DNA from: Malacoraja senta
Lineage: Eukaryota
Length of the DNA stretch: 64,000 nt
Assembly (NCBI GenBank): GCA_038087875.1
Contig: CM075991.1
Location: 1,488,001 to 1,552,000 of the forward strand
Reading direction: 5' to 3'
Positions 1 through 64,000 of this stretch are shown here, one piece after another; position 1 is the stretch's first letter; each line of letters starts with the position of its first letter. Below the pieces are notes generated by a model. The model did no database searches. It was not told the DNA's origin and saw only the letters and a program-made list of their open reading frames with translations. Both the position numbers and the translations under genes were made by a program.

Positions 1-421
1 CCACCCCCCTGGATATTCCGGATTAATTAATTAAGGTTTTGTCAACTAATTACAAATCAGACTAATTACAAATCAATAACATTAGCCAACTCCAAAACAC
101 GAAGCGCTGAGCATTGGGATCCAGACATCACAAACAACTGGCTTCAGTTCCCCGCTCACATCTGGCAGTGCTCGCCGTCTGAACCAGGGGCCACGGAGCT
201 TTTTTGAAAGTGGGGCGGGGCTGAGCGATCACTGATCACTCGCCTTGGGGGTACCCGGCAAGGGAGTGGAGCAACCGAGTGGGGGGAGGGTGTGAGAGAA
301 GGGTGTGTCCCCTCCCACGGTAGGGACATTTTGAAATTTGATGTTTAAAATCATGTTTTAGTGCATTGTAGAAGTATGATTTCAATGTTTTTTGTTTTAG
401 GTATTTTTAAGAGGTAACTTT

Positions 422-652
422 TTAAGGGGTAGCTTTTTCCACACAAAGGGTGGTGGGTGTATGGAACAAGCTGCCAGAGGAGGTAGTTATGGCAGGGACT
501 ATGCCAACATTTAAGAAACAGTTAGGCTGATACATGGATAGGACAGGTTTGGAGGGATATGGACCAAAAGCAGGTAGTGTAGCTGGGACCTGTTGGCGGG
601 TGTGGGCAAGTTGCGCCGAAGGGCCTGTTTTCACATTGTATCACTATGACTA
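422..652 (+). mobile_element. CR1 LINE 3' end fragment
   Basis: Matches the CR1 ORF2 C-terminus/3'UTR also seen at 15020-15260 (GTGGTGGGTGTATG..AAGCTGCCAGAGG..GGATATGGACCAAA). Confidence 0.75.
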
Positions 653-720
653 CATTATACCTCCGCCATGCATGAATGCTTCAAAATCAAGTGGTCGAGT
701 TTTATTGCCATATACTCAAG

Positions 721-1050
721 CATAGAAACATAGAAAATAGGTGCAGGAGTAGGCCATTCGGCCCTTCGAGCCAGCACTGCCATTCAATATGATCATGGCT
801 TTTAATCTAAAATCAGTACCTCTTTCCTGTTTTTTCCTGATTTCGCGAGCCCCAAGAGCTAAATGTAACTCTCTTGAAAACATCCAGTGAATTGGCTTCC
901 ACTGCCTTCTGTGGCAGAGAATTCCACAGATTCACAACTCTCTGGGTGAAGAAAGAATGTCATCATCTCAGTCCTAACTGGCCTACCCTTTATTCTTAAA
1001 CTGTGACCCCTGGTTCTGAACTCCCCCAACATCGGGAACATTTTTCCTGC
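721..1050 (-). mobile_element. CR1 LINE 3' end fragment
   Basis: (CATAGAAA)n tail; ORF 859..1119 encodes MFPMLGEFRTRGHSLRIKG, the CR1 ORF2 C-terminus. Confidence 0.85.
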
Positions 1051-1205
1051 AGTTACAGCAAGTGAAAATCTAGCAGGCAAGCAGGATGCTTTTTCCAACC
1101 ACCCCCATTTGAAGGCCACTATCTTCCACCGATTCTACCCAGTGCTTCGTACCTACTTCCAGCAGCCACTAGTTGTCCTCCAGGATGCACTGAGTCATAG
1201 CCTGA

Positions 1206-1370
1206 AGGGCCTGTCCCGCTTAGGCGATCTTTTGGGCGACTACAAGCGACAGTGGCAACAATTTTTGCTGTCGCAGGTTGTCATACGTTGTCGCGAGGTG
1301 TCGTAGGTGAATGCTAATAAAACGAGTCCCTGACAGTCGCCTAAAGAGTCGCCTCAATGGGACAGGCCCA
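1206..1370. mobile_element. MITE, PIF/Harbinger-like
   Basis: About 30-bp imperfect terminal inverted repeats GGGCCTGTCCC..TAGGCGA / TCGCCTCAATGGGACAGGCCC; TGA/TAA flanks. Confidence 0.65.
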
Positions 1371-1573
1371 TAAGTGCATGGGAATAGCGTAGATCAGGGG
1401 AGCCGTGACCAGCTGCGTCAGTCGTTGTCCAGCCCACGACACAAAAAGCCGGAGTAACATCCAATTTCCTCTCTGTGTCTGTGGACCGACTCCAAGCACC
1501 AGAGGTTGCAGAGTAGTTGAATGGCATTTACTGCATAATTCCTGAGGTTATTCTTTGTAAAGTGAAGGAATAA

Positions 1574-2567
1574 GTTAATCTCTACAAGTTTCATTGCTTC
1601 TCGAGGCGCTGCTGGTGTGGTTACTTGTGCACCCTGGGATGCTGCTGGCGTGGCGACTGGGGGGGGGAAGCGGAGAGAGGCCTGGGGAGGGGAGAGGGGG
1701 GGAGATGAGGGGGAGAGGGGGCGGTGAGAGGAGGGGGAGAGAGGAGGGGGGAGAGGGGGGGGAGAGGGGGAAGAGGAGGGGGGCAGAGGAGGGGGGGAGA
1801 GGAGGGAGGGGGTAGCAGCAGGCAGAAGGGAGCGGGCAGTGGGGAGCGGGCATCAATCAGAGGAGGGCAAGATGGGGGGGGGTGACGAGACTCGCAGCAT
1901 GAGCAAGATGGCGCAGACTTCAAAGTTTGTCAGAGTTTTGAAGATTTTCATTAATAACGAGAAATAAAGCATGAAATTTGCAAATAAGGCGCTTTGGACT
2001 CCAGGGAAAATATCTCTACCGGAATATGTAAAGATTTTATCGAGAAGATGTGATTATACACAAACAAACACACACGCGAGCAAACACACACACACACACG
2101 AACAAACACACACACATCCAAGATCAGACTTTTAACAGTCACTAGACCAAGTGGGTTGCGGGGTGGGGTGGGGGGGGGGGTCCGGGGTGATGGGGGGAAC
2201 GGCCTGTGGCATCACACACACACTAACCACCCCTTACACACACACACTAACCAGCCCCCACCGACGCACACAGTAGCCACCCCCCTTGATATTATATTAA
2301 TTATATTCATTCACTCCTTTTACCCCATCTCCGCCCTATCAACTCATGCCCCCAAATCACAGAGAGGGAGAGAGAGCCAGGGGGGTAGAGAGAGAGGGGG
2401 CAGAGACACAGAGAGAGGGGCAGAGATGCAGTGAGAGGGGCAGAGACACAGAGGGGCAGAGAGAGAGAGGGGCAGAGAGCGAGGGGCAGAGAGAGGGGCA
2501 GAGAGAGAGAGAGAGAGGGGCAGAGAGAGGGGCAGAGAGAGAGAGGGGCAGAGAGAGAGAGAGGGGC

Positions 2568-2601
<34 letters not shown>

Positions 2602-3395
2602 AGATGAGCAGAGAGAGGGAGAGAGAGGGGCAGAGTGGGGGAAGGGGGGGCAGATGGGGTAAAAAGGGGGGATGGGGAAGAGGGGGGAAGAGGGGGAAGA
2701 AAGAGGGGGGGGAAGAGGGGGGGGGAGGATGGGCGGAGAGGAGGGGGCAGAGAGCAGAGAGGCCGGGGAGGGGAGAGTAGGGGAGGGGAGAGGGGGAGAG
2801 GGGGGGGAGAGAAGGGGAGAGGAGGAGGGGGAAGAGGGAAGGGGGGGAGAGGAGGGGGGGAGAGGAGGAGGAGGAGGGGGAGAGGAGGAGGAGGAGGGGG
2901 GAGAGGAGGAAGGGAGCGGGAAGCGGGCAGCGGGGAGCCAAAGGACGGCGTGTTCAGCGACTTCAATCCAGAGCCCGGGGGGGGGAAGAGGTCGTCACAG
3001 GGGAGGGCTGGTTCCCGAACGAAATACTCCCTCGCTCCCGGCTGCCGGCTGCCGGCTGCAGGATCCAGGGTCCGAGTATGGGGGGGAGTGGTCGGGTGGG
3101 TGACATCACTCGCAGCGCGTGGAACATAGCGCAGGCCGCGCGAAACAGATCCATTGTGACGTCATCACATCATCAGCCAAATCAAGGCCTTTTCTCAGTT
3201 CTTTCATATTTTTGAACATTTTGATTAATAACTCGAGAAATAAAGCATGCATTTTTCAGGTAAGACGATTTCGGAGTCCACAGGATAAATCTCTACCAGA
3301 ATATGTAAAAAATTTACCGTTAGAGCGTCGTTTTTTCGAGCAGATGTGATTATACACACACACATACATCCAAGATCAGAGTTTTATAATTATAG
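1574..3395. repeat. Two adjacent copies of an unclassified interspersed repeat with purine-rich (GA/GGA) low-complexity interiors
   Basis: Shared block CGAGAAATAAAGCATG..TCTCTACC.GAATATGTAAA..CATCCAAGATCAGA at about 1958-2135 and 3233-3390; a third copy at about 50160-50490. Confidence 0.7.
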
Positions 3396-3424
3396 AGATG
3401 ATAGATAGATAGATATTTAGATAG

Positions 3425-4260
3425 ATATTTATTTGTTGTCATTTGAACCTAAGTTCAAACGAAATTCTGTTTCTGCAGTCATACAAACAAGTAAAAAGAA
3501 CCAAGACACAACACAATTTACACAAACATCCATCACAGTGAATCTCCTCCTCACTGTGATGGAAGGCAAAGTCGATTTATCTCTCCCCTGCACTCCACAT
3601 TCTCCTCCCGATGTCAAAGTCAAAGCCCCCGGCGGGTGATTATAGATATGTCCCACGGCCATTAAAGCCGAGCCGGGCGATGCAAGGCCACGCTCCGGGT
3701 CTTGATGTTGTAGCCCCCGGTAGCGCCAGCAAGTCCCACGGCCACCAATACCGCGCCGGGCGATGCCATACCCCGCTCCAGGTCATCCTCAACCCCGCAA
3801 CTCGGGCGGGAGTAGCTGCCGTTGCGGGGGCCCCGAAAAGCGGTCTCCCACCATGGACCCGCGAGCTCCCGATGTCACCATCCGCCAGACCTGCGGCTGA
3901 AGCCTCCGAATCTCCGGGATCGGGTAGCAGCAGCGCGCCACCACAGCTCCTCCCGCTCCGAACTCGGCCAGCTCCACGATGGTGAGTAGTCCGCAGGCTC
4001 CGCGACTGGAGCCCCAGGTCGTTCCGGTTGGAGGCCGCTCCACGGTGCTAGGCCCCAACGACAACGGAGACCCGACAGAGAAAGGTCGGGTCTCCCGTGC
4101 AGGGAAAAGATTTTAAAAGTTTCCCCACCCCCACCCACGCCCCCCCCCCACACATACCCAGTTAAAAAAAAAAAAAACACTCTACAAAACTCAAACGAAA
4201 CAATAAAAATAAAAAAGACAAACGGACTGCAGAGGCCGCTGCAACGTGAGTCATGCCGCC
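3425..4260 (-). mobile_element. GC-rich non-autonomous retroelement (SINE-like)
   Basis: Microsatellite plus TTTATT tail, then a CpG-rich body; the CTCACTGTGATGGAAGGCAA block recurs at about 30160 and the layout resembles 17755-18670. Confidence 0.55.
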
Positions 4261-5022
4261 GTCTAACAGTAACAGGCAATCAAGATTTGATATGATTGAA
4301 TCAAAATTAAGAATTATAAATTTACATTTCAAAAATGGTTTCACAATTCAGTAGTACTGATTTTCAGTATTCCATACTGATATTTGAGAATACATTAGGT
4401 TGCATGCAAAATACTGATTTTCAAAAATCCAGTTTCTGTGTAGTTCGTTCTATTGAGAAATAACGATTTCCCCAACAAAATACTGATTTTCAGCCATCAT
4501 AATAGGGAAATGCTCGGTGAAACTTGGCAGTCCTGCAATTATTCACAATCACATTATGTTTGAGAATTCAAAATGTGATTTGTGATCTTGTTTATGAATC
4601 ATCATGGAACTAGAAATTGTTATAATAGTATGACAGTAAAATAGGTTAATTTGAAAGCGATCATAGTAATGTAAATAGTAATGTAAATTTTCATGATGGA
4701 ATTGAAGTCGAACTATATGTATTCCCATCACCATTCTATGTTGAAATTGATGTGATGTGAAGTTGTTGGGTCAGGAGGACCATTAAAGGTGCATTGCACA
4801 CACTAACACAGTCTAACAGTAACAGGCAATCAAATCAACACACAAAACATTTTCTAAAAAAATGTTTCCTTAACTGCAAAAACGTACAGTATTTTATTTG
4901 CAGTTTTTGCATGCTCCTTTATAACATTTTACATAACATTTTACAACAGTACAACTTGATTATTAAAACAAGGACAACTTCAATTCTTGATTTAAAAAAA
5001 TATATACAACAATGACTTCAAT

Positions 5023-8000
5023 CATAGAAACATAGAAACATAGAAAATAGGTGCAGGAGTAGGCCATTCGGCCCTTCGAGCCTGCACCGCCATTCAATAT
5101 GATCATGGCTGATCATCCAACTCAGTATCCCGTACCTGCCTTCTCTCCATACCCCCAGATCCCCTTAGCCACAAGGGCCACATCTAACAACTCCCTCTTA
5201 AATATAGCCAATGAACTGGCCTCAACTACCCTCTGTGGCAGAGAGTTCCAGAGATTCACCACTCTCTGTGTGAAAAAGTTTTTCCTCATCTCGGTCTTAA
5301 AGGATTTCCCCCTTATCCTTAAGCTGTGACCCCTTGTCCTGGACTTCCCCAACATCGGGAACAATCTTCCTGCATCTAGCCTGTCCAACCCCATAAGAAT
5401 TTTGTACGTTTCTATAAGATCCCCTCTCAATCTCCTAAATTCTAGCGAGTATAAGCCAAGTCTATCCAGTCTTTCTTCATATGAAAGTCCTGACATCCCA
5501 GGAATCAGTCTGGTGAACCTTCTCTGCACTCCCTCTATGGCTATAATGTCCTTCCTCAGATTTGGACCATGACACCCAGGTCTCGCTGCATCTCCCCATT
5601 TCCTAATTGGCCACCATTTAGATAATTGTCTGCCTTCCTGTTTTTGCCACCAAAGTGGATAACCTCACATTTATCCACATTATACTGCATCTGCCAAACA
5701 TTTGCCCACTCACCCAGCCTATCCAAGTCACCTTGCAGTCTCCTAGCATCCTCCTCACAGCTAACACTGCCCCCCAGCTTAGTGTCATCCGCAAACTTGG
5801 AGATGTTGCTTTCAATTCCCTCATCCAGTTCATTAATATAAATTGTAAATAGCTGGGGTCCCAGCACTGAGCCTTGCGGTACCCCACTAGTCACTGCCTG
5901 CCATTGTGAAAAGGACCCGTTTACTCCTACTCTTTGCTTCCTGTTTGCCAGGCAGTTCTCTATCCACATCAATACTGAACCCCCAATACCGTGTGATTTA
6001 AGTTTGTATCCTAATCTCTTATGTGGTACCTTGTCGAAAGCCTTCTGAAAGTCCAGATACAACACATCCACTGGTTTTCCCCTATCCACTCTACTAGTTA
6101 CATCCTCGAAAAATTCTATAAGATTCGTCAGACACGATTTACCTTTCGTAAATCCATGCTGACTTTGTCCAATGATTTCACCACTTTCCAAATGTGCTGC
6201 TATCCCATCTTTAATAACTGACTCTAGCAGTTTCCCCACTACCGATGTTAGACTAACTGGTCTGCAATTCCCCGTTTTCTCTCTCCCTCCCTTCTTAAAA
6301 AGTGGGGTTATGTTTGCTACCCTCCAATCCTCAGGAACTACTCCAGAATCTAAAGAGTTTTGAAAAATTATCACTAATGCATCCACTATTGCTGGAGCTA
6401 CTTCCTTAAGTACTCTGGGATGCAGCCTATCTGGCCCTGGTGATTTATCGGCCTTTAATCCATTCAATTTACCTAACACCACTTCCCGACTAACCTGGAT
6501 TTCACTCAGTTCCTCCATCTCCTTTGACCCGCGGCCCCCTGCTATTTCCGGCAGATTATTTATGTCTTCCTTAGTGAAGACGGAACCAAAGTAGTTATTC
6601 AATTGGTCCGCCATATCCTTGTTCCCCATGATCAATTCACCTGTTTCTGACTGCAAGGGACTACGGCTGAGAGAGTGCAGTCCTTTTGGACATTTAGACT
6701 CGAGCACGTTTAACCCCTACCCCTACCCTGAGCTAATACGTTACGGCGACTCGACGCTAGGCCGACACCCGGACAACGACAGGCCCAGGCGGAGACGTGG
6801 CAGACGGGGAGGGGCCGAACGACGACTCCGGCGCTTGGTTAGCAGTGGAAGGTTATCTCTCCCGGTCATACTGTTTGCTAACGTCCAGTCTCTGTGAAAA
6901 TAAGATGGATGAGCTCCATGCTCGGATCTCCACGCAAAGGGACTTACAGGACTGCTCCATGCTGTGCTTCTGTGAAACATGGCTGGGGGAAAGGACACCC
7001 GACGAGGCGATAACACCAGACGGCTACACGGCCTTCAGGGAGGACCGGAGCGCAGCGGACAGCGGCAAGATCCGCGGCGGAGGAACGGCCGTCCTCGTCA
7101 AACAAACTTGGTTTACCGACTGTAAGGTTATTTCTAAATCTTGCTCTGAGAATGTGGAGTATCTAACTGTGAAGCCAAGGCCGTTTTATCTACCCAGAGA
7201 ACTGCAATGTATTATTGTGAGTGTCGTGTATATTCCCCCTTCTGCCAAAGAAGAGGCTGCACTCAGGGAGCTACACGACATGATCAATGAGCATGAAAAC
7301 AAATATCCTGATGCTGCTATTATTATTCAGGGAGACTTTAATCAGTGCAACCTCAAGAAAAACATACCAAAACTGTATCAGTTTTTGACTTTTCCAACTA
7401 GAGGAAATAAGATACTGGACCACTGCTACAGTAATATCAGAAATGCTTTTATAGCTGAACCAACACCCCACTTCGGCAAGTCTGACCACCTGGCAATTCG
7501 GCTCAAGCCCACCTACATCAAGAGGCTTAAGGCACAGCCAGTCACAGTCAGAACTGTTAACACCTGGACGGACAGTGCACAGGCTAGCTTGCAGGGATGT
7601 TTAGAGGCTACAGACTGGAACATCTTTAAGGTGGCCACAGATGACATTCATGAATACACAGAGGCTGTGAGTGACTACATCAGCTGGTGCACATCTATAT
7701 GTGCCCCTCCCAGAACTGTGCGTGTGTTTCCAAACCAGAAACCTTGGTTCAATGGAAACATAAAACAGAAGATCAGGAAAAGGCAGGAAGCTTTTAAGTC
7801 AGGAGATCAAAGGGGAGTACAAGAAAGCCCGGTACGAGCTACAGAAGTCCATCAGAGCTGCAAAGAGGGCTTATTCCCCAAAACTTGAAAGCTTTTACCT
7901 AAGTAACAACACACGCAGTATGTGGCAGGGAATCCAAGCAGTCACAAACTACAAGAAAACAGTACCAACCACAGACCCCCAGGATGTCACCCTCCCAGAC

Positions 8001-11000
8001 AGCCTTAATACCTTCTACACCAGGTTTGACAGACTGAACACAGACACCCCCTCAAAAGCCCCCTGCAACCCCACGGACACTGTTTTTCAGGTGACACCCA
8101 TACAGGTCCTGAAAGCTCTGAGGCAGGTGAACCCCCACAAGGCTGTGGGACCAGATGGCGTCCCTCATAAAGTTCTGAAGGCCTGTGCAGAAGAACTCAC
8201 TGGAGTGTATGAAGACATCTTCAATCTGTCTTTAAACCAAGCAGTGGTCCCCCGTATTTTTTAATTTTCCACCATCGTACCAGTTCCAAAAAAACCAAAT
8301 CCATCCACCCTGAATTACTTCAGGCCAGTGGCACTCACGCCAGTTGCCATGAAGTGTTTAGAAAAACTGGTTCTCACACATATCAATCACATGGTCCCGG
8401 GCACGATCGACCCCCTCCAGTTCGCCTACCGCCCCAACCGCTCAGTGGACGACGCAGTGGCCATTGCTCTACACCACATCCTGCAGCACCTGGACAGCAG
8501 AGGAACATACGTCAGAACGCTGTTCCTGGATTACAGTTCGGCTTTTAATACCGTTCGCCAGGGCAGGCTGATTGAGAAGCTGACAGACCTCGGCGTCCCG
8601 ACTCCCACCTGCAACTGGATCTTGGATTTCCTGACTGAAAGACCACAGGTGGTGAGGATGGGAAGGAGGGTGTCTGCAGAGCTCACTGTCAGCACAGGAT
8701 CACCACAAGGCTGCTGTCTCAGTCCCAAACTTTTCACCCTGTACACACACGACTGTGTCTCCACCCAGGAAAATACCATCATTATTAAGTATGCGGATGA
8801 CACCACCATCCTGGGCCTCATCAAGGGAGGGGACGAGTCGGGCTACAGGAATCTGGTGAATGACATTCTTGCCTATGGTGAGGTGAACGACCTAAGCCTC
8901 AACACAGACAAGAGAAATAATAATGCAGAAAAAATCCACCCCCCCTGCAGCCCCTCATCATCAAGGGGACTGTGGTGGAGAGGGCTGACAGTTACAGATA
9001 CCTGGGATTACAAGTAACATCAGATCTGAACTGGACTTTGAACACTGCCGCAACAGTGAAAAAAGCCCAGCAGAGACTGTATTTCATCAGGCTGCTCAGG
9101 AAAGCTGGTCTGCACTGTCTCCCTCTCACCCACGTCTACAAAGGACTGATAGAGAGCATCCTCACCACAGGCATTATGGTGTGGTATGGAAACACCACAC
9201 AGACAGAGAGGAAGGCTCTGCAAAGAGTCATAAAGACTGCAGAGAGGATTATCAGAACGGAACTTCCCTCCATGGAAACAATCTACACACAGCGCTGTCA
9301 AAAAAGAGCAGAGAGAATCATCAGAGACACACTACATCCAGCTCACTCCCTGCTCAAACACAAAAACTGCACATACAACCTCAGGCACAGACGAGCAGAC
9401 AGCATCGCCACAAACAGAACACGCTTTTTCAAGAGCTTCTTCCCTGCCACAGTGAGACTCTTGGCCAAAACAAAATGAACTGATGTCCTGACCCACCTCA
9501 TAACATATCATAGTATATGTGTTTATAGTTTATAGATTATGTGTCTTTCTGTGTGTCTTTTTAACTTGACTTGACTTGACTCTCTGAACAACCGCACAAG
9601 AATTCCTATGTGTGTAAGCACAAATGGCAAATAAAGTTTTTTGATTTGATACATTTGTTTTAACTAATCTCTTTCTCTTCACATATCTATAAAAACTTTT
9701 GCAGTCAGTTTTTATGTTCCCTGCCAGTTTCCTTTCATAATCTATTTTCCCTTTCCTAATTAAGCCCTTTGTCCTCCTCTGCTGGTCTCTGAATTTCTCC
9801 CAAGTCCTCTGGTATGCTGCTTTTTCTGGCTAATTTGTACGCATCATCTTTTGCTTTGATACTATCCCTGATTTCCCTTGTTATCCACAGATGCACTACC
9901 TTCCCTGATTTATTCTTTTGCCAAACTGGGATGAACAATTTTTGTAGTTCATCCATGCAGTCTTTAAATGCCTTCCATTGCATATCCACCGTCAACCCTT
10001 TTAGAACTAATTGCCAGTCAATCTTGGCCAATTCACGTCTCATACCCTCAAAGTTACCTTTCTTTAAGTTCAGAACCGTTGTTTCTGAATTAACAATGTC
10101 ACTCTCCATCCTAATGAAGAACTCAACCATATTATGGTCACTCTTGCCCAAGGGGGCACGCACAACAAGACTGCTAACTAACCCTTCCTCATTACTCAAT
10201 ACCCAGTCTAGAATAGCCTGCTCTCTCGTTGGTTCCTCTACATGTTGGTTTAGATAACTATCCCGCATACATTCCAAGAAATCCTCTTCCTCAGCACCCC
10301 TGCCAATTTGATTCACCCAATCTATATGTAGATTGAAGTCACCCATTATAACTGTTTTGCCTTTGTTGCACGCATTTCTAATTTCCTGTTTGATGCCATC
10401 CCCAACTTCACTACTACTGCTAGGTGGCCTGTAGACAACACCCACCAGCGTTTTCTGCCCCTTAGTGTTTCGCAGCTCTACCCATACCGATTCCACATCC
10501 TCCAAGCTAATGTCCTTCCTTTCCACTGCGTTAATCTCCTCTCTAACCAGCAACGCTACCCCACCTCCTTTTCCTTTCTCTCAATCCCTCCTGAATATTG
10601 AATATCCCTGGATGTTCAGCTCCCAGCCTTGGTCACCCTGGAGCCATGTCTCAGTGATCCCAACTATAGCATAATCATTAATTGCTATCTGCACGTTCAA
10701 CTCATCCACCTTATTACGAATGCTCCTTGCATTGAGACACAAAGCCTTCAGGGTTGTTTTTACAACGCTCTTACCCCTTATACAATTATGTTGAAAAGTG
10801 GCCCTTTTTGATTTTTGCCCTGGATTTGTCTGCCTGCCACTTTTACTTTTCACCTTGCTACCTATTGCTTCCGCCCGCATTTTACACCCCTCTGTTTCTC
10901 TGCTCACCCATTTAAGAACCCCACCACTTCTTATTCTCTGTTTATTATTGTTTTCTTCTTTCCCCCCTACATGTTGGGTCTGAGTGCTTTCCTTCTCTGC

Positions 11001-11690
11001 CTCCTGCCTCACACACTGTCTAATAGCATTCTCTATTTGAGTCCCTCCCCCCAACCATTCTAGTTTAAAGTCTCCCCAGTAGCCTTTGCAGATCTCCCCG
11101 CCAGGATATCGGTCCCCCTCAGGTTCAAGTGCAACCCATCCTTTTTGTACAGGTCAAACGTTCCACAAAAGAGGTCTCAATGATCCAGAAATTTGAATCC
11201 CTGCCTTCTGCACCAGTCCTTCAGCCACGCATTTATCCTCCACCTCGCTCCATTCCTACTCTCACTGTCGCGTGGCACGGGCAGTAATCCCGAGATTGTT
11301 ACCTTTGCTGTCCTTCTCTTTAACTCCCCTCCTAAATTCTCCTTTCAGGACCTCTTCTCTTTTTTTACCTATGTCATTGGTACCTATATGTACCACAACC
11401 TCGGGCTCCTCTCCCTGCCCTTTCAGGATATCTTGGACACGTTGAGACACATCACAGACCCTGGCACCAGGGAGGCAAACTACCATCCAGGTCTCCCGAC
11501 TGCGTCCACAGAATCGCCTGTCTGACCCCCTAACTATAGAGTCCCCTATTAGTATTGCCCTCCTCTTCTTTTCCTTACCCTTCTGAGCAACAGGGCCGGT
11601 CTCTATACCGGAGGCCCGGCCGCTGTCGCTACCCCCAGGTAGGCTGTCCCCCCCAACAGTGCTCAAACAGGAGTACTTATTGTCAAGGTG
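5023..11690 (-). mobile_element. Near full-length CR1 LINE (ORF1 SGNH esterase, APE endonuclease, RT), interrupted by a Rex1/Babar element
   Basis: ORF1 GDSIVRG..HIGTND (11262..11729); EN CLNARS..GITETW, VIMGDFN, SDHN (9756..11054); [26 protein letters not shown] (5556..6707); (CATAGAAA)n tail. Confidence 0.95.
6665..9650 (+). mobile_element. Rex1/Babar-type non-LTR retrotransposon (EN + RT, frameshifted), nested in CR1
   Basis: [56 protein letters not shown] plus (TTTGA)n tail; host CR1 resumes at TACATTTG. Confidence 0.9.
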
Positions 11691-11971
11691 TACAATCATC
11701 CAATTCCACCCACTCATTACTCTTGACAACCAAAATTATTTCTGAAATATTGGTCATAAATCTAGTGCAAAAATGCTCCAAAATAAGGATCAGAATGCAC
11801 CAAAGCATCTAAAACCCCAGAGCTAATTATTTTACATACATTTTTGGTAATCCTGTCATGCCACCCCCCCTTTTTGAAAAGCTTCGTACGGACCTGAAGT
11901 ATGCAAATGAGTGTAAACTGCTTGGAGATACACCAACTTGTAAATATTATCGCTTAGAGGTAGAACACCTG

Positions 11972-12125
11972 GTAGACACAAAATCCGGGAGTAACTCAGC
12001 GGGTGAGGCAGCATCTCAGGAGAGAAGCAATGGGCGACGTTTCGGGTCGAGTCCCTTCTTCAGACTGATGTCAAGGGAGGGGGCGGGACAAAGATAGAAT
12101 GTCCCGTAGACAGTAAGACTAGTCT
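11972..12125 (-). mobile_element. Penelope pLTR-derived short element with hammerhead-like core
   Basis: Minus strand CTGAAGAAGGGACTCGACCCGAAACGTC at about 12036-12063; same family as the termini of the Penelope remnant at 57.2-58.5 kb. Confidence 0.7.
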
Positions 12126-12139
12126 TTAATGTGTTAAAG

Positions 12140-12822
12140 TTTTCATTAGTGGGTTGGTTGTGGAGAGAGTTTGCAACTTTATATTCCTGGGAATGAACAT
12201 CTCGGCTGATTTATCTTGGACAGTGTTCAATGACGTTATTAGGAAGAACAAATTCCAACGCCACGACTTCCTTAGAAATTAAAGGGATTTGGCTTGTCAC
12301 CCAAGAACCTTTACAGATATACTCAAGAAATAATTTTGACCGGTTGCATCATGGCCATGTTTGGCAACTCTAACGTAAGGGAATGCAACAAGGTGCAAAG
12401 AGTGTTGGACTCAGTCTCGTCCAACACGGGCACAGCCCTCATCACCATCAAAAGTATCAACATGATGCACTAGCTCAAGAATGCGGATCGATCACAGGAG
12501 GCACAGAAGCCTGAAATCTTACAGCACCAGATTCAGGAACAATTACTTTCTTAAAACCACCAGGGTTTTAAACGAACCCCCACACCCTCATCCTATCTCA
12601 AGGAGCGAGCACCACAGACGGCGTCTTGGACTGCGAATTACTTATTTTTGCTTAATTACGTTGTATACTAATGCCTTATATTTTTGTACTCTTCTTTCCT
12701 ATATGCTTGTAAACATTGATGTATAATTCAAGTATAACATTTTGTATGTGTGCATATACAGTATGTACCCGTGTTGCTGCTGCATCACCATAGTTGCGCA
12801 AGTGACACACTCGATTTGACGA
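12140..12822 (+). mobile_element. Degenerate Rex1/L2-like LINE 3' fragment
   Basis: Decayed RRHRSLKSYSTRFRNNYF matching the C-terminus of the 6.7-9.6 kb element; TTTGAC-type tail. Confidence 0.6.
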
Positions 12823-13143
12823 CGTGCTTTGAAAGGACACACTTCACAAATTGACCAGCCCTGGTGAAGAAACATTACTAGCATGCTCAATGTAAATCAA
12901 TTTAAATTGTTACTTCAATGGAAAGCTATCGATCTTTGAGAGCAGCACAAAGTGCGATAACAATCCGGCCAAGAAATTGTTCAGAGCTCAAATTGTCGCA
13001 CTTGAAGTGAATCAGCAAAGGTTGAGTGACGGAGAGACAACTAGAAACATGTTTATTTAATAAAACATGCTGGAGGGATCCTGACTGACGCAACAGAGTT
13101 TGAAACTGATGTGGAAGAGGCGCTAAACGAGGGAAGGAAGCGG

Positions 13144-13495
13144 ACGGGCCATCCGTAACCTGGCCCCATCCAGGGGCGTTCTGAGCCCGTCGACCACCAG
13201 GCCAGGAAGGCCTTGTGCGCCCACTGTCTCTTACCTGGTCGATTGTGGCCCCAAAGCTCCACTTGACACAGAGCTGGGGCGTCGCTACACAGGCGCGGTT
13301 CACACTGCTGTGTATGAGAAGCGCCGCCTGCCTATACTCACACCGCTGACCCGCAACAATGCCACCCCCTGTGACGCCACTGGCCACCAAGCAGCTGGGG
13401 GATCCCGGGCAACTACCTGCAGGGGCGCCTGTGCCCTCACCTCGACGCGTCCGCAGCCCCGCTGTCATCGGCGGCTCCCCCACAGGATGAAAGTC
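13144..13495. repeat. CpG-rich segment, arm 1 of an inverted duplication (arm 2 at 20407..20778)
   Basis: Reverse complement of about 20407-20720, with about 6 mismatches over about 315 bp (by eye). Confidence 0.9.
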
Positions 13496-13559
13496 TACGT
13501 AATCCCCGCCGCCGGTGCATCAGCTGCCCCCGTCTCTCTTCCAGATCTAGTGAGGCTGC

Positions 13560-15260
13560 ATGTGTGGAGCTGAAGAACAAGAAAGGAATGATCACTTTTT
13601 GGGGGGTGTACAACAGACCCCCAAATAGTCAAAGGGAATTAGAAGAACAAATATGCCAGCAGGTTGCAGACAGCTGCAGGTCAAAGAAGTTTGTTGTAAT
13701 AGGGCATTTTAACTTTCCCAATATAGACTGGGAAAGTCAGAGTGTGAAAGGTGTAGATGGGGTGCAATTGATCAAAAGTGTTCAGGAGAGTTTTCTCTGG
13801 CAATATGTGGAGGCCCACACGTGAGAGGGCGACACTTGATCTAGTCTTGGGAAATTGGGACAGGCAAGTGAATGAAGCGTTGGTGGAGGAGCCTTTTGGG
13901 ACCAGTGACCACTGTTCGATTAGGTTTAAAATAGCTATGGATAGGGACAGATATGGCTCACGAGTAAAATGCTAAATTGGGGTAAGGCCAACATTGAGGG
14001 TATGAGAGAAAGTCTCGCTCAAGTTGATTGGAGCTGGTTGTTTGAGTGGAAAGGAACATCGGCCAAGTGAGATGTTTTGAAAAGTGTGTTGACAAAAGCT
14101 CAGGATATGCATGTCCCTGTTAAAATGAAGGGCAATATAGGCAAATATAAGAAAGCTTGGATGACGAGGGAAATTGAGGCATTGGTCAAGAATAGGAAAG
14201 ACGCTGGCGACATGTATGGGCTCTTGGATCAAGAGTATTCCTGGAGGAGTTTGAACGATGGAGCAAACTTAAGAAGGAAATCACAAGGGCAAAAAGGAAC
14301 CAGGAGAGTGCTCTGGCAAAAAGCATTAAGGACAATCCAAGAGATTTTATAAATATGTAAGGGGTAAAAGGGTAATCAGAGAGAATACCAAGGTTCTGTA
14401 TTTACCGAGGAGAAAGACAGGAGAACAGAGGAACTTGGGGCAGTCAATGGAAGTGTCTTGAGGGCAGTCAGTGTTATGGTCGAAGAGATGCTGAAGGTAC
14501 TATCATGTACAAAGCAAGACAAATATCCAGGGCCTAATCAGATATATCCAAGGGCATTGTGGGAAACTAGTGATGGAATTGCGGGAGCTCTTGTTGAAAT
14601 CTATGAGTCATCTTTAATGACAGGAGAGGTGCCGGAAGACTGGAGGGTGGCAAATGTTGTGCCTTTATTAAAAAAGACCAGTGAGCTTCACATCTCCAGT
14701 TGGAAAGTTAGTAAAGAGTATTCTGAGAGATAGGATGCACAGGCATTTAGACAAGGGCGGATTAGGGATAGTCAGCATGGTATTGTACATTGGAGGTCGT
14801 GTCTCACAAATCAGAGTGAATTTTTTGAAGACGTGACCAAAAAGGTCAAAGAGGGTAGAGCTGTAGATGTTGTACATGGACTTCAGCTTCAGATATGGAC
14901 TTCAGCTGAGCATTCAACAAGTTTCTGCATGGTAGGCTGCTCTGAAAGATTAGATCACACGGGATCCAAGGAGAGAAAGCTGAATGGATAGAAAATTGGC
15001 TTCATGGAAGTACCTTTCAACCAACCTTTTCACACAAACGGTGGTGGGTGTATGTGACAAGCTGCCAGAGGAAGTAGTTGTGGCAGGGACTATCCCAACA
15101 TTTAAGAAACAATTAGACCAGTACATGGATAGGACAGGTTTGGAGGGATATGGACCAAATGCAGGCAGGTGGGACTAATGTAGCTGGGACATGTTGGCTG
15201 GTGTGGGCAAGTTGGGCCGAAGGGCCTGTTGCCACACTGTATCACGCTATGACTCTATGA
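13560..15260 (+). mobile_element. Degenerate CR1 LINE (EN-RT-3' end, internally deleted)
   Basis: GVYNRPPNS, GHFNFPNIDW, VPEDWRVANVVPL and the CR1 3' tail. Confidence 0.85.
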
Positions 15261-15989
15261 CTCGAAGGGGTTCAACCAACTATACCTAGAAGATGCAAAA
15301 GAATAGGGAGCTAAAACATTGCATGGTTTGTTGAAGTGACAGGGAAAGTTGCTAAATTGCTTAAAATTGAGCCTTTTAATGTAAGGCTCTGTAGGTCCTG
15401 TGCTATGTAGGCAGCCATTGCTTATCAACAATGACTCTACTTCACAGCTTTAAAGATGGATTTTAAGGGGTGATTAAAAATGAAATGAATGGAAAGTTAA
15501 ATCAGATGCATTATTGGAGGTTATTTTGATGGGTGGGGGGGGGATTGTGGGGCGAATTTTCAATTCAACTCGGGAACAAAGCACAGAATGAGACCATTTT
15601 AAGAGGCTGTACTGTCATACTGTATTTCTGTCATAGAAGGATCCGCAGATCCTGAGTATGTCAATCTGCATGGATGTTACCGAGCTCTTTAAGACTGCGG
15701 ACCTCAGAGCTCTCTCTGTGAACCTTTTTTGAAGAAGGATCACCAGCACGTTTCATCCTGCCTGATGGAGCAGGCTCTTGATCAGAAGAAGAGGATTCTG
15801 GAGGATTCTGAGGCACAGAGCGTAGCTTACCGGCCCTTCACTTCTCGAAGATCCTTCCTCACATTCATACCCTTCGTCTGCAGAAGGAACAGTTGCTGAA
15901 GTCTATCTGGTGTTGGCACAATTCCCTCAAAGGTTGAAACATACCCGGAGGTAGCCACCCTCTGACACTGTCCTGCCTTCTGAACATTG

Positions 15990-16670
15990 ATGGAGAAGAA
16001 AAACCTCCTCGACGGAGAAGCGACTTTTTCATGTCACCTCCCACGCGGCCAAACAGCATGGATTGGAGCGGCCTTTCCCGGAGTCAGGACCAGAGCCACA
16101 GCAGCGGGTGCAGCGTGGACTTTTTCCATCGCAGAGCGGGCGAACCCTTGCCGGTGGTCACCAGAGAGGAGTGCTCCGATTGCTGGCCTGCTGACTTTGA
16201 CATCATGGGGAAGTGGTCTGCGGAGCTTCTAGCTGCGGGCATGGCGTGGTCTTGCCATCCGGAGCCTGGGATCCCTTGCCGGGGATCGCCAGAGAAGAGC
16301 TCCGACTGCCGGCCTGCGGCCTATAACACGCTGAAGCCGCAGTCTCCGATAAGAAAGTGCCAATTTGGGCACTCCAAGCCACGGAGTGTGTTCGGCCGTC
16401 CAGACGTCGGAGTTTGGATCATCCCGACGAGAGGGCCTGCACATTGGGTCGTCCGTAGCGGCGACTATGGAGGGTTCATGGCCCCGACCACGGATGAACA
16501 AAGGAGGACTGGCTGAACTTTGTGCCTTCCACCACAGTGAACAATGCTGTGGTGGATGTTTGTGTTGAATCTGATTGTGTATTGTGTGTTCTTTTTAAGT
16601 GTATCGCTGCGGACAAATTCATTTCCCTGCACCTTCGGGTGCATGTGACGAATAAAATGTACTTTGACTT
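15990..16670 (+). mobile_element. GC-rich SINE-like retroelement
   Basis: CpG-rich body with an internal repeat, ending TGTGCCTTCCACCACAGTG..AATAAA..TTTGACTT; related to 17755-18670. Confidence 0.55.
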
Positions 16671-16909
16671 AATGTATTCCTAATGTGCTTCCCATCAATG
16701 TATCGGGGAATCAACGTGGAATGTTGCGCTGTTCTAACCTGCATAATCCCTCTTTAGTTCCTTGACATTCTCTGGGGTCAGCAGATTGACATTTACTTAT
16801 ATATGTATTATTTATATCCCATTCATTCCTGCTGTCCCATGTATAACAACACTAATAGCACCTGGTTATCATCCATCATGAGAGGAAGTGCTGCTCACAA
16901 ATTCCTAAT

Positions 16910-19278
16910 TAATGTTCTAGACTCAGGATCAGTTCCTGTGGATTGGATGGTAGATAATGTTATCCCACTTTTTAAGAAAGGCGGGAGAGAGAAAACGGAA
17001 TTATAGACCAGTTAGCCCGACATCGGTGGTGGAGAAGATGCTGGAGTCAATTATAAAAGATGAAATAGCCGCACATTTGGATAGCAGTAACAGGATCGGT
17101 CCGAGTCAGCATGGATTTACGAAGGGGAATCTTCTGGAATTTTTTGAAGATATAACTATGAAAATGGACCAGGGAGAGCCAGTGGATGGATTTTCAGAAA
17201 GCATTTGATAAGGTCCCACATAGATTAGTGGGCAAAATTAGCGCACATGGTATTGGGGGTAGAGTGCTGACATGGATAGAAAATTGGTTGGCAGACAGGA
17301 AACAAAGAGTAGTGATTAACGGGTCCCTTTCAGAATGGCAGGCAGTGACTAGTGGGGTACTGCAAGGCTCGGTGCTGGGACCGCAGCTATTTACAATATA
17401 CATCAATGATTTAGATGAAGGGATTCAAAGTAACATTAGCAAATTTGCAGATGACACGAAGCTGGGTGGCAGTGTGAACTGTGAGGAGGATGCTATGAGA
17501 ATGCAGGGTGATTTGGACAGGTTGGGGGAGTGGGCAGATTAAGTTTAATGTGGATAAATGTGAGGTTATCCACTTTGGTATCAAAAACAGGAAGGCAGAT
17601 TATTATTTATTATCTAAATGGTGACAAGTTGGGAAAAGGGGAAGTACAACGGGATCTGGGGGTCCTTGTTCATCAGTCTATGAATGTAAGCATGCAGGTA
17701 CAGTAGGCAGTGAAGAAAGCGAATGGCATATTTGCCTTTATAACAAATCGAGTATAATAATAATAATAATTCATTTTATTTGCTGGCGCCTTTCTAACAC
17801 CCAAGGACACCTTACAAGGCATAGAATCACAAAAATACAACACACATAATCGGAATAAATTAAATATAAAAACACCACAATACACAAATCAAGGACAGAA
17901 TTCAATTACAAAAGCACAAAAAGAAAATAAGAAACACAATTTGAGGAGAGAGCAGCGGCAGCCAAATCGCGCCAGCGTCCACTCTCCCCTCCGACCGCCA
18001 CCTTGAACACAGACTAACAGGCACAGCACACAAAAATCATCCCCCCACAATGGTTACCACTGTGGGGGAAGGCACAATGTCCAGTCCCCAACCCCAATTC
18101 TCCCCAGAGTCAGGCCCATCGAGGCCGCCACAGTTGCCTCTACGGAGGCCCAATGTTCCTGGCCGTCGGGAGAGTCCTCGCAGCGGTTGGAACGGCCGAT
18201 TTCCCAGCGGAGTCCATGGCACCTGAAGCCGACAGGGCCGCGCTGATTTGGAGCCACGAGGCTCCCGATGTAAAAGTCGGCGCCGCCGCCCGCAGCTGGT
18301 CGCTCAGCAGTCCCGCAGCCCGAAGGTGTTGATGTCGGCGGTCACCGCATACCGGAGCTCCAGCGCTTCGTTCCAGCGCGGCGACCCAGGCAAGGCATCG
18401 CCCGCTCCGCTCCGCTCCACGATAGCGCTCCAGCGCTGTGCCGCCACCGAAGCTGAAGGTGCTGTGCGGTCCCCATCAGGAAAACGGCGCTCCATGCCCG
18501 CTGGTAGGCCACGAGGATGGGTCGACGAGGCAGCCTGGAGAAAAAGCTGCCTCACCGACCAGGTAGGGACCCAGAAATAGTTTCCCCCTTACCCCCCCCA
18601 CATTAAAAGTCAAAATTCCCCAAACAAAGAAATAAAAAAGCTAAAACTAAAGAAAAAGTGAATTTGACGGACGTATAGGAGCAAAGAGGTCCTTCTGCAG
18701 TTGTACAGTGCCCTAGTGAGACCACACCTGGAGTATTGTGTGCAGTTTTGGTCCCCTAATTTGAGGAAGGACATTCTTGCTATTGAGGGAGTGCAGCGTA
18801 GATTTACAAGGTTAATTCCCGGGATGGCGGGACTGCCATATGCTGAGAGAATGGAGCGGCTGTGTTTGTACACTCTGGAGTTTAGAAGGATGAGAGGGTA
18901 TCTTATTGAAACATATAAGATTGTTAAGGGTTTGGACACGCTAGAGGCAGGAAACATGTTCCCGATGTTGGGAGAGTCCAGAACCAGGGGCCACAGTTTA
19001 AGAATAAGGAGTAAGCCATTTAGAATGGAGACAAGGAAACACTTTTTCTCACAGAGTTGTTAGTCTGTGGAATTCTCTGCCCCAGAGGGCGGTGGAGGCC
19101 GCTTCTCTGGATACTTTCAAGAGAGAGCTAGATAGGGCTCTTAACGATAGCAGAGTCAGGGGATATGGGGAGAAGGCAGGAACGGGGTACTGATTGGAGA
19201 TGATCAGCCATAATCACATTGAATGGCGGTGCTGGCTCGAAGGGCCGAATGGCCTACTCCTGCACCTATTGTCTATTA
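16910..19278 (+). mobile_element. 5'-truncated CR1 LINE (RT + 3' end) split by a SINE-like insertion
   Basis: [36 protein letters not shown]1 3'UTR. Confidence 0.9.
17755..18670 (-). mobile_element. SINE-like retroelement nested in CR1
   Basis: (TAA)n tail; host CR1 is interrupted at GAGTATA|GTATAGG (short GTATA duplication). Confidence 0.65.
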
Positions 19279-20406
19279 TTTTAGCTTGGGTATCTGCTCC
19301 AGCCAATTCTTGCCACATGTCCAGCCCTCCCAACCCCTTCAGGTAGCCAGCCTTAACAGTGAAGGGATCCACGGATTGGTTGGACCAGGTGTCAAAGATA
19401 ATGTCCTCATTTCTTGCTGTGGTTGACTCTGGCTCCCAAGGCTTGTTAAAGCTGGACACAGGAGCTGATAAATATACTGTGACGTTGAGTCTGAGCAGAA
19501 GTTAGCGATATCTTTCATGTACAGGAAAGCTTCGAGCAGAGAGCCGCTGCCACTTGTCATCACCGCCTCTCTATACCCGTATCCTTCTTGATGGGTCGAT
19601 CAAATATTTAACATACACAAGCAAAAGGAGCGGGAAAGCTTGCCTTACTCCAGATATGATGGGTAAGCTTTCTATTTCCCACCCATTTATTGGACTTGGA
19701 TATTGAAGTTTATGAGGAACAATTGTTTCCAATTTCTCAACCTTTCACAAAGCACAATCTGGGGGGGGGGGGGGCATATCCATCTTGTATGCATTCAGTA
19801 TTTTGTCAATTACCTTCTCTGGGCCCATTCCATCTCGTTCGGGTAGAGTACATGTTTGGTCCCATTGGATCGGCAGAAGCAGAATGGACTTGATCCAGAA
19901 GGGCCATTGCGTTGCTGAGGAGAGGGTGATTCTCTTGTGAGAGAATGGAGAAGTGGAGGATCACTAATTAAACACGGTTGCTAACAAAGATGAGAAATGG
20001 TTCTCCTAGAGGGCCATGTGTCTTTGTTGTCCTCTACAGTTTCCGCTCCTCATCAGCAGAATTTGGCGTTAAATTACGCCATTGATCATTTAAAGGTTTC
20101 CTTTATATAATCTTACTGATTTGCTGAGAACCATTTGACATATATTATTAATATGTCGTTATGGTCGCCCAATGTTTCGGAATGGGCTGCCAGGGAAATC
20201 CAAGGGGAGATACAAGGAACTGCAAATGGTGGTTTATATAGAAAAGGCACAAATTGCTGGAGTAAGTTAGCGGGTCAGATACCATCTTTTGAGATCAGGG
20301 ATAAGGGGATGTTTCAGGTCGGGATCCGTCATACAAATTGTATGGGGTGGTGAGAAAGCTGGAAGAGTTGCGGGGACAACGGGGACACTGTCGGTGCGGA
20401 TTCATT

Positions 20407-20778
20407 GACTTTCATCCTGTGGGGGAGCCGCCGATGACAGCGGGGCTGCGGACGCGTCGAGGTGAGGGCACAGGCGCTCCTGCAGGTAGTTGCCCGGGAT
20501 CCCCCAGCTGCTTGATGGCCAGTGGCGTCACAGGGGGTAGCATTGTTGCGGGTCAGCGGTGTGAGTATAGGCAGGCGGCGCTTCTCACACACAGCAGTGT
20601 GAACCGCGCCTGTGTAGCGACGCCCCAGCTCTGTGTCAAGTGGAGCTTTGGGGCCACAATCAACCAGGTAAGAGACAGTGGGCGCACAAGCCCTTCCTGG
20701 CCTGGTGGTCGACGGGCTCAGCGGCCCTGGACGCGGCATCAAGCCGCTGCATTAAGGCCAGGTTACAGAAGGCCCGTC
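20407..20778. repeat. CpG-rich segment, arm 2 of the inverted duplication
   Basis: See 13144..13495; ORFs 12926..13483(-) and 20338..20817(+) share a nearly identical translation. Confidence 0.9.
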
Positions 20779-20898
20779 ACCAGTGATGGAAATGGGGGGG
20801 GGGGGGGGAGTACGTAGGTGGACAGCGTTCCCCTAGTTTTCCGTTTTCATCCCGTGCGTGAATTCGCAGCGTTATCCTGCGCTACTAAATCCAAGGGA

Positions 20899-21155
20899 GT
20901 GCGAACCAGCGGACAAACAGACGAAAGCAACGATCAATAGGTGACATTTCGGGTCGAGACCCTTCCTCAGACTGAGTCAGGGGAAAGAGGAACAAGAGAT
21001 ATAGACGGTACTAAGGACAAATGAATGGAAGATTTGCATATACCTCCCGTTTCCCTTTCCTTGACTGTCAGTCTGAAGAAGGGTCTCGACCCGAAATGTC
21101 ACCCATTCCGCTCTATGATCGTTGTTTTCGTCCGTCTGTTCGCGCGTTCGCTCGC
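20899..21155. repeat. Fold-back of two inverted Penelope pLTR arms, each with a hammerhead-like core
   Basis: GGTGACATTTCGGGTCGAGACCCTTCCTCAGACTGA (about 20940-20975) is the near-perfect reverse complement of TCAGTCTGAAGAAGGGTCTCGACCCGAAATGTCACC (about 21068-21103); the flanks also pair. Confidence 0.8.
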
Positions 21156-21400
21156 TCTTGGTGCCGGCGCTTCTCCCCTCAGACTCCGCCAAACAAACAC
21201 ACACACAGTCCGGCAGATCGGTGCGGGTCGAGACCAGGAGCAGGGCGAAGGATCACATCAAACGGGTCCTGGGAGCTATCGAAAAAGTACGGAAATGGTA
21301 AGGGGGAAATTAAAAAAAATCACCCAAACGAAATAGATGTTTAACAAAAAAAGGGGTGCGGCGATCGCTCGTGTCTGTGTCGGAGGGAAGAGGGTGGGGG

Positions 21401-22503
21401 CAGGGCCGGCCTTAAGCCGATTGGTCCAATTGGCCTAAGGGAGCCCCGCGCCAGAATAATCTACTCTCGGCTCAGGTAGATCTACCCCCGGTGGAGTGGG
21501 GAGAGAGAGTAGAGGGGGAAGAAAGGGGTAGAAGGGGAGGGGGAATGGAGAAGGGGGAAGGTGGTCCCGGGGCAGCGCTCCCGCCCCTCCAGTCGCCGTG
21601 CTTCACGCACACAGCCCCGGCTCCCCTCTCTCTCTCCCCGGGAAGACGCGGTGAACAACACAGGGAGGGCCGGGCCGGGGGTTGGAGCAACGTTTACAAA
21701 CATCGGCCTCAGCTCACACCCGTCCGCCCGGACCCAGGCATCCACTCCTGCCCGCGGCCCTCTCCTCCCCTTCTATCCCTCCCTTCCCTTCTTCCCCCTC
21801 TTCTCTCCTTCCCTCCCTCTATCTTTTCCCTTCTCTCCTTCCCTCCCTCCCTTCTTTCTCTCCTTCTCTCTCTCTTTTCTTCTCTCCTTCCCTCCCTCCC
21901 TTCTTTCTCTCCTTCCCTCCCTCCATTGTTTCTCTACTTCCCTCACTCCCTTCTCTCCCTCTCTCCTCCCTCCCCTCTCTCCTTCTCTCCCACACACACA
22001 TAACGCACATACAACTAACACACACACACATCACGCACAGACAACTAACACACACACACACACACACAACTAAGTTAGGATTGGGTAGAAGCCCAAACGG
22101 TAGGATGGGGCTGAAGCCCAACATTTTATGCCTGGACTGTTTTTTCACCAATAGTTATTGGTTTTCCAGGATCTAGTTAATTATTTTTTTTTTCATTTCA
22201 GTCACTAAAACAAGTGGTATTGTAACTATTTACTTTTCAGAGGTGATCTACATATTTTGTTTGCTACTTGTAGGCTTACATGTATGCAATTTTATATTAA
22301 AATGTAGTTTAGATCTGTTTGCTCCATTAACTCGCAGGCACTTTTTAAGAGCACATTTTGATTACTTTCCATTCTACCTTAGAGATATAAAGTCTATAAT
22401 GACTTTATTTGTATTTCTATGATTCTACAAGCCTTGGCTGGGAACCTGGGGCTCAACAAAATTGTTCCCAATTGGGCCCTGCACCCTCCTAAGGCCGGCA
22501 CTG
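21401..22503. mobile_element. Non-autonomous hAT-like DNA transposon
   Basis: TIR CAGGGCCGGCCTTA / TAAGGCCGGCACTG; G-rich 8-bp flanks (GGTGGGGG / AGGGGGGG); CT and CA microsatellites inside. Confidence 0.7.
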
Positions 22504-22789
22504 AGGGGGGGGGGGGGATAAGATGGCTTGAGTGGGTGCAGGATTTTCTGGAGCTCCTTCCATATGGCAATATTTTGTATGTTCAAAGTTAATAAGGAGG
22601 GACTAGGCAGGAATATCAAAATGATCACCTGCAGCTGCGAGAAAAAAGATGATTTGTGCATGAAGAGGCCATGACCAAAGCAAATATACTAGAGCGGAGA
22701 CTGGTTACGGAAATGGTGCTGAAGATTACCCATGACCCTACTATGGCTTTTCGGTGAGTGGACTATCTTGCTTCGCTATAGGATATTTG

Positions 22790-23190
22790 GTTTCCAGTCT
22801 CCATGAGATGGAGAGTTGTGGAGGAAAGTGGAGCTGTAAGGCCAGTCCACGTCTTTCACCAACTCATTGGAACTTTTCCAAATTCCATTATGACTGTCTA
22901 AGAACTTGGCCCTGATCAGACCTGGCGTCTCTCCGCCGTAATCGAGTTCAGCTCCTGGACTCCAACTCGTAGACCACCCTCTCCTTCCTGAAGCGGATAA
23001 TAAACAGCTGTAAACCGCTGGCAGGACTGTGGGCGGAACGCGAACTCCCAGTCAAAGTAGCGAACGTGGTTGTTTACAACGTGGTATCTTGGTCCACGTG
23101 GCCCGAACTGGCGGGGGCGTAGGTTTGAAACTCCTGGCGTGGTCTCAGCGAGTTGGGACCTGAATCCGTCCTTTGGATCTCTCTCACCCT
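22790..23190 (-). pseudogene. Copper-containing amine oxidase (AOC1/AOC3-like) pseudogene fragment
   Basis: Joining frames gives SLRPRQEFQTYAP/RQFGPRGPRYHVVNNHVRYFDWEFAF/SPASGLQLFIIRFRKERVVYEL/GVQE/DYGGETPGLIRAKFLDSHNGIWKSSNELVKDVDWPYSSTFL, colinear with the recalled vertebrate AOC catalytic-domain start (GPRF..W.FAF..SG....RF.GER..YE..VQE...YGG..P.....DCP). Confidence 0.85.
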
Positions 23191-23289
23191 CTCGCCTCGG
23201 CATTCCCGGAATCATTTGGTGTTTTGCGGGACGGCTGCATCTGCGGTTCCTTCCGGGGGGTGGGGAAACCTTGGCCATGGTGGCTCCTG

Positions 23290-23685
23290 GTCCATTCCCT
23301 CTGCTGGTTGCCGCCTGGCCCGCTGAGTTCCCCCAGCACTCTGTATTTTGTTTGGCTCTGGAGTTGAAGGTGGACACGAGGGGGCTGGGGTGGCTCAGCG
23401 GGACGGGCGGCGGCTCTGGGGAGTGGGTGGCGTTTCGGGTCGAGACCCTTCTGCAGACAATCACAAGCTCTCTCACCGACGAGAGTTCAGTTCAGTCTGA
23501 AGAAGGGTCTTCTCTCCAGAGTCGCTGTCTGTCCCGCTGAGTTACTTCAGTTCAGCTCTATGTCTAACGTCAATTTCAAGAGTTAAATAAAAAACACAGA
23601 GTGCTGGAGGAACTCAACGGGCTAGGCAGTATCTGTGGAGGGAATGGATTCGGAGTTGTTTCGGGCCAGGGTTCTTCTTCAATAG
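23290..23685. mobile_element. Cluster of alternately oriented Penelope pLTR-derived short repeats
   Basis: CCCGCTGAGTT / CTCAGCGGG and TTTCGGGTCGAGACCCTTC / CTGAAGAAGGGTCT blocks in +,-,+,- order. Confidence 0.65.
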
Positions 23686-23821
23686 GAAGGAACTGCAGAT
23701 CAAAGATACTAGAGTGGATACTAGTATCTTTGCTGCAGATCAGGCATGATATTCTTCCGAGTTAAATCGTAATTCCGATTTTATTGTTTTCCTATTTTCA
23801 ATTTTTTGCTCGATTATTTGG

Positions 23822-24025
23822 CGGCCAATCAACCACTGTCTCTAAGCGGGTTGCATCCAATCACCGACCAGCTTCCCTTAATTCCATTCCATTCCACTCC
23901 TCCCGTCCAATCAGCCGAAGTCTCCAAGGGCATTGTGTCCAATCACATCATGCACTGGTCACTCAGTGGCCAATCAGACAGTGTCCTAGGGGCCTTTTGA
24001 TCAATCACCGACCTGCTTCCCTCAC
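23822..24025 (+). promoter_or_regulatory. Array of CCAAT (NF-Y) boxes, candidate promoter
   Basis: CCAATCA at 23825, 23857, 23907, 23939 and 23970, plus TCAATCA at 24001; spacings 32, 50, 32, 31, 31. Confidence 0.6.
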
Positions 24026-24187
24026 CGAAGCAGACGATGGCTTCAGCCAACAGACACAGAGAGAGAGAGAGCGAGAGAGATGCAAGAAAGCAGCTATGAC
24101 ATATAATACACAATAAACTATATTATAAATACACAATAAACAAGTGATGCATTCTTGCACTCTTACAAGGATGTGACCGCACATAAA

Positions 24188-27100
24188 AAGCGTGACTTTA
24201 GAGAGCTCGGAAAAGTGCTGAAAAGCAGAACCTCCAGGTTGGTTATCTCCGGTTTGCTTCCAGTTCCTCGAGCTGGCGAGAGCAGGAACAGGGAGATACA
24301 GGACCTGAATGTGTGGCTGGGGAACTGGTGCAGGGGGCAGGGATTTAGATTCTTAGACCACTGGGATCTCTTTTGGAGTAAGGGGGAACTGTACAAAAGG
24401 GACGGATTGCACCTTAACAGGTGGGAGACTGGCATTCTGGCAGGCAGGTTTGCCACTGCGGCACAGGTGGTTTTAAACTAAATATGGGGAGGGATGTCAA
24501 ATGGGATAATTAAGGACGGAGTGAAAGGGAAAGGGAGTAAAGGGATAGATAATGACCCCAGAATTAACGGGAAAGAAAGCTCACAAAGGGATAGGAGAGT
24601 ATGGCCAAGTGTAGTAGGATCGATGTGAATGGTGAGATGCGTAAGGAATTAAAAGTACTGTATTTGAATGCGCGAAGTATAAGAAGTAAAGTAGATGAGC
24701 TTGAGGCTCAGATAGAGGTTGGAAGATATGACATTGTGGGGATTACCGAGACGTGGCTGCAGGAGGATCAGGCCTGGGAACTTAATATTCAGGGTTATAT
24801 ATCCTATAGAAAAGGACAGGCAGGTGGGCAGAGGAGAGGGTGGAGGGGAAGCTCTTCTGGTGAGGGATGGAATTCAGTCCCTTGAGAGGGAAGACATAGG
24901 GACTGACTAGGTAGAGTCACTGTGGATTGAGTTGAGGAATTGCAAAGGCAAGAAGACACTAATTGGTGTTATCTACAGACCCCCAAATAGTAGCCCGGAT
25001 GTAGGGTGTAAGTTGCAGCAGGAGTTAAAACTGGCATGTAACAAAGGTAATGCCACTGTGGTGATAGGGGATTTCAATATGCAGGTAGACTGGGAAAAAT
25101 CAGGTTGGTTCAGGACCACAAGAAAGAGAGTTTGTAGAGTGCCTCCGAGATGGATTCTTAGAGCAGATGGTAATGGAGCTGACCAGAGAAAAGGCAATTC
25201 TGGATTTAGTGTTGTCCAATGAACCAAATTTGATAAGAGAACTCGAGGTAAAGGAACCGCTTGGAGGTAGTGATCATAATGTGATTAGTTTTAATCTGCA
25301 ATTTGAAAAGGAGAAGGTGTCAGTGAAGCAGCTGTCAAAGGAGATTATGAAGGCATGAGAGAGAAGCTGGCCAAGGTAGACTGGAAAGGGATCCTAGCAG
25401 GAATGACGCTGGAACAGCAATGGCAGGATTTCTGGGTATAATCTGGCGACGCAGGATCATTTCATTCCAAAACGGAAGAAAGATTCTAAGGGGAGTAGGA
25501 AGCAACCGTGGCTGACAAGAGAAGTTAGGGATAGAATAAAATTAAAAGAAAAGATGTATAACACAGCAAAGAGTAGCCGGAAGCCAGAGGATTGGGAAAC
25601 TTTCATAGGACAACAGAAGGAAACAAAACAGGCAATACGGGCTGAAAAGTTGAAGTACGAAACAGGAAAGCAGACTATTATCTAAATGGTGGCCGATTAG
25701 GAAAAGGGGAGATGCAGCGAGACCTGGGTGTCATGGTACACCAGTCATTGAAAGTAGGCATGCAGGTGCAGCAGGCAGTGAAGAAAGCGAATGGTATGTT
25801 AGCTTTCATAGCAAAAGGATTTGAGTATAGGAGCAGGGAGGTTCTACTGCAGTTGTACAGGGTCTTGGTGAGACCACACCTGGAGTATTGCGTACAGTTT
25901 TGGTCTCCAAATCTGAGGAAGGACATTATAGCCATAGAGGGAGTGCAGAGAAGGTTCACCAGACTGATTCCTGGGATGTCAGGACTTTCATATGAAGAAA
26001 GACTGGATAGACTCGGCTTATACTCGCTAGAATTTAGGAGATTGAGAGGGGATCTTATAGAAACGTACAAAATTCTTATGGCGTTGGACAGGCTAGATGC
26101 AGGAAGATTGTTCCCGATGTTGGGGAAGTCCAGGACAAGGGGTTGCAGCTTAAGGATAAGGGGGAAATCCTTTAAGACCGAGATGAGAAAAAACGTTTTC
26201 ACACAGAGTGGTGAATCTCTGGAACTCTCTGCCACAGAGGGTAGTTGAGGCCAGTTCATTGGCTATATTTAAGAGGGAGTTAGATGTGGCCCTTGTGGCT
26301 AAGGGGATCAGGGGGTATGGAGATAAGGCAGGTACGGGATACTGAGTTGGATGATCAGCCATGATCATATTGAATGGCGGTGCAGGCTCGAAGGGCCGAA
26401 TGGTCTACTCCTGCACCTATTTTCTATGTATCTATGTATCTACGAAGGGAAGCTGGCCAGGGATATAAAGAAGAACAGTAAAAGCTTCTTTAGATATGTT
26501 AAGGGAAAAAGAGTAGCAAAGTCAAATGTGGGTCCCTTGAAGGCAGACATGGGTGAAATTATTATGGGCAACAAGGAAATGACAGAAGAGTTGAACAGGT
26601 ACTTCGGATCTGTCATCACTAAGGAAGCCACAAACAATCTCCCAGAAGTACTGGAGGACAGAGGATCTAAGGGGGTAAAGGAACTGAAAGACATTTTCAT
26701 TAGGCGAGAAATAGTATTGGGTAGGCTAATGGGACTGAAGGATGATAAATCCCCTGGGCCCGATGGTCTGCATCCCAGGGTCCTCATGGAGGTTGCTCTA
26801 GAAATAGTGGACGCATTGGTGATCATTTTCCAATGTTCAATAGATTCAGGATCAGTTCCTGTGGATTGGAGGATAGCTAATGTTATCCCACTTTTCAAGA
26901 AAGGAGCGAGAGAGAAAACGGGGAATTACAGACCATTAGCCTGACTTCGGTGGTGGGAAAGATGCTGGAGTCAATTATTAAAGAGGTAATAATGTGGCAT
27001 TTGGATAGCAGTAAAAGGATTAGTCCGTCAACATGGATTTATGAAAGGGAAATCATGCTTGGCTAATCTTCTGGAATTGTTTGAGGATATGACAAGTAAA

Positions 27101-28302
27101 ATGGATGAAGGGGTGCCAGTGGATGTAGTGTATCTAGACTTTCAGAAGGCCTTTGACAAGATCCCGCACGGGAGACTGGTGACTAAAATTAAAGCACATG
27201 GTATTGGGGGTAGGGTGTTGATGTGGATAGAAAATTGGTTGGCAGACAGGAAGCAAAGAGAACGGGTCCTGTTCAGAATGGCAGGCAGTGGCGAGAGGAG
27301 TGCCGCAAGGCTCGGTGTTGGGGCCGCAACGGTTTACCATAAATATTAATGATTTGGAGAAATGGAATTAGGAGCAACACTAGCAAGTTTGCAGATGACA
27401 CAAAGCTGGGTGGCAGTGTGAACTGTGAAGAGGATGTTAGGAGGTTGCAGGGTGACCTGGACAGGTTGAGTGAGTGGGCAGATACAGTATAATATAGATA
27501 AATGTGAGGTTATCCACTTTGGCGGCAAAAACAAGGGGGCAGATTATAATCTCAATTGGGTTAGGTTAGGTAAGGGGGAGGTACAGCGAGACCTGGGTGT
27601 CTTTGTACACCGGTCACTGAAGGTTGGCTTGTAAGTACAGCAGGCTGTGATGAAAGCTAATGGAATGTTGGCCTTCATAACAAGAGGATTTCACTATAGG
27701 AGTAGAGAGGTGCTCCTGCAGTTATATAGGGCTCTGGTGGGACCACATCTGGAGTATTGCGTACAGTTTTGGTCTCCTAATTTGAGGAAGGACATCCTTG
27801 TGATTGAGGCAGTGCAGCGTAGGTTCACGACATTAATCCCTGGGATGGTAGGACTGTCATATGAGGAAAGATTGAAAAGACTAGGCTTGTATTCACTGGA
27901 GTTTAGAAGGATGAGGGGGGATCTTATAGAAACATATAAAATTATAAAAGGACTGGACAAGCTAGATGCAGGAAAAATGTACCCAATGTTGGGCGAGTCC
28001 AGAACCAGGGGCCACAGTCTTAGAGTAAAGGGGAGGCCATTTAAGACAGAGGTGAGAAAAAACATTTTCACCCAGAGAGTTGTGAACTTGTGGAATTCCC
28101 TGCCACAGAGGGCAGTGGATGCCAAATCACTGGATGGATTTAAGAGAGAGTTAGATAGAGCTCTAGAGGCTATTGGAATCAAGGGATATGGGGCAGGCAC
28201 AGGTTATTGATTGGGGACGATCAGCCATGATCGCGATGAATGGCGGTACTGGCTTGCAGGGCCAAATGGCCTCCTCCTGCACCTATTATCTATGTTTCTA
28301 TA
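24188..28302 (+). mobile_element. CR1 LINE (ORF1 C-terminus, EN, RT, 3' tail), frameshifted, with a nested CR1
   Basis: DGLHLN esterase end; YLNARS, GDFN, SDHN; DFQKAFDK; 3' tail TATGTTTCTAT. Confidence 0.92.
25662..26440 (+). mobile_element. 5'-truncated CR1 nested in CR1
   Basis: TSD TACGAA at 25656-25661 and 26441-26446; nearly identical to the 3' end of the 5023 element. Confidence 0.9.
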
Positions 28303-30239
28303 GCCAAGCACGTGTATTATTTAACCAAGGTAAAACACACAATCCTTGGCAATGTGATCATGTACTTATAGACACTCAAATTCTTCCTTTTTAAATATTT
28401 ACTTTTCCTCAGTTTCTTCGTGACATGCTTCTCTCCTACGTTCTTATTTTCAATAAATTATTTACGTATAATATGCATGTGTTCCAAATGTTTTGAAACA
28501 CATCTTTTCATCAATGTACCTTTTAAGCGTGTGTTACCCACCAATTTCAAAACAACATTCGTTAAAAATCTGAAATTGAAAAATTGCTGGCAAACACATT
28601 TGTCCCCATCTACGACTAATGAAATATATGAGTTGTGTAAAAGTTAGAGAACCTACTGTGCAGAGAAAATGAAGTGGTGGGGTAGTGGATGGGCAGGAAC
28701 AAAATAGATGGTCTGTAACATGATAGAATGTAGCTGAGGGTAATTGATGAAAAGCATGATGAATTAAGCCAAAAAAGGAATATTAGAATCAATGACAGGG
28801 CTTTGAACTTAATGTTAAATATGTTCGATGAAAAATGCAGTTGTTTCATGAGTTATGGTTAGTTCATATCTGACTTTTATCAATTTACTCATTTATTGAG
28901 TTAATGTGAAAATAATTTCATTTTTTTATTTATAATACTTTGCATTCAAATAAGGGAGTACTTAACAGCAAAGATGTTATTAGTACCATAGTGTTGTTAA
29001 ATCATTGTGGATACCTAATCTGTGAGATTTTGCTTGCTCACTTGGCCAAGATCTTTAAAAATGTCAGTGTGGCAAAAAAGCTGACATTGAATGTGAGTAG
29101 CAAGTGTTTCAAAGTATGGAAGACCAAATATGCCAAGAAGTCAAAAGTATATTGAGGAAAAAACAATCATGGTGACAATTATGAATATAGATAAAACCTA
29201 GAAACGTACAGCACAAGTACGCATTCTTCTGCCCACAATGTTTGTGGCAAACATGTCAATACGGGGTGGAAGATTGCAACCTTCATGTGGTCCGCCCTGT
29301 TTCGACTAATGCAATCAACTCGACGTGCACAAACAGAAGATCAAATAGAACAAGTTGTCCAACAACTTTAGGCTGTGCACGCCACACGAAAGAAGATGTC
29401 AATACCTTCTCTTATATACATACACATAATCCATATTGCACTATTCCCTGCCTATCCAAACACCTCTTAAATGCCACCATCGTATCTATCAACCACCAAC
29501 CCTGGCAGCACGCTCCAAGCACCCACCACCCCCTGGAAAATGTATGTACACATCTTGTCCCCTTTCCCCCTTTCACCTTCAAAACCATTCCCTCGATTAT
29601 TCATTCTTTCGATCAAACAGTAGAAGTATATAAAACTATGAGAGAACAGAGGTAATAGCTTTTATCTAAGGAGATAGGCAGGGCAAATTGTTTGCACAAA
29701 GTGTTGGGTACCTGATACGCGCTGCTATGGGTGGTTCGATGCGCATTTAAAAGGTTTTTAGATGGGGGCTTGGATATGCAAGAAATGGAGAGATGTGGAT
29801 CACATGTAGATCTCTCATGTTCCACACAGACATTGTGGGCTGAAGGACCTGTTTTTGTGCTGTACCTTTCTATGTTTGATAGATTTAAGTTAACAATTTA
29901 AGTAAACCATTGGGTATCAGGACAAACAAAAATGGATTCTGGAAAATCGTAAATAATCACAGATCTTGTAGGTACCATTTTCCATAGAATTTACACCTTT
30001 CACAAAGTTCAATGCTTAAAGGTCATTTATTGTCATGTGTACCAATTAAGCTACAGTGAAACTCGATTACCATACAGCCATATTTTAAAAAAGCAACAAA
30101 AGACACACAACTACATAGAAATTAACATAAACATCCACCACAGTGGATTCCCCACATTTCTCACTGTGATGGAAGGCAATAAAGTCTAATCTTCCTTCTT
30201 TATTGTTGAGAACTATATTGCAATTGAGGCTAACTTCTT

Positions 30240-31410
30240 ACTGTGACCTATTTTTTAGATAGGAGTCTACACCACAGGGCCCTGGTGGGAGCAGTGACTC
30301 GGGGAAGAGCTGGTCTGGGAATCTTCCCAACTCCCCAGTTTGACAAGGCCAAGGGGAAGGTGAGGCGCAAGCTGGTCCAGGAGGAAGTGAGGGCAGTGAT
30401 GGAGGAGGAGAGGTGTACCAGAGCAGTTGGATTGAGGCAGCAGTGAGCCTGGACAAGGTGGGAGCAGGCCATGGACTGAAAAGTCACATGGACTGAGCTG
30501 TGGCAGGCTGAACCACAGCGCATTGTTCCTGGTCCAGGCAGTGTATGATATCTTGCCCAGCCCATCGAACCTCTTCATCTGGGGCAAAGCAGAATCTCCG
30601 GATTGCCCGCAATGCTCGGGCAAGGGGACGTTGGAACACATCCTGAGCTGCTGCCCAAAGGCTCTTGGGCAGGGCCGGTATACCTGGGGTCATGACCATG
30701 TTCTTAAACCCATTGCAGAAGCCATCAGCATGGGAATCAGCAGCTGCAATGAGCTCGCCCTACCACCGATGATCACCTTCGTGAAGGCCAGAGTGCAGCT
30801 GCCAAGAACCACAGCAGCCAGGAATCAGTCAAGAATCCTGGCGACTGCGAAGGACTGGTAGCCTTCTGTAGACCTGGTGAAACAGCTGAAGTTCTCACAG
30901 CACATTGCGACAACCACCCTGAGGCCAGATATCCTCCTGGTCTCAGAGGCGATCAAAAACATCGTCTTGTTGGAAGTGACAGTGCCGTGGGAAGACCGTC
31001 TGGACGAGGCCCACGAGAGGAAGATGACCAAGTATGAAGAGCTGGTCATAGACTGCAGTAAGCAGGGCTGGAAGGCAAGGCGAATGCCCATCGAGGTTGG
31101 CTGCAGAGGTTTTGCAGGGCAATCGCTCTACAAAGCCTTGAATGCACTGGGCATCAACGGAGTGGCGAGGAGAAGAGCCATCAAGAACACCACAGAGGCA
31201 GCGGAGAAGGCCTTGAGATGGCTCTGGATCAGGAGAGAAGGTCCATGGGGAGGAGCGAATGCCACCCAAATACAAGTCGTGGTCTGATCAACCACGGCTG
31301 GGTCGCCTGGTCGAGGGTGTCTGATGTTGAAAGACCCGAAACACCCAATGACCCCATGTTATATCACTGATGATGTGTTCAGGAGCATCAATAGATGTAT
31401 TTGTTATCAA
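30240..31410 (+). mobile_element. 5'-truncated RLE-type non-LTR retrotransposon (HERO/NeSL-like)
   Basis: CCHC knuckle CPQCSGKGTLEHILSCC; RYTWGHDHVL; restriction-like endonuclease LRPDILL..LLEVTVPWE..KMTKY..IEVGCRGF. Confidence 0.88.
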
Positions 31411-31689
31411 TCACCTTCTTCAATTTACATAGCACTCGGATGATTGAAAAATGTACAGTGGAAAGATGCAAAATTGGATGTCTCAGGGGCTCATTTCATT
31501 TCATTGCTACCGTGACATTATTCTGACTTGTGATCATTTGCAAACTACCAATGCTTGCACATTAGCCTTAGTGTCTAATATGTTTTGCTCATGTAAATGT
31601 ATACTTTAATAGTCCGAGCTCACCATTATCTAATCATAAAAGCATTAGAAACCTGAATTTTAATCAGGAATTTTCTAATTACTTTTAAT

Positions 31690-31990
31690 TTTAGTGTAGA
31701 TACAGCGTGGAAACAGGCCCTTCAGCCCACTGAGTATGCGCTGACCAGCAATCCACGAATATCACAGAGCCTTACACACACTAGAGACAATTTTACATTT
31801 ATACCAAGCCAATTAACCTACAATCCTGTAGGTGTTTGGAGTATGGGATGAAACCGAAGATCTCAGAGAAAGCCCATGCAGGTCACGGGGATAAAATACA
31901 TACTCAATACAGACAGCACCCATAGTCAGGATCGAACAAGGGTCTCTGGCGCTGTAAGGCAGTAACTACCTCTACACCACCTTGCCGCCT
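31690..31990 (-). mobile_element. tRNA-derived V-SINE (HE1-like)
   Basis: Minus-strand tRNA-like head (GGCGGCAAGGTGG..GTTCGATCCTGAC), central domain and CR1-like tail GAAGGGCCTGTTTCC; paralogue at 43230-43445 plus 48770-48832. Confidence 0.8.
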
Positions 31991-32292
31991 TAATGGATGA
32001 GAATGTTTCCATGATTTCTAACTATTTCTAATGAGTCCCCTCACTGGTAATTCATGTTCATATAATGGTCATGTGATTCCTGACCTCACTAATTGCCATC
32101 CAGCTGCCCATCCAGAAAGATATCTGAGGCCAATTGTAGGCCAGGAAGGCACGAAAATTATGAAATGATGGATGATGAAATGTTGCAATATCTCAAAACA
32201 GCAGAGTCTCTGATAGATGTACTAATGTAATTTCCATTTGAATTGCACACACACAGCTTCTGAATATCTGTTATCTGCTTCTTGTTTATAGG

Positions 32293-33910
32293 ATGACAAC
32301 TGCGTTAAAGCTTTTCAACATGTGTGTTCTGATGATCACAGGGAGCTTCTACCATCCCCGCCTCCTGAGTGATGAAGTGGAGACAGAAGAGGTCTAGAAT
32401 AGAATTAAGGAACATGAGTACCGGTACCAACAGCAGATAGAATGGCTCCAGAGCAAAATGGAAGGAAAAAGTAACCATCAGCCTAATATAAAGATCCATT
32501 TATCTGCAGAAAGGGAAGATTCACCAAAAAAAGTACAGGAACACCTATATTACGTTCATACTGGTCATAATTCAGATCTTGGGACTCTGGAGAGGTGACA
32601 TTTTGCCAAATAATCCCCAGGACTATGATAATGAGGAAGAGCAAGAAGAAATGCAAGATGAAGTTCCTCGAAGACCTCACAACAATATTTTGAATAGCCC
32701 TGATCAAAATGTGCTGGATCAGTTCTACAACATCTGCATTCAAAATGGGAGCCAAGAACCAATTGAGACCAGTAAATTTGTAAAATGTTTTGTGGACAGA
32801 CTTTTAGAAGCCGGTCGGAATCTTTGTCCGTGGGGCTCAGAGCTGATCCTCGATGACTGTGTGGGCATTGGGAGTCAGTTTGAAAAATGGAGCTGTAAGA
32901 TACCATCCGTATATGATATTTTGGTTCCAATTTTTCTCCAGGATGGTTATTGTTTTAAACCAGAGATCTGTTCCTGTGACGTTCCATGTGAGAAACAGAG
33001 TTTCGGCAGGATTCTCATGGTTACAGCAAACAACGCTAACCTGGCTAGCCAATGTGAAACCACTGAACCTGAAGGGGACATTCTTTGTCTTATTCACAAC
33101 AAAGGATTCAAACATGATGTTCATTCCAATGGTCTTGCTTCTATCATGGATTCCGATTGTTATTTGGATTATAAGAAGGTAGTGAAATGGTTCAGGGTTT
33201 TATTATCCAAATCATGGAAGAAAATTTGTGATCAAAATGATTTTGAAATTACCTTCCGTAATATTACTGGTTGCTGTGGTTTAAAAGTACAATATCAGTC
33301 AGGACGAACTATTCACATCAAAGTCTTTCCAGCTGTGAGGCTGAAGGGTTCCAATGTCCATCTTGTACCTCGTTTTAACAATTTCCCCAAGAAAAGTACA
33401 GTACCCACTATCTACTGGCACATTTCCTGTGCTGTCTGTGAGTACAGGTTTCTCAAAATCATGACCAAGAATATCCCCAAAAGCTCCTGTCACCTCAAGT
33501 GCCTTCAAATACTGATCGTTCTGACTGAAAAAGTGTGCCATTCACCAGACAAGCGATGTGTTCTTGGCTCCTATATCTTTAAGACTGTCCTGATGCATTT
33601 GCTATTAAGTCAGCCATATTCAAACTGGCAGGAATGTCACCTGGAACATCAGTTCGGAGATGTGTTAAAGTATCTTGGAAAATGTTTGGATGAGAAATGC
33701 CTACACAGATTTATGATTGGAAATCAAACATTTCCTCAACAAATTGGAATTCCAGAATTTCTTCTAAAAGCAGAGCCTATAAATCTCTTCCCGTCATTTG
33801 TAACAGGAAATGAATCTCACTGTCGGGCACTCATGGAATATCAGAAAATATTAAGGGACATGGGACCCCTGATGATTGAGTGCATTAAAAACAATACAAC
33901 AGCTGAGTGA
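32293..33910 (+). CDS. ITPRIP: ITPRIP-like (Mab-21/cGAS-fold) single coding exon, copy 1; N-terminus disrupted, Mab-21 frame 32579..33910 intact
   Basis: Acceptor TTGTTTATAG|G then ATG 32293; signal-like MTTALKLFNMCVLMITGSFYHP; TM-like YITFILVIIQILGLWR; ITPRIP motifs FVDRLLEA, DILCLIH, V.KWF, CHLKCLQI, SYIFKTVLMHLLL, F.IGN, AEPINLF; TAG at 32395 and a frameshift between 32492 and about 32535. Confidence 0.85.
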
Positions 33911-34605
33911 AAACATTGCCTTTGCTCCCAGTAGACTCAAGGAACTGAAAATGTTGGCTGATGATCCTTTGTTCCCAGATATGTAGCAAAATTATTTAAG
34001 CTATCTAATATTTACATTATCGTTACAAATAAAATTAATAGGTTTTTAATTTTAAACTGTACTTTTAGAATAAAATTAATAGATTTCTCCAAAAATAATC
34101 TTTGTTTATAATAAAAAAGTATACAAAAAAATGCCATAAACTCTTCAGATATTTTTAGTGTCTACACATGCACTAGTGTCATTTTCAATAATGTTTGCAC
34201 CTATTCTTAATCAAAACACCGTTGCACCTCATGTGGCTGCCTGGGATTATATCACCTTGTTTGATGAGTGTCCCACCGGACTCTGCCCATCAATGCTCGG
34301 CAGCAGAAGGACCCTGGACTGTGGTCCCCGTCCCACAGAGACTTGGCACCAGCTGCGTCAAGCTTCAGAGCGCCAACCAGTTTGGGTAGACCAAAGAGCA
34401 TCTTTCATGCAGTTGATGGTCTTCCAACAATACGACGTCCATCCGGGATCATCAATGTGGCATTGGGAACAGCCTGTAAAGCAGAGAGTGCTCTGTTACG
34501 GAGCTATTTGAATTGTTAGAATGACCCTTTCATCCTTCTCCAGACTCTCTTTGCAAATCTACACTTTGAAGAATAGTGGGCCACTGCCTCCTGTCTATAG
34601 CAATG

Positions 34606-35250
34606 GTCGGTGCTGGGACTGCTACTCTTCATATTTTATATCCGTGATTTAGTTGGGGGAACGAGGGAATTGAAGGCTTTGTGGTCAAGTTTGCAGTTGA
34701 TATGAAGATTGGTCCTGGGGCAGGTAGTATAGGACCTACTGTAGAAGGACTTGAACTGGTTGGAAGAGTGGTGAAAGAAGTGGCAGATGGTAATACAGTG
34801 TAACACAGTGTGGAGTCATGCATTTTGGCAGTAGGAATAAAGAAATAATAGATTATTTTCTAAATGGGGAGAGAATTCAGAAATCAGAAGTGCAAAGAGT
34901 CCTGGTACAGGATTTCCAAAGCTTCAATTTGCAAGTCAAATCGGTAGTAAGGAAGGCAAAAGGAATTATTGTATTCATTTCGAGAGAACTAGAATATAAA
35001 ACAGGGATGTACGTAATGCTGAGATTTTATAATGCACTGGTCAGACCGCATTTAGAACATTGTGATCGGTTTTGAGCCCCATATCTAAAGTAGGATGTGT
35101 TCATGTTGGAGAGGGTCCAGAGTAGGTTTATAAGAATGATCCCAGAAATGATTGGTTTAACATATGATGAGTGTTTTTTATCGCACTGGGCCTGTACTCT
35201 GGTGTTATGAGGGACCTCATTGAAATATACTGAATAATGAAAGTATTGAT
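34606..35250 (+). mobile_element. Degenerate CR1 remnant, co-duplicated with the ITPRIP-like gene
   Basis: Aligns to 40806-41330 downstream of copy 2. Confidence 0.75.
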
Positions 35251-35594
35251 TAGTACGGGCGTCCTCTCTACCAACAAAGCGAGGTCTTGGTACTTGATAG
35301 TGAGTTTGTCGAAGAGGCATTTCACCAGACAAACTAGGTAGTCTGCTCAAGGAACTACACTATGGGATTCATCAAGTCATGCCCTGCAGTGCCTGCAGAA
35401 TGTTCCTTGCTGCCCACTGCCTGGTGGATTTGTTGTTAAAGATGTTGGAAGAACTTTTTCACAATGGCCAAGTAGTACAACAATTTACAGCTGAATGCGC
35501 AGCATTGATGCCAGGCCATCCTTCACAACAACAGAGAACCTCAGTAAGTAATGACCCTTGGTGCCCATGTGCTTTTTCTCTACGCACAGCCTGA

Positions 35595-35935
35595 TGCAGC
35601 CATACACCATCAGGGTGAGGTTTAAACTAGATTGGCAGAGGGATGGGATCTCATATAGGCAGAGGCAGGTGAGAGGTAGGTATGGAGGGTGGTGAGAGAA
35701 GGTTTAGTGGACAGAATAGACAGGTGAAAGGCGGAGAACGAGGAAGAAGGAATGGTTTAAACTGCACGTATTTTAATGCAAAGGGCCTGACTTGTAAGGC
35801 AGTGGAGCTTAGGGCATGGATAGGTATGTGCGACTGGGACGTTTTGGCCATTACTGAAACCTGGTTAAGAGAGGGGCAGGACAGGCAGCTCAATGGTCCA
35901 GGGTACAGGAGCTTCAGGAGAGACAGCAGTGATGA
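35595..35935 (+). mobile_element. CR1 endonuclease 5' fragment abutting copy 2
   Basis: YFNAKGL..LAITETWLREG. Confidence 0.75.
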
Positions 35936-35938
35936 ATT

Positions 35939-37076
35939 GGAACACCAATATTAGGATCATACTGGTCATAATTCGGGACTTGGGACGCTGGAGAGGTGAC
36001 ATGTTGCCACATAATTCCCATTACTATAATAATGAGGAAGAGGAGGAAGTAATGCGAAATGAAGTTCCTCGAAGACCTCACAACAATATTTTGAATACCC
36101 CTGATCAAAATGTTTTGGATCAGTTCTACAACATCTGCATTCAAAATGGGAGCCAAGAAGAAATTAAAACCTGTGAATTTGCAGAATGTTTTGTGGACAG
36201 TCTTTTAGAAGCCAGTCGGAATCTTTGTTTGGAGCTCAGAGGTGATCCTTGAAGAATGTGTGGGCATTGGGAGTCCGTTTGAAAAATGGGGCTGCAAGAT
36301 ACCATCCCTATATGATATTTTGGTTCCAATTTTTCTCCAGGATGGTTTTTGTTTTAAACCAGAAATCTGTTCCAATGACATCGCACCTGAAAAACGGAGT
36401 TTGGGAATGATTTTCATGGTTACAGCAAACAACTTGTCAATGTGAAACCACAGAACCTGAATGGGACATTCTTTGTCTTATTCACAGCAAAGAATTTGAA
36501 CCTGATGTTCATTCCAATGGTCAGGGATTCCAAGTGGTATTTGGAACCAAGAAGGTAGTGAAATGGTTCAGGGTTTTATTAGCCAAATCATGGAACAAAA
36601 TTTGTCATCAATATGATTTTGAACTGACCTTCCATAATATTGGCTCCTATTTCTTTAAGACATAGAAAATAGGTGCAGGAGTAGGCCATTCAATATGATC
36701 ATGGCTGATCATCCAACTCAGTATCCTGTACCTGCTTTCTCTCCATACCCCCTGATCCCTGAAGACTGTCCTGATGCATCTGCTATTAAGTCAGCAGTGT
36801 TCGAACTGGCAGGAATGTCACCTGGAACATCGGCTCAGAGATGTGTTAAGAAATCTTGGGAAATGCTTGGATGAAAAACGCCTTCACAGATATATGATTG
36901 GAAATCAAACATTTCCTCAGCAAATTGGAATTCCAGAATTGCTTATAAAAGTAGAGCCTATAAACCTCTTCCGGTCATTTGTCACAGAAATGTCAGGCAC
37001 TCATGGAATATCAGGAAATATTAAGGAACATGTTACCGCGAATGATGGAGTGTATTAAAAATAAAACAGCAGCTGA
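35939..37076 (+). pseudogene. ITPRIP-like pseudogene, copy 2 (5'-truncated, frameshifts, about 300-bp deletion, CR1 tail insertion)
   Basis: ORFs 35893..36252, 36242..36445 and 36774..37058 match copy 1; CR1 tail at about 36662-36761 flanked by AAGAC; downstream flank homology continues to 37657 and 39346-39445. Confidence 0.92.
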
Positions 37077-37657
37077 GAGAAAGCTTTGCCTTTGCTCCTT
37101 GGAACTAAAAATGTTGGTTCATGATCCTTTGCTCCCAGATTTAGAGCAGAATTATTTAACCTATCTAATATTTACATTATCGTTAAGAATAACAGTAAAA
37201 GGTTTTACATTTTAAAACTGATCTTTTAGAATAAAATGAATAGATTTTTCCAAAAAACACCAAAAACTTTTAATGTACTGTATTTTGTATCCACACATGC
37301 ACTTGTGTCATCTTCAATAGTGTTCCCACCTATTTTTAATCAATACACCCTTGCTACTCTTGTGGCTGCCTAGAATTATATTCCTTCCCTTGTTTGATGA
37401 GTGTCCCACCGGACTCTGCACATCAATGCTCGGCAGTAGAAGGACCTTAGACTGTGGTCCCCCTCCCATGGAGACTTGGCATCAGCTGTGTCAAGCTTCA
37501 GAACGCCAACGAGTTTGGGTAGACCAAAGAGCATCTTTCATCCAGTTGATGGTCATCCAACAATACAACAACCATCCGGGAACTTCAATGTGTCTTTGGG
37601 AACAGCACGTAAATCAAAAAGTGCTCTGTTACGGAGCAGTTTGGGATGAATCATTAC

Positions 37658-39345
37658 TAGAGCCAGGATGTTTATAAAATTACAAAAAAAGGCACGAAAA
37701 AGGCATTGACAAAAAAGGCATAACAAGGCATGTATTTCCACCACTAAAATATGGTTAAAAATGATAATTATAAAGGTATACTATATTATTGCCTGGTTGC
37801 ACATAACTACTAGCATTTTTTTCAAATTATCTGGTGTTAAACTATGCCGTCTGTCAGGCAGAATGTGCTTCAGTTGTGAAAAACTTCTTTCTACCCCAGC
37901 TGAGGTCACTGGTGCATACCTGAAACAAGCTACAAACACTACATTCATGTTGATATCTTGTGCATTACAACTACCTTTGAGAAATTTAGCTTTGTTTTGT
38001 ACTTCAAGATCTTTGTTAGCTAAAATCCCCCTCTCACATTTTCCTTGTATGTCTTTACCTACATCGCCAGGAACTTTAAGTACAAAGTGCAGCAAGTGAA
38101 GATGTAAACAACTGAGCAATAGTTGTGCTTTTTGACTTCTCCAATGTCAAGAAATACTCCTTTGATGGTTGACCTGCCTCCAGTTTACTGATGACCACAT
38201 TGGCAACATATCTCCCCACAGCATTGGTTGTCTCGTCTATTGAGATCCATATTTTGATGCATGCGACTTCATCTCTAATTTTCTGCACAACAATGTTGAA
38301 GTTGCTGTCAACATAATTTTTCTGTAATGATGACTCGCTCGGTATAGGTTCCTTTGTGTATTTCCCTAAAAAAACTCTGAGATATTTGTTTTCCAATTTC
38401 CACAGTGCAATTCCAGCATCAATGAATGCTTTGCACAGATCACTCGAAAACTCAGATTTGCGATTGGAGCCAGCAGTAAATGTTGTGAGGAGACAAGCTT
38501 GCGTATTTCCTACCTTCAGTTTCTCTGCCGTCGACTTGTGTTTAGCTATCTGTACATGCTGGGAGGCGAAATATTTCTTCTCATGATTCACTGCTTTCGC
38601 ACATGCTTTGCAAAACTGCACACAGTTGTCTGTAGAGAATATATCACTCCCGTACACTCTCACCAAATCGTTCAGTTTTTTATAAGGCGTTGACTTGACT
38701 TTTGGCATTTTGACGCTTGCAGGGGTAGATCCTACAGGAGCGGGGATGCAGACCTCTACAGGCAGGCCAAGTACAAGCTGAGAAGAGGAATCAGAGCTGC
38801 CAAGGAAAGGTACTCTGAGAAGTTGAGGAGCAAGCTCTCAGCATATGACTCTTCTTCAGGTGTGGAAGGGCTTGCAAGAAATCACAAGCTATGAGGAAAA
38901 CCCCCCGCTCCTTGGGCAATCGCCAGCTGACCAATGACCTGAACGAGTTCTCCTGCAGGTTCAATAAACAGAAACTTAACCCTGGTACCCCACACCCCAT
39001 CCAACACTTCACACCTACTCACAACTTGACTCCAGTTTGAAAAGCCTAGATCCTTCCCCACCTACTCCTCCCCAATCACTTCACACCCACTTAAAGCATG
39101 ACTCCAGTCTGCAAAGACTGGACCCTTTCCTACGCACCCCTCTCCAATCACCACTTAACACCCACTTACAGCCGGGTTTCGCCCTGGTGCTGTAAATTTT
39201 CTTGTAAGTTACATTAAATTGGCAAAAAAAGGCTGATTTAAGCACTCAATCGCGATATAGGCATTATCTTCCTGAAATAATCCAAAAAGGCACATGGCAT
39301 TTATGGCACAATCCACATGACATTTATGGCAAAATCCTGGCTCTA
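37658..39345 (-). mobile_element. hAT DNA transposon with deleted transposase
   Basis: 12-bp TIR TAGAGCCAGGAT; 8-bp TSD ATCATTAC/ATCATTGC; zinc finger FCKAC..H....KH, IWISIDETT, dimerization TSAGVERSFS; the site is empty in copy 1. Confidence 0.93.
38725..39170 (+). mobile_element. Rex1/Babar fragment nested in the hAT element
   Basis: Translates YRSGDADLYRQAKYKLRRGIRAAK, homologous to about 7790-7870. Confidence 0.65.
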
Positions 39346-39471
39346 ATCATTGCAATGACCCCTTCATCTTTCTCCAGACCCTCTTTGCAAATCTACATTT
39401 TTGAAAATGGTGGCCCATTGCCTCCTATCTATAGCAGTGGTCTGTCAGCATCTTACATTATTAGAAAGTCT

Positions 39472-41365
39472 CCATGAGGGAATTTGTTGAGTTTCTACGA
39501 GATGGTTTCTTGGAGCATCTTGTAGTTGAGCCTACCGGGGAAAAGGCAATGCTGGATTCAAATTATCTGGGTTTTATTCCGATGGTTAAGTTGAAGCAAC
39601 CGCGAAGGGGTAGTGACCATAATATGGAAAATTCAACCTGCAATTTGAGAGGGAGAAGATGAAATCAGATGTATCAGTATCATAGCTGAGCAAAGGGGAC
39701 TACAGAAGCACGAGGGGGGAATTGGCTAAAGTTCATTTGAAATAGACCTTAGCAGGAATGATAGCAGGAACTTCTGGGAATTTGGAAGACACAGGATCTT
39801 TTCATTCCAAAGAGGAAGAAAGATTCCATGGGGAGAATGAGGCGACCGTGGCTGACAAAGCAACTCAAAGGTAGTATAAAACTGAAAGATTAATACAACA
39901 TTGCAAAGATTAGTGGGAAGCTAGCGTATAGGGAAATGTTTAAAACCAACAGAAGGAAAGTAAATTATTCCCAGAAAGTAAAAAAGCCAATAATATGAAA
40001 GAGGGTAACAAAGGTTTCTTCAGATATATAAAGAGTAAGAAAGAGGCTAGAGAGGACATTGGACTGCTGAAAAATGATGCTGTAGAAGTGATAATGGGGA
40101 ATCAAGAAATGGCAGCGGAATTAAACACATTTTTTTGTAGTGGAAGACACCAGCAATGTGCCTGAAATACAAGATAAACAAGGTGGAGGTTGGTGGTGGC
40201 TTTTACAAAGGAGAAGGTGCTGAAGGTGGCTGGGTCACCTCGGCCAGATGTACATCACCCCAAGGTTCTGAAAGAGGTTGCTTTAGACATTGTGGAAGCA
40301 TTAGTAAAGACCTTTCAAGAAACACTAGAATCAGGAGTGGTTTCAGACAAATGGGAAATTGCAAATATTACTTTGCTGTTCTAGAAGGGAGTGAAGCAGA
40401 AGAGTGGAAACTATATGCCGGTTTGCCTGACTTCAGTGGTTGGTAGATTTTAGTCCATTATAAAGGATGAGTGTTGTGAGTATTTAGCTGTTCATGATAA
40501 AATAGCCTGGTCTTGTTAAAGGGAGATCGTGCTTGACAAACCTGTTGGAATTTTTTGAGGAAATTAAATAGCAGTTTAGACAAAGGAGAGCCAGTGGATG
40601 CTGTTTACCTGGATTTTCAGAAGGCCATTGACAAGGTGCTAAAGAATGCTGCTAAAGAAGATGAGAGCCCATTGGATAAGAGGGAAGATGAGAGGCAAGA
40701 TGGATTTGCATGGAGAGCTGGTTGGCTGGATGGCAGAAGGCAAGGAGTGACAATAAAGCGGGCTTTTTCTGGTTGGCTGCTACTGACTAGTGGGGATCTG
40801 CAGGCGTCGGTGCTGGGGCCGCTACTCTTCATATTGTATATCAGTTATTTATATGAGGGCTTAAAGCTTTTGTGGCCAAGTTTTCAGATGATACGAAGAT
40901 AGGTTGAGGGGCAGGTAGTGTAGAGAAAGCAGGGAAACTGCAGAAGGACTTGAACAGGTTGGGAGAGTGGGGAAAGAAGTGCGCAAATGGAATACAGCAT
41001 GACAAAGTGTGGAGTCATGCATTTTGGTGGTGGGAATAAAGACGTAAACTGTTTTCTAAATGGGGAGAGAATTCAGAAATCAGAAATGTAAAGGGACTTG
41101 GAAGTCCTGGTACAGGATTCCCAAAATGTTAACTTGCAAGTCTAATCAGTAGTAAGGAAGACAAAAGTAATTCTTACATTCATTTCGAGAGGACTAGAAT
41201 ACAAAAACAGGTATGTAATTCTGAGACTTTATAAGGCACTGGTCAGATCGCATTTGGAGTATTGTGAGCGGTTTTGGACCCTATATCTGAAAAAGGGTTT
41301 GTTCGTGTTGGAGAAGGTCCAGAGGAGCAACTTTGGACACAATGTCTGAGGAAGGATGTACTGGC
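39472..41365 (+). mobile_element. Degenerate CR1 LINE
   Basis: [35 protein letters not shown]. Confidence 0.85.
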
Positions 41366-41374
41366 TGTGTCAGA

Positions 41375-43445
41375 CCTTTGACCTTAATGTTGAATATGTA
41401 GGATGAAAAATGCAGGTTGTTTCATGAGATAATGTTAGTTTATATCTGTCATTTTTTAGTTTTCTCAATTATTGAGTTAATGTGATAAATATTTTTAATT
41501 CTTTAAAAAAAAATGCTTTGTGTTCATACAAAAAGGGAGTACTGCTGATCAAAGATGTTATCAGTACCATAGTGTCATTAATTATTTGTTAAATCATTGT
41601 GGATACCTCATCTGTGAGATTTGCTTACTCACTTGGCCAAGATCATTAAAAATATCAGTGTGGCAATAAAGCTGATATTGAATGTGTGTAGCCAGTGTTT
41701 CAAAGTATTAAAGAATGTGTATGCCAAAAAGTCAAAAGTATATTGAAATAAAAACATGGTCACAATTATGAGTATAGAAAAAAACCTAGAAGCGTACTGC
41801 ACACACACACATCCTTCGGCCCACAATGTTTGTGGCAAACATGATGTCAAGACCTTCTCTTGTCTACCTGCAGATAGTCCAAATTGCACCATTCCCTGCA
41901 CATTCCTCTGCCTATCCAAACGCCTCTTATATGCCACTATCATATCTGCCTCAACCACCAACCCTGGCAGCATGCTCCAGGCACTCACCACCCCTTGGAA
42001 AATTTCCCCGTTCACCTTCAAAACCATTCCCTCTTAGTTGAAGAATCTTTTCTCTCAAATATTAGAAGTATATAAAACTATCAAAGGCCAGAGGGAAAAG
42101 TTTTTATGAGAGGAGATGTGCAGGGCAAATTGTTTTTGCCGATTACGCATGGGTGGTGCTGGCAGTGGATAAGATGGGCATTTACAAAGTTTTTAGATGG
42201 GGACATGGATATGCAAGGAATGGAGATGTGGATCACATGTAGATCTCTCATGTTAGATATAGTTCTTAGGGCTAACGGAATAAAGGGATATGGGGAAAAA
42301 ACAGAAACAGGGTACTGATATTGTGGGCTGAAGGACCTGTTTCTTGGCCATACCTTTCTATGTTTGATAGATCTAAGTAATTTAAGTAACCCAATGGGTA
42401 TCAGGTAAAAAAACAATTGGATTCTGGAAAATCGGATATAAACACGGAACTTGTAGGCACCACTTTCTATAGAATTTACACAAATTTCAATGCTGAGCAA
42501 TAGATTGCAATTGAGACTAACCTGACGTCTTTTCTTTTTACTTTGATCCCCTGTTTATAATACCAAGATTCATCAAAGTTTTTTTGAAATATTTATACAG
42601 AGATTCATGGGTTTATATCACTACACAAATACCATTTATTTGTGCTTCTCTTTCAAAGTATCTGTGTTAAGGAGAGATTTGATTATGTATTTGGAGATAA
42701 TGTTTCTGCCAATATTTGTTTCAACCAGATAAATTGGAGAGAAAAATGTCATGTTCTTAACTTGGTAAGATCAGTACCATGTTAGATGGTGAGGTAGTTG
42801 AATGAAGACACAGGGCACCACAGATGCTGCAACTTTGAGTAAAACATAAAGTACAGGAGTATGTTACTGAGGAATTCACCATGTGTGAGAAGAACATGCA
42901 ATGTTTATCAGTCAGAGTGACTTCCTTAACTTGTTTTGATAGCCTATCGTGGGATCAGAGAGGAATGTTCCACATTTCACCTTCACCTCCAATTGTTCTC
43001 TTTATTTAACCTTTCACCTTCAATTTACATAGCACTCGCATGAGTGAAACATATATACAGTGGAAAAATGCTCAATTGCAAACTACCAATGCTTGCTCAT
43101 TGGCCTTAGAGTCTAGTATTTTTTGCTCATGTAAATGTAGACTTTAATAGTCTGAGCTCACCATTATCCAATCAAAAAGCATTAGAAACTTGCGTTATCA
43201 TTGAGAATTTTCTAATTACTTTTAATTTTAGTTTTAGTTTAGTGATACAGTGCGGAAACAGGCCCTTCGGCCCACCGACCAGCAATCCCCACTAGGGGCA
43301 ATTTTACATTTATACCATTTTCATATTTCTAAACTAAACCAAGCCAATTAACCTACAAACCTGTAGGTCTTTGGAGTACAGGAGGAAACCGAAGATCTCG
43401 GAGAAAATTCACACATCACGGAGACAATGTACAAACTCCGTACAG
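41375..43445 (+). repeat. Segmental duplicate of the upstream region of ITPRIP-like copy 1 (28795-31915)
   Basis: Colinear blocks, e.g. 28801 vs 41376, 29880 vs 42370, 31420 vs 43020; continues at 48770-49148 after a CR1 insertion. Confidence 0.9.
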
Positions 43446-43499
43446 GCTAATGGCACATGGGGTAGGCTAATGGGACTGAAGGATGATAAATCCCCCGGA

Positions 43500-46400
43500 A
43501 GGGGATGAATATTCTGCAGCGTGACTTTAGAGAGCTCGGAAAAATGCTGAAAAGCAAGACCTCCAGGGTTGTTATCTCTGATTTGCTTCCATTTCCTCGT
43601 GCTGGCGAGAGCAGGAACAGGGAGATACGGGACCTGAATGTGTGGCTGAGGAAGTGGTGCAGGGGGCAGGGATTTAGATTCTTAGATCACTCAGAACTGT
43701 TTTGGAGTAAGGGGGAACTGTACAAAAGGGACTGATTGCATCTTAACAGGTGGGGAACCAGCATTCTGGCAGGCAGGTTTGCCACTCCACTGCTACACGG
43801 GTGGTGTTAAACTGAATAAGGGGGGTGGGGTGTCAAATGGGATAGTCGAGGATGGAGTTAAAGGGAAAGAGAGTAAAGGGATGGTTAATGACCCCAGAAT
43901 TAACGGGAAAGGAAGCTCACAAAGGGATAGGAGAGTATGGCCAAGTGTAATAGGGATCGATGTGAAAGGTGAGATGCATAAGGAATTAAAAGTATTGTAT
44001 ATGAATGCGCGAAGTATAAGAAATAAAGTAGATGAGCTTGAGGCTCAGTTAGAGGTTGGTAGATATGACATTGTGGGGATTACTGAGACGTGGCTGCAGG
44101 AGGATCGGGCCTGGGAACTTAATATTCAGGGTTATATATCCTATAGAAAGGACAGGCAGGTGGGCAGAGGAGGGGGGGTTGCTCTGCTGGTGAGGGATGG
44201 AATTCAGTCCCTTGCGAGGGAAGACAAAGGGACTGACGAGGTAGAGTCACTGTGGATTGAGTTGAGGAATTGTAAAGGCAAGAAGACACTAATTGGTGTT
44301 ATTTACAGACCCCCAAATAGTAGCCCGGATGTAGGGTGTAAGTTGCAGCAGGAGTTAAAACTGGCATGTAACAAAGGTAATGCCACTGTGGTGATGGGGG
44401 ATTTCAATATGCAGGTAGACTGGGAAAATCAGGTTGGTTCAGGACCCCAAGAAAGAGAGTTTGTAGAATGCCTCCGAGATGGATTCTTAGAGCAGCTTGT
44501 AATGGCGCCAACCAGAGAAAAAGGCAATTCTGGATTTAGTGTTGTCCAATGAACCAGATATGAACCAGTGATGCAGTTGAACAAAGGGGACTATGAAGGC
44601 ATGAGAGGGGAGCTGGCCAAAGTAGACTGGAAAGGGATCCTAGCAGGAATGACGGTGGAACAGCAATGGCAGGAATTTCTGGGCATAAACCGGGAGACGC
44701 AGGATCATTTCATTCCAAAAAGGAAGAAAGATTCTAAGGGGAGTAGGAGGCAACAATGGCTGACAAGAGAAGTTAGGGATAGGATAAAACTAAAAGAAAA
44801 GATGTATAACACAGCAAAGAGTAGCTGGAAGCCAGAGGATTGGGAAACTTTCATAGGACAACAGAAGGAAACAAAACGGGCAGAAAAGATGAAGTACGAG
44901 GGGAAGCTGGCCAGGAATATAAAGAAGGACAGTAAAAGCTTCTTTAGATATGTTGAGGGAAAAAGAGTAGCAAAGTCAAATGTGGGTCCCTTGAAGGCAG
45001 ACATGGGTGAAATTATTATAACCATATAAGCACGGAAACAGGCCGTCTCGGCCCTTCAAGTCCGTGCCGAACATTAAAAAAAAAAAAAAAAAAAAACTTC
45101 CCCCTGGTCCCATCTACCTGCACTCAGACCATAACCCGCCATTCCGTTCCCGTCCATATACCCATCCAATCTATTTTTAAAGGATAAAATCGAACCAGCC
45201 ACCACTTCCACTGGAAGCTCATTCCACACAGCTACCACTGTCTGAGTAAAGAAGTTCCCCCTAATGTTACCCCTAAACTTCTGTCCCTTAATTCTCAAGT
45301 CATGTCCCCTCTTAACCTTCTGCGCTCCAAAGAATAATGACCTAACTTGTTCAACCTTTCTCTGTAACTTAGTTGCTGAAACCCAGGCAACATTCTAGTA
45401 AATCTCCTCTGTACTCTCTCTATTTTGTTGACATCCTTCCTACAATTAGGCGACCAAAATTGTACTCCATACTCCAGAATTGGCCTCACCAATGCCGTGT
45501 ACAATTTTAACATTACATCCCAATTTCTATATTTAATGCTCTGATTTATAAAGGCCAGCACACCAAAAGCTTTCTTTACCACCCTATCTACATGAGATTG
45601 CACCTTCAGGGAACTATGCACAGTTATTCCTGGATCCCTCTGTTCAACTGCATTCCTCAATTCTCTACCATTTACCATGTACGTCCTATTTTGATTTGTC
45701 CTGCCGAGATGTAGTACCTCAAATTTATCAGCATTAAACTCCATCTGCCATCTTTCAGCCCACTCTTCCAAATGGCCTAAATCTCTCTGTAGACTTTGAA
45801 AATCTACTTCATTATCCACCACACCACATATCTTAGTATCATCTGCATACTTACTAATCCAATTTTCCACACCATCATCCAGATCATTGATGTACATGAC
45901 AAACAACAGTGGACCCAACACAGACCCCTGAGGCACCCCACTAGTCACCAGCCTCTAACCTGACAAACAGCCATCCACCATTACTCTCTGGCATCTCCCA
46001 TTCAGCCACTGTTGAATCCATCTTGCTACTCCACCATTAATACCCAACAATTTAATCTTCTTAACCAACCTTCCATGAGGAACCATGTCAAAGGCCTTAC
46101 TGAAGTCCATATAGACAACATCCACTGCTTTACCCTCATCAATTTCCCTAGTAACCTCTTCGGAAAATTCTAGAAGATTAGTCAAACATGACCTTCCAGG
46201 CACAAATCCATGTTGACTGTTCCTAATCAGACCCTGCTTATCCAGATGCTTATATATATTATCTTTAAGTATCCTTTCCATTAATTTGCCCACCACTGAC
46301 GTCAAACTAACAGGTCTATATTTGCTAGGTTTACTCTTAGAACCCTTTTTAAACAACGGAACAACATGCGCAGTACGCCAATCCTCTGGCACTATTCCCA

Positions 46401-48770
46401 TTTCTAATGACATTTGAAATATTTCTGTCATAGCCCCTGCTATTTCTACACTAACTTCCCTCAATGTCCTCGGGAATATCCTGTCAGGACCTGGAGACTT
46501 ATCCGTTTTCATATTTTTCAAAAGTGTCCGCACCTCCTCTTCTTTGAATCTCATAGTTTCCATTGCTACTCTGCTTGTTTCCCTTACCTCACATAATTCC
46601 ATATCCTTCTCCTTGGTGAATACCGAAGAAAAGAAATTGTTCAGTATCTCCCCCATCTCTTTTGGCTCTGCAGATAGCTGTCCACTCTGACTCTCAAATG
46701 CACCAATTTTATTCCTTGTTATCCTTTTGCTATTAATATAGCTGTAGAAACCCTTTGGATTTACTTTCACCTTACTTGCCAAAGCAACCTCATATCTTCT
46801 TTTAGCTTTTCTAATTTCTTTCTTAACATTCTTTTTACATTCTTTATACTCCTCAAACACGTCATTTACACCATGCTGCCTATAATTGTAGATCTCTCTC
46901 TTTTTCCGAACGAAGTGTCCAATTTCCCTTGAAAACCTTGGCTCTTTCCAATTTTTACTATTTTCTTTCAACCGAACAGGGACATAAAGATTCTGTACTC
47001 TTAAAATGTCACCTTTAAATGTCCTCCATTTCTCTGCTACATTATGGGCAACAAGGAAATGGCAGAAGAGTTGAATAGGTACTTCGGATCTGTCTTCACT
47101 AAGGAAGACAAACAATCTCCCAGATGGACTGGAGGACAGAGGATCTAAGGGGGTAGAGGAAATGAAATAAATTTTGATTAGGCGAGAAATAGTATTGGGT
47201 AGACTAATGGGACTGAAGGATGATAGATCCCCTGGGCCCGATGGTCTGCATCCCAGGGTCCTCAGGGAGGTGGCTCTAGAAATAGTGGACGCATTGGTGA
47301 TAATTTTCCAAATGTTCAATAGATTCAGGATCAGTTCCTGTGGATTGGAGGATAGCTAATGTTATCCCACTTTTCAAGAAAGGAGCGAGAGAGAAAACTG
47401 GGAATTACAGACCAGGTAGCCTGACTTCGGTGGTGGGAAAGATGCTGGAGTCAATTATTAAAGAGGTAATAATGAGGCATTTGGATAGCAGTAAAAGGAT
47501 TAGTCCAAGTCAACATGGATTTATAAAAGGGAAATCCTGCTTGACTAATCTTCTGGAATTTTTTGAGAATGTGACAAGTAAAATGGATGAAGGGGTGCCA
47601 GTGGATGTAGTGTATCTAGACTTTCAGAAAGCCTTCGATAAGGTCCCGCACGGGAGACTGGTGACTAAAATTAGAGCACATGGTATTGGGGGTAGGGTGT
47701 TGACGTGGATAGAAAATTGGTTGGCAGACTGGAAGCAAAGAGTAGGAGTGAACGGGTCCTTTTCAGAATGGCAGGCAGTGGCGAGTGCCGCAAGGCTCGG
47801 TGTTGGGGCCGCAACTGTTTACCATATATATTAATGATTTGGAAGAGGGAATTAGGAGCAACACTAGCAAGTTTGCGGATGACACAAAGCTGGGTGGCAG
47901 TGTGAACTGTGAAGAGGATGTTAGGTGGTTGCAGGGTGACCTGGACAGGTTGAGTGAGTGGGGACATGCGTGGCAGATGCAGTATAATATAGATAAATGT
48001 GAGATTATCCACTTTGGCGGCAAAAACAAGGGGGCAGATTATTATCTCAATGGGGTTAGGTTAGGGGGAGGTGCAGCGGGACCTGGGCGTCCTTGCACAC
48101 CGGTCACTGAAGGTTGGCTTACAGGTACAGCAGGCAGTGAAGAAAGCCAATGGAATGTTGGCCTTCATAACAAGAGGATTTCAGTATAGAAGTAAAGAGG
48201 TTCTTCTGCAGTTGTATAGGGCTCTGGTGAGACCACATCTGGTATATTGTGTACAGTTTTGGTCTCCTAATTTGAGGAAAGACATCCTTGTGATTGAGGC
48301 AGTGCAGCGTAGGTTCACGACATTGATCCCTGGTATGGCGGGACTGTCATATGAGGAAAGATTGAAAAGACTAGGCTTGTATTCACTGGAGTTTAGAAGG
48401 ATGAGGGGGAATCTTATAGAAACATATACAATTATTAAAGGACTGGACAAGCTAGATGCAGGAAAAATGTTCAGAATGTTGGGCGAGTAAAGGGGAGGTC
48501 ATTTAAGACTGAGGTGAGAAAAAACCTTTTCACCCAGAGAGTTGTGAATTTATGGAGTTCCCTGCCACAGAGGGCAGTGGAGGCCAAGTCACTGGATGGA
48601 TTTAAGAGAGAGTTAGATAGAGCTCTAGGGGCTGGTGGGGTCAAGGGATATGGGGAGAAGGCAGGCATGGGTTATTGATAGGGGACGATCATCCATGATC
48701 ACAATGAATGGCGGTGCTGGCTCGAAGGGCCGAATGGCCTCCACCTGCACCTATTTTCTATGTTTCTATG
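43500..48770 (+). mobile_element. CR1 LINE (same subfamily as 24188..28302) inserted in the V-SINE, with an antisense CR1 nested inside
   Basis: EN ORF 43779..44552; RT ORFs 47174-48490; 3' tail TATGTTTCTATG. Confidence 0.92.
45020..47040 (-). mobile_element. 5'-truncated CR1 of a different subfamily, nested
   Basis: RT ORFs 45955..47319 and 45295..45948 ([22 protein letters not shown]); TSD ATTAT at 45015-45019 and 47041-47045. Confidence 0.9.
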
Positions 48771-49148
48771 ATCAAACTCAGGTGTCTGGCACTGTAAGCA
48801 GTAGCTCTACTACAATGCCATCATGCCACTCTTAATGGATGAGAATGTTTCCATGATTTCTAACTGTATTTCTAATGAGTCTCTCACTGGTAATTCATGT
48901 TCATATAATGATTGTCACTAATATAATGACTGACCCCACTAATTGCCATCCACCTGCCCACTTGATTAAACATATCTGAGGCCACTTGTAGAGCAGGAAG
49001 TCACCTGCACAAAAAATATGAGATAGTGATTGATGCAATATTCCAATGTCTCAAAACAGCGGAGTCTCTGATAAATGTACTAATGTAGTTTCCATTTGAA
49101 TTGCACACACACCTTCTGAATATCTGTTATCTGTTTGTTGTTTATAGG

Positions 49149-49652
49149 ATGTTAACTGCGGTAAAACCTTTCAACATGTGTGTTCTGATGATCACAGGGA
49201 GCTTGTACCATCTCCGCCTCCTGAGTAATAATACTGGTTGCTGTGGTTGAAAAGTACAATATCAGTCAGAACAAAATATTCACAACAAAGTCTTTCCTGC
49301 TGTGAGGCTGAAGGGTTCCATTGTCCATCTTGTACCTTGTTTTTCCCCAAGAATAGTACAGTACCCACTACCTACTGACACATTTCCTGTGCTGTCTGTG
49401 AGTACAGGTTTCTCAAAGTTATGACCAAGAATATCCCCAAAAGCTCCTGTCACCTGAAGTGCCTTCAAATACTGATCATTCTGATTGAAAAATTGTGCCA
49501 TTCACCAGACCAGCGATGTGTTCTTGGCTCCTCTCTTTAAGACTGTCCTGATGCATCTGCTATTAAGTCAGCAGTATTTGAACGGGCAGGAATGTCACCT
49601 GGAGCATCAGCTCAGAGATGTGTTAAAATATCTTGGGAAATGCTTGGATGAG
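49149..49652 (+). pseudogene. ITPRIP-like pseudogene, copy 3 (about 890-bp internal deletion, 3' truncated)
   Basis: Same acceptor and ATG (49149); jumps at 49226 from the copy-1 equivalent of 32370 to 33260; FKTVLMHLLLSQ..ECHLEHQLRDVLKYLGKCLDE. Confidence 0.92.
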
Positions 49653-52374
49653 TGCGGGAGCCATTTATGCTTAGTTAGTTACTGTTAGTATATTATACTC
49701 CTATAATATACGGCCTACTCCTGCACCTATTTTCTATGTTTCTATAGCCATGTCTAGATATTTAGTTTTATATTTTGTCTGCTTGTGGGTAGGATTTGAT
49801 ACGCAGAGGGATGTGTCTACTTCTTCGGAGGCTTGCGCAGACTCAGAGATTGGGAGTTTAGTTTTAGCCTCGAGGGATGGTGAAGACAACAGTTTTTTAC
49901 CACACGAGACACGACACGGATGAAACAGTTAGTAAGAACAAAAAGTTATATGAACCATTTCTTTGTTTTGTGCTACTTCAATAAAAGACCAATTAATCAA
50001 GAAACAACGACTGGAAGATTTGTTTTAGCTATCTGCTTGTGTGTAAGCTACATATCCATCACATCCCCGAGTTGTAATGGCTATCAAAGTTGGACATTGA
50101 GAAAGTTATGAAATTGCCATGAAAGTAAAAATTGCTCGTTCTTTCTGCATCTTTTGAGGAACGTGGGGGGGAGGGGTGAGGGGAGGGAGGGAGTTGACAT
50201 CACTCGCTGCGTGTGGAACATAGAGCAGCAGGCCGCGAAGAACAGAGCCATTGTGACATCATCAGCGAGACCATCTCGTTTATTTTCCAAGTTATTCGAA
50301 TTTTTTGAACATTTTCATAAATCTCGAGAAATAATGCATCATACTTTCAGATAAGGCGATTTTTGGCATCATGGCGTAAATCTCTATCGGAATATGTAAA
50401 AATGTCATTGTTAGCGCTTCGTGTTTTCGCGGAGATGTGAAACACAGACGAACATCACACACACACACACATCCAAGATCAGAGTTTTATAAATATAAAG
50501 TTTTACTCAACTTTTGCTGCATCTCCAAGCACAAAAAAAGGACACTGGTCAATTGTTTTCCCAAAATATTTTTTGCACTTTTACTCCACTCAAAGGTTTA
50601 TGATTTCGATTGAAGCAACAATTTAAATTGATTTACATTGAGCATTCTAGTGTTATTTCTTCGCCAGGGGTGGTCAATTTGTGAAGAGTCTCCTTTAAAT
50701 ATGTCAAATCAAGTCGTGTATTGTCACCTGCACAATTATGGTGAAGTACAGCTATAATGAAAATCTTGCTTGCTGCAGCATCACAGGCATATAAATGCAC
50801 AAAAACACATAATCTTGTACTTGCGGTCATAAGTTATAGGAGCAGAATTCAGCCATTCGGCCCATCAAGTCTACTCCACCATTCAATCATGGCTGATTTA
50901 TCTTTCCCTCTGAACCCCATTCTCCTGACTTCTCCCATAAGCACTGACACCCATACTATTCATGAATCTATCTGTCTCTGCCTTTAAAATATCCACTTGA
51001 ATTACACCTAAAATTTTACAAGCACATTGAAAAGAAGACTGCAAAATAAAAAGCAAACATTAATAGAAAACATAATTGGACTAAAATATGTCCTTGGTAG
51101 TGCAAGAGGTGGTCTGTTGTGTTCCGTCGTTGAGGTAGGATTACGGTTAAAATCATGGCTTTGATAGTATAGATTGGAAGTATATAAAATTATGAGGGCT
51201 TAGATTTAAGATCAGAGGGGCAATGTTTAAAGCAATGGACTGGGCATGCTTTTTTATTACACTGTGTTGGATGGAGCTCTGCCTGGGTTAGAGGTGGAGG
51301 CAGATATTTAGCAGAAATAAGCACTTCAAGGGCTTTAAGATATGCAAGGATGGAGGGATTTGCATCACACATGGACCTCTCATGTCCAGTACGGGCTGAA
51401 GGGCCTGTTTCTGTGCTGTACATTTGCTCTACTACGCTGTACTTTTCTATGTTCTACAGATTTAAATTAACAATTTAAGTAAACCAATGGGTATCAGGGC
51501 ATACACTGCCATATAGCGATACAGCAATGGTCCATTTGTAAGTAATTAAATGATGTGACTTTCTGAGGATGCAAAAACCTTCTGATTTCATAAAATATCA
51601 TGTTCATTTAACTATTGCTGAGAGATCCTTATATAATTGACATAGACTTAGATTTGCCGGTCTCACACAAATGAAACAAAAAATTCTTGCTTGGCAAATA
51701 CAATTTTAGGGTATAAATTTAGAGATACCATATTCAAAGTCAACTATCCCTCGGGATTCTCAGTCTTGATGCAGGATATCTTACCCAAAACATTGACTAT
51801 CCCTTCCGCTCCAGAGATGCTGCTCAGCCGCAGAAGTTCTCCGGCAATTTATTTTCTATCATATTTAACTTTTTTTTTAAACTATCCATGTATAAAAGTT
51901 AATATTTTTAAAGCAATCATCGTATCTGTTCAGCGTTAATGAGCAAGCTATTTTCTGCAAATCCCATGACGTCCAACTTGATTTCTTTGCATCTACCTTG
52001 AGAATATTAGATGCATCTCATCAAAGATAACAAACATAAAAATGGATCCAACAATAATTTTGTGTAAAGTTTTAGACTATTCCTTTTTAATGTCATTCCC
52101 CATCAATTGTGGGAAATTAAGTAGTTTGCTGGCTTAAGAGTGCCCAGCTTTCAACTTGGTCTTATTGAACTCGTGCAAATGAAGCTCATCTTACATCCAA
52201 CTAAATCTATGATATCTGATACAATGTAACCAAATATAAATCAATCCATCAATAAAATTATTGGGTAATAATCATTAATAAAAGATAAAAACAATGTAAC
52301 TTACTATATGCAGTTAGTTAACTTTGCTAGTTTTCTTCTTATTTGCAACATTTGGGATATAGTTACAAGAAACA

Positions 52375-52468
52375 TCTGAAGAAGGGTCTCATCCCGAAAC
52401 GCTGCCTACTCCTTTTCTCCATAGATGCTGCCTCACCCGCTGAGTTTCTCCAGCATTTTTTGTCTACC
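52375..52468 (+). mobile_element. About 95-bp Penelope pLTR-derived mini-element with hammerhead-like core
   Basis: TCTGAAGAAGGGTCTCATCCCGAAACG..; TSD TACAAGAAA at 52364 and 52469. Confidence 0.75.
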
Positions 52469-53022
52469 TACAAGAAAGACCATGTCCTCAAGTCAAAGTT
52501 ACTGCACGTGAAAGAGAAATGACAAATCATTTGTATCAATTATTGTAAAATATTCTGCGTGTTTGATAGGATTGTTCTATAGGGAATTAATCTAGATAGA
52601 CATAACAAGTGAGTACTGATACAAAATTTGAATTGACTACACTAATTATTTAATGCCATTCCTTTAAGGTGGTATCCTGTCTGACCACTGCTTCAGTCAG
52701 TGTACCAAAAGCAAACAGATTAACTATTGTTAATGCAGAACAGCTGATATTGGCTATCAAATGCTTTCTAAAATCCTGGCAGGTAATAGGCAGATACAGG
52801 TGGGGGGATTTTTGATACCCAGATGGTTGGACAAAGGCTAGAAATAATACGACAGAGGGTGCGAGGCAAAAGGATTGAAGTGTTATGAATTGTGAAGTTA
52901 GAGGAAGAAATGTAGGTGGAAGGGGCTGGAGCAGGAGGGGAAATAGTTGTGAGTCCATGTGGGCACTGGGGAGAAGGGGGGCAAAGAAGGGTTATAAATC
53001 TTAATACTGTTGGGTTGTCAAC

Positions 53023-54560
53023 CAGGGCTCTCGCTTAACTTTTTTCCCCTGTTGCCAGCCGGGCAACCGTGGTAGCTTTTTAGGTTGCCAAATGACAGTT
53101 TAGGTGGTCATTTAAGATGGCTTGCATTACGCGTGCGATAATGTGCTCGGACGAAGTGCGTAGTTACCAGTCAGAATTATACTCCATGAAGCATTCACAT
53201 ATTATTTCTGCTTCAAATAAAGTCACAAACTAAACATATCACCAATCAAGACATGATATATCCCACAATGACATGCAGCAAAATTATAAGACAGTATCTC
53301 AACTCTTTTTACACATTGTAATTAATGCAATTTGTATTAGTTCTTTCCACTTCCAAACAAAAATGTGGTTGGATTATTCATCGTATGATCAACCTGTGTC
53401 AATAAATCCTGGACCATGGTAACATATATGCGTATGTATAGTTGTGAATGTTGCTCATTAAATAACTACAGTACTGATACTCCATATTAAGAGCATTGAT
53501 TTGCCGTTAAAATGAATTCTGTAATAACGTGTCAACGGCAGCAGTGACAATCGAACACTGCGGTTTTAATGTTTGACGTGTTCACAATTTAATTAATCCA
53601 TCTTTATGGATTAAAACAAATAATAACATTGGGAATTAAAACACATTTGATTGCATTCCGTTATCAAACATAGTCAATGTTCGCTCTGAAGCCATTTCCA
53701 GCACAATAGGGTCAGGGAGGGGGGGTGTGTGTGAATCAGTGCGGGGTGGATAGATGGCGGGGGTGGGGGGTTAGAAGGCAGTCGGTGCAGAATCGATGGA
53801 TGGAGGCAGGTGAATTAGTACGTGTAGGTTGGAGTAGGTAAAATTGTGAGGGGAGAGCACCGGGGATGTCAGTGGTGTTGATTGGGGAGGTTCAGTACGG
53901 GATGGATGGGGTAGACAAAAGTGCTGGAGAAACTCAGCGGGTGAGGCAGCATCTATGGAGCGAAGGAAATAGGCAACGTTTCGGGTCGAGACCCTTCTTC
54001 AGACTGTTCCCACCATTCTTCTTGCATGGGAGGATCAGTACAGGATGGATGGGGGGGAGGAGATCAGCGCAGGATGAATGGGGGGGGGGGGCCAGTACAG
54101 TGTGGATCGGAGGGTCTGTGCAGGATGAATGGGGGATCACTACAGGATGAATGAGGGGAAGGGGGGAAGGTGCAGGGTAAATGGAGGGTGGATCAGTACG
54201 GGATGAATGCATGGATTAGTACAGGATGGATGGTGGATCAGTACAGGATGGATGGAGGAGAAGTGCAGGATGGATGGGAAAGGGGTAAGTACAGGGTGAA
54301 TTGGGGAACCAGTGTAGGATGGATGGGGGGGGGGGGGAGGTGGCAGGAGAATCAATGCGAGGTGGATAGGGTGATCAGCGCAGGATGAATAGATGGGGGG
54401 GGGGGTAGATGTGGGGGGGAGCACAGGGGATGTCAGTGAGGACTGAATGGAGGCAGGAATGGGGATCAGTGCGGGATGGAGTGGAGGGGTCCCAGGATAA
54501 GGGGGGGGGGGTAGAGGGGGCGTACAAGAGAGAGAGAGAGAGAGAGAGATAGAGAGAGAG

Positions 54561-54602
<42 letters not shown>

Positions 54603-55230
54603 AGAGGGGGGGCGAGGTGGGGAGGGAGGAAGGAAGGTCAGCGCTCCTCGGACAACATCGCCCCGCTACCTTGGCCGTTGGGAACTCCTCGCCACCGCCT
54701 CCCTCCTCCGCCAGCCAACAGCAAGGTGTGGGGCCGGGCGGTGCAGCTCAAAGATCCTATAGCTATAAGATATTTGGTGCAGCTGCTTCAGACGAGTCAG
54801 AGCGAATGACGGGCCCCGTACAGCGGCAGCAGCGGCCGCGAACAGCAGCTCCATCTCCTCCCCCTCGCCCCCTGCCCGCCCTGATAAGGGCCTCTGCTTG
54901 TAAATCCTCTAACCGCGCTTTCAAAACAAACCCTCCCGCACTCCGAGGCCTCCCCCTCTCTCCCTCCTCCCGGCCCGTCATTCGCTCCGACCCTTCGTCA
55001 CCCCGCACCTAGTATCTTTGCCCCGCACAGCCGCCGCCGACACAGCACGTCGCGTTCCTTTTCTCCAGAGATGCTGCCTGACCCGCGGAGTTACTCCAAT
55101 TTTTTGTGTCTATCTTCGGTACAAACCAGTATCTGGTTGCCAAGCCGGGCAAAATGACTCGGTGTTTAGGTTGCCCGGCGGCGCTTTGAGTGGTCAGTGG
55201 CACCCGGGCAACCGCTAATTTCGAGCCCTG
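53023..55230. mobile_element. Non-autonomous hAT-like element inserted into a Penelope remnant
   Basis: TIR CAGGGCTC / GAGCCCTG; subterminal GTTGCC/GGCAAC repeats; degenerate 8-bp TSD TTGTCAAC/TTGTTAGC; internal minisatellite (GGATCAGTACAGGATG) and (GA)n. Confidence 0.7.
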
Positions 55231-55457
55231 TTTGTTAGCTACCCACATGAGGTGTTGATCCTTGTTTGGTTGTGCCCCTCATTCTGGCAATGGAGGCCAA
55301 GGACAGAAAGGTCAGAATGGGAAGAGGAGTTAAACTGGTTAGAAACCGAGAGATCCATTCGACCTTCACAAAAATGTGATATGATTCCAGTCTTACGTGA
55401 GAAGCTTGACGTTAACATTAACTAAGTTAAAAGGCTACCTCCTAATCTGGACAACTC

Positions 55458-56952
55458 TGTGTGGAGCCACATGAGATGGGCAAGGTCCTCAATGAGCACT
55501 TTTCCTCTGTATTTACCGAGGAGAAAGACAAGAAGGAGGAACTTGGGGCAGTCAATGGAAGTATCTTGAGAGCAGTCAGTGTTACAATCGAAAGGTTGCT
55601 GAAGGTACTATTGTGTTTGAAGATATATAAATCTCCAGAGTCTGATCAGATGTATCCGAGGACATTGTGGGAAACTAGAGAGGAAATTGAGGCAGGTCTT
55701 GTTGAAATTTACGAGTCTTTACGTATAGGTTAGGTGCCGGAAGACTGGAAGCAAATGTTGTGCCTCTGTTCAAGAAGGGCTGCAGGGAAAATGCTGGGAA
55801 CTATAGGCCAGTGAGCTTAAAATCTGTTGTTGGAAAGTTACTAGAGTATTCTGAGGGATTGGATATACAAGCATTTAAACAGACAAGGGCAGATTAGGGA
55901 TAGTGAGCATGGTTTTGTACATGGGAGGTCGTGCCTCACAAATTTCATTGAGTTTTTTGAAGACGTGACTAAAAATGTCGATGAGGGCAGAGCTGTAGAT
56001 GTTGCATATATGGACTTCAGCAAAGCATGCAACAAGATTCTGCATGGTAAGGTGCTCTGGAAGGTTAGATCGCATGGGATCCAAGGAGATAGCTGAATGG
56101 ATAGAAAATTAGCTGCAGGGAAGGAAGCAGAGGGTGATGGTGGAAGGTTCCTTCTCGGACTGGAGGCCTGCAACTAGTGGTGTGCCTCAGGGATCGGTGC
56201 TGGGCCCGTTACTTTTTGTCATCTATATCAATAATTTGGACGAACATTACACGGTAAGATTAGTAAGTTTGCAGATGACACAAAAGTGGGTGGTTTTGCA
56301 GATAGTGAAGATAGTTGTGAAGAATTGCAGCAGGAACGTGATCGATTGGCCAGGTGGGCTGAGGAATGGTTGATGGAATTTAATGCAGCAAAGTGTGAGG
56401 TGTAGCATTTTGGGAAGTCTAACATAGGTGGGACCTAGATAGTGAATGGTAGTGCTCTGGGGAGTATTGTAGAGCAGGGGGATCTAGGGGTGCAGGTGCA
56501 TGGTTCTTGAAGGTGCAGTCACAGGTAGATCGGGTGGTCAAGAAGGCATGTGGCACTGATCTTCATCAGCCAGCGTATTCAGTATAGAAGTTGGAAGGTT
56601 ATGTTGCAGTTGTAAAAGACGTTGGTGAGGCCGCATTTAGAGTATTGTCTGAAGAAGGGTTTCGGCCCGAAACGTTGCCCATTTCCTTCGCTCCATAGAT
56701 GCTGCTGCACCCGCTGAGTTTCCCCAGCACTTTTGTCTACATTAGCGTATTGTGTTCAGTTTAGGGCACCGTGTTATAGAAAAGATGTCAAGCTGGAAAT
56801 GGTACAGAGAGGATTCATGAGGATGTTGCCAGGACTAGAGGGTCCAAGCTATAGGGAGAGGTTGAGTAGGCTGGGACTCTATTCCTTGGAGCGCAGAAGG
56901 ATGAGGGGTGATCTTATAGAGGTATATAAGATCATGGGAGGAGTAGATTGGG
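55458..56952 (+). mobile_element. Degenerate CR1 RT and 3' fragment
   Basis: [36 protein letters not shown]. Confidence 0.85.
56648..56741 (+). mobile_element. About 95-bp hammerhead-like mini-element inserted in CR1
   Basis: TCTGAAGAAGGGTTTCGGCCCGAAACGTT; TSD TTAG(A/C)GTATTGT on both sides. Confidence 0.78.
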
Positions 56953-57234
56953 TATATTCCAGGATGGTATATTCCACACCTTAACCACTTGCTGTTTTAA
57001 CAAATTGTCACTTTTTTCCAAATCATGTTACTTTTGTCTTCCCTATTACTTGCGCCTTCTCTCACTGGGAAAGGTTTCTACCTACTCTTTCCATACCCTT
57101 TTAAATACCTCCAACAGATCTCCATGCTACCTCATCTGAAAACAAGCCTACCTTCTTCAGTTTATCCACATTTCTGAAGTATAATTTCTGCCTAATATGC
57201 CTGCTGTAATCAAACCAGTATTTCAACAGAGATT

Positions 57235-58552
57235 GTGTAAGAAGGAACTGCAGATGCTGGTTTAAACTGTAGACACAAAAAGCTGGAGTAACTCAGTGGG
57301 ACAGGCAGCATCTCTGGAGAGAAGTAATGGGTGGTGACGTTTCGGGTCGAGACCCTCCTTCAGACTGGTTAGGGATAAAGAAAATGAGAGATATAGACGG
57401 TGATGTGGAGAGATAAGGAGCAATGAATTAAAGATATGCAAAAAAAGTAACGATGATAAAGGAAACTGGCCATTGTAAGCTGTTTGAGAAGCTAGTGCGA
57501 CTTGGGTGGAGGAGGGATAGAGAGAGAGAATGCAGGGGCTACCTGAAGAGAGAGAAATCTATATACCACAGGGCTGCAAGGCAGGAGGTATAGCGATAGG
57601 TGTTGCATTTTCTGCAGTTGCAGGGGAAGTCAGCTTGGGTGGGTGGAAAGGGATGAGTTAACCAGGGAGTTGCGGAGGAAAAGGTCTCTGCAGAAGGCGG
57701 AAAGGCGTAGAGATGAGAAAATGTGGCTTGTGGTGGCATCCCGTTGGAGGTGGCGGAAATTTCGGAGGATTATGAGTTGTATGTGACAGCTGATGGGGTG
57801 GAAGGTAAGGACTAGGGGGACTCTGTCTCTGTTGTGACTAGGGGGAGGGGGAGCATGGGTGGAGCTGCAGGTTACAGGGGAGACATGAGTGAGGGCCTCA
57901 TCTATGATGGGAGAGGACAACTCCTGTCCCCTAAAGAATGAGGACATCTTGGATGTTCTAGTGTGGAACACTTCATCTTGGGCGCATATGCGGCGTAGGA
58001 ATTGGGAGGAGGGGATAGAGTCTGCAGGAAGCAGGGTGGGAAGAAGTGTAGTCACGATCGTTGTGGGAGTCACTGGGTTTGTAATAGACGTCAGTCAATA
58101 GTCTATTTCCTGTGATAGTGACTGTGGGTTCCCCTCATCTCCCGGTTACTTTAATTCTCCCTCCCATTCCCCTTTCTCCTCGGTCTCCTCCATTGTCAGA
58201 CTGAGGCTCAATGCAAATTGGAGGAACAGCATCTCATATTTCACTTGTGCAGCTTGCAGCCCAGTGGTATGAATATTGATTTATCTCACCAGGTAACCCC
58301 GGTATTCCCTCTCTTTATCCCTCCAAGTCGCACTAGCCTCTCATTTTCACTCTGCAAACAGCTTATAATGGCCTGTTTACTTTATCATCATTACCTTTTT
58401 GCATATCTTTCATTCATTGTTCTTTATCTCTCCACTTCACCGTCTATATCTCTTGTTTCCCTTATCCCTAACCAGTCTGAAGAGTCTCCACCCGAAATAT
58501 CACCCATTCCTTCTCTCCAGAGTTTCTGCCTGAGTTATTCCAGCTTTTTGTG
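57235..58552 (-). mobile_element. Degenerate Penelope-like element with inverted pLTRs
   Basis: SQFLRRICAQDEVFHTR..RVPLVLTFHP; 57270-57560 and 58270-58552 are inverted copies. Confidence 0.85.
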
Positions 58553-59770
58553 ATTGCAGAGCTAAGGGGACGAGATACCTGGAATATGTGAAAAGCAGCT
58601 GTTAGAGTAAGGGTGGGTTAGTTTCATTAGAGACTTCAGAGCTGAAAGATGGAGGATCGTGGGAGATTTAATAAGCAGATGTTACTTTCCATGACTGAAA
58701 ATCAGATGTGATGTATAAAAGGAAGCCAGGCACAAGCGTAGCAGCTATTTTGTGCGGATGCGTTTACAAATGGCTGTGATTGAAATGAAGTGCTAAAGCT
58801 TCGGCTCAAGAGGCTTCGGCGAGGAGCCGGAATGCAAGGCAAGGGCTGGTTTGACTACACCTGTGGTAAATGTGTCCATCTGCAGCTCCTGACTGACTGC
58901 ATGAAAGAACTGGATCTGGAGCCAGATGCACTCAAGATCATCTAGGAGGTTGAGGATTTCATAGTTTTAACAAAATGGTCACGCCTGAGGTACAGACAAG
59001 ACAGCCAGGGGCGTGTGAATGGTGTGTGAAAAATCCTTTTCACACACCATTATATCACACGTTTTTCTATTTGTTTATTACCTATCTTTCTCTCTTTTAT
59101 TATAAAAGGAAAAAAAACCCGAAGCTGTACATAAAATGTAACATGCCAATATATATTAGGCACCTTGGTGCCACATTACTGTACTTACTTCTAATAAAAT
59201 AAAAATATAAAAAATTAAAAAATTAAAAAAAATAAAGCAAGAAAAGAGTGTTGGATTAAAATGCATTTATTTTCGTGCAAGAGCCTGACAGGTACAACGG
59301 ATGAAATTGTGGCGTGTATTTATAGCCATTACAGAATCATGGCTAAGGGAGGGACAGGACTGGCAGCTTAATGTTCCAGTGAACATGAGCTATAGTTGTG
59401 ATATAGATATAGGAAAGAGAGAACATATATTTCTGATTAAGGAAAACATGACGGCAATAGTCTAGATGAAATTACTGAGGGATCATCCATCCAGTGGGGC
59501 AGGATGGGTGGAGCTGAGAAATGGGGACGATCACTTTGTTGGGAGTGTATATATGCCCACAAGTAATTATGGTGATTAGAGGAAGAAATATGCATGGAAA
59601 TTGGGAAGAGTTGCAAGAATAATAGTTGTCATAATAGAGGATTGTACCTAGCGTGATATAGAGATGAATACGAGGAAGAGGATAAATATGACGAGAAAAG
59701 ATGAGAATCTTGGTCTGCATGGACGAGTTGGGTTGAAGAACCTGTTTCCATGCTGTCTGATCCTCTAAAA

Positions 59771-60928
59771 GTGTTTCTCAACCGGGATTCCCCGACACAC
59801 TAGGGTTCAGCGAGAAATAGTAATAAATAGGCCAATCACATGTAAATGCATTTTGAGTTATTTTTGTGTTTAATTTCGTATTCGTAATTTTGTTATACAC
59901 GTACAGCATATTTAGCGACGTCTATTTAGCGAGGTAATATTTAGCAATGTCTATACAGCGCCTGTGTGAAGGCCTTTAGTGGTCAGTGGACAGCTGTACA
60001 TGATGGATTTGTGTATCAAGTGACTCACTCGAGTACGGACGCATAGAATAGAATAGAAACTTTATTTGCCACACGACCAGGATTGGTGGTAATTGGGTTC
60101 GGTACATGATGGTACACTGCTTTAGCACATTAACACTAACAACAATAATAATAAAGCACATCACAAATCACAAATCTCACCAACAATACATAGTGCAAAA
60201 GAACAGACAAAAACCATAGACAAGACACTGTATACATCAAAGTCAAAAAGTTATTGGAGGGAATTAAGTGTTCTTATTGCTGAGGGGAAGAAACTGTTTT
60301 TAAAACGGGTGGATTTTGTAGCAAGTGACCTAAGGCGCCTCCCTGAAGGGAGAGACTGGAAAAGGTGGTTTGCTGGATGGGAGGGGTCCGAGATGATCTT
60401 TGTTGCCCGTTTTGAGGTACGTTGGAGGTAAATGGACGGTCTCCATCAGTCCTGTCTGCTTCCTGGCGAGCAGGTATAGTCCCACATTCACCCATGTTAT
60501 TTAGTAATTTTTACCCATCATTTAGGGATGTTATATTAATTAAAAAAATTTAAGTATGTTTATGTTTATTTTTGGTAGTTTATGAAAAGGTTACTTATGT
60601 TTGTTGTTAAGTTTATGAAAAGTTTGTGTTGTTTTCTCACTCTCTCTCTCTCCTCCAAGGTTAGTTCTTCTGTTTGCCTTTATTTGCTTCAGTTTTGAAC
60701 AGCAGTTTGATTTGGGTTTTATTGCATTGTCAATAAACTTGGGAAAACCATTTTATTTTTTGCTTAAACCAGTTATCAGAAAAATATATTATGTTTTCCT
60801 TATGAATTTTAAGTTTATGAAAGAGAAAAAAAGATTAATAAAGATACATAATAATTTATGTAGGGGTTCCCTGAGACATGAAAATTATTTCAAGGGTTCC
60901 ACAAGGGTAAAAAGGTTGAGAAACGCTG
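59771..60928. mobile_element. hAT-Charlie-like MITE with a nested LINE tail (about 60045-60480)
   Basis: TIR GTGTTTCTCAACC / GGTTGAGAAACGCTG; TSD CTCTAAAA/CCCTAAAA. Confidence 0.7.
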
Positions 60929-61267
60929 CCCTAAAAGGTTCACGGTGACTTATCATTGTACTGCATGTCTCCATTAATAACGCCCAAATACAGTACACAT
61001 TTTAACAACTTTTCAAACTTGTCATGCACATCATCTGTGGTGTCCTCTATTCATGTGCTTCTTTTAGAATTGTACTCTTTGGGAGCTCATGCTCCCCTTC
61101 TCATGCTTCCTATTCATATGTAACACTTCCTGATTCTCAGCATGGAGTTTTATACGCCATTTATCTGACCAGCCAACCATCACATTTGAAATCCATAACT
61201 ACCTAAAGGCTTAGACATACAACACAGAAACAGGCCCTTTGGCACAGTGATACATCAATAGAGTTGC

Positions 61268-62752
61268 AGTTTCAGACTGATAGGGGGTGGGGAGAAGAAA
61301 GGAAAAAAGGCGGAGGAGGAGCCCGAGGGCTGGGGGAGGGGAGGAGACAACCAGAGGGCTGATGAAGGGGAGGGGACAGCAAGGGCTAGCAGAATTGGGA
61401 GAATTCAATGTTCAAGCCCCCAGGATGTAGACTGCCCAAGCGGAATATGAGGTGCATTTCCTCCAATTTCCGGTGTTGCTCGCTGTGGCCATGGAGGAGA
61501 CCCAGGACAGAGAGGTCAGATACGGAATGGGAGGGGGAGTTGAAGTGCTGAGCCAACGGGAGGTCAGGTTGGTTATTGCGGACCGACCGGAGGTGTTCGG
61601 CGAAACGATCGCCGAGCCTCCGCTTGGTCTCACCGATGTAGATCAGCTGGCATCTAGAGCAGCGTATGCAATAGATGAGGTTGGAGGAGATGCAGGTGAA
61701 CCTGTCGCACCTGGAACGACTGCTTAGGTCCTTGAATGGAGTCGAGGGGGGAGGTGAAGGGACAAGTGTTGCATCTCTTGCGGTTGCAAGGGAAAGTACC
61801 CGGGGAGGGGGTGGTACGGGAGGGAAGGGAAGAATTGACAAGGGAGTTACGGAGGGAGCGGTCTTTGCGGAAGGCAGACATGGGGGGAGATGGGAAGATG
61901 TGGCGAGTGGTGGGGTCACGTTGGAGGTGGCGAAACTGACGGAGGATCACTTGTTGTATGTGACGGCTGGTGGGGTGGAAGGTGAGGACTAGGGGGACTC
62001 TGCCCTTGTTGTGAGTGGGGGGATGGGGAGAGAGAGCAGTGTTGCGGGGTATGGCAGAGACCCTGGTGCGAGCCTCATCTATGGTGGAGGAGGGGAACCC
62101 CCGTTCCCTGAAAAATGTGGACATTTCGGATGCCCTGATGTGGAACGCCTCATCCTGGGAGCAGATGCGGCGTAGACGGAGGAATTGGGAGTGGGGGATG
62201 GAGTCCTTACAGGAAGCAGGGTGGGAAGAAGTGTAGTCCAGATAGCCATGGGAGTCGGTAGGTTTGTAGTGGATGTCAGTAAGAAGTCTATCACCTGCGA
62301 TGGAGATAGTGAGGTCAAGGAATGGTAGGGAAGTGTCGGAAATGGTCCAGGTGTATTTGAGTGCCGGATGGAAGTTGGTGGTGAAGCGGATGAAGTCAGT
62401 CAGTTGTGTGTGGGTGCAGGATGTGGCACCAAAACAGTCATCGATGTAGCGGAGGTAGAGGTCGGGGATGGGGCCCTGGTACGCATTGAACAAGGATTGT
62501 TCTACGTACCCGACAAAGAGGCAGGCGTACCTGGGGCCCATGCGTGTGCCCATAGCTACGCCTTGTATTTGGAGGAAATGGGAGGAGTCAAATGAGAAGT
62601 TATTGAGGGTAAGGACCAGCTCCGCTAGGCGGAGGAGGGTGTCAGTGGCCGGGTATAGGTTGCTTCTACGGTCGAGGAAAAAACGGAGGGCTTCGAGACC
62701 ATCCTGGTGGGGGATGGAGGTGTACAATGACTGGACGTCCATGGTGAAGATG
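61268..62752 (-). mobile_element. Penelope-like retroelement (RT + GIY-YIG), 5'-truncated
   Basis: MDVQSLYTSIP, QIQGVAMGTRMGP, YLRYIDD; GIY-YIG NLIYCIRC..YIGET.RRLGDRFAEH..GLN. Confidence 0.95.
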
Positions 62753-63249
62753 ATTTCTAAATTGTCTTCAGTGTCAGATAGTGCTGGTCGGTGCAGACTC
62801 GTTCGGCCAGAGGGCTTGTTTCCATACTGTACCTCTAAGGTCTAAAGTATCGTACATTGATCATGAAACAACCACTTACATCCAAGTTCCATTGATTATA
62901 ATGTTTAACTTAGCCGACCAGCGATCCCTATACATTAGCACTATTATACACCCTAGTGACGAACCCGGGTCTCTGGCGCAAAGGCAACTCTGCGCAACCG
63001 TGCCGCCCAGCATTTCAATCAACCAGATTCTACCACTCACTACACACTGTGGGCAATTTACGATGGCCATCTAATTTATCATGGAAGCAACCCGCGTAGA
63101 TGAGGAAACAACACCGTCATGGGGAGAATGTGCAAACACTAAAGACTGCACTTTAGGACGGGAGTGAAACCGGGTGAATGGTTCAGTTGCGGACCGAGTT
63201 CACGATGTGTGAGGGGTGAGGGGACGGATGGGTGGTGTCAGTCCCTCGT

Positions 63250-63620
63250 TGACCGCCCGCCGCTCTGACTTCCCGCTCTCGCCGCCTTCACAGACGACAC
63301 GTCAGGAGAAGGCCCGTCTCTCCTCAGCCGACCCATCGACAAAGTAAACGGGCACGGTCGCCAACAGCGCGGGCCCAGACTAACGGCCGCAATGGAACGC
63401 CGCTCACCTGCCGCCGCCTCCCCGGGGCCGGAGATCGCCGCACTTCCGGTGTTATCGCGCGCCGGCGGCCGTTGGTCAATCGGAATTCAAACTCTCCCGC
63501 CAACAGACGGCGCACGCGCTGGTGGCTGGAGGACTGCGCATGCGTGACGTACACAGCGCGTGCGGTCACGTGGTGTTGGCTGCCGTCAGCGTCGGATGTT
63601 GGAAGATCCGAGAAATGTGT
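63250..63620. promoter_or_regulatory. CpG-island promoter with a probable minus-strand first exon
   Basis: CpG-dense; ETS CACTTCCGGT 63441; E2F-like TCCCGCCAA about 63495; NRF1-like TGCGCATGCG 63535; TGACGT 63545; E-box GGTCACGTGG 63564; minus-strand donor CAG|GTGAG at 63408/63407. Confidence 0.75.
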
Positions 63621-64000
63621 TAAACTGAAGGATCCACTTGTCCATCGTGAAATTCCTTTAAAATCAGGGCTGTTCATTCAAGGAAACGGTGGATGAAGAA
63701 GATAGAAACATGCGGCCGATCTTAATTATTCTATTGAGACAGATCCCACGTCCGCTGACATTCCGGTTTCCAGTTTTATTTTTATGTAATCCAGAATATA
63801 ATGAATCATTCTCCACTTCTTACTTTGTGAAGAACATTTTCCAGACTTCGATCTTAATGTATTTATGATCTCGTAGATGTGGCAAATGTGGACTTCCAAA
63901 AGCAATCTGACAAAATGCCACTTGGTGGACTCGTCCCCTCAGTATTGAAGGCCTTAGAATAAAACATAGAAACATAGAAAATAGGTGCAGGAGGAGGCCA

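Follow-up and report, generated by a model that had tools for sequence, protein, structure and literature searches.

A decaying tandem array is the most probable reading (probability about 0.68) of a gene cluster in the skate Malacoraja senta: its three members appear to be pseudogenes from a fast-evolving clade of duplicates of a probable ITPRIPL1 orthologue, under relaxed selection, and the first of them was lost only recently. As assembled, the locus encodes no intact protein.

Self-comparison of the window (the 64,000-nucleotide stretch of contig CM075991.1 analysed here) and translated searches recovered exactly the three same-strand paralogues that had been claimed, all on the forward strand, at 32293-33910 (copy 1), 35939-37077 (copy 2), and 49149-49652 (copy 3). 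No further fragments of the family were found in the window; one match with E=0.013 was judged to be due to chance. Copies 1 and 3 have upstream non-coding DNA in common in five blocks totalling about 2 kb (28793-29255/41368-41843, 81% identity; 29389-30016/41837-42494, 70%; 31418-31476/43018-43078, 85%; 31531-31912/43069-43445, 76%; 31930-32373/48770-49229, 83%), and the same splice-acceptor-like sequence precedes the ATG in both. Copies 1 and 2 have about 0.7 kb of downstream flank in common (33911-34510/37078-37643 and 34520-34611/39354-39445) and also a CR1 remnant (34606-35125/40806-41327), with 79% identity between the two versions versus at most 62% between this remnant and the other CR1 pieces matched in the window. 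The original prediction of flanks and a CR1 remnant shared among the copies is therefore correct for copies 1 and 3 on the upstream side and for copies 1 and 2 on the downstream side, including CR1, but no flank is common to all three: the upstream side of copy 2 and the downstream side of copy 3 are gone.

Base differences between the copies amount to 12-15% in the flanks and 6-12% in the coding parts; in the 113 bp present in every copy, the smallest difference is that between copies 2 and 3 (6% versus 11-12%). Because flanks and CR1 are held in common and the copies have diverged, they must have arisen by duplication at the DNA level and do not represent a collapsed or doubled assembly. This agrees with the earlier proposal of tandem duplication: retroposition is ruled out by the common intron-side flanks and the common old CR1, and misassembly, already thought unlikely, is excluded by the 6-15% base differences. 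The units thus qualify as tandem segmental duplicates, with common intronic or intergenic flanks and old insertions in the same orientation.

Unit A starts with a forward-strand non-coding block (28793..32292; matching 41368-43445 and 48770-49148) that ends with a pyrimidine tract and AG, resembling a splice acceptor, directly before the ATG; it is probably an intron, as suggested by the homologue P0028, whose sequence upstream of the methionine differs from the genomic read-through. A gap in the alignment of the A and C flanks marks a fragment of a non-LTR retrotransposon present only in unit A (30250..31390, +), which had no match in Pfam but which we take, from motifs in its open reading frame, to be of the restriction-like-endonuclease type. 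Downstream of copy 1 follow the flank (33911..34608, +; 81-87% identity to 37078-37643 and 39354-39445) and the old CR1 remnant (34606..35260, +; 79% to 40806-41327). In unit B, the aligned region downstream of the gene (37078..41327, +) contains a longer version of the common CR1 (39477-41327), and its flank is split by a hAT transposon fossil on the reverse strand (~37650-38840; PF05699, E=1.6e-5) together with other DNA. The upstream block of unit C (41368..49148, +), identified by flank alignment at 41368-43445 and 48770-49148, is interrupted by other CR1 insertions amounting to about 5.3 kb. A segment at 51339-51505 resembles 29773-29928 (70%) and could be a remnant of a fourth unit or a dispersed repeat. 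Pfam searches of about 150 open stretches (148 of the 238 listed and 2 others) returned transposon domains and three weak matches below the cut-off that were judged to be chance, so that no credible neighbouring gene was found in the window; Rfam gave no matches.

The copies have decayed differently, as had been proposed, by different deletions, frameshifts, and truncations. Self-comparison and translated searches place the start of copy 2 (35939..37077, +) near codon 82; it lacks the first ~80 codons, its frame is shifted by several deletions, ~300 bp are missing internally, a CR1 tail of ~100 bp lies inverted at ~36660-36760, and the normal stop position holds no stop codon. In copy 3 (49149..49652, +), the same searches find the ATG and 27 codons still in place, after which ~885 bp are missing internally; this copy also carries stops and frameshifts, and its 3' end is truncated. 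Both are read as long broken.

Copy 1 had been taken to be intact but is broken too. In tblastn with the Rhinoraja protein P0002, its full-length, single-exon coding sequence (32293..33910, +) aligns over residues 1-79 at 75% in frame 1, where a stop interrupts it, and over residues 83-537 at 85% in frame 2. Together with contigs of related runs, the alignment locates a premature TAG stop at codon 35 (32395-32397, +) and a +1 frameshift in an A7 run near codon 80 (32526-32532, +). The 443-aa open reading frame reported originally does match the downstream frame, beginning at a TTG that is residue 30 of a 472-codon open stretch, but it is not an intact gene; the first in-frame ATG of this stretch is residue 54, past the transmembrane segment. 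The lesions were checked by aligning contigs of four public runs (of 22 listed) from three related organisms to copy 1. The site of the codon-35 stop is a sense codon at full depth in all three runs with coverage there (the fourth has none), and the extra A of the A7 run is missing at full depth in two of the four; of the others, one has loose contig ends and one lists no gap. The contigs on copy 1 fall into two or more depth classes, which do not represent copy number. Run X15, which is RNA only by guess, covers 32122-33890 at a depth of ~5, including the intron-like DNA upstream, so that this coverage is no sign of expression.

The eight best database matches are chondrichthyan proteins annotated as 'ITPRIP-like', and among the match clusters one conserved group unites sharks with sawfish and the rest cover stingrays and mantas, Narcine (two proteins), Callorhinchus, and skates. 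A search with sawshark ITPRIP retrieved distinct ITPRIP proteins of sharks and rays; no skate ITPRIP was present among the best 120 of its 369 matches. The phylogeny suggested with the original prediction was calculated with ITPRIP, ITPRIPL1, and ITPRIPL2 (birds only), leaving out TMEM102, MB21D2, and cGAS, as a quick tree of 49 rows and a careful tree of 25 rows, with named rows hand-picked from several hundred fetched. The chondrichthyan group (100/100), ITPRIP (95/96; with shark and ray members), and ITPRIPL1 of bony vertebrates (83/93) each form one clade. The chondrichthyan group falls outside the ITPRIP clade and joins ITPRIPL1, with moderate support below the starred level (76 in the 49-row tree, 81/81 in the 25-row tree) and on the basis of long-branch outgroups. 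Because sharks and rays hold an ITPRIP clade of their own and an AU test rejects a grouping of the chondrichthyan lineage with ITPRIP (p=0.027), the lineage is distinct from the ITPRIP orthologue, as predicted. An elasmobranch-specific subfamily is not supported, however: with Callorhinchus, a holocephalan also belongs to the parent lineage, and the expansion is narrower, comprising only skates in the data seen. Diagnostic columns favour ITPRIPL1 over ITPRIP (22 versus 8), and the best profile matches outside the chondrichthyans are ITPRIPL1 of coelacanth and lungfish. Sequence comparisons thus make the parent gene most likely the cartilaginous-fish orthologue of ITPRIPL1, in a lineage that would extend across all jawed vertebrates. 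NCBIfam returned no family for any of the five proteins searched, and a literature search, with most subscription journals outside its coverage, found nothing on chondrichthyan ITPRIP, the evolution of shark ITPRIPL1, or the expansion of ITPRIPL1 in birds.

In a tree of skate proteins (17 rows including the three window copies), the parental clade (100/99) consists of Leucoraja, Amblyraja, and one Rhinoraja protein, and its sister is a skate-only clade of duplicates (100/100) with the three window copies and four full-length Rhinoraja proteins, a position that marks the window as skate DNA. The window copies and Rhinoraja P0002 form an older subgroup (100/98), sister to the other three Rhinoraja duplicates, whose mutual identity of 95-96% is read as a recent burst. 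All five Rhinoraja proteins (537-539 aa) are listed on contigs of identical length (19,793,500), taken as one chromosome; no protein of the duplicate clade from Leucoraja or Amblyraja was among the database matches listed. Lineage-specific gains and pseudogenes in the window beside intact sister copies in Rhinoraja bear out the postulated birth-and-death turnover. In relative-rate tests against Pristis, changes in duplicate and parental proteins were 81:41, 75:37, 70:38, and 81:34 (p 2e-3 to 1e-5, all four pairs), which puts the rate of the skate duplicates at about twice that of the parental gene. Of 199 otherwise invariant columns, only 18-19 are altered in P0002 and P0003 relative to the parental gene. 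The dN/dS analysis that had been suggested was run, on pairs involving pseudogenes; the values of 0.68 and 0.64 are below 1 and show some past constraint. Selection may maintain some copies, as suggested by the four full-length Rhinoraja duplicates and the open frames in relatives.

The assignment to the Mab-21/cGAS fold is substantiated by several lines of evidence. Pfam recognized Mab-21_C in copy 1 above the cut-off (E=3.3e-7), with Mab-21 below the cut-off, and profile searches matched cGAS, cGLR1, and MAB21L1. A structure model of the open frame of copy 1 (pLDDT 85; 99-sequence input) had cGAS and MiD51 as top Foldseek matches, with a TM-score to the target of ~0.7 and E ~1e-13 for cGAS/cGLR, and combined the nucleotidyltransferase core and the C-terminal helical bundle of the Mab-21 superfamily. 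By hydropathy alone, peaks starting at residue 1 and at residues 84-85 (extending to ~99) in all three intact chondrichthyan relatives point to an N-terminal leader and a single transmembrane helix before the Mab-21 domain.

A functional copy 1 would mean that its lesions stem from assembly errors or represent a null allele, or else that translation from a downstream ATG yields a shorter and soluble Mab-21 protein. Such a gene would be consistent with the 456 codons that remain open 3' of the frameshift and with the relatives, 96-98% alike, that are open at the lesions; moreover, the shift lies in a homopolymer, the A7 run, and could be an assembly error. However, there are two separate lesions, one of which is a substitution, and the family-invariant Trp adjoining the frameshift is also altered. 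Where every covering run mostly differs from copy 1, 10 of 12 coding sites (among 40 of 258 rows listed) change the residue, which is close to the neutral share of 0.8, and copy 1 has lost C186, R387, and L388, each retained in no fewer than 85% of 98 homologues; a functional copy 1 is accordingly improbable. Compared with a Logan protein of 95% identity, copy 1 has the derived state at 7 of 10 differing positions. Since it is as loaded with derived residue changes (29) as copy 2 (28), the simple picture of a constrained copy accompanied by an old pseudogene fails. Copy 1 looks to have been disabled recently, because relatives lack the stop in all covering runs and the extra base in two of four, its changes are near-neutral, and conserved residues have been lost. 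As for the parent gene, its long stem (0.53), the moderate support for its joining ITPRIPL1, and the database name, which is only 'ITPRIP-like', would also suit a fourth paralogue of the ITPRIP family kept only in cartilaginous fish. We consider this distinctly unlikely: it requires the loss of two further genes, no other ITPRIPL1 from a chondrichthyan was present among 20 named representatives, and the joint clade follows the expected species order, with cartilaginous fish followed by ray-finned and lobe-finned fish.

The cGAS fold, and the conservation of the GS loop, of the Glu after it, and of one Asp in all 14 chondrichthyan proteins, might be taken as signs of active nucleic-acid sensors of the cGLR type, a role that the original prediction implied. 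Yet the active-site motif given for cGLRs (h[QT]GS-x8-20-[DE]h[DE]h-x50-90-h[DE]h; PMC9980059) is missing at the homologous site in each of 17 proteins. The first catalytic acid is replaced by V or I in every one of them, in a column set by a weak HMM alignment to cGAS, leaving one acid of the [DE]h[DE] pair in all 17 (the second acid is kept in 14/14). At the position that we presume to hold the third acid, all 14 have K, Q, or N. With the catalytic motif failing throughout, active sensors are scarcely credible. Loose regex matches to the catalytic motif fell in other parts of the protein in all four cases checked, and the only full match to the cGLR motif is located in the leader of P0008 and not in an active site. 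According to Kuchta et al., catalytic residues are retained in only part of the Mab-21 members (PMC2794190). Because the cGAS/MiD51 fold is present but the catalytic acids are missing, the protein modelled here is probably a membrane-anchored pseudo-enzyme with a binding or adaptor role and not a nucleotide-signal enzyme. An immune role could also take another form, with skate duplicates serving as CD3-epsilon-binding checkpoint ligands that diversify under positive selection and broken copies representing the 'death' side. Mammalian ITPRIPL1 is reported to be a testis-enriched ligand of CD3 epsilon (10.1101/2022.02.25.481189), expansions have occurred repeatedly, in skates and birds, and the duplicates exceed the parental proteins in differences from Pristis both in the N-terminal 80 residues (33-38 versus 22-25) and in the 35-residue linker (16-19 versus 5-6). 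Against this stand the dN/dS values, which are below 1 and come from pseudogenes, and the breakage of all three window copies; the N-terminal region is also the least conserved family-wide, and relaxation would speed it too. The fastest change of the duplicates, in ectodomain and linker, suits either relaxation or adaptation, and adaptive diversification seems rather unlikely. Unlikely, too, is the broader scenario in which ITPRIPL1, present from the origin of jawed vertebrates, strongly conserved and single in sharks, and expanded with an accelerated ectodomain in skates and birds, is an arms-race or germline-protection family co-evolving with the T-cell receptor complex.

The preferred history, a decaying array under relaxed selection, would begin with the one conserved gene of cartilaginous fish, encoding a hydrophobic leader, an ectodomain of ~60 residues, one transmembrane helix, and a cGAS/MiD51-fold domain (a topology that is predicted). 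The tree shows that a skate ancestor duplicated this ITPRIPL1-like gene. Whole genes may then have been copied readily by unequal crossing-over because the coding sequence is a single exon, the unit measures ~5-6 kb, and CR1 elements abound in the region; the junction of units B and C falls within CR1 sequence. The duplicate clade would have accelerated about twofold and multiplied independently in different skates, losing members through deletion, insertion, and point mutation, with copies 2 and 3 presumably broken long ago and copy 1 recently. Rather than pathogen-driven immune turnover, the regime was most likely one of relaxed selection on redundant copies, which may be testis-biased like those of the sparrow. 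An immune interpretation of the turnover is possible but unsupported; neutral, repeat-driven, or testis-biased turnover fits as well.

As a case of gene turnover the locus is small and clean, and a comparable expansion has already been described in a bird. It also corrects a likely mis-naming, in that the 'ITPRIP-like' gene of sharks, rays, and chimaeras appears to be ITPRIPL1. Such an identity would trace a protein reported as a T-cell checkpoint ligand back to the base of the jawed vertebrates and provide a contrast for tests of selection and CD3 binding, between a gene conserved in sharks and one that is fast-evolving and multi-copy in skates. We take DANGER 1B to be ITPRIPL1. A 2007 survey reported DANGER 1B orthologues for mammals only (PMC1784063).

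With ITPRIPL1 (CD3L1, DANGER 1B), its sister group in both trees, the chondrichthyan lineage has in common 22 diagnostic columns and the layout of leader, ectodomain, transmembrane helix, acidic linker, and Mab-21 domain; it differs in sequence (~31-37% identity to the proteins of coelacanth, lungfish, and mammals), its copies in the window are pseudogenes, and CD3 epsilon binding is reported for the mammalian protein. ITPRIP (DANGER 1A) belongs to the same subfamily and has the same architecture (~30% identity) but forms its own clade with shark and ray orthologues, and a joint grouping is rejected at the p value given above. The fold and the GS loop are those of cGAS and the cGLRs, whereas the catalytic triad is lacking, a membrane anchor is present, and identity is only 15-16%. 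MiD51 (MIEF1), a membrane-anchored, catalytically inactive adaptor with a nucleotidyltransferase fold and a mitochondrial role, is among the top fold matches and would be the best mechanistic analogue, although identity is 17-19% and there is no sign of orthology. The closest parallel to the turnover itself is found in birds. Several ITPRIPL1 database entries per species exist for cranes and kiwi, and eight proteins of Grus americana fall into one 90% cluster on one contig. In the tree sparrow, ITPRIPL is reported to have expanded by segmental duplication, with 25 copies in duplicated blocks, and the new members of eight expanded families are described as mostly pseudogenes, with active ones testis-biased (10.1101/2023.02.19.529176). 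Segmental duplication of one family and many copies reported to be pseudogenes are features of both systems, but the skate expansion originated independently and has fewer copies, and its units of a few kb stand in tandem in a CR1-rich region; for the sparrow, a relatively dispersed arrangement of the copies is reported (10.1101/2023.02.19.529176).

The downstream flank of unit B (37078-41327) is interrupted by the fossil of a hAT DNA transposon on the minus strand (37650-38840; PF05699, E=1.6e-5, with DUF659 below the cut-off), and this insertion postdates the duplication. The CR1 copies at 26561-28301 and 47041-48769, which share 90% identity, each lie directly 5' of a block of units A and C, respectively; a second pair of stretches (24189-25660 and 43518-44899) is 90-92% identical. 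Because their positions within the flank differ, the CR1 copies near the two units look like independent young insertions. A short segment at 51339-51505 matches DNA upstream of copy 1 in unit A (29773-29928) at 70%; it may be what is left of a fourth unit, or it may belong to a dispersed repeat.

Other transposable elements in the window include a non-LTR element (6760-9480, plus strand) that is almost complete, carries frames for an endonuclease and a reverse transcriptase and is nested inside a CR1 of the opposite strand, and a minus-strand element at 61390-62840, presumably Penelope-like, in which a reverse-transcriptase frame of 395 codons is followed by a GIY-YIG-like frame and of which a second, diverged copy is present at 57584-58290. 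The stretch at 63240-63620 is rich in CpG and resembles a housekeeping or bidirectional promoter, with motifs that we take to be ETS-like and NRF1-like; its gene could supply a synteny anchor for the ITPRIPL1-like locus.

Among other batoids, the annotated parental protein of Amblyraja (P0021) comprises 316 aa and is missing about 220 internal residues, which reflects either a broken gene or a faulty gene model. In the tree, the electric ray Narcine (proteins P0006 and P0009) has a second, fast-evolving family copy, which arose independently. The true ITPRIP of stingray and manta (P0285 and P0313) sits on a very long stem (0.77 in the tree); both family genes are therefore accelerated in batoids.
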